This document shows, piece by piece, positions 1 through 64,000 of a stretch of DNA of 64,000 nucleotides. Positions within the stretch are counted from its first letter, which is position 1. Each line of letters opens with the position of its first letter. Where the stretch lies: assembly GCA_044892505.1 (NCBI GenBank), contig CM097883.1, positions 42,222,001-42,286,000 on the forward strand. Reading direction: 5' to 3'. A model generated the notes under the pieces. It saw only the letters and a list, made by a program, of their open reading frames with translations, did no database searches and was not told the origin of the DNA. Both the position numbers and the translations under genes were made by a program. This DNA is from Schmidtea nova (taxonomy: Eukaryota).

Positions 1-327
1 AATTACTTAATTTTCACTTTTTAAAGGTGTTCTTTTTCCAATTGGAGGTCAAAACAATAATGCCAATTCTCTCTTCGTAATCAATTACACAAAATTTATA
101 GAATTTTTAAAAATCTTTTTCAACGGATATGAACTTTCATGCAGAGATGACAGGAAGCCCCTCCAATGCATGTGACATTGCACTCATTTCATGTAAATTT
201 GTATGCCAAATCATAACCTGAGTATATTAAAGTCTAACATTTATTCCTTAAAATCATAAAAATGCTCTTTTACATTTGCTATACTTCTGGTACACTACAG
301 TTTTCATCGTTTTCATTCACCAAATCA

Positions 328-484
328 NNNNNNNNNNNNNNNNNNNNNNNNNNNNNNNNNNNNNNNNNNNNNNNNNNNNNNNNNNNNNNNNNNNNNNNNN
401 NNNNNNNNNNNNNNNNNNNNNNNNNNNNNNNNNNNNNNNNNNNNNNNNNNNNNNNNNNNNNNNNNNNNNNNNNNNNNNNNNNNN
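328..484. other. Assembly gap (others at 22881-23018, 23810-24386, 27441-27591, 28006-28175)
   Basis: Runs of N; poly-X ORFs in the track are artefacts of these gaps. Confidence 1.
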
Positions 485-509
485 TTAAGCGTCCAAAGGG
501 TTAAATATC

Positions 510-830
510 TTATTAACGACGCTTCAAATATAATACGTTCATAATGATTATTAGGATTTTTTGATAAGATTTTAAAATCATATGTGCTAATCTTTCTGTT
601 ACAGTGTCTGTTGTGGTCATAAATATTGGCACTCCCTTCGGTCATCAATGTTCAAGAACTCGAGTACAGAGATGACGGGCAGTCTCTCCAATTGATGTTG
701 CATTACACACATTACATGTAAATTGATAAACGAGATCTGAACACAATCCAACTGGAGTTTGCGAATGATTAACAAACATACTACTCACTTTGTACAAATT
801 GGAGACAATATTAAAATTTAAGCAGCTCAA
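510..830 (-). pseudogene. Penelope-like element GIY-YIG endonuclease relic
   Basis: LVYQFTCNVCNATSIGETARHLCTRVLEH, then DFKILSKNPNNHYERIIFEASLI in another frame; matches the PLE GIY-YIG pattern (VY..C..C..YIG.T.R.L..R..EH ... F.IL ... R...E...I). Confidence 0.8.
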
Positions 831-1017
831 TCACTTACCTAGCTTCCTTTTATAGGTATCCCTTAACCGTTTTTTCCTACTTACAAATATTATTTAATAA
901 AACAAAACTTTTCGATTTATTAAAAAAAGTGTTCTAACATTAAAAATAAATGATAACTGACCATTTGTTGAAGAGGTGCAAAATATTAATAATATTATGT
1001 GAGTTATATGTAAAATG

Positions 1018-1124
1018 TCAATTCCAAATTTTCAAAGTACTATCCCAGGAACCGGTACACAGAGCTTCTCCGTTTTTCGACACCCCCAAACAGCTGACAC
1101 GATTATCATGGCTTGCTAGTACAC
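1018..1124 (-). CDS. GNB1: Gbeta coding exon 7 (last)
   Basis: [34 protein letters not shown]-stop; follows a 48-nt intron (1125-1172). Confidence 0.95.
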
Positions 1125-4100
1125 CTTGAAGGCGAATAATTATAATAAATAATTCCGCGGATTTCATAATACCTATTCTATCTTGTTTCAGAGTGTCCCA
1201 TACTTGACAATTGAAGTCATCGTAGCCAGCAAAGAGCATCCTGCCACTAAGGCTGAACTGGATACTGGTAATTCCACAGATTATGGAATCCAGAGAATAC
1301 AAAGCCAGTTCTTGATCAGCTCTTAATAATTAAATAAAGTTTACTTCAAGTTATTCACTCTTTATTCACTCAAATCATTTACTCTATTCCAAGGGTTCTC
1401 AGCCAGCGGAACGCAAGAAAAAAACATTTAAAATATTTGTAGAAAAAAAGACAACAATAGAAAATAAATTATTACTAGATCAAATAAATTTAATAAACAA
1501 GTTGTGTTTCTTACAAGTTCTTTTCGGTAAGGGTACGCCAACAAATAATATTTTCACTTGGGGGTACAACAACAAAAAGGTTGAGAATCGCTTGGCTATT
1601 TAATTATTTTAATATTATATTTACCGTAGAGTGCCGACTACAATACGATATTATATTATATGGAAAACCCGAGCATCGTTTTTTAAAATAATCCGGTTAG
1701 TATACCAGATGCACTATTTGGATTATGGTTAAATATACACAAATGCCTCTTTACCCGATACAGGTACCAACCCTAAAAACAGATATTTTTAATCTTTAAA
1801 TATAATAAATTTATGGTAGTTAGATTAATCCCGTCCTATTAAAATTAGGAAGTTTTATTACACAACCCGAGGCACCAATATACCAATATATTACATGTCC
1901 ATTAGGCATCTAGAGCTATATTTTATCCGCCTTTGCAAAGGGTGAAAATAGAACAACGATCAAAATATCAGAACTTTCATACTAATATACCAATATATTA
2001 CATTTGACACCTTGTAACAAGTAGAATACCACAGGATTATTAGGTTGTCTGGAATGAAATGTCCGAATAATATATAATAATTTTAAATCATCATAACATT
2101 TTTTATATAAAACGTATTTCTTTATTTTAAAGTTCATTAAAAAGTGCGTATTTCAATATTAAGTAAGATTTATAATAATTTCATTATTTAATAGAAATGT
2201 ACAAGTTATAAAATCATGATTTGAGACTTCTTTATTTATATGAGTGGAAATCGAAGAACAATTCAGTTAATGCGGAGAGGAATTTTAATAATGCTTTTGG
2301 GAGCTATACAGTCAATGAAAGAACTTTTAGGCGTTGGTTTAAAATGTTTGATGACGGATAACTTGATCTCGAAAATATGCCTCACGGTAGACCCAATGTC
2401 GAGCTTACAGAGGAAGATTTACGTGAAGCTGTTGCTCAAAATTCAACAAAATCTGTTTGTCTCAAAAACAGCCGTTCATGACAATTGGTATGGTCAAAAC
2501 GCTTCAAAGATGGGTCCCACAAACTTGCTTATCTCTCCAAGCACGACATCGAAAGTCATCTTTTCTTAATAAAATTATTATTTGCGATGAAATATTTATT
2601 CAATATGATAATCGTAAGCGGTCAGCAAAACGGTTGGATAAACATCATGGCCCAAATCAGTTTTCAAAACCGGAACTTCACCAAAAAAGTCATGCTCTTA
2701 ATCTGGTGGCCTAAGTATGGTGTAATACATTATTGTTTTCTGAAAATGGGTACAACAATCAGTTCTGAACTAGAATAAATGCATGAAAAACTCACCATTA
2801 GTCACCCTGCAATTGGTAATAGAAAAGATCCAATTATCCTGCGTGATAACGCCAGGCCTTACGTATCAAAAGTCACTGTAATAAAATTACACGACTTAGG
2901 ATTTGAAGTTTTACCACATACACCTTACTCATTCGATCTATCACCAATTGATTTAGACTTATTTAGACATTTAAGTCTATATCAAGGTCAGGAAGTTCAA
3001 AAACTTGGAGTAAGGAAAATTGACAGTTATCACTTTCTTGGACTTCAGGCAGCAGATATTTTTTAAAGAAGGTATAGAAAAGTTCCCACAACGATGGCAA
3101 GAGCGTATTAATGTTGATGGATCATATTTTTGTTTAAATAATAAATGCTTAAATATATTTGTACGACTTTTGAATTCTAATCCATTTAGCGGACATCTCA
3201 TTCCGGACAACCTAATACTATTTGGGGAGGTATACTAATCGACACTCTACGGCACTTATTTAAAGGGTAAGTGTTAGCAATCTAAAAACCAGGATACCTT
3301 TCCTTTTTAACGTGCAATTTCTTATTAATTCACAAATATTCAGTTTCTTCTGAATTTTGATCAGAGCCCGGAAGAATATATTCATCTTGTACACTACGCG
3401 GCATATATATTATAACGTTACATTAAAAAAAAATCATTTTATTTAAAAAAATGCATTTTCTTTTTAAAACTTTCTGTATATTATTGTGCTATTCCATGTA
3501 TTAAAATGGATTACATATTCATCCTGTGAAACGTCCAACTCTGAATTACCCTAGAACCTTTCATTTGAGACTATTGCTAACACTAAAATTATTAAGGATG
3601 TGTATTTGAGAGTATAAAATGTTGATTCATTGGTATTAAATAAGAATTAAATATTAAATAAATAATTAATAATTAAAATAAATAAATAATTAATTAATTA
3701 AATAATTAAAAGAATTAATAAATAACAAAATAAGCCTTTGCTGCAAAAAAATTTTAGTAAGTGAAAATTTTCGATTAAATATTTTATTATAAAAAAATTT
3801 TCACTTAATAAAAAAAGTTGTGCGCCAAAGGCTTACAAGCAATGTAATAAAAGAGAAAAATAATTTTATAACAGAAAGTTATGAAAAAATTTCCGTTTCT
3901 TAGTTTAAAAAATATATTTTATCAAATTAAAACAAAAAAAATTATAAATTTTTTTATATTTTTACTTTCCATATTAAATTAGGAGTTTTTCCTGCTTACT
4001 TTTGGAAAATGGATATTTTTCATTTTAAATCTTTGAAATAATAATTAATAATTTCATATTCAGTTTTCCTATTTTAATTTCTATTAAGTTTATTTTCCAA

Positions 4101-7100
4101 TTTTTTTTAACAGGTTTCTAATTTTTCTTTTGATTTCTGTAATTGCTTTCTCGAGATTCCCATTGATAAAAAGCCGCTAAATTGAAAATTTCCCATTAAA
4201 ATTTAAAATACTTTTAAAAAATATTTTAAATAAATAAAAGGATTCTATTCCATTTATTTATGCACTGTGATTGTTTGCAAATTTTAAACTCGTGATAAAA
4301 TTTGTTTAAATTAGAAATTTTCAATTTTTTAACTAGGTAGCGTAACCAAAAGAACTGGAGGGCGTCGGTTGCCACGGGTGACGCACTCAAGGGGCTACCA
4401 AAATAATCTGTCAAAAACGTTTTTTGATACAAAGTTTGTAAATATTTCTTTATTATTTTAAAATCTCTACTGCCCCCCCCCATTTTTCCATGAACTCCCC
4501 ATTACGCTATTTTACAAAAAAATGAAAATTTAAGATAATTTCCCACCTTCTAATAATTTTTTATTTATTTGGAATTTGGGAACTTATTGGCAAAATTAGT
4601 TTTGGATATTTAGTTTTTTGAAAAACCCTCAAATAATTCCCAACTTCTAAACTTTTCAAAGGTGTAAATATTTCTCCAGATCAATTCCTAGAGGTTTTAC
4701 AAATTTTCTGGTTTTTCCCATGTCATTTATTGTTTGACACAAAGAGAATTTTATAAAAGTAAAAAGTACCATCTGGTTAAGTCACTCAACTATATACTTT
4801 GTGAGCCCGGAATTAAATTAATTTTTTTAGATTTTGTCTTTCCGTGTCCTTCTCTAATCTTTGTCACTACCTAAATTAGCAAAACGCTTTAATATGGATA
4901 AAGGGTTTCAAAAGCATTTAGCAATACTATGATTGCTGGGTTAATTTATATAAACTCTAGATTGGTGTCACCTCTGACTCCTCGTGTCCTTTAATTTATC
5001 AAAAGTCAATTACACCCAACACAAAACAGTTTATTTTCACTGATCTAACAAATAAAATTTTGTCAATAATTTACACTTTCTTTTCGGCAACAATTTTGTT
5101 AAACGTAATGCAGGTGACCCAAAGGGCAATCGCCTTTTCTGATACGTCTAATTTAGATAAGAATTTATTACACTGGTTTACATTATCACCTGTTTAGGTA
5201 TTTCTACAATTCATTTTAATCCGCGTCAATAATAATTTTAAGCTAAATTTCTTCAAATAACAGGGGGGTTTGCCTCTTTTCCGCTCTCATTTTATACCAT
5301 TATCGAGAAGATGATTATCTAAAATTGAGTGATTATTGCTGAAAATCTTTGGCGTAATTGTATCAATAACGAATTAAATTGTCCACCCTTTACTAGCGCC
5401 CGTGTGGATTTTATCTTTAACTGTTTTAATAATTACCCAAATTTTGATCTCTCGGATCTCCGACGCGCTCCCGGTTTTCCTCATCGCTCGGGTTTCCCAC
5501 AGACTTGGGCTTTCCATTACTTATTAATTAATTTTTAGTTTGTTTGTTTTATCATTATAACTTTTTCTGGGGACCCCTCACTCAATTTTTATGAAGATTA
5601 TTAGATCTGTCTTTGGATTTGCCGTTTAACCATACCCATTTCCCCAATCAATATTAATTTTCAATTTTTGATACATTTAATTAATTTTTTTTGCACTTTT
5701 ATTTATTGCAATTTATTCTTTTTTGCACTGACCCCAATAAAACTAAGGGATAGAAGAAAGCGGGAAAGAAATATAATGAACAAGTTTATTTATTTCCTTT
5801 AAAAGCATTTGGTTCAAGAGATCTAAGTTTTAATTTTTAAGTATGGTGACGCATAATTTGCCGTGATCACTTAATTTTAGGGGATGGTGTCATTTATTCT
5901 GTTGTAAATTGAACTCGTTAGAAGCATACTAGCTACAATAACAATTTAAGGAAACTTTTAAAATAAATATTTGAGTTAAGTAGCTCAAATATTGTAACTT
6001 CATTATACTAGTCGACTCAAATGATTTAGTCTTTAAGGCAGAGGTAGGGAACCCGCGGCCTTAAGGCCGCATGCGGCCTTTTGAGTAATACCGATTTTTT
6101 TATTTGTATTTGATAAGATTTATGATGAGAATAAATTACGGAAAAAACATACTACCTTTATTTAATAAGCCATTAAAAGTTGATAAAATGAAACATTAAC
6201 AAATATTTTTAATGATGTACAATGTGTATATGTATTATGTTTTATGTATGTATAACATTTTTTTAACAATATACAATATAATAAATTAGATTTGTAAATA
6301 TATATTTTTTCATAAAAGATTATTTTAAATTTCGTTTTGGCTAATTTATAATGGGAATTAAAATAAATAGTTTATAGGGGGGTCAACGTTTTATTTAATG
6401 CGGCCTTATGTTAAATCAGATAAGTTAATGTGGCCTTTTGAAATGAAAAGGTTCCCCACCCCTGCTTTAAGGTATTGATGAAATCGTCGGTGAAATAGGA
6501 AATTGAAAACTATTAATCTGACTCCAAAGCATGTTTTGGTTGATAAAGATAACGAATTCCAGACAATTAAAATTTTTATTGATCAGCACGACTGATTGCA
6601 CAACTACAGCGACAGAAAATGATCCTTTAATTTAACAGTTGCTACTCAGTGCTTATTACAACAAACTTAGGATTCATGACCAAGTGACAACCGGTTCTGA
6701 TTTCAACAATTTCTGCAACAGATCTAGCTGAATAATTTGATATTCTCTGGAAATAACTTTATAACGCAATTCAATTTCCGAAGTCCCTTTTCCGATTTTG
6801 TTATAAATTGTCATAATAAACACTCACCGATAATTTACTATTTTTCCATCATATCTTTCAAATAATAAACAAAAAGCTGATTTTGTTGTTGGAAATTTTT
6901 ACGTTTTGGCTATCTCAGACAAACTGTCTAGATCAATCAAGATAAATTTATTTTACAAATTTTTTCGTCTTTGAAATTCCTTTTCTTAATTTGTACTTAC
7001 TAATTAATAATGACATTGTCTTATTTCATTGTTGGATTTCGTTGATTATTTACTATTGCATTCTTATTTTGAGATTTTTCACTCTCACTCCTCCTTTTCA

Positions 7101-8718
7101 GAAATCATTTTATTATTAATTTAATTTAATTATTTTATTCATCCTTGTAGGAATTCTAAAAGCCAATTCGATTTATTTAATATATATTGAATATTAATAG
7201 ATAATTCGGTTTTTAGTAGACGGGAATCTAAACCAATGATATCGAGAGTTGATCTGTACAAACTCTGTGACTGTCTGTATAGATTGATTTCCTGTGCAGA
7301 TAAATTATGCATTGTAAAAGACTGATTGTGATCCAGAGAATTGATTGATAGCGTTGTGAAGTTAGTCATCTCAGATGGGTCCGAATTGAGGTTCATGAGA
7401 GGTCCCTTGATTGATAAACACATCTCTGTATGTACAGGTTCTTTTCGCATTTCGACATTGAAACATTTTCGCAATTTAGAGAACTGACAATTGCTTCTTC
7501 TTTGAATATCAAATAAACAATAAAAACTTATGCATTCATGATGTTGAACACGGCATTTGTTGCTATACACTTTGCAGTCAGGTTCAGATTTTCGTTTTGA
7601 CGTTTTGACGTTTCGATATTGATATTGTTGTTGTTCAGTAAAAAATGAGTAATTGTGTAGATCTTGAATAAAATGTTGTGAATTCTCAATCATGAAAAAT
7701 CGGTCGATGTAAATTGAGCTGTTGACTGAAGACATCGAATCGTTTGAAGTTGCTTGCATTTTGTTGTGTGATCAGCGTGAATATAAAAAAATGTGAATAT
7801 TAAAACAACGTCTATTAATTTTTGCTCCATTAAATAATTACTTAAATTAAATTAATTAATTTAAAAAAAAAGAAATTTATAAAATTGAATATTTAATCTA
7901 AGGCACTACAATCCTCAACAGTATTAAGGAAAATTTATATTTAAGTGAGTTAAAAAGTTGAGGAAAACTTTCAAAAATGAGTTTTGATGAAAAAATATTT
8001 TGATTTGTCGCCTCTTAATTTTGAAGGTATTAGGGACGGAGCTTATGTCTTAATTATGATAGATCAATAAAAATAAATACCTTACTAAAAATAATATATT
8101 TAAAAAATTACTATAAATAACAAATAATAAATTAAATTACTAAACATGGGATTTATAAATTACTAATAATAAATTGCTAAAAATACTTTTTAAAATAGTA
8201 ATAACAATATAAATAGGTCATGTAAAGTTTAGAATAAGGGTAGGCAACCGGCGGCCCAGACGCATGTGCTTTTTTGACGGCCCATAAATGGTTAACCATA
8301 CTTACATATATAGTATATTATTTGAAAAATAAATTAAAAATGAATAATAAATTAAATAATACTATGAACACTCACTCAAATAAGCCTGCCAGCTGTATAG
8401 TATATTTCTATATATTCTTCATGAAAAGAATTTGGCCTAAGCCCTAATGTAATACCTAATGATCGGTTGACACAAACATTCATTCAACTGTATAATTATT
8501 CTTCTCATGCGACCTTTCATCTAATTTTATCATGCGCAACCCAATTGTATGATGATGAATCATTGGGTAGCTGAATTCATTGAAATTAACCGTTTTGGCG
8601 CCTTTTTAAACCAAATTCAAACCTGCATACAAAATACATGTGTGTCGAGCATACATTCAATTGTGGGGTTTCTTTATGCTCACAGCTTTGTGATTATTAT
8701 TTATGTCAACTTTAATTG

Positions 8719-8785
<67 letters not shown>

Positions 8786-10165
8786 CAAATAGTTTTCAAA
8801 AATGGGTTCAAGAAAACGTAAAATTGTAAATTTTAATGAGGAATGGAGCAGCAAGTACTTCTTTACTGAAGATGGTGGTAAGCCCTTTTGTCTTATTTGT
8901 CATAAAACTGTTGCTGTAATGAAGGAATATAATGTCAAACGTCATTACGAGAAAGAACATAAAAGACAATACAAGGATTTGACCGGTGAAATTAGAAAAA
9001 AATAAAATTAATAAATTGAAAGCTTCTTTGACTGCTCAACAAAGCATATTTAGGAAGCAAAGTATTCGTTCTAGATATATTGAAGCGGAACTTGTTGAGA
9101 AAGAAAGAAGGGATTTTATAGATTCATAATTTGTTAAACGATGTTTACTAGCTGTAGCTGTGCCCAGAAACCAAGAAGTTATTTCAAAATATTAACTTAT
9201 CTGTGCGAACTTGTGCAAGGCGAGTAGAAGAAATCGGGACCAATTTATTCGAACAGCTTAAATTTAAAGCAAAATCATTTGATTGTTACTCTCTAGCAAT
9301 GAATGAAAGTATTGACATAACTGAAACAGCACAGTTAGTAATTTTTATTCGATGCATTGGTGGTGGTTTTAATGTTCATGAAAAATTGGCTAGTTTATGT
9401 AGTTTAAAAGGCACTACAACCGGCAGTGATTTGTTCGTAAAGGTAAAGGAAACTCTTAATTCTTTAGAATTGGGATGGAAAAAGTTAAAATGTGTGACAA
9501 CCGATGGTGCCGGAAATATGTGTGGCTCTAAAACCGGTGTAGTAGGCCGAATTTACGTAAAATTACAGAATATAGGTTGTGATAATTCAATGGTGTTTCA
9601 TTGCATCATTTATCAGGAATCACTTTGCTGCAAAACTTTATCATCATAAAAAGACGCTATGAACACCGTAAATTAACTGTAAATTACATTCGCCACCACG
9701 GTCTAAAACACCCTCAATTTCAAGAATTCTTGAAAGAAATCCATTCGGAATTCAATGACCTTATTTAATACTCGGCAGTTAGATGGCTAAGTAGAGGTGC
9801 TGTTCTAAGAAGGTTTTCTTAATTTAGCTGTATAAATAGATATTTTCATGACGGAACAAGGATATATTATCTTACAACTTTCGTATCGAAAATGGTACAT
9901 GTCTCTTGCATTTATGGTAGATATTACAGCGTACCTTATTTAACTCAATTTGAACCTTATTTGAATTCTGTTTGATATATATCAATAATTACCATAATGG
10001 ATGACTATAGATCAAAATTTCTTTAAATAAGTATACAATATTTCGGCACGGCCTTTATCAAGTGTGTATTATTTATAGAAATTTTGATCTATAGTCTTAC
10101 CATGATGGGAATTAATGATATTATTATTAAAAAAAGATCAAAGGTGAAACAAAAAGAGAATTATG

Positions 10166-10239
<74 letters not shown>

Positions 10240-10780
10240 CATAATTTTATGAAGTGATCCATTTAAACAAATAAATATTTATGATTTATTAGCTACACTA
10301 CACTTGTATACTTGTACTTTAAATATTTTCTATACCAAAAAGAGTTTTATTTAATAAAAATTGTTATAAAATATTACAATGTAAAACCATAGAAACGTTA
10401 TCTTTTGTATAGTTTAAGGACTGTGTATGTTTGTGTAACATTTGTAACTGTATGTAATATTATTACATACAGTTACAAATGTTACACAAACATACACAGT
10501 CCTTAAACTATACAAAAGATAACGTTTCTATAGTTTTAAAAGGTCGTGTTTTAATACGTAGGATATAAGGAGTTACTAGGGTTGTTTTACTCAAAATATT
10601 ACAATTTTTACCACAGTCTACCATTTACGACAACTTTCAAATGCGTTGAGCATACCCTAAATGTGCACAGATCTCAGCCATTTTTGATCAAAATAGTTTT
10701 CTAGTAGTGCAGTACTAGATAAGGGGGTGAGAGGTGATAAAACTTAAAAATAAATTTTTTTCATACATTTAAGGACCACC

Positions 10781-10827
<47 letters not shown>

Positions 10828-13800
10828 CTACTTATTTGTAAAAGTTGGAATCAGGCTTGTGTTAAGGTCTTCATATCCCTAATATTTATTCAGTAGTTAA
10901 TAAAGATCTTAACACGCATACTAAAAATCTGGTGAAACTGAGCATTGAAAGAGGCCAGCCTGTTTAAAGAACCTATATTATCTCGATGAAGAAATGACTA
11001 AAGACTTGCACTGAAAACATGAAAAATCACTTAGGATAATTATTTTACATTAAATAATAAAAATTAAATTAAATTGTTTTTATGTAATGTTTAACACTAT
11101 AAAAACAGTGCCAAAACATTTGTTAATATAAGATAACACATTGATTTCAAGATCAAGGATGGATATTAGGATGCCTGTTAATTATTTGATATTAATTTAA
11201 CCATAAACGAAAATAATTATTGGTGATTAAAGTATTATTAATAAGAATTTTATAAAATATAAAAAATTGTCATATCAAATTTTATCTTATATGATTCACT
11301 AGGTATGCATGTGTGTGAGCGACTCTGTAAGGCTGTGTGATTATCTACTGATTAATATTAGTAATATATAAATTTTATAAAAATTATTATTATAATAAAT
11401 AACATTCAATTAAAAATCTTATCTATGCCTGTAACGCTGAAAAAAAAATGCTCCGATTTCTCGAAGAAAAAACACTTTGCGCGGAATATTGTGTCTGATA
11501 TTAATATTGTCATTTGGAGGTGTTGAATATGAATTAGGGCGATAAAAGAATAAACATCGATTATAAATGCATCAGTGAATTAATTAGTATTTTAATTGAC
11601 ATTAAAGAAATTATTTGTCATTTTAAAAGTTAGTACTTAAAAAAAATTGAAATCAATAAATTTTGTCTTGAAAAAATTAAGAGTTTTAAGATCATGAATT
11701 GTTTAAATTCTGTTTAAAGCTAGCACCATATTTAAATCAATCATTTAAAACAAACCGAATATCGAAAAGTCTACAAGTAGCATCATCGGATGCAGTTCCA
11801 ATTAACTGTTCATTTGGGAAAAACGTCACAGCATTTATATCGGATTCGTGACCCGTGAATGTTTGAACGCAACTTCCAGACCTGATATCCCACATCTAGA
11901 ATATGGTAAATGAATTATGATTGTGAACAAATTATCTCACCTTAACACTAGCATCACAGGCGCCCGAAATAAACAATTTGTTATCCCTTGTCACATCGAC
12001 ACTCATTACGTCACCTGTGTGGCTTTCAAACAGTCTTGTGCACTGAGCTGCTTCAATATCCCATAAGCCACTAGATGGTAATCTCATTAAATAATAACAA
12101 TTAATTATATAAATATGTTTAATTATACACCATAGTCAGCTATTGAAACCAGATGATACACTAAATTATTTGACAGTTAATTTCTCAAAAATATCCTTAT
12201 TGTCATATCAAAGAATCCTCTAACAAAATACATCTTGTCGAGAGGTCAGTCAAAAGGAATCCTGTTCCCTTTGGGTGATGCAGAACTATTAGGCTAGAAG
12301 AAATCAAAATTAACATTTTTTAACATATTGCTCTTTGATAAATTGCTTTTTCTAATTAAACATAAACTCTGTCTTTTTTCATATAATTATACGCTTATGA
12401 TTCTTTTTGTTTAAATTGCAATCTTAATCACAGCTACTCACAACCACGGATTTTGCGTAGAAATGCGCAACTTTTTAAAATTCTAGGCATAAATAATCAC
12501 TTACTCTTAATGGTTTTATTATATAAAGATATAAAATTATATAAAAATTATACATTTAATATACGAACATATTCCGTGTGTTCAATAAACCCCTGGCCTA
12601 AGGTGGAAACTTGTATTTTATAACGCATGATGACAAATATAGGTAGATATTCATTTTCTATGTATTACCCTTGTCACTTTAGGCATTTAGTTTAGTATTA
12701 TAGGAGTTCTAGAAATGTATTCCTTGTAGAAATCCGTGACCACTTACTGTAAATTCTCGGCGCCCGTTAATGATTTCTCTCTCAGATGCTTATCTAAATG
12801 TCAGAAGAGGTGAAATATTTGGACTATAAGAACGTACTCATGAAGCGTCAAGCAAGGCTACTCAATTTTGATTTGGAGAAAGTCTCTTGTGTGAACAGGC
12901 GCATTGTCATGCAAAAGATGCAATAGCGTACCTGTCTGTCTTCTCCTCTTCTTTCTGACTGTTACTTTAAAACTGCTCTAATACTCGGCATTAATTTTAA
13001 ATAATTTATCAGCGAATTTCATGTCCATAACGCCTTCGTTGTCCAAAGATATGGAAATTTATTGTGGTCGACTTTTTCTAGCGACTGGTATGTGACCGCC
13101 TCTGAATGTATTTACTAAATTCTTCACGGCTGATAAAGATCGAGCATCCTTCTGATAGGTAGACTCAGTAGGTAGGTAGATGTGAGAGATTTTTACAGCG
13201 GCAATTTATGGAGCACATTTCAAGATTTCACTTTTAATTTCTGAATAAATCTCAATAACTTTATTAACAAGAACTTCAACTTTAAATGCTAAAAATTAAT
13301 AATAAAATAGTGGAGCACATATTTACCCGTTTCTGAAATTCTTGTCATTGTAGAATAATTTGGAAAGAAAAGTTTTCTGTATTTATAGTGTTGATGAACC
13401 AATTAAATATTTTACATCATGAACTATTTTATTTACCAACCAATCGAAATTGAGAGTTTTTAATACAAGAACAACTATTTTCCCGCTAGTAAATATATTT
13501 ACACAATGGTTTATAAGATTCAAGTCTTAATGCAGGAAATATTTCTGGTTCATATACACATTTTGTTTTCTTTGACAAATAATACAAATTAATTTTTTGT
13601 TTTATATCAATAGTGATTGTACAAGATTGAAGACAAACATCTTTAATATTATATTGTATGCTTTCTAGAGGTTTCTTACATTCCATTAATACATCCCATT
13701 AATTACATCTCCAGAAATCGCCGCTGTAAATATCTATGAATTTGCTGGAACCAATATAGAACGAATTATATTCCATCATAGATTTCTGATATATGGATTG

Positions 13801-28800: not shown

Positions 28801-30476
28801 TGCTTTTTTCTTTTTTCCTTTCCCCAGGGACGCATGACTAAATATTTATTATTATATTTAGGTTCGTCTTTCGATTTCGCGTTCACACATAGCTATTTCT
28901 CAGAAAATATTAATTTTTCTAATATTTTAATTAATTTTTGTACTTTAAATATTTTGATGTTTTAAAAGCTGTTTTCTTAGCTTTTATCACTTTTTATCAA
29001 CCCCAACAGTTATAATAATATTTAACGATTCCTCGTTGTCTTCAACAATAGTGAAAATAATAATTAGAAATGCCGCTTTTATTCTACAAACATATATTCG
29101 ACGCCAAACTTCTTTTATGTCAACCTTTTCATTAAAAAGAATTCTTTAATTTTCATATTTTTAAATAAACCTTTTATAAATGTTTATTATTGAAAAAGAA
29201 TAAAGATGTTAACAAAAAATCACACCTGAAAAAATACAATTATTATACAATTAACCTATTGTGTAATAATATGTTTCAAGATTAGAGGTTACATACGATA
29301 TTCGGTTGTTGTGTTTGAATGTTAGTATTATTGTGTATTCAGTGGTATTTTATATCAGTAATAAGAAAACTAATAAACACCCTTTTTAGACATTATGTAA
29401 TGAAGAGCTTTATAATTGCGAGTTGGATATTTGTCTTTAGAATACATTTTTGTCTCTTTTTAATAACACCAGTGGATAGAAGTGAGTTCACAATGACTTA
29501 TAGATTTGTCAAAAATTTTCTAAGTCAGAAAAAAGTCGCGTGATAAGTCATATTTTAGGTCAAGGTCATTTGAACAAAAAATAGTTACTATTTATAAACT
29601 AAAATGTTGTGAGCTCATGATGACTCATCATTTTTCTAAAAATAATTCGGTGACCCCTCCTTTGACAATGAACTTTTTAAAATTTTTCTAAGTCCATTTA
29701 ACAAATAAATTGTTTCAAATTTTTTTTGGTGATCCTCCCTAACAAAGATATGTGTTACTATTTATAGACTAAAATGTCTTGAGTTCACGATAACTCAACA
29801 TTTTCGAATTTTTTTTGATGACCCCCCCTAACGAAAATCTTTTTAAAACTTTTAAATATATTGTGACAAAACAAGGATTTTAAAACAAAACTTCCATTAT
29901 AAACAACGACACTTAGAAAAACTATATTCTGAGATAACAGTCTTAGAAGTTTTTCCTGATTCCAAAACAATAAAGATATTTTTCATACGACTTTTGGTTC
30001 GAGCTGAATGGGGGAGTAACCAAAAAAATTGGATATATTATCATAATTATCTTTTTGTGTCACCTTTGATCTTTTTTTAAACATTAATATCAATAATTCC
30101 CATAATGGGAATTATTAAAGAGAATTATTATTATTAAGAGGGTCTTGGACCTTTAACTATATTATGACTCATCATGTGACTATTTTCGGACTTTTGAATA
30201 AATAGCCTATTTGAATAAAACAATGAGTTATCGCGAACTCAATTCTTCCTACTAACAACAATACAAATGGAAATTAAAATTGAAAAACATTTTTTTATTT
30301 GTTATTTTATTTAATAAATTCTTATACATTTCAAATTTAATTTTTATATAAGCCAATTATACATTAATAATTTTTAACAATCATTAAAAATTTTAATCTT
30401 CGTCATTTTTTTATCTATTTTATTTCATTTATTTTCATATTTTCAGACGTTAGATTGAAATTTTGGTGTACTAATT

Positions 30477-30560
<84 letters not shown>

Positions 30561-31438
30561 ATGTGTCTAGGGCCTACGAAAGGTTTGAGACGGCTCTGAG
30601 TATACTTGATATCTTACAAACTAGACACATGAAAAGCTCATATCATCTTTGTATCACCATAGGTGTAAATACAATTTGTGATATGTAATCATATAGATTT
30701 TTGGCTTTTCGGATGACTGATTGATTAAAATCAATTTTATTAAAGAATATTTAAAACTGTTTCTAATAGCATTCACGTCCGAGGTTATTCGCTCTATAAT
30801 TCGAATTGAAATCACATAAATATCTTGACTTTAATCAAGAATAAACTAAATTTGTGATGAATTAATATTAGATAGTAATCGTTGAAATTTTATTTAATTA
30901 TAATGTAAAACTTTTACATAATAAAATATATAAACTATAATAATTCTGAAAAACATCTTATAAATCTAAATAATAATTTGAAAGAATTGAATGTAAAAAT
31001 TTAGACGTTATATACACAAAAATATAGTTTGGTTAGACTTGACACAATTTTTAGTTAAACTTGAAATTTACTTTATTTTAAACTGAATAATTAAAAAAAA
31101 TTTATCAGATTTTTTAAATGGCGTTTTTCAAATTCAAGTTATTTTTTTAATTTATTTTTAAAGATAATTGTTTTTTTATCAATTTAATAAAAAATTTAAT
31201 CAATGTTAAAGATTGCAAAATTAAACTAATTTTCCTTTCAAGGTTAAATAATAAAAAAACAATAATATTAATGAAAAATATTATTGATAAGAATAAAAAC
31301 ATTTACGATAATAATGTTTTTAAGGTTTAATAATAATTTATTTCCCTTAAAAGTTATTTCTTATAATATACTGCTTACTCTAATTCTAGCTTTTAAATCC
31401 TCAATTTCTTGTCTTACTGCATCCCTGTCTTCTGACAT
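1018..31438 (-). CDS. GNB1: G-protein beta subunit (Gbeta1-4 family, WD40), complete 7-exon gene, 345 aa
   Basis: Exons 31379-31438, 15892-16101, 15608-15849, 11941-12070, 11756-11895, 1173-1321 and 1018-1124 join through GT-AG introns with compatible phases into 1038 nt (345 aa plus stop). The product runs [20 protein letters not shown]...[14 protein letters not shown]...[11 protein letters not shown]...VACGGLDN...GHESDINAV...[11 protein letters not shown], the canonical Gbeta sequence. Confidence 0.97.
1173..1321 (-). CDS. GNB1: Gbeta coding exon 6
   Basis: [49 protein letters not shown](G); the phase-2 junction matches exon 5. Confidence 0.95.
1390..1593. mobile_element. Old hAT (Charlie-type) MITE
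   Basis: Imperfect TIRs CAAGGGTTCTCAGCC / GGTTGAGAATCGCTT; degenerate 8-bp flanks (CTCTATTC / GGCTATTT). Confidence 0.5.
1624..3252. mobile_element. Non-autonomous TIR element (pogo/Tc1-like CCGTA ends) interrupted by a mariner
   Basis: Left end TA|CCGTAGAGTGCCGACTA; right end reverse-complements to CCGTAGAGTGTCGATTA (15/17 match). Confidence 0.7.
2040..3215 (+). mobile_element. Mariner transposon, near full length, transposase frameshifted
   Basis: TIRs TTAGGTTGTCTGGAATGAAATGTCCG vs TTAGGTTGTCCGGAATGAGATGTCCG (2 mismatches) with a TA TSD on both sides. Fragments [40 protein letters not shown]...GSYF. Confidence 0.95.
4968..5697 (-). repeat. LTR-like family A copy (other copies ~16700-17335 -, ~28365-28942 -, 47107-47396 +, 49743-50038 +)
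   Basis: Shared motifs (element sense): TG..AAAAATT start, GGTATGGG, TAATGG(G)AAACCC(T)GAG, GTGTGGGAA. TATA box in the 17 kb copy; CACGAGGA(G/T)TCAGA near the end in the 5 kb and 28 kb copies. Boundaries approximate. Confidence 0.6.
5800..7110 (-). pseudogene. Highly decayed Tc1-like transposase relic, interrupted by a hAT MITE
   Basis: Fragments LSEIAKT (HTH), [18 protein letters not shown] and LQQN across several frames. Confidence 0.45.
6039..6464. mobile_element. hAT MITE
   Basis: TIRs CAGAGGTAGGGAACC / GGTTCCCCACCCCTG; perfect 8-bp TSD CTTTAAGG (6031-6038, 6465-6472). Confidence 0.93.
7139..7759 (-). pseudogene. Nuclear-receptor-derived intronless ORF with a broken C4 zinc-finger DBD
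   Basis: DCKVYSNK...HHECISF / [30 protein letters not shown] aligns by eye with NR DBDs (C.VC.DK...HY ... C.ID..RRN.CQ.CRL.KC..VGM.KE.V). Several Cys and the P-box to D-box segment are missing; no LBD. Confidence 0.7.
8236..9960 (+). mobile_element. hAT (Charlie/SPIN, GTF2IRD2-like) transposon relic
   Basis: Left end AGGGGTAGGCAACC; BED finger [25 protein letters not shown]; [51 protein letters not shown]; stops and frameshifts; right end not found. Confidence 0.9.
8720..8783. repeat. (TA)n microsatellite (others 10168-10237, 10784-10825, 30482-30557, 46073-46138, ~55707-55732)
   Basis: Pure TA dinucleotide runs. Confidence 0.98.
10003..10096. mobile_element. Small MITE-like inverted repeat
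   Basis: Perfect 20-bp arms GACTATAGATCAAAATTTCT (10003-10022) / AGAAATTTTGATCTATAGTC (10077-10096). Related interior sequence near 17570; similar ends near 48430-48520. Confidence 0.6.
10389..10531. repeat. Perfect palindrome, 71-bp arms, 1-nt spacer
   Basis: 10389-10459 is the exact reverse complement of 10461-10531; extends to 10382-10538 with one mismatch. Confidence 0.95.
11756..11895 (-). CDS. GNB1: Gbeta coding exon 5
   Basis: [46 protein letters not shown](R); follows a 45-nt intron (11896-11940). Confidence 0.95.
11941..12070 (-). CDS. GNB1: Gbeta coding exon 4
   Basis: [43 protein letters not shown]; CTAG acceptor, GTGAG donor. Not in the ORF track. Confidence 0.95.
12650..13200 (-). 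pseudogene. Mariner transposase relic
   Basis: Minus-strand ...[16 protein letters not shown]... and downstream HLDKHLR-like segment of the mariner catalytic domain; many disablements. Confidence 0.7.
13383..13800 (-). pseudogene. Divergent TATA-binding-protein (TBP)-fold relic, intronless
   Basis: [15 protein letters not shown]...[13 protein letters not shown], then after a frameshift [11 protein letters not shown]; compare the TBP C-terminal repeat QNIV.S.D....I.L...YEPELFPGLIYR...LIFVSGKVV. Confidence 0.7.
15608..15849 (-). CDS. GNB1: Gbeta coding exon 3
   Basis: [32 protein letters not shown]...SSGDTT(C); follows a 42-nt intron (15850-15891). Confidence 0.95.
15892..16101 (-). CDS. GNB1: Gbeta coding exon 2
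   Basis: [17 protein letters not shown]...[38 protein letters not shown]; TAG acceptor ending at 16102, GT donor at 15891. Confidence 0.95.
17861..17913. repeat. Perfect 22-bp hairpin with a 9-nt loop
   Basis: AAAGGATAGAATACCAATACTT-CAAAATTTA-AAGTATTGGTATTCTATCCTTT. Confidence 0.9.
22190..22620 (+). pseudogene. Two tandem Penelope-like GIY-YIG endonuclease relics
   Basis: [24 protein letters not shown] and a second similar copy ~240 bp downstream; DNA similarity to the reverse complement of 655-720. Confidence 0.75.
22817..22857 (+). ncRNA. Minimal type I hammerhead ribozyme (Penelope-type)
   Basis: GCAC (stem I) CTGATGA A GAGAA-TTAAG-TTCTC (stem II) GAAA TATA (palindromic stem III) T T GTGC (stem I'); intact core; predicted cleavage after 22853; ~200 bp downstream of GIY-YIG relics on the same strand. 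Confidence 0.8.
25585..25951 (+). mobile_element. hAT internal-deletion derivative (MITE)
   Basis: TIRs CAGCGGCGGAACT / AGTTCCGCCACTG; perfect 8-bp TSD GTCCCCAT; retains the transposase C-terminus (LSIE...[15 protein letters not shown]). Confidence 0.93.
29584..29850. repeat. Imperfect ~170-bp tandem repeat carrying a GAG(T/C)TCA(C/T)GAT(A/G)ACTCA motif
   Basis: GTTACTATTTATA.ACTAAAATGT at 29584 and 29754; an inverted copy of the motif near 30225; probably subterminal repeats of a non-autonomous TE. Confidence 0.55.
31379..31438 (-). CDS. GNB1: Gbeta coding exon 1 (N-terminal coiled coil, [20 protein letters not shown])
   Basis: ATG at 31438 directly follows a TTTTAG acceptor; GTAAG donor at 31378; 20 codons resemble the Gbeta N-terminal helix. 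Not in the ORF track. Confidence 0.9.
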
Positions 31439-31753
31439 CTAAAAATGCTAAAGAATATCAACAAATTAATTTCTTATTTAGCTACTAGCAAAATTATATA
31501 ATTTTAAAATTTTAAAATTTTAAAATCTTGCATATCGAATGATTTAAACATTGTACAACACGTTTTGGAAAAAAAATAATTATATATATTACGATAATTT
31601 TATCTAAATTCATTAATTATAATAACAGAAATAAAATAATTTTTTTAAATGTTTTAATATTGTTGCGTTGTTATATTAATTATTTTAAATTTACTAATTT
31701 TCTTTGATTTGTTTATTTAAACTATTTCATTTGCATTGTTTTTAATAAATGTT

Positions 31754-32179
31754 ATGAAGTTACAAATTGTTTGTGTAATTCTTTTTCTTAGCGTTGTCAA
31801 TTGCAATCCTATAACAAAGGTATCGGATAATGAAGACAATTTGATTTACGACTCTAACCAATCTCATTCACAGTCAAATCATGAACATTTTGTGGTCGAT
31901 TTCGGTCAATTAATCACTTCGGATTCTAAATTGATGAAAGAACTGTCGAATTTGTTAAATGAATTTGTAAAAACCCCATCAACTGAGTTGATTAATCAAA
32001 TCAAATTAGAATGGACAAATTTCAAAGCTAAATATAAGAAAATTTACAAAGATGTCAAAGAAGAATCTCATCGATTTTTGATTTTCTTAAAAAGTTATCT
32101 CAAAATAAAGCAACACAATTTGAAATTCGATGCGGGAACAGTTAAATTCAATATGTCAACTAATCATTTATCTGATCTA
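31754..32179 (+). CDS. Cathepsin L-like cysteine protease, first exon (signal peptide plus I29 inhibitor prodomain)
   Basis: MKLQIVCVILFLSVVNC signal peptide; WTNFKAKYKKIY..VKEESHRFLIF...IKQHN...FNMSTNHLSDL (ERFNIN/GNFD-like); GTGAGT donor at 32180; no catalytic exon found in the window. Confidence 0.85.
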
Positions 32180-32899
32180 GTGAGTGTTATTTCATTTATA
32201 TGAATCATGTTTAGGTAATTAGTTTTCTTTTGGTGGACATGATTTTCTTTGCTAATTTTTCTTTTTATATTATATTTCACTATTTCTACTTTTTCATGAT
32301 AAATAAAAGGTATCACTATCATATTTTATTATAAATAATGTTTAATAATATTAATGATCAATAATTAATTATTTAAACACTTTTTCAAAAACAATACGAT
32401 GGAACCGCTATTAATAAGCATAATTCGTCCCATAATCTTCCTCGTAACGTAGATTACTCGTTAATCGAGATTCCACTGTACATATAGTTTGTTCATATAT
32501 ACGAGATTGAATGTCTGTCACACAAAGCGCGCCCAAAATCGAAATTCTAGGACCACAGAAATCTGCATTGTCAATATTAGTTTAATACATAAAATAATAC
32601 AAAGCTTCAGTAGTATCTGCTTATTATCAAATTCGAAACATCCTGTTAGGAACACTTTCAAATATTTATTCAAACGAATTAAAGAATCTAAATTCTTTCA
32701 ATAACCGAAATCAGTTTTCACTGTTTCAATTTTTATTTTCATTAATATTTAGAATTGATATAACAGTTAATTGACTTCCACAAACTAGATTGTTAGTTTC
32801 CCATTTTTATTATGTTAGAATATGCGGTTTTATCTCTTATAGTGAAACAACTGTTTTGTTGAATCACGAGATCTCATTGTTTGTTGATAAAGATTAGCT

Positions 32900-34100
32900 G
32901 GTATAAGTATACAATAGGGGGGCCACTTTTTTTTAATTAAATTAAATAAATTTTAAATTATAATAAATTATTAATTTAATAAAAAGAGTATAATAAAATA
33001 CTTATATATAGGGAAGACTATTAAGTCAGTTTTTATTTAAGTTAACGTTACACAACACTTAAATCATATCGTTGTCTTATTTGATCAATCAATATATCAA
33101 ACGCTCGCTCATTTTGACAAAACCTTCTTCTCCACATGAATTCGTCGAGGTACGAAGGAATGAAGCTACATCGTGTCCCAAACATATACTTAAATTTTCG
33201 TTTACACAACGCCCACGAACCTTCTATTCCGTTGGTGTTAACGCCGGTAACGGGATCAATGAAGTGTTCCGAGTGATTCACCCACTGGTGTACATACGGT
33301 CCCAATTTAGCTAAAGGTGTAGGGGCATTTGGGTCTCGTCTGGGACCACCAGTATAAGTAGAGAATTCATCAGTCCAAATAGTCGTTCCCGGGAGTACAA
33401 CACGCGAAAAAATTGGAAATATTTCTTGTTGAGTCCTATTATAAACGAACTCGAAGTGTACATTCTTCGTAGTACAGTCTATAATTCCGAAAACCCAACC
33501 ACTGCGTGCATTCCCTCTCGGTTCTCCGCGATTATGCATCAAATTCATAAATTTCGATTCATCCGCTTGCACGATATGATCAACTCCACCAAATAGTAAA
33601 GGCTGAGAAACCAACTTCCAACTGGCAATATCTCTAAAATACTGGTACCATTGAATGATAGTTTTTTTTGAAATATTAGTAAAAAGCTGAACTTGTTTAA
33701 CAGAGCATTCCGCGCCCCAAAAATACATTAGTAGGAAAAGATCACGAATATGTAATTTGGAATTACAAAAAAAACTCCCGGTTGTAATTGTTTGTTTGTT
33801 GCGATGCGGATTTACGTGTGACCGACTACGACAAACAAATATATATTCATTTACTACTTTTGAATCTTTTACAAGTTTCATAATGCGTCCGCAGTTTGAG
33901 CAGGTGGGATCGGCTCGTAGCAAACCTACTCTTTGGAAATGTCTTATTAAAGACAGTGTGTCACGCGAAAGTTCATATATTTGTTGTAAATTCATGGCTT
34001 ATGATATATTTTAAAATTTAATTGATTATATTTATATTTATATATTTAAATTTATTTAATTTAATTAAAAAAAGTGGCCCCCCTATTGTATACTTATACC
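32900..34100 (-). mobile_element. Merlin (IS1595/ISXO2-like) DNA transposon, apparently intact
   Basis: ~50-bp TIRs starting GGTATAAGTATACAATAGGGGGGCCACTTTT (one indel); perfect 8-bp TSD GATTAGCT (32892-32899, 34101-34108); single uninterrupted ORF. Confidence 0.96.
33048..33995 (-). CDS. Merlin/ISXO2-like DDE transposase, 315 aa
   Basis: CSNC zinc ribbon, HTH, VQADES (D), IWTDEFSTY (D), VNHSEHF.DP.TGVNTNGIEGSW (E), YLDEFMWRR. Confidence 0.95.
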   Translation of the reverse strand: MNLQQIYELSRDTLSLIRHFQRVGLLRADPTCSNCGRIMKLVKDSKVVNEYIFVCRSRSHVNPHRNKQTITTGSFFCNSKLHIRDLFLLMYFWGAECSVKQVQLFTNISKKTIIQWYQYFRDIASWKLVSQPLLFGGVDHIVQADESKFMNLMHNRGEPRGNARSGWVFGIIDCTTKNVHFEFVYNRTQQEIFPIFSRVVLPGTTIWTDEFSTYTGGPRRDPNAPTPLAKLGPYVHQWVNHSEHFIDPVTGVNTNGIEGSWALCKRKFKYMFGTRCSFIPSYLDEFMWRRRFCQNERAFDILIDQIRQRYDLSVV

Positions 34101-34165
34101 GATTAGCTACTTTAATTATTTTATAAGACGGCGGAGATTTACTCTCAAATGCCATTGACGATGTA

Positions 34166-34790
34166 CAGGGTTATGCAATTCTATATTAACATGTATACAA
34201 TTCTATATTAACATAGATATAAAATTTATATTTTTATTGAACGAATTCTTAAACACCAAAAATAAAAATAAAAACTTTAAATAATACTTTTAATTAGATA
34301 AACGACTCTTTTTGTTGTGCTTTTTCAAGCCACTGTCTCATATTCCTGTAAAAACCTTGGCACTGTCAAGAATAATTATTTTCTGGCGCCAAAATATTCT
34401 CTAAGCATCCTTCAATAGATGCATTAGAATTTAGAATTTTTTGCTCATGATATTTATTTTTTATCATTGAAAAAAAATTCTTCAATCGGGTTAAGTTCTG
34501 GCGAGTATGGAACCAAAAGCTTACACACAATTCTATTTTGCCTAAAAAGTTCTTGAACAGAAATTGATTTGTGGAATTTTGCGTTATCCATAATTAGAAT
34601 CTTATTCGGCTGAGATCTAAAGTAAGGTATAAGCTGGTTTTCAATGAATTGAATAAACGATTCTGTGTTGAAAGCTCCAACTTTAGACTCGTAGCTGATA
34701 ATTCCATCAATACCAATTGCACACACTAAAAAAATCCAAACCAAAATCAATGCACTACGCTGGGTCACCGCGAAGTCGCAATCGCGCTTC
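34166..34790 (-). pseudogene. IS630/Tc1-family transposase 3' relic
   Basis: LIMDNAKFHKS...LLVPYSPELNPIEEFF; CCCTG|TA-type end near 34166. Confidence 0.8.
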
Positions 34791-35365
34791 TAGCTAACGC
34801 TATGCAGAAGTAGAATTTTTTTGTGCTTCAGGGCTGAATAATTATATTATTAGAGGTAAGTACGTTTTTTTATAATTTACTATAGACAATATCAAACAAT
34901 TATTGTCACTTATGAGGCGCCAAATTTTTATTTTGTCCGGGCGCCGTTCAAGCTAGAGCGGGCCCTGTAAGTTTTTTTATTTATTTTTTTGTTTGTTATG
35001 AATGTATATTGTCAACTACAAGTTCTTCATTATTTGAATGTTTATTAAGTTTAAATACAATATTAATTACGTATTTTTTACAATAGATTCAACGATTTTT
35101 TAGTTTTTGACCTTTTCAACGTTTTCTTCAGGCATCCGCTTAATCTTAATCAAAAAGTGCTTCCGAATTGTTACAAGTAAGTAATTTTTTAAAATTTCTT
35201 ATTGTTGCATATACATACTCAGATTTAATCAAAGAATCACGCAACGTGTAGATTATCCGCCAATTTATCTACATCCTGTATATTAGAATTGTTTTTAAAT
35301 TCAATATTCAATATTTTATGATTAAAACTAGGTTATATATTTTTTTAGTTTTCGGCTTTTAGATG

Positions 35366-37590
35366 CTTCCCAAAAAACTCCGGTTTTCAAAATCGCATGC
35401 GACAGGCAACGAGGGAAGTAGAACTTGAAAAACAACGAGGCAACATTATAAAGTTCTTGATATCCAAGAATGATTCATCGGCACCTTCAGAACCACACAC
35501 GTCACCTGACAAGATCACTCAGAATATTTTAAAAGATATTTCTGAATCTACAATTCCGATATCTGAAATCAACCTAAAGGATGTATCTGAGGCACCTGAA
35601 AAAGATGAAATTGCATTAACAACAGAAGATTCTGTTAATTCAGAAAATGCATCAGCATCATCACCAGATTCTCTAAACTCTGATGATTTCCACATAATCG
35701 ACACATTTGATAATACAGCTAATATTCCATCTGTACTTTCTTGTAACGACATCGGCTATTTAGAGTTTGACAAGATATCACAACGTTTGATAATTTCCCA
35801 ACGACTCAAAGACGAATTGGTAGAGCGTGGATCATCTGCATTTCAAAAGAAAAATGGTCCATTTGAATTTCGCGATGGACGTTCAATGCATTCATCTTGG
35901 TTCACCCGCCGGCTGGCTAATGGAGATGAGATAAATCGAACATGGTTGCTCTTTTCCCCATTAAAAGTTGAGCATATTGCTTCTGTTGCCTATTATTTTC
36001 AAAGTCACTTAACAATCAGCGCTCTGGACTTACGTTGCCAGAAGGTTTCAACAAATGGAGAAAGCCAGAAAAAATGTCTGAACATGAAAATAGTCCAAAC
36101 CATGGCGCTTTATTTACTGCCTGGAAAGAAGCGGAGTGACGGATTATGTCGGGTAAGGGAATCGATGCAGAATTGCAAGCCCAAATACAAAATGAAAAAC
36201 AAAAATGGCGAGATGTTCTGAAACGCTTACTTAGTTGAGTAAATTTTTAGCATTTAAATTTGGCATTGCGAGGCCATGCAGAGAGTTCTAACGTTGGAAA
36301 TTTTCTTGCTACTCTGAAACTTTTAGCTGAGTATGATCCTTTACTTTCTAACCACCTTGATCATGCCAGACAAAATCCGGGATCTGTATCATGCTTGTCA
36401 CCACAAACCCAAAATGAATTTATTGGCTTACTAGCGTCGAAAGTAAGAAATAAATTACTAAATGACATCAAGAGAAACAAATACTATGCTATTTTGTTTG
36501 ACAGCACTACAGATCAAGCTCACCGCGAACAGTTATCACGCGTGATAAGGTATGTCGATGTTGATTTTTCAAACAAAACTGTGACTATTAAGGAATCATT
36601 TCTGAGCTTTATTGAGCTACATGCTAAAGATGCAGCCACTCTTGAACATGTTATTGTTGACACCCTTGAAGCCGATAATTTACGTCTGGATGACTGCAGG
36701 TCGCAATGTTATGACAATGCTGCTGTAATGAGTGGGCATATATCTGGGCTTCAACAAAGGATTTGCAATAGAAATCCTCGCGCAATATTTGTGAATTGCA
36801 ACAATCATAGCCATAACTTGGCAGGTATGCACTCAGCTAAGCAGGATACTGTTGCTGTTACATTTTTGGTACAATCGAGAGCATTTACCTTTATTTCTCA
36901 TGTTCCACACTTCGATGGAACGAGCTTAAAAATGTAATCAGCAACACTGTTAAGCGAGAATGTGAGACCAGATGGAGTGCTAGAGCAGATGCGGTCAAGG
37001 CTGTGCATAATGAAGTAAACGAAATTGTAGGGTTACTCGAAAAATTGTCAGATGATAACAGCCAGACTCAGGACACAAGGGCTGATGCCGAAAGATTGCT
37101 AATTTGGCATCAAATTCTCGGTAAAATTGACCGAGTCCAAAAACGTTTAAAGGACCCAACAGTAAACTTCGGGGAAGCAGCATCAGATCTGCAATCTTTG
37201 GAACTTCATCTCAATGAAGTGAGATCAGAATTATACGAAGAAGCCATTCAGAAAGCAAAGGATATGTGCAGTAAATGGGGAATTGCAGTAGAAAGCCGAG
37301 TCAGGCGAAGAAGACGAATGGCGGGAGAAATGGCACGAGATGCGGGACTTTCTTCTGAAGAAAATATTAACAGAATAATGAAAAGTATTATTGATCGCTT
37401 AAAGGCAAAATTTCAAAAAATTCAAACGACTTCAAGACTTTAATTTCAAATTTGGCTTTCTGCTTAATATTAATAATTTATTAAGCATGAAAAATGTCGA
37501 TTTGGAAGAAAAATGTTTGAATTTAGCAAGCTTTTATGACAGCGACGTAAATGGGACGGAGTTGTTCAACGAAATTTGCGATACTAAAAT
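35366..37590 (+). pseudogene. hAT transposase (ZMYM1/TTF-zinc-finger type), decayed
   Basis: RTWLLFSP, LALRGH, FDSTTDQAHREQLS, QCYDNAAVMSG, CNNHSHNL, TRWSAR, RRMAGEMARD, DVNGTELFNEI across frames. Confidence 0.9.
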
Positions 37591-38060
37591 AACAAATAAC
37601 AAATTTGTTTTTGGTTCAAATTTTCTCTGAACTCAATCTACGAACCTTTTTCAAAATATCGGGAGTGTTATATTACCAGAAATTTAAAGATAAATTACCC
37701 TATTAGCTATTTTTTTATTTTAATTTTGAAAAAACTTACGTCTGGATTTTTCGGGGGCAGAAGAAAAAATCAAGATTTCTATGATCCTTAACAAAAAATA
37801 GTTTCTAAATTTCATTCAATAAATAATATATGTAAATAATTTTTTTACTTTGTTTTTTCGGCACGGCACGCATTAATGTATTTTATATTAATTTATACCG
37901 AAAAAATGTTTTGTTTAACGAGATTTTCGCGTTACGAGCAACATTTATGAACGAATTATGCTCGTTATGCGAGGTTCCACTGTATAATAAAATATATAAA
38001 AATATATAATAATAAAATAATATTTTAAAAAGTAAACAATAAATATTGTTTATCACTACA

Positions 38061-38396
38061 TTAAAAATAAATTTTTCTGGCTTTTACTGCCGCAAATGTA
38101 TCAATGACATCATCAAAATTAATACAATCAAGAGTGTCGCGTTCCTCGCTTAAGAGTGCAAGACTATCCAAACGTTCTTGACCTATAGATGCCCGTAGAT
38201 AGGATAGTATTAATTTCAATTTTCTGAAAAAGCGCTCACAGCTTGCAATTGATACCGCAATCGTTAATAAAATTTGCAGCGCAATTCTTAAACTCGGAAA
38301 GACATCCTCACCATACAATACTATAAACTTCAACAAATCAACTGGCGATGATAGCGAAGTATCACATCTTTGCTGGTGTGTTGGTTTGATGGACAA
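38061..38396 (-). pseudogene. hAT C-terminal dimerisation domain, inverted relative to the 35.4-37.6 kb body
   Basis: VFPSLRIALQILLTIAVSIASCERFFRKLKLILSYLRASIGQERLDSLALLS...FAAVKARK. Confidence 0.9.
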
Positions 38397-38758
38397 CTGA
38401 GATCATTAAGATTTTATATGTTAGGGTGATCTCGCCAACATAAAAACATTCCCCCGCTGACACCCATGATGTATCCCTAACTACTCATCATGTTGGTGCT
38501 GTGTCAACGTTGTGAAATGACAAGGCAGGTGAGCAACCTTGCGGCTACTATTCCCTTGTTTATTCACGGGTCCACCACTACCGATAGAAGGTGTCTGTGG
38601 ATTTCTTTCGGTCCCACTTATGCTCTTTCCTTTTGCTCTAGGGTAATTTAATTTCAGCGCCTCTGCAGTTTTAGATGAATCCGGGTTTTTAGTTACATTC
38701 AATTCTCAGACATTCCACAAACAAACAAGACAAGACAAATCATTCGTTTACAATACAT

Positions 38759-39358
38759 TTATTTATAGTTTAATAACACTGACGGTCTAATCACATTTAG
38801 GAGTTCTTGTTCAGATAGACCACTGAGCAAGTCTACTTCTATTCCTAGGCGATCCGCATACGCACGTCGCTCTCTCCGCTTTTTCGATCCGAGGCGATTC
38901 CTTCTCTTCGTTCGTTTTGAGCCTGCTGGAGTTCTCGTTGTCGACTCGATCGTCGTGATTGCGACTGCATCTGTTTCCGTTTGGGTACTCGTAGTTACCG
39001 ATATCGAGTCCACCCATCGGTTAAAAGTGCTTGCCCGGATCACTGGGTGCAATTGCTCGGTAATAAATTCCTGGGTCGATACCCTCAAGTAGTTCGAGAG
39101 CTCCATCTTTAGTGCTGCTACCTCTCTAGCTTGTTCGTCGACTGTTCGTTCCGCCCGGTATCTGGCTTGTAGTATGGCCTTAACCCGCTCTGGGTTAAAC
39201 CACGTGGTTTTAATCCGCTGATGCTCGTCATTTAACTGTCTTAAACGATTCTCCAAAACTCGTGAACGCGCCTTATGTTCTCGCGCCTTTTGCTTGTACT
39301 CTCTATCTTTGGTTTCGTTCATGTCTGTAAATATAACCTCAATTATGGTATATGTCAT
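38759..39358 (-). CDS. Orphan protein, 199 aa, N-terminal coiled coil and basic C-terminal patch
   Basis: Uninterrupted, GC-richer ORF; stop overlaps AATAAA (38758-38763); RSRVLENRLRQLNDE heptads; KRTKRRNRLGSKKRRERR NLS-like stretch. Confidence 0.6.
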   Translation of the reverse strand: MTYTIIEVIFTDMNETKDREYKQKAREHKARSRVLENRLRQLNDEHQRIKTTWFNPERVKAILQARYRAERTVDEQAREVAALKMELSNYLRVSTQEFITEQLHPVIRASTFNRWVDSISVTTSTQTETDAVAITTIESTTRTPAGSKRTKRRNRLGSKKRRERRAYADRLGIEVDLLSGLSEQELLNVIRPSVLLNYK

Positions 39359-39510
39359 TTGTCCGGTCTTTCAGTCATCCTTTCGTTATTAAACAACTAT
39401 ACCACATCATCATGATATTCTCATACGCTCGAAACCAAAACAAGACCATTCTCACACAAATGCATTTATTTTTATATTTACAACAAACATTCTTTCTCGG
39501 GCTGTGTCAA

Positions 39511-40146
39511 TCAACTGAATGCTCGCAATTCCTGGTCGGCAGGATTCTCGTCGCGACGAATTCCGCTTTCCAAATACATCTCTGGAGCTGGGTTCCAACT
39601 CAACTTATCTCTGTAGGTAAACACCTCCCAGAGGCGAAGCTCCTTGGGCTCGGGGTGTTGATCTAATGACACGCTTCCTGGCGCGTTGGAGTAGGCGAAG
39701 ACTTCCTCAGTGTAGCGACACCGAGGCCTGTCTAGCAGCGTGTATCCTAGTCGATATAGAGCCCTTCCCGTCAACATTCCAGTGCTCAATAACCAACGGG
39801 GTCGTTTCTGCTCATCGAGGAATTGGTAGAACCATCCGTCGGTTCTTGGGTCGGCAGGGGCTAAGGTGGACGTCCAATCGGTGTCTCCTTCCCATCGCAG
39901 TTGTATAGTGAAGGCGCAGGCCGGAATATCGGCGGCTGCACTCATATGATTTCTTATCCACCGGCGTAAGTGTCGGCGTGCAATTTCGCTAATTCGGCGG
40001 GGGGCTTCCGTTTCTCCCTCGATGGTGGGGTTCCTCTTTGGCCGGATGACGGAGCGGGTACGCCGTCTTTTCCGGATGACATAATCCTCCACTTTCATAT
40101 GTCGCGAGTCGATCAGATCCTTTTGATATTTCTCGATTTTTATCAT
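39511..40146 (-). CDS. Orphan protein, 211 aa
   Basis: Uninterrupted ORF with GTATAAATA ~55 nt upstream (40201-40209) and AATAAA at 39465-39470; basic N-terminus RKRRRTR, Trp-rich core. Confidence 0.6.
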   Translation of the reverse strand: MIKIEKYQKDLIDSRHMKVEDYVIRKRRRTRSVIRPKRNPTIEGETEAPRRISEIARRHLRRWIRNHMSAAADIPACAFTIQLRWEGDTDWTSTLAPADPRTDGWFYQFLDEQKRPRWLLSTGMLTGRALYRLGYTLLDRPRCRYTEEVFAYSNAPGSVSLDQHPEPKELRLWEVFTYRDKLSWNPAPEMYLESGIRRDENPADQELRAFS

Positions 40147-41126
40147 GTGACTGAATACAAGAGCTAGGTTAATGTGATAGATTTGTCGGGTGAGTGTAAT
40201 TATTTATACCCGTCGACCTACTCGACTTAATGGTAAAACGCTGTAGGCCTTGGTAGATCGGTTTTCATTTTTACTAAACCAGAGACGGTAATGTAGTATG
40301 GGTCGTGCATTATGGTTTAGTGTAGTAGACTATTCTACTCTGTATTTTTATTCAACTAGTTAACCACGCTCAATTGATTTTGGTCGTTACTGGATTAGAT
40401 TTATTTTTGTTGTTCATCAACTATGTACACACGACAATTTCTCACTAGGAGACGCTATTACCAACTACCAAATTTACATTTGTTTTCCATTCATCACACC
40501 CATTCTCTCAGTCATGCTCTATGCCTGGACAACACGATTGCCTATTCATTTTAGTTTTACATCAGCCACACTCAGTCACTCGATATTTTTATTTGAAGAA
40601 CATCCTCGTTAACTAACGATGGTCATGTCATAAGGGGAATATCGACAATCCCTTACTCAAGTTGGGTTGATGCTTCTGGTATGATCGTTAACTAATTGGT
40701 GGGGTTGACCTTTTGTGCCCTTCGAGGGTCGCATGTAGGTGTTGGAATACCTGGTTGATTTATATCTCGGACCCAAACACTTTGGTCTCTGAACTCACAT
40801 GACTTATGTATGGTGTATTTCTACCCTCGTCAGCGCTCAATTTATCCGACTTGATGTTGTTTATCGTGATACATATCCTCTATACAAGGCTATCGCTACT
40901 TTAATCGACTTTACGAACGCTGGATACCCTATTGATCTATTAACAAGCCTGTTACGTGTACTCATTTACTCGATGTCGTCGTGACAGATAATGCATCCTT
41001 CGATTACTTTTACTCATACTGATGTTACGAGGGTATCGGACATCCTATGTGCATTTGTCCCCCTTCCGTTTACTAAATTTTTAGGAAACCTATGGTCCCG
41101 CCGCATCAGCACCTCACATGAAAATG

Positions 41127-41750
41127 TGTTGCGCTGAGAGGCCCAAGAATCCGTCAGGCTGTCAGGCCTCCGGAAAACCTTATTGATTTTAAGATAGTTA
41201 TAATTATGAGGGTTTAAAGTAACAATATAACACACAACAATTACCTTTTATTTTTCCTTCAAGTTGGATTTACAATGTTCTCAGTGCTCAACTGCAAGTT
41301 ACACTTGGTAAAATAACATTGACAAATACTGATTTGACTTCAGTATTTATACTCAACCGGTGTTGTTGGTTAGCCAATCAGCATCGAGTATGTGTGTATG
41401 TTTGCTTCATTTTTTCATGTTGTCGGCTTTTTGCTGCCTAACTTAACTCACTGATTTATTTGTTTAATCATGCGGTAAGTTTTTCTTTGTCATCAATTTA
41501 TTTTATTTTATTTTTGTTTTAGATCTTCGGTGACATCCGCCCACGCGCTGTCATATTCAGATTTTATCTGCTTCGCATGAGTGAGTTTTTGAGTTTTATT
41601 TTTGTTTTGATTAATACCTTATTTCTTTTAGATGTTGCCGCTTATTTGCTACTTTTTTAGCTGGTAATTTGTTTTATTGTTATTTTGTGTAGCTTTATTT
41701 TATTGATTGCATATTATTTTCAGATGCTGCTCGATTTGGCTGGCCCAACA
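41127..41750 (-). mobile_element. LTR-like family B copy 1 (624 bp, TGTTG...CAACA)
   Basis: Starts TGTTGGGCCAGCCAA at 41750 and ends GCGCAACA at 41127. CCAAT box 41374-41378, GTATAAATA 41344-41352, AATAAA. Sequence after the end resembles that after copy 2. Confidence 0.8.
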
Positions 41751-42726
41751 TCTTGTTATTGTGGGGACAATTGGGGTGCCTGCTTATGTAATGTAGGGTT
41801 TACAAAGATATTAATGAAATTAAACAAGTTTCAAACAAATTTATATCAACAATTATATTATTATAAAAATTGTATTTAGAGAAAATTAACAATCCAAAAC
41901 CACGAAAAGTTACTTTAATATTGGTGAGATATTTCTTTTGACTCTTTGAATACTCTTTTAAGATCAGCTCTCCGACAATTAATTTCCGACAATTATTAGT
42001 TTTGTAATTTTTTTTAAAAAAATCAATTTTCTTATTTTGTATATTTTACTATAGTTTCATTCTATAGTAATTTAAATATTTAAATTCTAAATTTAAATAT
42101 TTTAACCATATTATAAGTAAATTATAATAATTAAAATACTTAAAATAATTAAAATACACCAAAGGGGGGTACAATGCCTTTACAATAGTAGTAACAGATA
42201 ATAATAAAGATTAACAACTCATTACAATATATATATATATATATATTCAATGAAAACTGAAAACTGTAAAAATAATTTAACAAGATATGACCTAACTATA
42301 ACAAGAAAACTCATTTTATTTATAGAGCTCGTTGCAAAAAATGAAATTTTTGTTGAGAGCGCTCAGACTCGAGTTTAGAAATAATTTTCAGCTGATTATG
42401 TCCCAAATAAATTTTTTCAGCTCAAGCTTTCTCTATTTTATTTTAGACAGAAATGCTCGAGCTAGCTTAATAGGGTAATTTGAGCTGTCAGCTCTAGTTA
42501 TATTTTTGTGCCTTCGCAAAAGTTTTGAAATATTATGTTTAAAAATGCGCAATAAATAGAAATACATAAAATTCGTTACGAATTCGAACTATTAAACGAA
42601 TCATAACATTTTTCGGAACGACTACTAAAATGGTACAATGTAATAAATTCCGGGATTTTATTTGTAAAATACTGATTAGCCTCTAGAAGGCGTTAATTGT
42701 TGGTCGTTCATCTTTTCCGGTGCTTA

Positions 42727-42837
42727 TCATGTGGCTTCGTACCGCCGGCACCGTTGACCAAACTTCTTAGTGAGCTCGTCATTTCGGAGCTTGAATCGGC
42801 TCATGCGCTTATACAGCTTTTCCAAGGATTTCTCCAT
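42727..42837 (-). CDS. Small spliced orphan gene (36 aa) with TATA box and 5'UTR intron
   Basis: TATATAAG at ~43056-43064; GAG|GTAAG donor at 43004; TTTCAG acceptor ending at 42845; AAAAATGG start context; MEKSLEKLYKRMSRFKLRNDELTKKFGQRCRRYEAT. Confidence 0.5.
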   Translation of the reverse strand: MEKSLEKLYKRMSRFKLRNDELTKKFGQRCRRYEAT

Positions 42838-43257
42838 TTTTAAACTGAAATAAAATTAAATTATAAAAATTTAATAATGATGCAATAATGAACCCATAAA
42901 CTATATACAATATGTACAATCAAACAGACAAAGCAAACCACTCAACCAAAATTCAAAAGCAAAACACAACAAACAATAAATATTATAAACGAAAAATCTC
43001 TTACCTCGGGTGCAAAATTTTGATAAAAAGTAAAATTGGTAAACTTGGTAATTTACTTATATAAACTGGAGTGGGACCTTCTGGACCACTAATACCTGAC
43101 TAAGTAATCGCGCGACAACCCCCGTTGGTTAAGGTCTCGTAAATAGATATAATTAAATCTTTGAAAACGTGAGTTTTTGGTATTGCTATCATCGTTTCGT
43201 ATTGTAATATTATTGACAACAGGCAACTACAAAAAAAATTATAATATGAGATTACTG

Positions 43258-44190
43258 TTACGCTTGGTGGTGTAATTGATCAATATAGGTCGTTGTATCG
43301 TATATATGAATTTTGCAATAGATAGCATTTTTTCTGGCATCTGTCCAAGCAGGATTAATAATATTATCCAATTCGTTTCCCAGTATAATTCTTGGTAATC
43401 CGGCAGTTATGATACCTGTTCCACATTTAACATTAGAGAAGTGGTGAATTTAGTGTCACATAAATTGATGAGCTCCTCGGGTTCCCATTTATGTAATGGT
43501 AAATCATCAATAACGATTCCGTCGTATTGTTTCTTTTCTGGCCCGAGCTTTTCAAAATCTCGCCCAATACTTATGTGTAAAGGGCTCGAAAAATGTGACA
43601 GTGCATAATTTGTTTTACCGATTCCAGTAGCCCCGACCATAACGACAGCGCGCTCTTCAAATTTACAGAATGGTAAACACCAGTTTCGTTATACTGTGGC
43701 TTAGTAACGATACCAATTTTCCTATTGACATAAATATTAATTATTTGAGCAAAATAATAAATAAATATGTCACTTTATTAAGCATGATTCTAATTTTTGG
43801 CTCATTCGAATAATGTCTAGTGGTTTCTCATTCTCAACCATAGCAAGGCCTTCTGATATCGCATTAGACTCTAAAAACTTTGTCAAAAAATCCTCATCGG
43901 CTAATGGACGTTTACCGTATTCCCAAAAGTGGCCATTATCCACAGTAGACAATTTATTACGTCTTTATACTCAAATCCGAATACATAATTAAACTCATAT
44001 TTTTTATGAATTGCCCAGTACGTTGACGAATTGTTCAATATTAGCATGCATTCCATGTGGTCATGACCTCCCGAACTTATCTCTTGTTTCATGAGCACAT
44101 ATTTGCAAGTTTCTTTTAATATTACTTGCAAACTATCTTTACGTCGTAAATAATCCGACGTAGGGATCGAAATAGTTTTAATCGCTTTCT
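43258..44190 (-). pseudogene. rep: Endogenous CRESS-DNA-virus-like Rep (HUH endonuclease plus SF3 helicase), gemini/genomovirus-like, frameshifted
   Basis: KYVLMKQEISSGGHDHMECML (motif II context, HDH at 44057-44065); YC..DNGHFWEYG (degenerate motif III); Walker A GATGIGKT (43611-43634); Walker B DGIVIDD; NVKCGTGIITAGLPRIILGN (B'/C); stop at 43258; at least 3 frameshifts. Confidence 0.9.
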
Positions 44191-44199
44191 GTTAAGAGC

Positions 44200-44961
44200 T
44201 GCTCGTTTTGCTTTGTCTTCGTTATCTCCATATCCTGTTTGGACTCGTCCTCCTACAACTGCTGTTTCTCCGCCAGACAATTGACTGGGAATATGAGGCC
44301 CATTTTCCTGAGAAACTGGTCGGTGAACACCACTTTGCAGTTGATTCTGGGGCAATTTGTTAGAGCTAGCCATTGTAACCTCTGCCATATCAGTATGAGT
44401 AATTCCGGCGCTAGATATAGCTGGCTTTCTCCGCATATTGCTTGCACATTATTTGGAGTATTGTCGAATACCTTCCGATGTTTAAGTGAATCAATATCTC
44501 TTGGAGAAGTTTCTCCAAATCCACCCAGTTCGTCGATCCGAGTAAGATTTTTGTATTTCTTTTTCTCGGAGTTCCGCATTCTGGGGCCGGGTCATCATTA
44601 TAACGTCTATCAATTGGGCTTCCAGCATTGCATTGATACCTTCGCTTATTTTGTGCTCCAGCTCTAGCCTGTTGACCGAATACAACTTTGTATTAATAAA
44701 CATTACGAAATTGATATACGGTCACCTTTTTGGCATCACCATGTTCGGGTTTATCCCTCGGATCTGGGCCACGAGCCTCGGGGGTATGGAATTGAGTATC
44801 GTTTCCGACTCCCTCAGAATCTGGAAGGGGGATGCGAGATAATATTTCGTCCACTGAGTCGTCAGTCCAATCGTCCGGAAATTGAGACACCATTGTGAAC
44901 TTGCTTCCCGTATATTCATTATTTCTTCGTCCTTTAGCTTTATCCTTTCCTCGTCATTCAT
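44200..44961 (-). pseudogene. Frameshifted orphan ORF immediately upstream of Rep
   Basis: Overlapping minus-strand ORF pieces (44722-44961, 44693-44893, 44491-44703, 44253-44579, 44122-44436) in GC-richer DNA; no family recognised. Confidence 0.45.
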
Positions 44962-45507
44962 TGTCAGTCATTGGTGAATGTTAAAATGACATTCTGTTGC
45001 AGTATAAATACAGGGGTGAGAGAGAGAAAATCATTTACATGTCTTGCAATTTTGCTTACCCGGATAGGCCAATCATACGCTCATGCACACAACAATGCAA
45101 AAATAATAAAAATAAAAAAAGCTTCTCTCGGACCGATTTCATTTCTCCCGGCGAGAAATAGCTAATCACCAATTCCATAATTCTCCTTTTTAATTCCCCA
45201 ATAAGTTCCTTCTCCGACGACATGATGACCTTTAATAAAAATACAGCATTAATCTCATCTCCGCTTTCTGACCCGATATCTTAAACTTTTACAGGTGGAC
45301 TCGCGTTTCCACGACGGCAACTCTACTACCCCTCTCGATTTCCTCTAAATTTGTCTCAGCTCATTTACTCTACTTTCTCATTCTCTGTATTTTTTATCTA
45401 GACTCACCCCCACCCCAGAAAAATATATAATAAGTTGACCATAATAAAAATAATTTAATAAACTATCATAGACAAGAATCAAACTCAGAATTTCAAATAC
45501 ATAACAT

Positions 45508-46032
45508 TTATTTTACGCTATGACAGGTCAAGAACAACTACGATAAGTCCGAAATGAACCAGTTCTCCGCATTTCCCGATCGACACTTATCATTCCTCGA
45601 AATTTGGACTATATGGAGACTCGGTAGGGCATGTGCTGGAGTAAGGTCAAGCATGATCCGACCCAGACTCCATAACTCTTCCTGGGGAATCGTCCCCAAT
45701 TAGTAAATTCGATTACGCCCTGGGATCTCGGTAGGTGTTTCTACAAAGTATGATGGTAGATCGGCTGGGTACTTCCTATCGACGTCGATTGACCACGTGC
45801 TACTCCCGTGCCATATTATCGTGTCGGGACTGTCTCGCAATAAGCTAAATGGCGGGACAATCCCATCTTTTTCGAACACCTACTGATGTTCCGATAGAAT
45901 TTCGCCTGCCAAATTTGGGGGTATATTTTTTACGGGTACTGCCATCACCCAAAAATTATCTTCTGACTTCGGCCCTTCCTCGTAAAATGAATCAACTCGA
46001 TGGCCATTTATGCTTATACAGATTCGCTCCAT
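45508..46032 (-). pseudogene. Orphan 175-codon ORF relic with three in-frame stops
   Basis: MERICISINGHRVDSFYEEGPKSEDNFWVMAV...; single frame with no indels; final TAA overlaps AATAAA (45507-45512). Not in the ORF track. Confidence 0.55.
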
Positions 46033-46068
46033 CTCTTTAATTTATTTACTACAATATACAATATGAGG

Positions 46069-46141
<73 letters not shown>

Positions 46142-48752
46142 CAAGATTTATTTACATAATTTGGTACCAAAATAGATATTTTATGCGTATGTAAATTTAA
46201 ACTTGGAAGTTTTGTTTCATGTTTTTCATTTTTATATCTTAAATTTATGTTATTTATCTATGGAGTTATTACGAAAATTTAAATGCCGGTATAGTTTTAG
46301 TATCTCTACCGCCGCAACATTCACTATTTAATAACTCATGGGATAAAATTCGCTCTTCACTTGGTCTCAATTGCACTTCAACTTCAAATCTTGGTTGAAA
46401 TATTAGAGTGGTTATTTAATTTACTTTTTGTGTGATCGTGAATAGTTCTACTATATTCTACCGGGCGACCCCCATGTCTCTCGTACTCGAGTGCACTTCG
46501 AATAATACTTGACTTATCGCTCTACGATACTTAGGGGTGATTGGCATATCAAGTGGATTTTCTCGTTTCGGATTTTTAATAGACAACCCATTCATCAGCA
46601 ATATATAGTGCCTCCTCTGAAAATTTTGAGTGACCACTTCACAAAAATTCGATTAATTCTATACCTCGGGTTTACTCGTTCTATTGGACAGAATCGTGAC
46701 AAAATTGTCCAAATCTCTCGCCAGAAAATTTACAGCAAATTCGTGTGGTTGTTTTTTTTATGCAGGCGCTCTATGGATTAGGTTCGAAAGATTTTCTATC
46801 GCTTCGACTGATTTAGGCATAAGTTAGAATATGCTTTACCCTTGGTTTTCTAAAAAGTGGGTATACATTGAGTCTACTACTGCGCCGATTTTACTGAACA
46901 TCGCCCAATATTTTCATCACCAGGAATCTACGGCACTCAGCTTCCGCCAAGCTACAAATTTTTCATTGCACACACATCCAAAAAATGCATGGATGATTGC
47001 TCAGATAGAGAATTATTTTTTTATCTGATTTTTCTTTTTCAATATATTAGTCGAATTGAATGAAATGAGGTGCACGGAGAATTGAGTGCAAATCGTTAAC
47101 TATTGCAAAATTCAAAAATTTACAAATAAAGAGCAAAATAATTAAAAAAAATTAAAAATCAAAGGTTTTACGGGCGCAAATAGGTATGGGTGGATGCCAA
47201 ATGATAAAATGGATTCAAATATAATGATATCACATCAATGGGCGTCCTCAGAAATAGATATTAAAAAAGTACAAACTTATTAAAAACTTAATTTACTAAT
47301 GGAAACCCTGAGTCGTCAACAAAATAATTAAATTACTTTAGGCGAATTTTTGAGATAATGAAAAACCCAAGCAGTGTGGAAAATCAAAAATTGAAAGAAA
47401 AAAATTATTATAAACAGATGATAATTTTGCTTGATTAAGACTTGGTACTAGTATAAAATGACATTGTTTGGCTAACCTGAGCGCTTCCTTATATAGTAAA
47501 ATCAGCGCTTAGGCAGCCAATCAGAATTCAGCTAATATTTTATTGGTCAAATGACCCGTTTTTATACATTATTTTATTTTATTTTATTATTTTCTCTATT
47601 AATTTCATTTATTTTCTCTATTAATTTCATTTATTTTCTCTAATTCTTTTTATTTCCTCATTTCTACTTAAATTTCACATCTTAATCACTTTTTTTCCCT
47701 CGATTTTTCATTTTATTTTTGTTTTAATTTTACTCTTTTGTTAACGATTATTTTCCAACTTTTTAATATTATTTTAATGTTTCTTGTTAACTTTTATCGT
47801 TTCCTAATTAATCATTTAATTCTCCTATTATTTGTTACTGTACTAACCCAACAAATGTTTCTACATAATTTTTTATAATTTGTAAAAACTGAAGCTTTTG
47901 GTTTAAAAGTTTATTTTTACTTTTCTTAAATTGTGTTAAATGTCCCTCATGAGTTTTATAAAATGTTAGGTAGGGGTCGGAACTTAGGATCTGACAAAAT
48001 GGGCATACATGGTATTTTTCCTGAAATTATGTTATCTCATAATATTTTTTTCCCATTACTTCGTGACATTTTGACGAAAAAACTTGGTTATTGCAACAGT
48101 TAAAGTATAAGATACGTTAAAGGTATTTTTAAATTAATTTTTTTATTTTCAAAATGACAAAACGTTAGTATTAACTTTAACAACAGATCTGCTTTATTAC
48201 TATCTTGATTTTAAAATAAACTATAGGTTAAAAATTTATTATTATAAAAAAATAATTTATTATTCAACAAATATATATTATTCTATTATCTAAATAATTA
48301 TTATTTTATGAATTAATATTTAACTGTTATATCAAATTCAAAATAAAATAATTTGTTAAAAAAGCAATCATGATTATTTTTTGGTTTCGCCTTTGATCTC
48401 TTTTTATTTAATAGCAATAATTTACATAATTATACAACTATAGATCAATATATTTTGTTGTTAGGTACCATTGTTGTTAGTGTATCTAACAGCAACATTT
48501 TTTAATCTATAGTCATATAATTTTTTATTTAAAATAAATTTACATTTAACAGTTGGGCATTAGATTTGCATTTTTGAGCATTCTATAGTTATAAATATTA
48601 ATTTATAGTTTAATGGTTTATTATAATTTACAGACTGTTTGTAACGATAATCTGTTATCCTTCGTTCTACACTTGGTTTACCTTTTGAAAACATATATTT
48701 GAAATGTATAAATTATGTTATCTTAACAAAATACAAAAACCTCACTTAGCAT

Positions 48753-49429
48753 TGTTGGGCCAACCAATTAGATTTAAAACGAATCTAAAACAAAATAAAT
48801 TATAAATTAAATTGAATGGATAAAGTACGAAGTACCAGCATTATCAGTAAATCTAAAACGAAAACATAAATAGGTAATCAGCAAAGAAAATGCTTACGAA
48901 TTAACAACTGTAAAAACTCCAATTAGGAACAAATCGACCAGCTGTTATGAGCATATCAGCTATATTACAAGTTGACCTAAATATGGTTAAGAATAAGAAA
49001 TCTAATAAAACACATAATAACCTGAGGTTAAGAAAACAAAACAGGATTATTGATAAAATAATCAGTAGATAAAACATAGAAATCTGTCAATTATGCGACG
49101 GTAGACAAAATTTGATTGGTTGGCGCAATCCTGAGAAACGGTATAAATAGAACAGCCAAATTCAGAAATGTTAATGCGTAAAAAGTCATTTGTTTGTCAT
49201 TTATACCTTGATGCTTAGTGTCAATTTTATCTCGATACAAATCATTGTATAATTTGCGAAACCTTTGGAATCGTTTAGAACAATAAAGGTATGGGTAATT
49301 GTTTCATTTTTTAATTTGATTTGGTTAAATCCTCCATATATTTTTCCCTAATGGTATGATCAAAATTGTTAAGAGCACGTCCCGACGGTCTCCCGACCCG
49401 ACGGGCGATAACTGGCCTCCCGACCGACA
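48753..49429 (+). mobile_element. LTR-like family B copy 2 (677 bp)
   Basis: TGTTGGGCCAACCAA start; ATTGG 49115-49119; GTATAAATA 49141-49149; AATAAAG|GT; CGTCCCGACGGTCTCCCGACCCGACGG; ends CCGACA. Confidence 0.8.
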
Positions 49430-50099
49430 CTCTTCGCAGTGTTAGGTGGTGCGGTGTACCAGCGTTAACCAAATGGAAGGGGAGAGGTTGGACATAGAGA
49501 AGGCAGAGATAGATTTCCTTTTGACAATAATAAGAACATGAGGCTTACCGATTTTTTTGATCAAGTTAAACTTCGCAAACCCAGCGCAGTAAAAATCTGA
49601 GACAGCTTTGGAAAGTGAATAAGCCAAGATAATATACAGATAGAGATCATACAATCACAAATATAACTAAGGTAACTCCCATACATTTATTTTCTTTGCG
49701 ACATGGTAGAGTGAAATAGTGCGTTAATGCCACCTAAGGATCTGTAGAAAAATTCAAAAATTTACAAATAAAGAGCAAAATAATTAAAAAAAATTAAAAA
49801 TCAAAGGTTTTACGGGCGCAAATAGGTATGGGTGGATGCCAAATGATAAAATGGATTCAAATATAATGATATCACATCAATGGGCGTCCTCAGAAATAGA
49901 TATTAAAAAAGTACAAACTTATTAAAAACTTAATTTACTAATGGAAACCCAGAGTCGTCAACAAAATAATTAAATTACTTTAGGCGAATTTTTGAGATAA
50001 TGAAAAACCCAAGCAGTGTGGGAAATCAAAGATTGAAAAAAAATAATTAAATTGCTTGGGATAATTCAATTGTATAAAATCCTCGAACTAAAGGAAAAT

Positions 50100-53000
50100 C
50101 TGGGAGATATTAAAACTCAATTTATGAATTTATCTATGATGGTCGATGAAAGTCGGCTGTCAAAATCTTATTTTTTTATTGGACGTGAGAAGTTAAATTC
50201 ATCTAATTAATTAATTATATTGAAGGAAATTACTATAAAAGCGGAAAGCAAACTCTAAAATTTTCCAGTTCGCAATCAAAGTCTTTAAAAATGATAAAGC
50301 TAGTTATTTAGATTGATCAGAGTAATTAGAGACTAGATGAGTAAAGTGTGATCAAACAACTTATCCAGAGGAACATATAGAAAGCGTACCAGAAAAAAAC
50401 GATTTCCCGATGAGCTACTTACTTTGAAATGTTGTTAAAATTTAAAGTGTTATAGTGGCAACGATTGCAGTGAAATTTAAATAAATTTATTGTATTTGGG
50501 TATTGTTGTATTTTGAAACAGAGAGCATATCGAGTCAGAGCTTTGATACTGACTTTCATAAAAAACTACCTGAAAACGTAAGTATTCTAAGCTATCCTAA
50601 CCAGGGCCGTGTCTGGGTATATGGCCGCCTGCGTGCTAGTATGCATGGCCGCCCTTTGAGATAACATCAAAATCAAAGAAAAAAATCAAATTTTCATTCT
50701 TAATTTTTTTATTATACTTATATATCTAATGTACATGTACATATTACCATTGAATATAAAACATTAATATGTTTGGCACATCTATAAATCTATGATATTA
50801 CAATCAAAAATTTACTCTACGCGATTTTTTAGAGGCAAATTCTTCAATCGCCCCTTCAATATTTAAGGAATCAGCAATTTCACTTTCAATTGCAATAATT
50901 GATATATTACTGAGACGTTCTTGAGTCATTGAAGTTCTCAGGTGGTTTTTGATTATTTTTAATTTTGAAAAACTTCGCTCTCCAGATGCAACAGATACTG
51001 GAACTGTCAGTAAAAGTTTTAAACTTGTGACGACATTTGGAAAAGAATTCTCCAAGTTGTATTTGTATTAAAACTTTATGAGTTCTTCGGGCTGCTTTCT
51101 GTCTTTTATGATAATTTTTAGAGAAATTAACTCTTGATATAATTCTACGCCACTAATATCACAAGATTCACCATCTTTAAATTTATTATGGAGATCGAAA
51201 CAACTTTTTTTTATTTCCTCATGTTCCATATCAATAAATTTGTATAGAAATCCAAAACATTGTTCGAAATTTGACAAAGTTTCAAAACGGGTGGTAAGAG
51301 ATGAAATATCTGTATCTAGTATTACATAGAAAAAATTAATTTGAAAATGTTCTTTTGGAGTAAATTGAATATCTTCATCTCCTTCATAGCTAAATTGTTT
51401 TCGGTGATGTCGGCGACGTACACTAATTTCAGCAGGAAAATCCGGTTCTGTTTCAAGTGCTTTACAAAGTTCATTAGAAATCTGCAAATAATTTTCGAAA
51501 CTTTCGTCATTTCTAATGCTTTTGAAAAATTTCAAAACTTCCTTAATTGATTCAGCACACGAACTGATATTCCAAGAAACTTTCTACATCATTTTGCTAA
51601 TAAAATCTACCTTTTCCAAGATTTCGTACCATATTATTATTGAAGAAATAAATTTATAAGATTTAGGTTTCATTGCCAAACATTCAGCTTCATGTCGAAC
51701 TGTTGGCATTGAAGATTCCTCAGCTATTTCTATAAGGCTGTCATAAATTTCACCTAATTCATTTCGCAATGGTCTAATTGCTTTAATTCTTGCTTCCCAT
51801 CGAGTTTCACTAACTTGTTTCAATGTTAAAGATTTTACATTTTTCTTTAAAACTTGCCATCTAAATGGTGATCCACTGTAAAAGTTGTATATTGCAGATA
51901 CATTACTGAAAAAATCCACCGTTGAAAACGAAACATTAGCTGCATCATTAATGGCCAAATTTAATGTATGCGCGTTGCATGGCATAAACAGAGCTCGTGG
52001 ATAATTTTCCAAAATTCGCTTTTGCAATCCTTTATGTTTTCCGGACATATTAGACCCATCATCGTATCCCTGGCCCCTCATATCGTTAATATTTAATTCA
52101 AGATAGTTTAACTTTTGAATTAAGAAGTCGTAAAAAGATTCTCCAGTACAATTTTCAGCTTGATAAAATCCAATGAAATTTTCTCTTACTTCAACTTCAT
52201 AATTTTTAATATCTACATACCTAATAATCATTGTAACTTGCTCGACATGTCCAGTGTCCGGTGTACAGTCCAAAATGACTGAAAAATATTTTGCCTCTTT
52301 TATTGATGTTAATATATATTTTTGAATTTGGGTTGCAAGGATAGTGATTATTTCATTTTGAAAGCGATTTCCCAGGTAATGTGGCATGTGGTTCTTTAAA
52401 GCGATTGGTTCTTGTACGCGTTTTATGTGGTCTGCCATTATATCATCAAATTTTCCTATCATTTCAATTGCTTTCAGAAAATTTCCATTATTTTTTTCGT
52501 ACAATTTGCTGGAAGAACCTCTAAAAGCTAAACACTGTCCTGCTAGAAATTGTACCACAGATATCATGCGCCTGACAATTTGACACCATCGCTTTTTCTC
52601 GGCGTCATAATACCGTTGCATATTCTTATCAATTGTAGTTTTTCTTTTTAAATTTAATTCCAATTTTTTCCAACAGGTGCAATTTTCGATGTGCAGCGAT
52701 GTTTTTTCGTGACGAGATAAGTTGTCAGATATGTGTTGCCAATCGTTGAAGCCTTCATTAACTAATTTTATTTCTTGTTTGCCAAATAATTTACAACAGA
52801 AGCAAAATGTGGCATCATTTTTTGGAGAATAGATTAACCACTCACGATTAAATTTTTCACCATTTGGCAGTTTTCTATAGAAATAAACCTTTGAAAATGA
52901 TCTTCCAAATTCATTTAGTGGATATGTAGATTGTATATTTTGAATAGGGCCTTTTTCAATTAAAATATCCAGCATTTTATTAATAAGTGTTCAAGGCCAG

Positions 53001-54700
53001 CAAGCTGGATCATTTAGTTCTATACACATAGCAAAATATTCTTCATCAATTTCAGTGATATCGTCGATATTTGTAACTGCAATATCTCCTATTTCATCAT
53101 TACTACTAATATTGTCATTATCATTTGTATTTTCGGCAGATAATTCATTTTCATTGGAAAAAAATTCACTGCTTGGATTTGCTTGGCTACTGCAAGCATT
53201 TTGCATTTCTGGAGGTTTTTCCAAATATTTGGTTAGTGAACCAAAGATTTTTTTAGCAACATGTTGTTTTTCTTCTCGCTTTCTTTTATACTGTGCTCCA
53301 GACAATCTTTTCGTTTTTCTTCCAGTCATTCTTATGCCTTTTACTAAAATGTTTAAAAATATCAATAACGATTTATAATGAAATTAATTTATTATAAAAT
53401 TAAATTCATTACCTTTTTCAACCTTTTGTAACAAAGCGTTGGGTGAGGCGGTGAGGGAATCTGCCCAAGCGCTTTCCGAGTTCAAATAGGGTTTTATTGA
53501 CACGCAGCTGAGACGCTTGCCGTGCTATAGACAGACAGGTAAATCACATATTATAACACACACACACGCGCGCTCCCAACTTACCTACGCCATAGAGCGC
53601 AATGATAATGATTACAATTGACGAATTGACGACAACACTCAACTATTTGACAATTTACTTTAATTATATATGACTATGACTATATATTAACATTCTTATT
53701 TTGCTTTTTAATTTTTTTTTGTTTTTCTGGTCGTCAGGCCGCCTTTTAATTTGGCCGCCTGTGTGCGGCGCACGTAATGAACGCCGGTCAGGCACGGCCC
53801 TGATCCTAACCAGGAATTACCGTTCATAGTCAACACTGAACAATATTTCAAGAAGAAAACAACGAAAAACAACCCATAACTTTCTTTTTAAAGAAAATTA
53901 AAAATACTCCACATTTGATAGATAGTTATTTGTATTACACGATACGATCAGACACTTTCAATATTTACTTAAAGGAAATGAATTCGAAGTGTACACTGAT
54001 CACAACCCGTTAAGAAATGCTATTAATAAAAACTCTTCACCGAGACAAATAAGACAATTAAATTATATTTGACAATTTAATTGCAAAATAAAATATATAG
54101 CGGGATCAGCTAATATAAGTGCAAGAATCGAAACCCATATTAATGTACTAAATTTGCTACCAATCATAGAACTAGAAAACTCCAAAACAAAACAAAACGA
54201 TAACAGAGTTTCCAAAGATTAACTCACTCAAACTGAAGGAATAAACGGGATCTGGTATGACACATCAAACCACAACTATGAAAAAATCATCTTACCACCA
54301 GAATTCCGTGAACACTACCTACAAAAATACCACAATACCTATCACTCATGAAGCATAGCCACATACTAACTTTTACAAACTAAAGTCGTTTGGCCTTTAA
54401 TGATAAAAACAAGCAAACAAACTAAAACCAGCAAACAAGATCGCAAAACAAATCCATGCCTATAAAAGAAATTTCTGCAGCAAAGAAATGCAGAAAGTTA
54501 GAACAAAATTGGTTCACACGATATGGTTGCCCAAAAACACTAATCAGCGATCAATTTGTAATAAATACAATATCACAAAAATTTGAACTGCATATAACCC
54601 ACAAACAAAAAGAAAAGTGAAAAATTGCATTGATCAATAAAACAATCAATCAGAACCAAAAAAAATTACCAGAAATTTTGACAAGCAAAAAATTTTGTAC
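50100..54700 (+). pseudogene. Gypsy/Ty3 pol relic (RT-RNase H-integrase) split by a hAT insertion
   Basis: LLYLGIV (RT, ~50490) before the hAT; IRHFQYLLKGNEFEVYTDHNPL and IKYIAGSANI (RNase H) and PPEFREHLLQKYH (integrase N-terminus) after it. Confidence 0.7.
50602..53802 (-). mobile_element. hAT transposon (ZMYM1/TTF type), full length, 3201 bp, transposase with ~3 frameshifts
   Basis: TIRs CAGGGCCGTG; perfect 8-bp TSD ATCCTAAC (50594-50601, 53803-53810); ORF pieces 52991-53332, 51584-52975, 51068-51535 and 50804-51055 (DCTPDT, QGYDDGSNM, PCNAHTLNL, ETRWEAR, ASGERSFSKLK). Confidence 0.97.
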
Positions 54701-55784
54701 TATATCAAATACAAGTTATTGTATCGGGTGTTTTGTTCGTTTTTAAATAAAGAGCACGAGGAGTCAGACTTTAATACTGACTTTTGAAAATAAATCCAAC
54801 AAATTAATTAACAATTAGACAGATAATATTTAAATTAGTGTTATTAGGAATTTTATAATGTTGACTACAACATTGACTACAAAACTACAATCAAAAGTGT
54901 GAAAGTCTCTAAATTGCCTGTCTTTCCTAGTTTTCTTTTATGGAAAACATTCGCCATTGCCTAAATGATAATTTTGTACGGTTTCTAGAATCTATCGATG
55001 TATAATAAAAGCTTGAATAAAAGCTTGAATAAAAGCTCTGAAAGTAAATTTGTTTAAGAAATATGTGGCTTTCACAATTATGTCAGTTTCTAGCAATTAT
55101 ATTTGAATAAGATTTTATGTTTCTGGAATGCAAAATAATTTAAATTTAAAAATATAAGACTGATTGAGAGTATTGAGTTAGAAACTGAGTAAATCGAGCT
55201 ATAGTAACCATCTTATCGGAAATACATAATACATCCTGGTCTATCCACATCCATCAAATTTGCAATTGAGCGTTCAACTATTTTTATCAAAGCACAAAAA
55301 ATGACTCGTTAATGTGCTGCACAAATTGTCTGCTTATATCAGATTCAATTTGGAAATGGTATATGTGATTTCACATTTGTTCATTAAAATTTAGTCTATA
55401 TTGACTATATTGAATATCGACAAAACAATAAATGAACAGAAAACACCAACATAGAAGTTTGAACTTGAGAAAACATTTAAAACAAAACAGGTTCTAATAA
55501 ATCCCAGTTCAATCTGAACAAATTTTGGTCAACGATATCATTCAAGATAAAGATTTGGATCTTGTTTGTATATACCAATGAATTGTCAATTTCTAACATT
55601 GTTCAGCTAACCCTAGCTTATAGAATCATAATTTCATTATAAATAATGTTGTATCTGTGAACGAGAAAATCAATAAAATTCAAAAAATTAAATATAAATG
55701 TTGAAATTTATATATATATATATATATATATAAAATAAAATAAAATTCTGATATTTTAAGAAATAAACAAATATATAAAACAAT

Positions 55785-56382
55785 TGTTGGGCCAAGCCAA
55801 GTACAAATTAAGTAAAAAATAAAAACATAAATTAATAAATAATAGTAGAATTACTGGATACCAACAAAGAAAAAGCAATCGAAATCATTGAAGCCTAAAC
55901 AAATGATAATAACAAGCAGTGATGAATAATAAAATATACCAATCAAAAAATCACCTTAGCGAAACGAAACCGCTGAGTACAGCTAATCCGGGGGTGGCAT
56001 CACTTGAAAATAGTACAAATATGAAATAAATGAATAATATAAAATCGGATGAATAAACAGCAATGAAATAAATCAGCACATAACCGCACAATAGAATTCA
56101 GTTAAAAAATAAAACAAACTATTATGAGGGCGGTGAAAGCGTTCTGATTGGCCGGCCCAAACTGAAAACTACTATATAAACAGCAGCGATTTCAGTGTGA
56201 AAATCATAATATGTCATTTTACTGACTCAGAGTCAGTACCTGATAAATTGAAACTGTAATCACTTGGAGAATAAAGGTATGTGGTAATTTATTTTGGTGT
56301 CTGAATTGATTGTTTAAACCCTCATATGTTTTCGAAATCAAAATCGATAGGAATACGTCCCGACGGTCTCCGGACCCGACGG
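55785..56382 (+). mobile_element. LTR-like family B copy 3 (3'-truncated)
   Basis: TGTTGGGCCAAGCCAA start; ATTGG 56147-56151; TATATAAA 56173-56180; AATAAAG|GTATG; CGTCCCGACGGTCTCCGGACCCGACGG. Confidence 0.75.
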
Positions 56383-57764
56383 ATTTCATGATTTTTTTAT
56401 ATAAAATATTGCATAAAATAACACAAGTCTCTTAATAAATTTAATCTTAATAAATTCATCTGATTCTTCGGAAACATCAATTGTTTCAATTGTTAGATAA
56501 GATTATTTACTTCGTTAATATTTTTCATTAAATAATGTTCCGTACACATCACGCTTTGCTATACGCCATATCAGGGGAAAATTCCGCTGCATTAAGATAA
56601 TTTATTATATTTTTAAAATATTCAATTTCTGTCATTCCTGAGTATAGATTATATTAAATTTTTATTAGAGAAATGTTCACATATAATGCAGATCCCTGAG
56701 TTAATGAATGTGTATAAATAGTTATTTATCTCTTAGTTTTTTTTGTTTATCTTCATTCTTTTAAATTATAAATCAAAATATTTTCAATTTAACACAAATT
56801 TTCGACACTGCTTTTTTAAGTGTTATTTCTTTCATTTTTTTGCTCCATGGCTTTATTTGATTTCAATAGGTAATATTTAAAATATTGTGTTTTTATCAGA
56901 AATGGGGAGTCGGAGTCGGATTCGAAGGTTTTTCGAGGAGTCGATGTCGGAGTCAGAGTCGATAGAAATTAATCGACTCTTTGACTCCTTTTCTACTTAG
57001 GAAAAAAATTAATTAAACTTCTCTTTATTTCACGCACGCATGTCAAAGTTACGAAAAATATGAATGATAATCAAATAAAGTGCACACCAGGCCCAAGATT
57101 AGCGGTCTAAAAAACGAACAATGCATGGATACAGAGCGAGGGAAGAAATGTATCTAGAAAAATATATCTAAGAAATAATGTATCTAGAGAGAAAATTTAT
57201 TCAATCTTTATTCATGTTTAATTTATTCCATTATAATATGAAACAGTTGGTTAAACTTTAAGCAGCGAAATAATTAATAATTTAAAGTATAAAATACAAC
57301 GAAATAAAATACATACATTGCTTTAATTTCTAATAAATAATAGCAACACAAAAAGAAAGTTTAAGCTATATATTTCATTGCTCTCTCGTACGTCCGCTCT
57401 CTCTAGCATTATATTGCGATTATTAAGCCTTGTGTAATTATCTCAGAGTCCCCTAAATCCGAGACTTAATTGGTTACATCCGGTTTTCAATCTTAATGAA
57501 AAGAAATAAAAAAGATATTAATTCCGTCTTAAATTAATAAACTTTGATAACTCTAGTTTTTACGGTAAAATTAAATCTATTTACAGACTTTATTTAAAAT
57601 TTTAGACCGAATACTTTGTTATTTAGATAATTAAGAGTTTTGAGTTATAGAATAAAAAAATTCATGTGCGACTTTTATGGCCAACACACATGAGTCAAAA
57701 ATATTACAAATAATTTTTATTTTTCCTTATGCGTATTTCAAATACATTACAAACTTTATTGCAG

Positions 57765-57880
57765 TCTATTACGAACAGGGTCTGTATGACCTTGCTATTG
57801 ACAGCTATCGGAAAGTGGTTGATCTGCAGCCTAATTTTCCGACGCGTACTGCAATCTAGCACATGTATTGAAAGGGAAAA
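57765..57880 (+). pseudogene. OGT: O-GlcNAc transferase (OGT) TPR exon fragment
   Basis: [26 protein letters not shown], then after a 1-nt frameshift [11 protein letters not shown]; matches the OGT TPR [37 protein letters not shown]. Confidence 0.8.
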
Positions 57881-58549
57881 CTGAAACAAAAGCCCCTAGT
57901 GTAAATGGCCCACATTTAAATCGAGTCAACCTTAAGACAATATCACATTTAGTGAATATAATTATCACTAAAGAATGTTCCAGCCAAACACCTTTGCCTA
58001 CAGATAAATGTCGCATCTTTTCTGAACACCTTTCAATGGAATTTTCGATAGGAAATACCTGCACAAAGCAGGATATTATCAGACTACTTACTAATAACAT
58101 TGAATTAGTATTAAAAACAATAACTGGAGTTTTTCTCAAAGTTCCTGATGAAGCCGTAATGATTGTAAAAAGTTAATACAATGAAACTTGTCTTAATGAA
58201 CCGTTCGGTTCGACCGCATCGCCAATTAAAAAAAGCAATACATTTACCGAGTCGATAACGTGTGACATTCAGGCTTCTAATCTATCGCCGTCGAATGAAA
58301 GGGCTTTCACTAGTGTCAGCTCAGACGAAAATCAGTCGTAAGTGTCAAGTGGCTATTCTAGAATTAATTCTCTGCCACATATTGCATTTAACCAATTTAA
58401 AATGGAATCAATTAAACCGTTTACTGCGAATACCGGCGACCATCTTAACTTATCGGATCTTTTTGATTTATTGAGAAAAGTCGATAGTTCAAACCTCACC
58501 CAATTTCATTCACGAAGTTCAATACGGCATTTACTAAGTATTAGATGCC

Positions 58550-60400
58550 ATTCAAAAATCCATACAACCAGATGCGAGAATTGAAAAAGATGTTATTTCC
58601 GTTACTATGAAAAAATCGAACCATATCACAATACTGCAGATAAATGAAAATGAGGTTATCTGTTTCGTGATCGATTCCACCTTGATTTTTGCCATTAGAG
58701 CAGAATCTTCTCTAGCTACGTCCTGGCGGGCTTCAAAAGTTTGTCGAATGCCAAGACAAATCGCTCGAACAGGATTAATATGACTCTCCCAACGCGTACT
58801 ACTCAAAGGCTTCAACGTTAGAATTGGACACTTATTCTTGAGAGTTTTCCATCGTTTTATAGATGCAGAGAAAAGTTAGATACACACGGTAGGATATCGA
58901 AAAAGCTGGCAAACTCGATAGAAGATTTTACAACATCTACTACAACCAAGTTTAACGTATGCGAAGTGCATGCTACATATATCGCCCTTTATTTTTTTTT
59001 AGTAGTCTTCGCTGCACCCCTTGATTTTTCCTCTTCATAATTCTACCATTGTCTTATCCTTGACCGCGCATATTAGAGATAATGAGGCCCAGCTCGTCGA
59101 GAGATTTCACTATTTCTTCTGTAATCATTTTCAGTAGAATCCTGAGTATTGACGAATTTCATGAAACTTTCGGTAATTTTAACTTTATATGGAGATATTT
59201 TGGATTTCTCAACCGCAACAACATAACGAGCGACATCTGCTCCTTGTGGCTCTCGTCAGGGTACAATCAACTATTATCAAAAAATACTTTGCTGTTCTTA
59301 TCTTAGCAAATAGTTGATCTAAGCAAATCCAATCAATTGAGTTTTTTACCCAAATAATGATTATGAGTTTCTGTACTTTTATCCCTATCAAGAGGTTTTT
59401 CCATTACTGGATCAAATTTTGCAAAATGTTGAACGATTTTCAAAAATTTTCTATTATTTCCTCGAAATGTCATATTTACCGCTGCCATCATCAGCATAAT
59501 CGAAATCAATCGTTTTAAAACTTCATTTCAATGTAAAACTTCCAACTTCAGCAATTGTTGGATCTGACCGTCAATTGTTTGATGAATTTCTAATCGTTTT
59601 TTAAAAATCAATCCACTTGCTAAAACTTTGAAAATGTATGAATTTTAAGTGTCCTCCCGATGTTTTTCCAGTTGCATTATCCGTATTGCGAGAAATTTGA
59701 CAATGTGTTTCCGAGTAACTTGCAGAAAAAAACGGAAGCATTGTCTTTTGTTGGAGAAAAGACAAGCCAAGATCTGTTGATCGTATCACCGTTTCTCATC
59801 GTTCGTCGTAACCAAATGTTCGAAAATTATCTTCATTTAGTGGATATTTTTGCATTTTGTTCTGAACTGGGCCTTGCTTCACGAGATTTTCGATGAGTTG
59901 ATTTACTCAAATTTTCGGGCCAAATTGCTAAGTCTTCGAATGCGTTAGCTTTTTCACAGGAATCTTTAACAATTAAAGATGTATCTTCTCCAGTATCAAT
60001 AATGAACGTGTTCACCACCAACACTTGGATTGACTTACAAAGTTGAATTTTGTCGATGATTTCTGTAGATTCTCGTAAATCTTTATTAATTTTATCAGGA
60101 CCATGTTGGCCTAAATTGTTATTCTCTACAGCCTCTGCAGAGCAATAATCGAACTTCCTGCTGTTGGGTAAAATATCAATGGTGCTGTTTTGCTCATCTG
60201 TATGATCAAAAGCTTGACGGTTTTCCACATCGTTTAAAGCCTCTTGACTGTTCTCGTTACGATTTGTCGTGAATTTCAGAATTGATTTCTGATCTTTTTA
60301 GACCGTTGTCACGCCTCAATCTTTTTTGTTTATTTTTCCATCCGGATAATTTTATTTTTTGTGGACCGGGACCTTCACTGTTCATGATGGAACGAAAATT
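58550..60400 (-). pseudogene. Third hAT (ZMYM1/TTF type) transposase relic
   Basis: KPLSSTRWESHINPVRAI, YFLIIVDCTL, TTF-like segment near 59600-59830; many disablements. Confidence 0.75.
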
Positions 60401-62949
60401 CAATTAGAATAGACACTCAGGTACAGAAGCATTCAAATAAAACAAAATTAAAAGTAATTTAAATGTATATTTCAAAAATATTAAAAAAATTAATTAAATT
60501 CGAACAAATATAGAAAATTAATGGCGAAAAAAGTATAGAAAATTGACGCCGCTAACGCCTTTTTGCCTTGCATTGGGTAAGGAAAACACACGCAGCAATC
60601 ATTAAACTAAAAACCAATAATAATACTACCTATTACATTACAATAATGAAAGAAAATGGTCAGAAATTTTAGCAATATTGACCCAATGGGGAAAAAGAAT
60701 GAAATAAAATTTTTTATTATTTTTTATCTAATTAAAACACTTTGAATGTTATTTTTAAGGCAGAGATTTCATCATAACTATTTGAAAATGAAATGTTGAA
60801 TTCAACCGAAAATTAAATTAAACACACAAGAACATTTGTTAATAACACTCAACAAAACAAAACTATTTTCGTACTAAGTGTTATGTACTGAATATATGTG
60901 TTTTTTGGGAAATTGATGAGCCCAGCCGAGTCTCTTTTAAAATTGTGTCGGGCGGCCTAGGGTGATTCCTATGTTCCATCGTGTGCGTACGTGTGTATGT
61001 AAAATTTTTTGTAAAAATAAAAATTAGAAACGCTACAACTATTTATTTAACCGAAACCAAAATAGGATAACTATTTGTCCTAATATTTTTGGTTGATATT
61101 ATTTTCTTTCAGTCTTGGTTCTCTTATCCGTGATATTTTTCGTTATTATTATTTTCTTTTTTCTTTCTGTTAAATCTCCAAAATTTAAACAGTTATTTTG
61201 TCCAATCTTCTATTTTTTTAATTAGTTTCCGAAATTTCTATAGTTATTATTTTTCAAATTCCTAGTAATTTATTATTATTTGTAATTATTTATTTTTTAA
61301 AATTTCATTTGATTTAATTTAATAATTTTTAATTTTATGAATAATTCTATTATCATCACCATTAACACTATCATTCAATCGCCTAACTATAAGTAAAATA
61401 AAATCAAGGCGGACTCACAATGCACTAAATTCAATAATATAATAAAAATTGAACCTTTACACTAAGAATTCTAAAAATAATTTATCTCGAAATCAAACAA
61501 ATTAAATTTATTTGATTCTTGAAAAGACACTTGCATATCATAGTATACATAACAAAAGAATCAGAACATAAGACCCATTTGAAATAAACACTTAGTCAAA
61601 TTCCAAAACATTCATAAACCATATACTGCCAAAAAGACCAATACACTAATTCACTCAATCGAAAGCCTCATACCGAAAGCACACACATCTGAATTAACCA
61701 TATAAGTTATAATATATTTAGTCATAAAGTTATTATGAACATAGAATGTTTGCAAGTAGATTTCAAAAATATTTGTTCTTTTTTATGATTTATAACATAA
61801 ATTTGTGGGTGAGAAATTCAGTACTAATTTGCCCATTTATGAATCGTTTGGTGTAAATGAAATTAATTAAAGATTAGTTCTTTAATAATTTTGATTACAT
61901 TGGTTTACTTTAAATATCTCATTAGCTATATATTGCTAGTATGCCTTGATGCGCTTTTGTCTAACCTCAATTGAGTATACCGAAGTTTTCGTGTATGACT
62001 CATTAAAGGCGAGCTTACATATCACAATGTTATATTAACATTCAATTATCTTGTTTTATGAAATAGATCCTTTCAATATTGTCTACAAAATTAAAAACTC
62101 AAAATACTGTTGGAATACATAAATAAAGCAATCAAATGATAATACTTTATTTGTGATTTTTATGGAAGAAACTAAAAATGGGGATGAATCTAAATAAAAA
62201 TTAATAATAAAATTAATAATAAAATGATATATTAAAGGTCTAAATTAATAAAGTATTGGTCTATTTTTGTTTGAACTAAGGGAAAACAAATTCAAACAAA
62301 CTTAGAAATAGCCAAAATTACTTCCGTGATTAGTGAAAATCCGATAATAATTATTTCTTTCATATAAGTCTGTGGTCTGATATAGATGAATTGATTGACT
62401 AAGTGATTGACTATAAGTGATCATAAATAAAAAATCAGTTACCCAACAAATGTTTTTAGGAGTAAGCCCGATTGTAAAGAGATCAATTGAAAATTTTATT
62501 TAAACAAATTTTTAAAAGTATATAAAGAACTAAAAATTATTCTTTGAGACCTTTTTGGTATGTACAAAAGAGATAATGAATTGTGATATATTTGCAATAT
62601 TGAGTTCATTAGGAATCATAATTTATGATATTGTTGTTTATGTATTTGGTATCAATAAATCTATATAGTGTTGGGAGTTTGTTAATTTGATACGCAAGTA
62701 TGCGATTGGAGTCAGTGTAAAAATCAATAGAAATTTTTATTACTGTTGAATATGTATATTTGAGTTTTTCTACTACTCTCATAAAAAATAAATAAAACAA
62801 TTTAAAATCAAAATCTATTTCAATACAATCAATATTAAAACAATTCACTAATTTAAATTATCATATGATAACTTTTAAAACTGATAAGATATTATTTTAC
62901 TATCCACTTCTTTAAGAGCTATTTCACTTTTTCAGCCACTCTATTCTTC

Positions 62950-63600
62950 GTAATTTAATGGTATCTTTGTTATGTAATTTCACTTGATAGGCAGAAATAA
63001 ATTTTCTGATTTTGTATGGCCCTTCGTATTACATTCCAGCTTTTGTTATATTTTGCAATTTTTTACTGATTAAACCCGTCTCCTTGATCTCTATCTCGTT
63101 TGTTCAAGTCTGCAACTCTTTCTGTGATTTTTAACTGAATATAGATATAAAAACTTGAATATAGATTTAGTTTCTTTCTATAAATTATTTGGAACGATGA
63201 ATAACACGTTGTATTATGTTGCACTGTGTTAATGTAAAATTTAATCTTAGTTACTATATTCAGTTAATTTTTCTCTTCTTTATTGCTTTCTTTGTAGTAT
63301 TTAGAAATATAAATGCCTTGTTATTTGTTCACATTATGAATCTCTTTCAATATATGTATCGTTTGAAAAGCTAGAATTTTCACGTATGACTCGGAATTCT
63401 GTATTTGTGATAAAATATCTTTTTTTCATCAGTTGATGTGTCTAGACCATGACTATGACTGTCTCGGTAACATCTTTTTTGAGTTTGCTAAACACTGATC
63501 CAGTTTCATGATTTGTCCTCCATTTATTTTCATTTTGTAAGTAACTAAGGTTATATCCACCCATAAAACCTTCGAAAATGCCATTATCATACTCATTACA
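62950..63600 (-). pseudogene. Gypsy integrase C-terminal relic
   Basis: YEGPYKI motif at ~63000-63030 and faint upstream core similarity. Confidence 0.4.
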
Positions 63601-64000
63601 AAAGTTTATATCAATACATAATAAAAAAAGTTTTTGAATTTTTGACCCTTTTGAACATTAATTAAAATAGCACAGGAAGTAGCATATGAGCAATTGAAAA
63701 CTAAAACATTTCACTGGTGTGCTGTGCTACTTTTAAAATAGCATATTAAATGAAATAGTACGCGCCAAATTAAAATAGCACAGGTCAATTGCATCGGTCC
63801 TGTTAAGATTTTTAAAATGATATTATATTGATAAAAATATTCTTCGTAGAATGCGCTTAAAATAAAATGAACCGAATGTCGTTTTTTACATATTAAGAGA
63901 AAAAGTTTCAATAAAAACTAGTAAATATTTCGCACAAAATTTGTGTATTTGATAAAGGCTATGTCGAAATATCGTGAACCTAACAGCCAAAAAAATATGA

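What the first reader, a model, noticed from the sequence alone, without database searches (positions are those of the whole stretch)
38420..46070. Compact virus-like gene cluster: co-oriented orphan genes around a CRESS-type Rep and an LTR-like repeat
Seen: over ~7.6 kb the DNA is visibly GC-richer than the host and holds at least six minus-strand genes or relics (46032-45508, 44961-44200, Rep, 42837-42727, 40146-39511, 39358-38759). Several have their own TATA box, and three end with the same AAATAAATG poly(A) context (45507, 39465, 38758), two of them with the stop inside AATAAA. Known: this packing is typical of DNA viruses and virus-like elements, and a ~7.5-kb Rep-encoding planarian extrachromosomal virus-like element (PEVE, Girardia tigrina) has been described. 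Inference: this is an endogenised PEVE-like or new Rep-bearing element, or the accessory cargo of a giant LTR retroelement that captured a Rep. The LTR's outer flank (41751-42600) looks like unrelated TE DNA, so two adjacent insertions are also possible.
Basis: partly seen in the sequence, partly recalled or inferred. Interest (0 to 1): 0.85.

Follow-up and report, generated by a model that had tools for sequence, protein, structure and literature searches.

The report
Decayed planarian virus-like Rep gene cluster
This AT-rich animal genome holds an integrated, broken copy of the replication gene of a small DNA virus whose closest named relative is the planarian element PEVE, still preceded by an origin-like DNA hairpin; the orphan genes beside it cannot yet be tied to the same virus.

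Summary
Region 38420-46070 has 0.386 GC against 0.291 for the rest of the window. It holds two intact minus-strand ORFs (211 and 199 aa), a broken Rep gene and two decayed orphan genes, all co-oriented.

Rep is a CRESS-type HUH endonuclease plus SF3 helicase. [quoted passage not shown] It carries 2 frameshifts and 5 in-frame stops.

New here: two adjacent hairpins lie 10 nt upstream of Rep's first ATG. The first carries TAATATTAC at its loop-stem junction, the layout of a CRESS replication origin.

PEVE's other hallmarks were not found: no second helicase and no bounding inverted repeats. No capsid family matched either. No LTR partner, RT, integrase or gag was found.

All non-Rep ORFs are orphans. 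The part with Rep is uniformly decayed, while the two downstream ORFs are intact and separated from it by 0.8 kb of AT-rich DNA. So one element versus two adjacent insertions stays open.

Verdict: an endogenous viral element of the PEVE lineage, a new member of a known kind. An integrated PEVE relative (PIVE) is already catalogued in Schmidtea mediterranea.

The parts
43258..44170 (-). Rep pseudogene (CRESS-type HUH endonuclease + SF3 helicase, PEVE lineage), given as one part. Broken by 2 frameshifts and 5 in-frame stops. The first in-frame ATG is at 44092-44090. Length is about 278 codons, against 272 aa for PEVE Rep.
   Evidence: phmmer of the helicase piece gave 280 hits at E<=1e-3 and PEVE Rep at 1.5e-12. 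tblastn outer bounds are 43261-44170, and PEVE Rep residues 53-261 match at E 1e-30. Every open piece aligns in order to PEVE Rep or to a 30-relative profile. That profile hits solved CRESS Rep structures at 7.6e-11. Break counts come and the frames.
44102..44167 (+). Origin-like double hairpin just upstream of Rep's first ATG. Hairpin 1 (44102-44132) has a 9-bp perfect stem and a 13-nt loop, with TAATATTAC at 44117-44125 across the loop / 3'-arm junction. Hairpin 2 (44135-44167) has a 12-bp stem and a 9-nt loop.
   Evidence: DNA fold of -15.3 kcal/mol, z -3.95, matched by 0 of 200 shuffles. Only 5 loci in 64 kb carry a perfect 9-bp stem that is not pure A/T. The 9-mer class alone is at chance level in the window, 7 seen against 6.6 expected.
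44253..44961 (-). Decayed orphan gene upstream of Rep, with at least 1 in-frame stop and 1 frameshift. The reading path is inferred from codon-position GC only.
   Evidence: no Pfam, PHROG or local hit
45508..46032 (-). Decayed orphan gene in a single frame with 2-3 in-frame stops. It ends in the AAATAAATG context.
   Evidence: no family hit
42727..42837 (-). 36-aa mini-ORF downstream of Rep. A TATA-like box lies at 43063 and an AATAAA at 42662. Unverified.
41801..42600 (.). AT-rich spacer (0.231 GC) between the two GC-raised blocks. It contains a TA run and AT palindromes. It has no clear terminal inverted repeats and only weak similarity to other AT-rich places in the window.
40147..41750 (-). 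It holds TATA-like boxes at 41351 and 40208 and several AATAAA. No partner copy exists in the window.
39511..40146 (-). Intact orphan ORF of 211 aa at 0.53 GC, with a basic Arg/Lys-rich N-terminal stretch. A TATA box lies 62 nt upstream and AAATAAATG lies 40 nt after the stop.
   Evidence: No hit in Pfam, the 5.8-billion-protein search, PDB or PHROGs. The AF2 model is unusable at pLDDT 33.
38759..39358 (-). Intact orphan ORF of 199 aa. Two long helices are predicted (residues 3-119), then a disordered Ser/Thr-rich stretch and a basic C-terminal part. The stop codon lies inside AATAAA.
   Evidence: No sequence hit. AF2 pLDDT is 66, and no fold match reached E<=0.001.
46073..46138 (.). (TA)33 microsatellite marking the upper edge of the GC-raised DNA.
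38064..38402 (-). Neighbour, not part of the cluster: a hAT transposase C-terminal fragment abutting the lower edge. The rest of that transposase is absent.
   Evidence: Dimer_Tnp_hAT at 1.6e-7; tblastn map

Best explanation
At least the upper block (about 42.6-46.07 kb) is an endogenous viral element. It is an integrated, decayed piece of a small Rep-encoding DNA virus-like element of the lineage known from the planarian element PEVE.

In the living ancestor, Rep would have bound and nicked the origin hairpin at the TAATATT/AC site through its HUH endonuclease domain. It would then have driven rolling-circle replication with its SF3 helicase. This mechanism is inferred from family knowledge.

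Here Rep is a pseudogene with 2 frameshifts and 5 in-frame stops, and the two co-oriented genes upstream of it are decayed to a similar degree. The locus is therefore a fossil and cannot replicate.

The lower block (38.4-41.8 kb) holds two intact orphan genes with their own TATA and AATAAA / GT-rich signals. I think it slightly more likely that this block is a separate, younger insertion or a selectively kept unit than a part of the same integration event. This is the weakest step.
For: Shown:
- The Rep helicase piece finds 280 proteins at E<=1e-3. The only named one among the 20 looked up is NCBI PEVE Rep, at 1.5e-12.
- PEVE Rep is the best full-length match and aligns over residues 53-261 at E 1e-30.
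- All four open pieces align collinearly, with piecewise E-values of 4e-22, 4e-14, 2e-10 and 0.006 to PEVE-cluster proteins. Against the relatives' profile they give 3e-7, 1.9e-5 and 1.3e-9.
- The HUH motif, Walker A, Walker B and motif C residues are present.
- Relatives carry Viral_Rep and Gemini_AL1_M, and their profile hits solved CRESS Reps.
- The double hairpin with TAATATTAC lies 10 nt upstream of Rep's first ATG.
- Integration context: hAT, Merlin-like and mariner-like pieces lie around the region and host-like AT-rich DNA lies on both sides.

For two units rather than one:
- The three upper genes carry at least 8 breaks in about 2.1 kb, while the two lower ORFs carry none in 1.24 kb. 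The Poisson chance of that under equal decay is about 0.01 (my estimate).
- A 0.8-kb AT-rich spacer separates the blocks.
- Rep is 0.35 GC, against 0.46-0.53 for the lower ORFs.
Against: - No non-Rep ORF has any homologue, so nothing ties the upstream relics to Rep except adjacency, orientation, composition and similar decay.
- All six ORFs are co-oriented.
- The AAATAAATG plus TCTTGT 3'-end context occurs in both blocks.
- The total length of 7.65 kb is close to the roughly 7.5 kb I recall for PEVE. Together with the two points above, this argues for one element.
- The hairpin's 3' arm overlaps codons that align with the N-terminal conserved region of longer relatives, so its place is not cleanly intergenic.
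- The host species was not identified.
Confidence: 0.5

Rival explanations
1. The whole 38420-46070 stretch is one integrated PEVE-like element of about 7.6 kb. A later AT-rich insertion sits at 41.8-42.6 kb. The two lower ORFs stay intact because the host, or the element family, still uses them.
For: All ORFs share one orientation. GC is raised across both blocks. The AAATAAATG / GT-rich 3'-end context is shared by genes of both blocks. The minus strand is similarly A-rich at 38.5-42.0 and 44.0-45.0 kb. The size is near the roughly 7.5 kb I recall for PEVE.
Against: The decay contrast has a chance of about 0.01 under equal neutral decay. The spacer shows no terminal inverted repeats or other sign of being an insertion. 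No bounding inverted repeats and no second helicase were found. The blocks share no similarity at protein level.
Confidence: 0.35
2. The cluster is internal cargo of a giant LTR retroelement that captured a Rep gene, with 40.2-41.75 kb as one of its LTRs.
For: The stretch begins with TG on the minus strand. It holds a TATA-like box followed by AATAAA signals, as a U3-R-U5 would.
Against: There is no second copy of the stretch in 64 kb. No RT, integrase, protease or gag family was found in any open frame of 45 aa or more in the cluster, 75 aa or more in the window, or 50 aa or more in 10-kb flanks. I saw no primer-binding site or polypurine tract (by eye). No tRNA gene is present.
Confidence: 0.06
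3. The region is an accidental pile-up of three or more unrelated transposon fragments, one of which happens to be a Rep relic.
For: The window is rich in transposon debris: four hAT pieces, a Merlin-like element and a mariner-like ORF. The dinucleotide signature does not separate the pieces from the host.
Against: No ORF of the cluster maps to any known transposon family. The upper block is contiguous GC-raised DNA with uniform orientation and uniform decay.
Confidence: 0.07

Closest known systems
[quoted passage not shown] 2002)
   Same: The Rep is of the same small, deep clade. It is 43-53% identical piece by piece and collinear over nearly the full length. The first in-frame ATG lies 4 codons from the position of PEVE's annotated start. 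A multi-gene unit of similar size is possible.
   Different: This copy is integrated and broken. No second, papillomavirus-E1-like helicase was found, and no inverted repeats around two unique regions. Those two defining features come from my own knowledge of the 2002 paper and from the domain names in Liu et al. 2011, PMC3198968. Homology of the other ORFs could not be tested.
PIVE (integrated PEVE relative of Schmidtea mediterranea; Repbase 2008, cited in PMC3198968)
   Same: It is an integrated relative of PEVE in a planarian genome, so the kind of thing is already catalogued.
   Different: As described in PMC3198968, PIVE is recognised by a parvovirus-NS1 / E1-like protein and terminal inverted repeats. 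Neither is present here. Whether PIVE also holds a circovirus-type Rep or these orphan ORFs could not be checked with the tools at hand.
Endogenous CRESS-DNA virus Rep sequences in animal genomes (Liu et al. 2011, PMC3198968)
   Same: It is a degraded Rep with stops and frameshifts inside host repeat-rich DNA.
   Different: Here an origin-like hairpin with the nonanucleotide survives next to Rep, and co-oriented orphan genes flank it. Most reported cases are isolated Rep fragments.
Circovirus / nanovirus / geminivirus Rep proteins with solved structures (for example PDB 7lar, 2hw0, 2hwt, 6h8o)
   Same: The domain order is the same, HUH endonuclease then SF3 helicase. The profile of the window's relatives matches 7lar over positions 7-301 at E 7.6e-11.
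   Different: The relation is distant. The window's own pieces give no direct PDB hit and only sub-threshold Pfam hits.

Membership tests
CRESS-DNA virus Rep (HUH endonuclease + SF3 helicase) | HUH metal-binding motif in the N-terminal domain | tested here: met
   An H-x-H-hydrophobic motif aligns with that of relatives (profile E 3e-7). H37 is nearly invariant in the 30-relative alignment.
CRESS-DNA virus Rep (HUH endonuclease + SF3 helicase) | Catalytic tyrosine motif (motif III) | tested here: inconclusive
   The invariant tyrosine column of the relatives is not covered by either flanking profile alignment. It cannot be read in one frame with the HUH motif.
CRESS-DNA virus Rep (HUH endonuclease + SF3 helicase) | SF3 helicase Walker A, Walker B and motif C | tested here: met
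   G-x4-GKT, the acidic pair and the Asn-containing motif align with PEVE Rep and with the invariant columns of the relatives.
CRESS-DNA virus Rep (HUH endonuclease + SF3 helicase) | Relatives are recognised Rep proteins | tested here: met
   Relatives carry Pfam Viral_Rep and Gemini_AL1_M. One is named NCBI PEVE Rep. Their profile hits solved Rep structures.
CRESS-DNA virus Rep (HUH endonuclease + SF3 helicase) | Uninterrupted reading frame | tested here: not met
   2 frameshifts and 5 in-frame stops
CRESS-DNA virus replicon | Origin stem-loop carrying a conserved nonanucleotide near the Rep gene | tested here: met
   The form is met: a 9-bp stem with TAATATTAC at the loop-stem junction, 10 nt from Rep's first ATG. 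Function is not testable here, and no iterons were seen.
CRESS-DNA virus replicon | Capsid gene | tested here: inconclusive
   No capsid family was found in any frame. The 211-aa ORF has a basic N-terminal stretch as many such capsids do, but its model is unusable at pLDDT 33.
PEVE-type element | Circovirus-type Rep closest to PEVE Rep | tested here: met
PEVE-type element | Second helicase of papillomavirus-E1 / parvovirus-NS1 type | tested here: not met
   No PPV_E1_C, Parvo_NS1 or other helicase family was found in any open frame of the cluster, the window or the flanks.
PEVE-type element | Two unique regions flanked by inverted repeats | tested here: not met
   Only TA-microsatellite and AT palindromes appear among inverted repeats of 37800-46300.
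PEVE-type element | Homology of the non-Rep genes and shared gene order | not tested
   This would need the PEVE record or its other proteins. Fetching them is barred here, and searches with the window's own two intact ORFs returned nothing.
PEVE-type element | Extrachromosomal state | not testable with these tools
   In this assembly the cluster lies between host-like AT-rich DNA and transposon fragments.
LTR retroelement | Pair of long terminal repeats | tested here: not met
   No second copy of 40200-41750 exists in the window. A partner beyond the window cannot be excluded.
LTR retroelement | gag / protease / reverse transcriptase / integrase genes | tested here: not met
LTR retroelement | Primer-binding site and polypurine tract next to the LTR ends | tested here: inconclusive
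   Inspected by eye only, and none was evident. No tRNA gene is present for comparison.

The most novel reading that the evidence does not exclude
The orphan genes are the so far unrecognised non-Rep gene set of the PEVE virus lineage. The two intact ones, a 211-aa protein with a basic N-terminus and a 199-aa long-helix protein with a basic tail, would then be kept by the host or belong to a still-circulating relative. That would give a first view of the structural or accessory genes of an unusually large, multi-gene CRESS-type lineage confined to flatworms.
Probability: 0.2. Interest if true: 0.6.

Novelty: new member of a known kind. Interest (0 to 1): 0.4.

Why it matters
PEVE is an odd, barely studied element, large for a Rep-encoding ssDNA-type replicon and known from one planarian species. 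A fossil copy of its type of Rep with the origin hairpin still in place shows three things. The lineage has entered a host germ line. It gives a second, independent sequence for dating and tracing the lineage. It also marks neighbouring orphan genes as candidates for the lineage's unknown proteins. If the intact ORFs prove to be expressed, the locus would be a candidate case of co-option. If not, this is one more endogenous CRESS Rep, which is a common kind of finding.

Tried and rejected
- Pfam, PHROGs and PDB sequence searches of every open piece of the cluster gave only sub-threshold noise. Examples are a Hermes DNA-binding domain at 0.005 and RNA_helicase at 0.15.
- Searches of 5.8 billion proteins with both intact ORFs gave nothing.
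- AF2 of the 211-aa ORF was unusable. AF2 of the 199-aa ORF gave long helices with no significant viral fold match.
- tblastx of the cluster against the window found no internal paralogy. blastp of the cluster ORFs against the 153 Rep relatives found nothing.
- TAATATTAC downstream of Rep at 43204-43212 has no stem-loop (z +1.1) and was rejected as an origin.
- The dinucleotide signature distances between segments lie within host noise and are uninformative.
- The spacer shows no terminal repeats. Rfam and tRNA scans were empty.
- The PEVE papers of 2002 are not held in the library.
- I considered an intron in Rep where the five stops cluster. I did not model it, because no tool predicts it and the relatives' lengths do not require it.

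Full report
**What is there**

The window is AT-rich at 0.291 GC outside the finding. It is full of transposon debris:
- hAT pieces at 35349-37440 (+), 38064-38402 (-), 50807-53383 (-) and 58615-59906 (-)
- a Merlin/IS1595-like DDE gene at 33048-33995 (-)
- a mariner-type ORF
- host exons such as a G-protein beta subunit

Region 38420-46070 stands out at 0.386 GC. Eight of 15 inside 500-nt windows reach 0.40, against 1 of 105 outside. The rise comes in two blocks, 38420-41800 at 0.425 and 42601-46070 at 0.383. An AT-rich spacer at 0.231 separates them. The upper edge is a (TA)33 run at 46073. The lower edge abuts a lone hAT C-terminal fragment.

**Rep**

Pfam and PDB searches with the window's own Rep pieces gave only sub-threshold hits. 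A full HMMER scan of 1.84 billion representatives with the helicase piece gave 280 proteins at E<=1e-3. Most are 300-400 aa long and match at residues of about 180-260, which is the Rep architecture.

[quoted passage not shown] That is PEVE, at E 1.5e-12. In a local tblastn it is the best full-length match: residues 53-261, E 1e-30, outer bounds 43309-43949. Other Reps extend the match to 43261-44170.

Piece by piece, the window aligns in order with proteins of the PEVE cluster:

| Piece | Identity | E-value |
|---|---|---|
| Helicase | 45% | 4e-22 |
| Central | 43% | 4e-14 |
| C-terminal | 53% | 2e-10 |
| N-terminal | not recorded | 0.006 |

It also aligns in order with a profile of 30 relatives. 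The HUH motif, Walker A, Walker B and motif C are present. The catalytic-tyrosine column is not covered by the alignments.

The relatives carry Viral_Rep and Gemini_AL1_M. Their profile matches solved circovirus and nanovirus Rep structures, 7lar at 7.6e-11. A search with PEVE Rep itself found one further close lineage, P0154, at 48% identity. That protein is about as far from the window's Rep as PEVE is. The clade is therefore small and deep.

**State of the genes (counts only)**

| Gene | Breaks |
|---|---|
| Rep | 2 frameshifts and 5 in-frame stops; the stops lie close together in one short AT-rich stretch and may be a single event; length is unchanged, about 278 codons against 272 aa for PEVE Rep |
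| Gene upstream of Rep (44253-44961) | at least 1 in-frame stop and 1 frameshift, inferred from codon-position GC only |
| Far-upstream gene (45508-46032) | 2-3 in-frame stops |
| 211-aa ORF and 199-aa ORF | none |

**New observation: an origin-like hairpin**

Two adjacent hairpins lie ten nucleotides upstream of Rep's first in-frame ATG (44092-44090). That ATG is 4 codons from the position matching PEVE's annotated start.
- Hairpin 1, 44102-44132, has a perfect 9-bp stem and a 13-nt loop. On the + strand it carries TAATATTAC at 44117-44125, across the loop / 3'-arm junction.
- Hairpin 2, 44135-44167, has a 12-bp stem.

The fold has z -3.95 and none of 200 shuffles does as well. Only five loci in 64 kb carry a perfect 9-bp stem that is not pure A/T. 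The nonanucleotide class alone is at chance level in this window, so it is the combination that counts.

By established knowledge of CRESS replicons, Rep nicks such a loop between positions 7 and 8 to start rolling-circle replication. That role is inferred here, not shown. One caveat: the 3' arm overlaps codons that align with the N-terminal conserved region of longer relatives.

**The other ORFs**

All are orphans. There was no hit in Pfam, PHROGs or PDB, and for the two intact ORFs also none in the 5.8-billion-protein search. They also show no similarity to each other or to the Rep relatives. The two intact ORFs are unlikely to be chance, since an ORF of 199 codons or more arose in 4 of 2000 shuffles.
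- The 211-aa protein has a basic N-terminal stretch. Its model is unusable.
- The 199-aa protein is predicted as two long helices plus a disordered, then basic, tail, with no significant fold match.

Three genes end in the same AAATAAATG context, followed by a GT-rich TCTTGT-type stretch. That is the layout of an animal poly(A) site, and it occurs in both blocks.

**Tests of the proposed families**

For PEVE, the Rep criterion is met. No second (E1/NS1-like) helicase exists in any open frame of the cluster, the window or the flanks. No inverted repeats bound the region.

For an LTR retroelement, there is no partner for 40200-41750 and there are no retroelement genes.

The literature held here shows that an integrated PEVE relative, PIVE, is catalogued for Schmidtea mediterranea. 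PEVE itself had not been found integrated (PMC3198968).

**One element or two**

| For one element | For two units |
|---|---|
| All ORFs share one orientation | At least 8 breaks in about 2.1 kb of the three upper genes, none in 1.24 kb of the lower ORFs (about 0.01 under equal neutral decay, my estimate) |
| Both blocks share the 3'-end context | An AT-rich spacer with no marks of being an insertion |
| Both blocks have raised GC and an A-rich coding strand | Rep at 0.35 GC against 0.46-0.53 for the lower ORFs |
| Total size is near PEVE's (my recollection) | |

I give a slight edge to two units, or to selective retention of the lower genes. The data at hand cannot decide.

**Limits**

The host species was not identified. 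I built no spliced or joined model.

- Fetching the PEVE record or its other proteins.
- Looking up the contigs that encode the unnamed Rep relatives.
- Scanning viral or metagenome collections for loci related to the cluster.

1. One search used a 9-letter degenerate origin motif that I recalled from memory. I had first seen the exact 9-mer in the window's own sequence.
2. The script printed stop-to-stop open frames of the region. I used such piece bounds as query references. In my reasoning I also looked at where frames change. Break places could be inferred from these.

Noticed in passing
window 32900-34100: A Merlin/IS1595-like DNA transposon. A 315-aa DDE ORF at 33048-33995 (-), DDE_Tnp_IS1595 at 5.7e-14, is flanked by 84-nt inverted repeats at 32900-32983 and 34017-34100.
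   Followed up: partly
window 47107-47407 and 49749-50049: A 301-nt direct repeat, 98% identical, 2642 nt apart. The ends are sharp on both sides and no coding content was recognised between the copies. It could be a small terminal-repeat element or a local duplication.
   Followed up: partly
window 35349-37440 (+), 38064-38402 (-), 50807-53383 (-), 58615-59906 (-): Four hAT transposase copies or fragments, 26-41% identical to each other. The one at 50807-53383 is nearly complete, and the one at 38064-38402 is only a C-terminal stub next to the cluster.
   Followed up: yes
window about 1021-3234: Host exons of a G-protein beta subunit (WD40_Gbeta at 7e-39 for 1021-1329, minus strand). Three open frames match.
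   Followed up: no
window, places not determined (among the frames): Single open frames match a cathepsin propeptide (Inhibitor_I29, 9e-13), a mariner/Tc1-type transposase (DDE_3 at 7.5e-16; Transposase_1) and a TPR repeat (3e-6).
   Followed up: no
window 10382-10538 and 9979-10121: Long palindromes, 157 nt at 98% and 143 nt at 79% self-complementary, beside TA microsatellites.
   Followed up: no
protein P0002 (ENA metagenome contig of 1320 nt): A 199-aa predicted protein joins a stretch 55% identical to the window's Rep helicase piece with a PIF1-like helicase stretch. It may be a Rep relic next to a Helitron-type gene, or a chimeric call.
   Followed up: no
PEVE-cluster proteins P0006 and P0151 compared with window 44092-44090: In both PEVE and the window, the first Met of Rep lies just before the HUH motif. 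Longer relatives have a conserved stretch upstream of that point. In this clade the N-terminal motif may be encoded without an ATG or may be lost.
   Followed up: partly
window 41148-41757 compared with 55779-56385: A weak inverted similarity, 58% over 645 nt at E 2e-7 under permissive scoring, between the upstream part of the 'LTR-like' stretch and an AT-rich place 14 kb away. It is probably compositional.
   Followed up: no

Follow-up and report, generated by a model that had tools for sequence, protein, structure and literature searches.

Three short predicted introns are clustered within the first 280 nt of U3 in the LTRs of a giant Burro-like Gypsy element. They are antisense to the genomic RNA and lie upstream of the CCAAT and TATA boxes. 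On the sequence evidence presented here, this antisense intron cluster is a real feature whose function is unproven. A preliminary description had placed three GT-AG introns in each of two LTR-like copies of the window (the whole 64-kb stretch of DNA analyzed), and all six were found where it put them and at the sizes it gave (table 1). It had also taken the repeat for an LTR, which is borne out by a 4-bp TSD, the terminal sequences, and likeness to the LTRs of paired elements.

Table 1. Features of copy 1 and of the related LTR copies in the window
Feature	Position	Strand	Remarks
Copy 1, solo LTR	38371..41750	-	ends TGTTGGGCC...CACCAGCA; from Burro-like giant Gypsy element
TSD TCTT, left	38367..38370	.	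4-bp TSDs also in three paired elements
TSD TCTT, right	41751..41754	.	seen in sequence
LTR-borne ORF2, 203 aa stop to stop	38759..39370	-	without Pfam match
LTR-borne ORF1, 230 aa stop to stop	39511..40203	-	without Pfam match
Sense AATAAA, then donor-like AAG|GTAATT	41239..41252	-	~100 nt after TATA; also copies 2 and 3
Putative sense-promoter TATA box TATAAATA	41344..41351	-	seen in sequence; function predicted
CCAAT box CCAATCA	41374..41380	+	~25 nt upstream of TATA; families A-G; predicted bidirectional-promoter core
Predicted antisense exon 1	41380..41474	+	placed from donor 1
Predicted antisense intron 1, 48 nt, GCG|GTAAGT..TTTTAG	41475..41522	+	GT 38/39, AG 38/39 non-redundant copies
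Predicted exon 2, 58 nt	41523..41580	+	GC-box-like CCGCCC 41537-41542, then CTGTCA
Predicted antisense intron 2, 51 nt, TGA|GTGAGT..TTTTAG	41581..41631	+	GT 39/39, AG 39/39
Predicted exon 3, 32 nt	41632..41663	+	32-34 nt across family
Predicted antisense intron 3, 60 nt, CTG|GTAATT..TTTCAG	41664..41723	+	GT 38/39, AG 39/39
Predicted exon 4 within LTR, 27 nt	41724..41750	+	transcript would continue into flank
Family G, fourth LTR-like start in window	47420..47853	-	TGTTGGG/CCAAT/TATA skeleton, T-rich back strand, no predicted introns
Copy 2, 5' part of old LTR, diverged family B	48753..49751	+	
Copy 2 predicted antisense intron 3, 51 nt	48785..48835	-	GT 22/25, AG 22/24 family loci
Copy 2 predicted antisense intron 2, 45 nt	48853..48897	-	GT 17/27, AG 22/27 family loci
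Copy 2 predicted antisense intron 1, 45 nt, weak donor CAG|GTTATT	48977..49021	-	GT 21/24, AG 20/24 family loci covering site
Copy 3, 5' part of decayed LTR, family C	55785..56382	+	middle intron alone passes rule
Copy 3 predicted middle intron, 60 nt	55954-55895	-	passes rule

The Parent Element

Copy 1 is a solo LTR of 3380 bp, and its parent is a ~29.5-kb Burro-like Gypsy element. A search of its own genome yielded 1346 candidates, 40 of which were scored; among these, six LTR pairs lie 26.1-26.2 kb apart. In nine tested pairs, the two LTRs share 99.5-100% identity across >2.1 kb. When three elements were read stretch by stretch, the LTR proved to be ~3.24-3.28 kb long, and 4-bp TSDs were present in 3/3 paired elements. 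Copy 1 is 78-91% alike to the LTRs of paired elements, in two blocks. Downstream of the 5' LTR there is a PBS-like stretch, and upstream of the 3' LTR a purine tract.

The long ORFs of these three elements, and the polyprotein, lie on the strand that reads from TGTTGGG to TATA, and the introns are therefore antisense to the element's genes, as had been claimed. The reverse orientation, in which the introns would sit in a sense leader, is ruled out by the ORF strand, the PBS-like site, and the purine tract.

Pfam analysis of consecutive stretches of one element revealed Retrotrans_gag, Monjiviricetes_fusion (2.5e-68), RVP, RVT_1, RT_RNaseH, rve, and Ank: a Monjiviricetes-type fusion glycoprotein (env) is in frame ahead of protease, RT, RNase H, and integrase, with ankyrin repeats behind them. 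Pfam also placed TRAF/MATH and RING domains in ORFs separate from the giant polyprotein; BIR and BCL2, which like these would be apoptosis/ubiquitin cargo, had no match in the nine ORFs scanned. The Burro/GYPSM1 elements of planarians are Gypsy-like giants, in which each LTR measures several kb and the whole retrotransposon ~30 kb. Their single huge polyprotein runs from gag through an env (fusion glycoprotein) fused in frame ahead of protease to RT-RH-IN and ankyrin repeats, and they also carry a TRAF/MATH domain (PMC6431247). The present element is Burro-like in its paired multi-kb LTRs with a 20-25 kb internal region and a TSD, and in its giant gag-env-PR-RT-RH-IN-ankyrin polyprotein. It resembles Burro/GYPSM1, as described there, in size, multi-kb LTRs, polyprotein order including env, ankyrin, and TRAF/MATH, but the TRAF/MATH domain here has its own ORF downstream of the polyprotein. 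On the strength of this likeness, the host is probably a planarian. A Penelope-like or DIRS-like identity is ruled out by the direct LTR pairs and the Gypsy pol.

The LTR itself carries two ORFs, homologs of which occur at 25-41% identity in other LTR families and mark these as relatives. Each of the two (38759-40203, minus strand) has a TATA-like word before it and AATAAA after it. Sense accessory ORFs past the polyprotein were also observed in one element (L041, 4284-7997): they are 120 aa, 476 aa (TRAF-like), 396 aa (coiled-coil), and 176 aa long, the last with two hydrophobic stretches. Several have an AG shortly 5' of the ATG, and these ORFs could be expressed via cis- or spliced-leader trans-splicing. 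Microsatellites of the (TA)n/(TTA)n type adjoin many LTR edges (flanks of L005, L019, L028, L030, L107, L120, and L142), which suggests a target preference.

Elsewhere in the window we observed a cathepsin propeptide (I29) exon (31721-32200, plus strand), an ISXO2-like (IS1595) transposase (33048-33998, minus strand), and two DUF4371 transposase fragments (36251-36937, plus strand; 51584-52990, minus strand). Rfam gave no match in the 64 kb.

Intron Predictions and Chance Expectation

The predicted introns of copy 1 are 78-83% AT and 60-65% T, and its exons are 36-56% GC. The last acceptor, said to lie about 30 nt from the LTR edge, is 27 nt from it in copy 1 and 32 nt in copy 2. The last donor, given as GCTG|GTA, has that form in both copies but is not fixed across the family. 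A weak fourth intron candidate (AAG|GTGGTA..ACAG; L041 8031-8096, minus strand) was seen just inside the internal region, with fixed ends and an interior of variable length over 17 distinct 3' flanks.

To compare these predictions with chance, we used a strict rule, set after the introns were seen, which requires GT with at least 4/6 U1 matches, YAG after a pyrimidine tract, and a length of 40-70 nt. Copy 1 has three introns under this rule, a number that 0/1000 dinucleotide shuffles reach (3/1000 with a relaxed donor rule). Three introns occur in 1/382 tiles of the window and in 0/140 tiles of an element's internal region. Among the copies of family A, the family of copy 1, 63/70 have three introns by the strict rule. 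No intron was found on the opposite strand in any of 84 U3s, and none of 70 antisense tiles of the internal region has at least two under the strict rule. Copy 2 reaches three introns only with the relaxed rule (5/1000 shuffles); the strict rule leaves one (P-value = 0.19). Copy 3 is decayed and retains a single intact intron, which does not exceed chance expectation (P-value = 0.08 and 0.42).

Host genes served as a control. Of 46 candidate introns in myosin genes, 27 were dropped (bit score <32 or AT <66%), and 14 of the 19 kept are 45-61 nt long; the retained donors include GTAAGT, GTGAGT, GTATTT, GTTATT, and GTACTT. The short-intron peak of planarians lies at 45-85 nt (PMC13594981). The U3 segments combine the features of short U2-type introns, namely GT..AG ends, a U1-like donor, a pyrimidine-rich 3' end, and a host-typical length, and the three GT-AG segments are likely to be true introns.

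Conservation within Family A

Of 70 U3 regions collected for family A, 31 were dropped as redundant (at least 97.5% identity) and 39 were left. Pairwise identity among these is 0.987 in the 12 GT/AG columns, 0.875 in exons 2-4, 0.861 in exon 1, and 0.815 in the intron interiors. The predicted splice dinucleotides are each kept in 97-100% of copies, compared with means of 78% for the other GTs (21) and 77% for the other AGs (9), although 8/21 and 3/9 of these are also kept in at least 97%.

The preliminary description had proposed that splice sites be compared with other columns of a family alignment, and the outcome is selective conservation: a variant shared by at least two copies occurs in 0/12 GT/AG columns versus 139/350 others (Fisher p = 0.004, a value that overstates independence because the family-A copies are related and neither columns nor copies are independent). 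The wider splice signal has four shared variants; three fall at donor +3 (A/G) or acceptor -3 (C/T). The donor of intron 2 alternates between GTGAGT (35) and GTAAGT (4) and the acceptor of intron 3 between CAG (36) and TAG (3) in the 39 copies; the tolerated toggles are transitions, the commonest mutations anyway. Old solo copies decay, and the conservation is seen among young elements, whose LTR pairs are nearly identical. Such conservation in young, replicating lineages points to selection through the element's own success.

Related LTR Families

We regard the layout shared between families as stronger evidence than the conservation within family A. The U3s of different families are 55-63% alike, and shuffles reach 50-52%. 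Copies 2 and 3 are both old and incomplete LTRs, and their families carry homologs of LTR ORF1 at 25-40% identity; many loci of families B and C are fragmentary and lack the start of the LTR. In the decayed family B, splice dinucleotides are kept at 0.83 versus 0.68 for all others. In family D, whose U3 is 63% alike, three GT[AG]AG[TC] donors occupy matching places in 5/5 copies (270-282, 171-176, and 87-90 nt from the LTR edge); its third intron is ~70 nt and its last exon 16 nt long. Families E and F, each a single copy, have at most two introns. The layout that had been described for copies 1 and 2, with diverged exons and similar intron number, size, and position, is kept in families B and D, whose U3s are 55-63% alike; sizes shift in family D, and family G has no predicted introns.

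The CCGCCC/CTGTCA-like motif of exon 2 is present in families A, D, and E, partly in C, and absent from B and F.

Family G, which yielded 536 candidates, shares the skeleton of the other LTRs. Of its 25 loci (L165-L189), 4 were not parsed, and no intron is predicted in any of the 21 parsed copies. What appeared to be a family G LTR pair is instead a segmental duplication. The number of AGs per 321 nt is 1.7 in this family versus 8.5-10.4 in the intron-bearing ones, as though splice signals were missing or avoided there. Its U3 back strand is 57% T, T-richer than those of intron-bearing families, and 6% G; T-richness alone therefore does not make the intron pattern, and the same skeleton without introns indicates that introns are not required by every relative. 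GTRAG occurs 0.0 times per U3 in family G, 1.9 times in family A, and 3.0 times in family D. The tie of this family to Burro consists of the shared skeleton and weak LTR-ORF2 matches (E-value 2e-4 and 3e-6), and the search found no complete element; it is a probable sister family of the intron-bearing LTRs and would be a natural negative control.

Promoter Region and U3 Layout

The intron-bearing end of the LTR is labeled U3 here from the position of the putative TATA box. From TATA to CCAAT, 24/34 columns are invariant in 39 copies. The strict promoter pattern CCAAT-TATA-AATAAAAGGTA has 358 matches genome-wide and none in the reversed control; on this prediction, hundreds of LTR copies could launch spliced transcripts into host DNA.

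The AAG|GTA site directly behind the conserved sense AATAAA could be a major splice donor with a second role in guarding the 5' poly(A) site. These sense signals occur in reverse order in family G (GTAAGT, then AATAAA). A GC-rich, hairpin-like block was observed downstream of the sense donor (41064-41186, minus strand; 49359-49450; 56337-56382), and the block common to copies 2 and 3 is 87% alike over 46 nt.

Antisense-strand poly(A) hexamers are absent from 6/7 U3s, and the sense strand has 3-9; the lack of antisense hexamers partly follows from T-richness. In copy 1, nine A[AT]TAAA hexamers were counted on the sense U3 strand (41344-41750, minus strand), through which the genomic RNA must read at the 3' LTR.

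Properties of the Predicted Product

The longest ORF over the four exons has 20, 21, 44, or 47 codons in 64/70 family-A copies, and the 20-codon ORF reported for the spliced product of copy 1 is present. In 19/22 3' LTRs, the frame opened by the ATG next to the last acceptor is 14 codons long. Variation in the exons is flat across codon positions (5/5/6), and the reading frame is not kept, since exon 3 varies in length within the family. RNA folding of the exon-only product was no better than that of shuffles (z +0.11 and +0.77). In the 3' internal region, antisense open frames show no third-position excess, whereas the overlapping sense ORFs do (TRAF 13/7/48), and these frames are shadows of the sense genes. 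No downstream antisense gene under coding constraint was found. Variable ORFs, flat codon variation, the frame change in exon 3, and the absence of a fold suggest that the product would be non-coding and free in sequence, in line with the earlier proposal of a non-coding RNA. The U3 sequence itself is thus probably not the selected trait.

Intron-less genomic copies were searched for through the three junctions, with no match for any; none are expected in normal replication, and the result is therefore uninformative. Four sequencing runs of unspecified kind from one study, available as contigs, cover the introns and flanks of a 3' LTR region and of copy 1; no predicted intron matches any of the joints listed (for one comparison, 15 of 31 joints), which says nothing on expression. 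At the far LTR edge, no strong donor able to splice the whole element from host transcripts was found; a weak GTGTGT was seen by eye in one copy.

Possible Function of the Intron Cluster

Judging from these sequence features, it is probable that an antisense RNA of U3 would be transcribed backward and spliced. In LTR replication the genomic RNA is made from one strand and antisense introns are never lost; the introns would survive retrotransposition because the genomic RNA comes from the other strand.

Our working hypothesis, held tentatively, is that the RNA is a non-coding divergent transcript and that its splicing, rather than its sequence, supports the activity of the sense promoter. The antisense RNA would start backward from the CCAAT/TATA promoter. 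Because its first 300 nt contain three U1 sites but lack a poly(A) hexamer, a divergent transcript that is normally abortive would become processive and spliced. In a last, speculative step, promoter-proximal splicing and the T-tracts together might hold the 5' LTR in an open, active state, from which the element would benefit directly. Splicing-dependent activation of a neighboring promoter is known from mammalian work, and our literature search for it found no such paper. In planarian stem cells, T-tracts are a mark of open promoters (PMC10558129). Promoter support fits the observations that the exons drift freely, that the cassette ends at the LTR edge, and that the RNA body at the 5' LTR would be arbitrary host DNA.

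The spliced RNA could possibly act as an antisense regulator instead. Running from the 3' LTR into the accessory genes (the membrane-type, coiled-coil, and TRAF-like ORFs), it would damp the element via interference, dsRNA, or piRNA priming, and so contribute to latency. This is the self-regulation or silencing reading of the preliminary description, similar to HeT-A and BLV and plausible as such, and the same sequence evidence for splicing applies to it. In both elements checked, an antisense transcript would not meet a poly(A) hexamer until ~1.36 kb into the element, and from the 3' LTR it would therefore overlap the sense accessory genes by at least 1.3 kb. Precedents include the multi-intron antisense RNA of HeT-A under rasiRNA control (PMC2615633) and BLV AS1/AS2 (PMC10186651); in planarians, moreover, most transposon piRNAs are antisense, and RNAi of smedwi-2 raises the levels of BURRO1 and BURRO4 (PMC8532177). 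However, self-silencing would be a direct cost to the element, three introns are unnecessary for antisense pairing, the RNA would enter arbitrary host DNA at 5' and solo LTRs, and the internal region holds no comparable intron cluster in its antisense tiles under the strict rule. Self-regulation or a silencing trigger accounts for the free exon sequence no better than a cis effect of splicing does, and the present evidence does not separate promoter support from antisense self-restraint.

A stronger version of the promoter-support hypothesis, which we consider doubtful, is a U3 "splicing cassette", in which a divergent transcript with three introns and no fixed sequence would be under selection for its splicing alone and would activate the element's own promoter or shield it against nuclear PIWI silencing, while the intron-less sisters would use bare T-tracts. 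If true, this would be a viral-type promoter module working by backward splicing.

It is unlikely that splicing plays no part and that U3 is a DNA-level enhancer, with GC-richer factor-binding blocks between poly(dA:dT) spacers, in which GT[AG]AGT (sense ACT[CT]AC) is a repeated protein-binding site resembling a donor by chance. A T-rich back strand without introns does exist in family G, the GC-box-like motif of exon 2 is common to several families, T-tracts work at the DNA level in planarian promoters (PMC10558129), and the spliced form was not observed. This explanation nevertheless does not account for why every T-tract ends in a conserved YAG acceptor, why the donor-acceptor spacing of 45-72 nt recurs three times in diverged families, or why family B uses the weak host-type donors GTTATT and GTACTT; family G, moreover, is T-rich and yet lacks GTRAG.

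The cluster is very unlikely to be a relic, or to serve the host, with 5' and solo LTRs acting as spliced antisense promoters for neighboring host sequence and kept by descent only. Solo LTRs are numerous, and the U3 of MLV starts antisense chimeric transcripts into host DNA (PMC10186651), but conservation runs along replicating lineages of young elements while old solo copies decay, splice-site columns vary less than others (0/12 vs 139/350), and host-level selection on single insertions cannot shape master lineages. Least probable of all, and largely refuted for family A by the variable exon ORFs, the short ORF from the last ATG, the lack of codon bias in the variation, and the internal antisense frames without third-position excess, is that the exons code for a short peptide or supply the 5' leader to a protein gene of HBZ or brtn type on the element's antisense strand, even though family A has an ATG before donor 1 and after acceptor 3 and antisense open frames of 160-205 aa occur in the 3' internal region.

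Comparison with Known Systems

Antisense units are not new among retroelements. Retand, a Ty3/Gypsy element, reportedly carries additional antisense ORFs. Like the U3 cluster, such Ty3/Gypsy units are antisense, some have introns, and they survive since the genomic RNA is the other strand; they are, however, protein genes between pol and the 3' LTR, whereas the introns described here lie within the LTR itself and the search for a coding partner was negative.

The RNA predicted here had been put forward as not described, which is too strong given the multi-intron antisense RNAs of HeT-A/TART and the spliced, non-coding antisense RNAs of BLV. BLV AS1 and AS2 are spliced, non-coding, nuclear antisense RNAs from the 3' LTR, and HTLV likewise has spliced LTR-driven antisense RNA (PMC10186651). 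The predicted RNA would resemble these in being LTR-driven, spliced, and antisense and, as in BLV, where the RNA is also nuclear, non-coding. But BLV and HTLV are deltaretroviruses, the BLV RNAs start in U5, hbz codes for a protein, and the available part of that account describes no U3 micro-intron cluster. Solo-LTR transcripts on the sense strand have been reported as well (PMC4558846).

A further parallel is with HeT-A and TART. The HeT-A antisense RNA is non-coding and multi-intron, comes from a promoter beside the sense promoter, and is under rasiRNA control (PMC2615633), and antisense transcripts with multiple introns are known from both TART and HeT-A (PMC1636488). A multi-intron, non-coding antisense RNA from a promoter adjoining the sense promoter is likewise what we predict here. 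HeT-A and TART, however, are non-LTR elements with variable, alternative, and partly cryptic introns, whereas the predicted RNA would have three fixed micro-introns in an LTR U3, kept across families.

The purpose of splicing in antisense retroelement RNAs has been called enigmatic or elusive for HeT-A, TART, and L1 (PMC2615633). Family G, the probable intron-less sister, would provide a natural control for why such RNAs are spliced, and, provided that the host is a planarian, RNAi and piRNA data are routine, which makes the splicing question directly testable.

For Burro/GYPSM1, the available text of PMC6431247 is silent on LTR anatomy and we found no description of antisense U3 introns. More generally, no fixed micro-intron cluster in a Gypsy U3 was found described in the literature searched; the primary Burro description, which that search did not cover, may bear on the LTR. 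Given HeT-A, TART, and BLV, novelty is limited to the fixed micro-intron cluster inside a Gypsy U3, with predicted splice sites that are fixed, lie inside the promoter region, and are kept across families whose LTR proteins are only 25-41% identical.

Follow-up and report, generated by a model that had tools for sequence, protein, structure and literature searches.

The locus analysed here raises the question of how a gene for a replication initiator (Rep) of viral type came to lie in an animal genome, and from which kind of replicon it derives. The window, i.e., the whole stretch of 64,000 nt from Schmidtea nova (assembly GCA_044892505.1, contig CM097883.1, positions 42,222,001 to 42,286,000), was originally predicted from its letters alone to hold a fossil geminivirus- or genomovirus-like Rep, or alternatively an HUH transposon, from a lineage infecting this animal. 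All positions are relative to the first letter of the window.

Motifs and reading frames of the Rep remnant

The protein strings quoted in the original prediction are all present. Six-frame reading combined with a string check places them on the minus strand within 43297-44190, spread over three frames:

44104-44042, minus strand: KYVLMKQEISSGGHDHMECML string
43940-43914, minus strand: DNGHFWEYG string
43634-43611, minus strand: GATGIGKT, i.e., Walker A
43523-43503, minus strand: DGIVIDD, i.e., Walker B
43434-43420, minus strand: NVKCG string
43404-43375, minus strand: AGLPRIILGN string

Rep similarity ends on its 3' side at 43297, and likeness to other copies from the same genome (discussed below) reaches upstream to about 44980. 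Within this range, the following parts are distinguished:

44256-44980, minus strand: upstream overlapping frames, broken, one extending the N-terminus of Rep and the other 'Alt'-like (77% nt against copy L108; 35-40% aa against copy L118)
43955-44190, minus strand: endonuclease part of Rep with motif I region and motif II (H-M-E) (profile E 8.2e-17; 77% aa against copy L135)
43945-43955, minus strand: site of a 25-nt gap, motif III (YxxK) lost and frame shifted (DNA alignment of 5 copies)
43773-43949, minus strand: last part of the endonuclease domain together with the helical linker/oligomerisation region (PEVE Rep is the top match among 152 stored proteins, 43% over 60 aa)
43722-43773, minus strand: intron-like stretch of 52 nt, GT-AG, A+T-rich (similarity to other copies resumes beyond)
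43437-43720, minus strand: SF3 helicase with Walker A and Walker B, frame break near 43688 (profile E 1.3e-29)
43297-43434, minus strand: SF3 motifs B'/C, 3' of the frame break near 43435, ending abruptly at 43297 (profile E 1.3e-11)

A profile of 11 intact relatives, compared with 994 frames of the window, recovered all four natural frame pieces (E 1.3e-29, 8.2e-17, 1.3e-11 and 1.2e-5), and the best remaining frame reached E 0.38. Since the four pieces are far ahead of that next frame, the likeness exceeds chance. The search with Pfam profiles that had been proposed as a check was of no use, i.e., nothing relevant was found for 4/4 pieces.

Motif definitions were taken from the accessible part of PMC6668415. 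Motif II of the window Rep reads H-M-E and not H-x-H, which contradicts the parallel to geminiviruses drawn for this motif; among 129 relatives, the column of the second ligand holds Gln in 111 and Glu in 4. The motif III column holds Tyr in 126/129 relatives, and intact relatives read YxxK there. At this place, the DNA alignment of 5 copies reveals a 25-nt gap in the window copy where three close copies carry sequence. Because the gap spans the YxxK position, the catalytic motif III is missing without a remnant. The 'YC...DNGHFWEYG' string formerly taken for such a remnant is none, since its YC lies in a different frame.

Frame breaks are located near 43950, 43688 and 43435, with a likely fourth near 44170 (motif I region). 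The shift at 43722-43773, on the other hand, is due to the intron-like stretch: its 52 nt have GT-AG ends and 83% A+T, and other copies are uninterrupted at that place. Judged by these features, it was presumably spliced as an intron. The dual upstream frames of the window are broken as well and conserved with L108 and L118; low pS in both of them fits dual coding. No significant match to PEVE was found for the upstream frame.

The open frame and the catalytic Tyr of an active HUH initiator are absent in the window copy, and the breaks are confirmed in run contigs. Given the absent catalytic motif and the broken frame, the copy is predicted to be dead, i.e., inactive. Domestication as a host gene, or a function as an antiviral locus of piRNA type, might still be considered, since the five Rep-like pieces contain about 270 codons without a stop codon and the intron-like stretch is of the spliceosomal type. 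However, several frame breaks, the loss of motif III and the 3' truncation are at odds with a retained function, and related viral elements have introns too, such that we regard this explanation as very unlikely.

Presence in the chromosome

The locus is placed inside a 456-Mb contig of the assembly. We compared positions 42947-45149 of the window with contigs from 4 sequencing runs, which belong to one study that is possibly the source of the assembly itself; no single record spans the whole 6.5 kb. For 3/4 runs, 0 other letters and 0 gaps are observed, and the fourth differs solely at its end, outside of Rep. Depth over Rep is 11, 15, 54 and 16-22 compared to 12, 16, 53-55 and 13-16 on unique flanks, while an LTR-like part of the window reaches thousands in the same 4 runs. 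Both junctions are bridged by at least 31 letters in 2/4 runs. From the exact contig match and the flank-like depth it follows that the breaks in Rep are real and that the piece is single-copy. The remnant is thus a genuine part of the chromosome, which upholds the earlier claim of an integrated sequence; that its source lineage infected this animal is likely.

We also considered that the locus might be an artefact of assembly or viral DNA from contamination, and its frameshifts long-read errors. The breaks are indels and not stops, and long-read errors can look alike. Yet the identical contigs are of short-read type, the junctions are bridged, the depth (11-54) is that of the unique flanks (12-55) and the place is inside the 456-Mb contig, all of which makes this reading exceedingly improbable.

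Limits of the element

Both ends of the element adjoin pieces of dispersed repeats:

42698-43296, no strand assigned: flank outside the element, taken from the interior of a dispersed repeat that is unrelated to it, adjoining the 3' end of Rep (78% against L109 and L110, both of which continue without Rep)
45120-46072, no strand assigned: flank outside the element, part of another dispersed repeat that is broken off in its interior at 45120, with (TA)n at its end (77-91% against L107 and L111-L117)

The two repeats are mutually unrelated, and the ends of the element adjoin internal cut points of both. Neither inverted terminal repeats around the element nor a hairpin or defined end at this copy were found. 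Within the window, there is no capsid-like or NS1-like match, and no capsid family was matched by Pfam among the 20 window frames scanned. A single 7.6-kb element covering 38.4-46 kb was considered and rejected: 38360-41750 is a high-copy LTR-like repeat, and the nearer flanks are the two unrelated repeats.

Placement of the Rep

Two trees were computed, both with LG+G4 and no mixture model, using part of the stored relatives and part of the gemini-/genomovirus-like contigs (94 and 46 rows). The latter are IMG/VR contigs without names that were picked by motif. Among the 13 other copies of the window's subfamily (subfamily B, see below), 5 are represented in the helicase tree and 0 in the full-length tree. 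Within the helicase tree (94 rows, 132 columns), the window, the 5 subfamily B copies, the metagenomic Rep P0160 and PEVE are grouped with a support of 100/98, and with the sister family A of the same genome at 99/90; geminiviruses and genomoviruses are set apart by a long branch. The full-length Rep tree (46 rows, 313 columns) joins the window with P0160 (99/94) and both with PEVE (100/99). The tree placement recommended in the original prediction leads away from the geminiviruses and genomoviruses.

The placement was also examined with AU tests and profiles. For the full-length Rep, a grouping of the window with geminiviruses and genomoviruses is rejected (p 5.1e-5), while it is not rejected for the helicase alone in a 39-row subset (p 0.32). 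A profile of 65 begomovirus-like Reps yields a best E of 0.26 among the window frames and a profile of genomovirus-like ORFs 0.025, compared to 1e-29 on the PEVE side. The genomovirus N-terminal profile has no match in the window frames, and PF00799 (the catalytic domain of Gemini_AL1) has none in 4/4 Rep pieces. The Reps of Geminiviridae and Genomoviridae share with the window the order of HUH and SF3 domains, as distant relatives do, and form a separate clade to which PF00799 and a His-x-His motif II belong, in contrast to the window with its H-M-E and no PF00799.

A fossil of a geminivirus, a genomovirus or a close relative within Geplafuvirales could, beside the general motif likeness and the helicase-only AU result, draw on a weak Gemini_AL1_M match of the family A Rep (E 1.5e-4, below the cut-off) and on a stem-loop with tip TAATATTAC. 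The latter is found at 44102-44132 (plus strand), i.e., opposite to Rep, with a 9-bp stem and z -3.8, but was picked post hoc. It lies within the Rep coding region and is unconserved, i.e., missing from the closest copy L135 as well as from every other place among 446 loci. Of the NANTATTAC sites surveyed (183 in 928 kb), it alone has such a stem of at least 7 bp, one long palindrome aside. The stem-loop is likely due to chance, and with the full-length AU test, the profile values and motif II all pointing elsewhere, the proposed affinity is largely refuted and has hardly any probability left.

The more general claim, i.e., an HUH endonuclease with an SF3 helicase of the type found in ssDNA viruses, is upheld by the full-length tree and by the fold matches of P0160 to CRESS Reps. 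Helitrons and Replitrons are, like the window Rep, HUH-type enzymes in eukaryotic chromosomes. According to the accessible part of PMC10288648, Helitrons combine a Y2 Rep with an SF1B helicase, while Replitrons have no helicase and carry short terminal direct repeats. The window in contrast joins a Y1-type Rep and an SF3 helicase in one protein, with the SF3 Walker A/B/C layout and no such ends, and the Pfam scan matched no Helitron family; it differs from Replitrons by its helicase and by ends that are cut points in other repeats. A grouping with Helitrons, which had been named as a refuting outcome, does not agree with this SF3 layout, the CRESS-like fold of P0160 or the Pfam result.

Relatives outside of this genome

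The top named relative is the PEVE Rep (43-53% identical on the window pieces), in accordance with the earlier pointer to it. P0160 is closer to the window than PEVE (44% over 177 columns), shares its His-x-Glu motif II and has YxxK intact. An alignment-based fold of P0160 reached a pLDDT of 94.8 (single-sequence fold: 29.6), and the first structure matches of this model are the Reps of redondoviruses, nanoviruses and circoviruses. In BFVD, CRESS Reps including that of PEVE were matched, and a search of the Atlas with the PEVE Rep returned Cressdnaviricota Rep clusters. P0160 lies on a metagenome contig (L443:1710-3560) inside a non-LTR retroelement with no capsid gene beside it. Since a retroelement of the S. 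nova genome (L034) shows 49% likeness to it, the contig likely stems from an animal genome.

A word-free protein search with the family A Rep yielded 979 relatives. Word-based searches gave no match for piece C of the window Rep among longer proteins (76 candidates) nor for the family A Rep (613 candidates). Sequence search of PDB returned weak P-loop matches only, plasmid and phage collections gave no match, and no relative of P0160 was confirmed among viral contigs.

Our statements on PEVE rest on contig L147, PMC3198968 and database names. Like the window, PEVE has a Rep that is preceded by overlapping frames, within the same clade (100/99). It differs in motif II (H-I-Q), in its 243-nt inverted ends and in divergent, capsid-like ORFs, one of which matches the long ORF of family A. 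On the same contig, an apparent upstream exon with motif I (L147:3548-4231) is absent from the deposited PEVE Rep of 272 aa. PEVE is reported not to be integrated, and PIVE is described as its integrated relative in a planarian, based on parvovirus NS-like sequences (PMC3198968, accessible part).

The accessible parts of PMC11071296 describe a group of parvoviruses with an auxiliary CressRep beside NS1. Among them is Parvo6041 (Parvovirus dugesia6041, BK066653) from Dugesia japonica, a linear genome of 5710 nt with VP, Cah, Alt, CressRep and NS1. As far as its record is accessible, its CressRep matches the window by eye in 25/35 positions around Walker B and 21/30 in the linker, i.e., about 70%, with a motif II (His-Ile-Glu) of the same His-x-Glu type; the Alt frame resembles the upstream frame of the window in a comparison by eye only. 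Both have a CressRep with His-x-Glu, an overlapping frame (Alt in Parvo6041, putatively so in the window) and a flatworm source. Parvo6041 has in addition VP, Cah and NS1 on its linear genome, while the window holds a broken, chromosomal Rep region only.

With flatworm viruses of this Rep type already deposited, the novelty implied by the original prediction is not supported. PMC11071296 also lists, in its accessible parts, endogenized planarian parvovirus contigs ('uParvo schmidtea endogenized'). Both these and PIVE resemble the window as integrated PEVE-related elements of planarian genomes; they are known here by description and not by sequence. We found no paper describing endogenous copies of this Rep subfamily in the open literature, including the accessible parts of the PMC11071296 supplements; the accessible parts of PMC13055364 and PMC9241645 add nothing on this Rep.

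Related copies in the same genome

On DNA level, the window Rep finds 1 place only, i.e., the window itself. The helicase piece identifies 59 places in the genome (75 candidates, all scored), which form two groups, and the P0160 Rep has 77 matches. One group, subfamily B, comprises the window and 13 other places (L033, L042-L048, L108, L118, L129, L135 and L138), all of which are broken. In 7/7 comparisons of the window Rep with 6 subfamily B copies and P0160, pS is 0.83-0.97 and pN 0.13-0.31. Saturated synonymous sites together with low pN imply that the copies diverged as working genes under selection and decayed later.

In some copies (L129, L046, L118 and L043), a GT-AG intron-like stretch was also observed 3' of the motif II region, which is exactly absent in the window and L135. 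This pattern indicates intron gain or loss within the lineage.

These copies bear on the HUH-transposon alternative of the original prediction, here in the form of a capsid-less, Rep-only rolling-circle transposon or a satellite segment derived from such viruses, which would copy itself via Rep and a 3' hairpin. Capsid or NS1 matches are absent beside 13/14 subfamily B loci tested (three of these loci cover just about 3 kb), and the sole match, at L033, is part of a neighbouring family A unit. Furthermore, 4/9 inspected copies end 150-250 nt past Rep in a common TGTAATG...CATTACA inverted repeat, the intact P0160 is capsid-less and within a retroelement as well, and intron positions vary among copies. 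On the other hand, the DNA search reveals no close copy of the window Rep, and saturated synonymous sites are unlike a transposition burst. Only 1/4 of the 3' hairpins folds better than shuffled sequences (z -3.0; others -0.65 to -1.2), the window copy has neither hairpin nor defined end, and the 3' end gave no non-autonomous family (3 places only). Finally, this Rep type occurs alongside a capsid in Parvo6041, as far as its record is accessible. We keep this alternative as an improbable one with little support at the window locus itself.

In the sister family A, the Rep frames are long and open and are accompanied by a divergent ORF of 1066 aa with PF08398 (E 2e-12) and by a Parvo_NS1 ORF (E 2e-13). 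Inverted ends at both sides were found for 3/19 loci examined, with units of 6054-6097 nt and without evident target duplication; the ends span 190-238 nt with 90-97% identity:

L032:403-6456, family A unit
L036:1063-7159, family A unit
L123:634-6690, family A unit

Among 9 copies of the family A helicase region, 35/36 pairs are 67-89% identical and one pair 98%.

PF08398 has at least 138 matches genome-wide (among the best 150 of 208 candidates), which far outnumber the Rep places; none is in the window. Many of them are open frames of 440-480 aa. Given this excess and the many open frames, another abundant family of parvovirus or polinton type is likely. At four places (L041, L111, L117 and L122), the family A Rep or flanking repeats are located in or beside long ORFs of the DNA polymerase B cluster (PF03175, E 9e-22), which are likely polinton-type elements.

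Origin and significance of the locus

At 43297-45119, the chromosome carries the broken region of a Rep gene. We are confident in reading it as a likely fragment of a linear ssDNA virus of the PEVE/Parvo6041 kind, which had planarians as hosts and probably reached the germ line through integration of an imprecise, repair-type manner. The CRESS-type Rep of the PEVE clade, which such hybrids carry, is present in the window. Since capsid and NS1 are lacking on the element, we file it as a fragment derived from this kind and not as a whole member.

In the source virus, the HUH-type domain of Rep would nick the origin, with the motif III Tyr cutting and the metal being coordinated by His together with a second ligand, which is likely Glu in this subfamily, while the SF3 helicase would unwind the DNA. 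Beside Rep, this virus would carry a capsid gene of parvovirus type and a short helicase resembling NS1. As neither the window nor 13/14 subfamily loci show a capsid or NS1 match, the capsid-coding source is deduced from relatives; the whole layout of Rep, PF08398 ORF, Parvo_NS1 ORF and inverted ends is seen in family A of the same genome. The fragment may have been captured imprecisely into the germ line, or a larger insert may have been trimmed later by neighbouring repeats.

Our verdict on the locus is hence a dead fragment from a group of parvovirus-CRESS hybrids that is known but has received very little study. As a single dead locus it carries little weight alone. Through germ-line integration, it links a CRESS-type Rep lineage without classification to flatworms as its host and points to a genome-wide record of a group that joins parvovirus capsid, NS1-like helicase and CRESS Rep, which can be used for dating the group and for asking how such genomes integrate. 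More interesting as a lead is the surrounding family, whose unit-length copies have inverted repeats at their ends.

A wider reading, which we put forward as speculative and rather doubtful, takes the locus as a single record within a large archive that planarian chromosomes keep of an unclassified family of linear parvovirus-CRESS hybrid viruses. This archive would comprise two or more deep Rep lineages, of which one has His-x-Glu and varying introns, and unit-length, inverted-repeat-bounded copies that are 10-30% apart and have long open frames. Integration of whole genomes via their own Rep would then be normal in stem-cell-rich flatworms, and the lineage with the Glu motif may have yielded a capsid-less mobile element.

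Neighbourhood within the window

The LTR-like repeat at 38360-41750 is of very high copy number, with at least 150 matches for each of two ORFs, many of which are paired 26 kb apart. Its open frames of 203 and 230 aa match no Pfam family over the cut-off. It resembles the giant planarian retroelements and may be the one named Burro.

The regions 31721-38402 and 51068-53383 are an ordinary neighbourhood rich in transposons, i.e., they contain a cathepsin propeptide exon (PF08246), an IS1595-like DDE transposase, a DDE_3 piece and broken hAT transposases. At about 10395-10535, a perfect palindrome with 67-bp arms is centred near 10465, which is possibly a foldback or hairpin-ended element.

What the first reader, a model, noticed from the sequence alone, without database searches (positions are those of the whole stretch)
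43722..43773. 52-nt spliceosomal intron separating Rep nuclease and helicase (RepA/Rep-like switch)
Seen: an AT-rich GTGACA...CAATAG segment on the minus strand lies between the HUH and helicase halves. Splicing it (AA|G) gives ...CLIKKIGIVTKPQYN(E)NWCLPFCKFEERAVVMVGATGIGKT, needing only one further 1-nt repair in an A-run. Retaining it gives an immediate TGA, i.e. a helicase-less protein. Its size matches the host's 42-48 nt introns. Known: mastreviruses make Rep versus RepA by alternative splicing, and genomovirus Reps also carry introns. Inference: the virus used host-sized introns, pointing to long adaptation to this host.
Basis: partly seen in the sequence, partly recalled or inferred. 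Interest (0 to 1): 0.75.

Follow-up and report, generated by a model that had tools for sequence, protein, structure and literature searches.

The report
Virus Rep introns that change position
A dead, chromosome-embedded copy of a small DNA virus's replication gene carries a 52-base insert that is likely a host-sized intron, and relatives of the gene lack it but carry their own likely introns elsewhere, which points to repeated intron gain in this virus family rather than an on/off switch.

Summary
The segment is real: GT...AG, 52 nt, 17% G+C. It is a clean 52-nt insert against 9 of 10 paralogs in the same genome (the tenth has a larger deletion) and all 4 outside relatives aligned. Its size matches host introns (median 54, n=19). 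It is likely a spliceosomal intron (about 0.85); no RNA run was available.

The Rep/RepA switch is not supported. No relative has an intron at this codon (one deleted sister copy is ambiguous). Retention adds no new residues. An immediate stop is the default for phase-2 introns here: 23 of 38 element introns start GTAA/GTGA. This copy is dead, with motif I frame-broken, motif III missing and two more breaks.

The better finding lies around it. Each lineage of this CRESS-type Rep family has its own one to three short GT-AG inserts, at about 10 different sites from motif I to the helicase end, with no excess between nuclease and helicase (3 of 10 sites, 30% of the length). That pattern suggests repeated intron gain in a small ssDNA virus family.

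The parts
43722..43773 (-). 52-nt GT-AG insert, likely spliceosomal intron (site A), phase 2, length 3n+1
43774..43949 (-). Rep exon part upstream of the intron (linker after motif III); 57-67% identical to paralogs
43945..43960 (-). Break: RCR motif III (YxxK in paralogs) is missing and the frame changes
43961..44170 (-). Nuclease part with motif II (HMEC at about 44059-44048)
44160..44180 (-). Frame break inside the motif I region, which is unbroken in L056 and L061
43688..43721 (-). About 11 codons of exon after the acceptor, then a frame break near 43690
43435..43688 (-). SF3 helicase part: Walker A 43634-43611, Walker B about 43517-43503; frame break near 43435
43261..43434 (-). End of the helicase (motif C region)
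44494..44980 (-). 5' part of the element with overlapping frames; 77% identical to L108 over 464 nt
45120..46000 (-). Multi-copy segment upstream of the Rep gene (46 matches in the genome); link to the element not settled
38762..41750 (-). Downstream module with two ORFs of unknown family (39514-40203, 38762-39370); 82% nt and 79-89% aa identical to the stretch after a family-A Rep in L050

Best explanation
The 52-nt segment is likely an ordinary, always-removed spliceosomal intron that this one lineage of a CRESS-type (PEVE-like) Rep gene probably gained, now sitting in a dead chromosomal copy, and it likely never served as a Rep/RepA switch. Shown: the insert, its ends, size and phase, its absence from relatives, their other inserts, and the breaks in this copy. 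Inferred: splicing by the host's major spliceosome; gain rather than loss; gain while the element still replicated; decay of unspliced transcripts because of the early stop.
For: Exact 52-nt gap against 9 of 10 paralogs and 4 of 4 outside relatives. GT..AG, AT-rich; host introns median 54 nt; element introns 38-56 nt, n=38 (two rows dropped, see full report). The tree groups copies as their introns do: window+L040+L023 (UFBoot 96); L005/L012/L021/L032/L033 with sites D and B (98); L002/L003/L004/L037 with site C (96). Family A, L046, L112, L129, L132 and L139 lack site A, so one gain is simpler than several losses. An immediate stop also occurs at site C and at the Arg-finger site (5 of 10 phase-2 introns tabulated). 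8 of 9 clean host myosin introns also hold an in-frame stop. 3 of 10 core sites fall between motif III and Walker A, which is 95 of about 314 codons.
Against: No spliced read was seen. Site A is found whole in one copy only, so gain before integration is not shown. L040 keeps CAATAG before the downstream exon, but its deletion makes this ambiguous. Protein similarity favours a cut 4-5 nt to the left of the GT-AG register (mean BLOSUM62 18.6 against 13.7), so the AG may be old exon sequence and the GT partly chance. The donor GTGA is the rarer type (3 of 38). The tree rests on 256 columns anchored on the window, with much missing data.
Confidence: 0.75

Rival explanations
1. A regulated Rep/RepA-like switch: retention makes a helicase-less Rep with its own job, as in mastreviruses.
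For: The intron lies between nuclease and helicase and retention stops translation at once. Two other clades in this genome also have a phase-2 intron in that interval (sites B and C). Helicase-less isoforms exist in other Reps (passages; 'Isoform Rep-prime' entry 8h56).
Against: Position not conserved; family A, L046, L112, L129, L132, L139 have no intron in the interval. No enrichment there (3 of 10 sites, 30% of length). No new C-terminal residues. 23 of 38 element donors would give the same stop in phase 2. L021 lacks site B inside the clade that has it.
Confidence: 0.07
2. Not an intron: AT-rich filler DNA inserted into an already dead copy, with GT..AG partly by chance.
For: The copy has four other breaks. 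The homology-best cut is 4-5 nt off the GT-AG register. Only this copy shows the whole insert.
Against: Chance of GT..AG in any of 13 registers is 1.9% by shuffle (higher, perhaps 5-10%, if the AG is old exon sequence: my estimate). The size falls in the narrow intron range. Sister clades have shared introns. L040 keeps the same six letters before the exon.
Confidence: 0.12
3. An old intron of the family ancestor, lost in all other lineages (loss rather than gain).
For: Loss seems to occur: L021 lacks site B although nested among carriers.
Against: Needs at least four losses on the tree, and an ancestor with about ten introns that no sampled relative resembles.
Confidence: 0.06

Closest known systems
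Mastrevirus, capulavirus, becurtovirus and grablovirus Rep/RepA (C1:C2 intron)
   Same: A GT-AG intron between nuclease and helicase must be removed to make full Rep (PMC13649057, passages).
   Different: There the site is a genus-wide trait and unspliced C1 gives a RepA protein with its own tail and partners (tail and partners recalled). Here the site is private, retention adds nothing, and the family has about ten other sites.
Genomovirus Rep intron
   Same: Intron in Rep of a small circular ssDNA virus (PMC11052389, passages).
   Different: One site per Rep is described there; here lineages differ in site and number, and the host is an animal-type genome.
PEVE / PIVE virus-like elements of planarians
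   Same: Rep-type and NS1/E1-type helicases in one element family, integrated copies known (PMC3198968, passages; two-helicase layout recalled from the PEVE abstract). Family-A loci L014 and L050 have a Parvo_NS1 gene near Rep.
   Different: No NS1-like gene was found in this window. The PEVE paper was not held and no named PEVE sequence was compared, so membership is untested.
Mirusvirus spliceosomal introns
   Same: Host-sized GT-AG introns whose places vary between close relatives, read as dynamic gain and loss (PMC12768974, section 8 read whole).
   Different: Those are giant dsDNA viruses, some with introners or intron-encoded nucleases. This is a small ssDNA-type Rep with 38-56 nt introns and no repeat of this intron in the genome.

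Membership tests
Spliceosomal (U2-type) intron | GT donor and AG acceptor | tested here: met
Spliceosomal (U2-type) intron | Removal restores colinearity with intron-free homologs | tested here: met
   52-column gap in 9 of 10 and 4 of 4; best-scoring cut is 4-5 nt off
Spliceosomal (U2-type) intron | Size and composition like host introns | tested here: met
   52 nt, G+C 0.17; host 46-81, median 54, n=19
Spliceosomal (U2-type) intron | Removed from RNA | not testable with these tools
   no RNA run to lay
Geminivirus Rep/RepA switch | Intron between nuclease and helicase | tested here: met
Geminivirus Rep/RepA switch | Site conserved across the lineage | tested here: not met
   absent in 13 of 13 informative relatives aligned; L040 ambiguous
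Geminivirus Rep/RepA switch | Unspliced product has its own C-terminal part (feature recalled) | tested here: not met
   stop follows the split codon
Geminivirus Rep/RepA switch | Both forms are made | not testable with these tools
   no RNA or protein data; this copy is a pseudogene
CRESS-DNA virus Rep | HUH nuclease plus SF3 helicase in one gene | tested here: met
   family profile hits solved Reps (7lar E 5.7e-6, 6h8o, 2hwt); relatives hit Viral_Rep weakly, one over cut-off; one is named CRESS Rep
CRESS-DNA virus Rep | Intact motifs I, II, III, Walker A and B in this copy | tested here: not met
   II, A, B present; I frame-broken; III missing (motif labels by alignment and recall)
PEVE/PIVE elements | Rep plus NS1/E1-type helicase | tested here: inconclusive
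   seen beside family-A Reps, not in the window
PEVE/PIVE elements | Sequence kinship to the described PEVE | not testable with these tools
   paper not held; no named record compared
Introner (intron-making transposon) | Many similar copies of the intron in the genome | tested here: not met
   first 27 nt, up to 2 mismatches: 1 match, itself; old diverged copies would be missed

The most novel reading that the evidence does not exclude
PEVE-like ssDNA viruses are a fast intron-gain system: each lineage makes new, host-sized spliceosomal introns in its essential Rep gene, about ten sites in one family, without a recognisable introner, so the birth of introns can be followed in a 1-kb gene.
Probability: 0.5. 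Interest if true: 0.65.

Novelty: new variant of a known kind. Interest (0 to 1): 0.42.

Why it matters
Introns in CRESS-virus Reps are known, but as a fixed site tied to Rep/RepA. Here the site is a free variable within one family. If gains dominate, this is a compact natural series for how new spliceosomal introns arise, a question with few clean cases. In practice, Rep genes of this group will be mis-called or missed by gene finders that ignore introns (P0001 appears to read through one), and an intron between nuclease and helicase should not be taken as a sign of a RepA switch.

Tried and rejected
No RNA holder listed for the locus: no evidence either way. Word-based protein searches with the helicase piece and a family-A Rep found nothing; single-protein scans of viral contigs found nothing; the single-sequence PDB search gave only chance hits. 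Profiles and the full HMMER scan did find relatives. The Atlas did not hold the sequence. A second candidate intron in the window (44725-44686, 40 nt) was rejected: the one close paralog L108 has AA in place of AG and keeps the interior like exon. The L024 3' match was dropped as a mis-parse (G+C 0.38, wrong downstream frame). The first 90-nt myosin parse was wrong and was replaced by 55 and 53 nt read by eye; parses of L081 and L094 were left out as unsure, L076 and L078 gave none. L040 as proof of a shared intron: ambiguous. L023 and L108, the other clade mates, do not reach the site. No DNA-level near copy of the Rep gene exists. Literature: no paper held all of 'CRESS, introns, Rep gene, spliceosomal' or 'ssDNA virus, intron gain, Rep'; searches listed nothing on introns in planarian Rep elements by title or abstract. 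The library lacks most subscription papers and the PEVE paper, and I read no supplements.

Full report
1. The observation. The - strand stretch 43773-43722 is 52 nt, GTGACA...CAATAG, G+C 0.17. It splits a codon after two bases (phase 2). Read unspliced, the next codon is TGA. Among 13 registers around it only this one has GT..AG ends; shuffles give 1.9% for any. Contigs of two DNA-type runs span it without gaps (one study).

2. Setting. The window lies in a 1.25-Gb AT-rich genome with a G-beta gene, a cathepsin propeptide and hAT and IS1595-like transposases, and myosin II genes, so an animal-type host. A planarian flatworm is my inference from the likeness to PEVE; I did not test it. The helicase piece has 59 matches in the genome, a lower bound. 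Most belong to a family A, 13 of the 59 in open frames of 400 aa or more that run unbroken from nuclease to helicase. About a dozen decayed copies, the window among them, form a family B. A family-A Rep has 1,091 relatives at E up to 0.001; one is named a CRESS-virus Rep, and the family profile hits solved Reps.

3. It is an insert against relatives. Of 10 family-B paralogs aligned, 9 show a gap of exactly 52 columns; L005 has a larger deletion there. Of 41 outside loci, I examined the 4 that matched the window's linker piece: L112, L129, L132 and L139 all show the same 52-column gap. The flanks are colinear: window LESCLI-X-KIG against LESTLNRKLG (L004) and LEAILQRKIG (L012). One result cuts the other way: similarity to the nine paralogs is best if the cut lies 4-5 nt to the left (18.6 against 13.7). 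Part of this is automatic, since AG followed by G reads Arg, but it leaves open that the acceptor is old exon sequence used by a new insert.

4. Size. Host introns parsed from myosin loci L082, L077, L089 and the G-beta gene are 46-81 nt, median 54 (19 introns; dropped rows are listed under tried and rejected). Element introns are 38-56 nt (38 of 40 rows kept).

5. Relatives have other introns. In this genome: site D inside the nuclease (L005, L012, L032, L033; 53-56 nt), site C after motif III (L003, L004; decayed in L002, L037), site B just before Walker A (L005, L012, L032; absent in L021), and in family A one at the helicase end (17 of 21 loci) and one far upstream (11 of 21). Two of these rows have a GC donor. 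Outside: between motifs I and II (L112, 56 nt, frame-changing, in a Rep without other breaks), before motif I (L129, L132), after motif C (L139), at the Arg finger (L129, L132), and a 17-residue read-through in motif II of P0001, seen at protein level only. That makes 10 sites from motif I to the helicase end. The tree groups copies as their introns do (L036 left out for too few residues). All these introns are inferred from DNA; none has RNA support here. Sharing among diverged copies on different chromosomes shows that at least sites B, C, D and the family-A ones were carried by replicating elements.

6. No sign of a switch. In phase 2 a GTAA or GTGA donor makes a stop at once, and 23 of 38 element introns start so. 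The same immediate stop occurs at site C and at the Arg-finger site, where it would only cripple the helicase. 8 of 9 clean host introns also stop the frame. 3 of the 10 sites fall between motif III and Walker A, which is 95 of about 314 codons, as chance predicts. In geminiviruses the C1:C2 intron is shared across genera and unspliced C1 gives RepA (PMC13649057, passages; PMC4148390, passages); neither a conserved site nor an own tail is seen here.

7. This copy is dead. The frame breaks in motif I near 44170, motif III is missing near 43950, and there are breaks near 43690 and 43435. Neither form could work from this locus.

8. Mechanism. Likely: an insert of AT-rich DNA entered the Rep gene of the window lineage, was tolerated because the host spliceosome removed it, and stayed. 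Unspliced RNA would likely be degraded for its early stop (general knowledge). The source is unknown: the first 27 nt occur once in the genome, so no young introner. Gain is preferred to loss by parsimony. Whether the gain came before integration is open: L040 keeps CAATAG at the exon edge but is deleted upstream, and L023 and L108 do not reach the site.

9. Known versus new. Introns in geminivirus and genomovirus Reps are known, CRESS genomes with intron-split Reps are noted in PMC6186406 (passages), and integrated planarian elements in PMC3198968 (passages). Two earlier AI notes of this scan report a single small intron in endogenous Reps of other genomes and call it ordinary (unchecked). 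Shifting intron sites are described for mirusviruses, and introners in dsDNA viral elements (PMC12166617, abstract). I found no paper on shifting intron sites in ssDNA-virus Reps (and listings of 19, 53, 62, 63, 69), within a library that lacks the PEVE paper.

10. Verdict. Intron likely real (about 0.85); switch unlikely (0.07); the turnover of intron sites across the family is the part worth following. Interest 0.42; new variant of a known kind.

Noticed in passing
window 38762-41750 (-) and L050 6691-9643: The module after the window's family-B Rep is 82% identical in DNA to the module after a family-A Rep, while the two Reps are about 40% alike in the helicase: module swapping or mixed tandem arrays. 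The two ORFs have no Pfam match.
   Followed up: partly
L050-L051 (G000:C3:153146001-153166000): An array within 20 kb: NS1-like gene, family-A Rep, the two unknown ORFs, a second family-A Rep, then a family-B Rep.
   Followed up: partly
window 45120-46000: Multi-copy segment (46 matches, 70-91% identical); in many other copies it runs into an ORF weakly like 38762-39370.
   Followed up: partly
family-A loci, e.g. L011 673-1100 and L028 700-1000 (strand coordinates): A second reading frame overlaps the 5' part of Rep and has paired cysteines; family B and L112 also have overlapping 5' frames.
   Followed up: no
family-A loci, 3' intron: Splicing would add a conserved tail (NPYxNP) after the helicase, while retention would end Rep soon after a complete helicase; this site, shared by 17 of 21 loci, is a better candidate for two working isoforms than site A.
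   Followed up: partly
P0001 residues about 109-125: A database Rep seems to be translated through an in-frame intron in motif II; P0003 starts inside the same stretch.
   Followed up: no
L112: 5.7-kb viral contig with a family-B-like Rep, two likely introns (48 and 56 nt), two large ORFs on the other strand and no NS1-like match; whether it is a described PEVE segment was not established.
   Followed up: partly
window 33051-33998 (-): Open 316-codon IS1595/ISXO2-like transposase frame (Pfam E 5.7e-14).
   Followed up: no
window 31721-32200 (+): Cathepsin propeptide (I29) exon; the next exons were not seen in 32200-33100.
   Followed up: no
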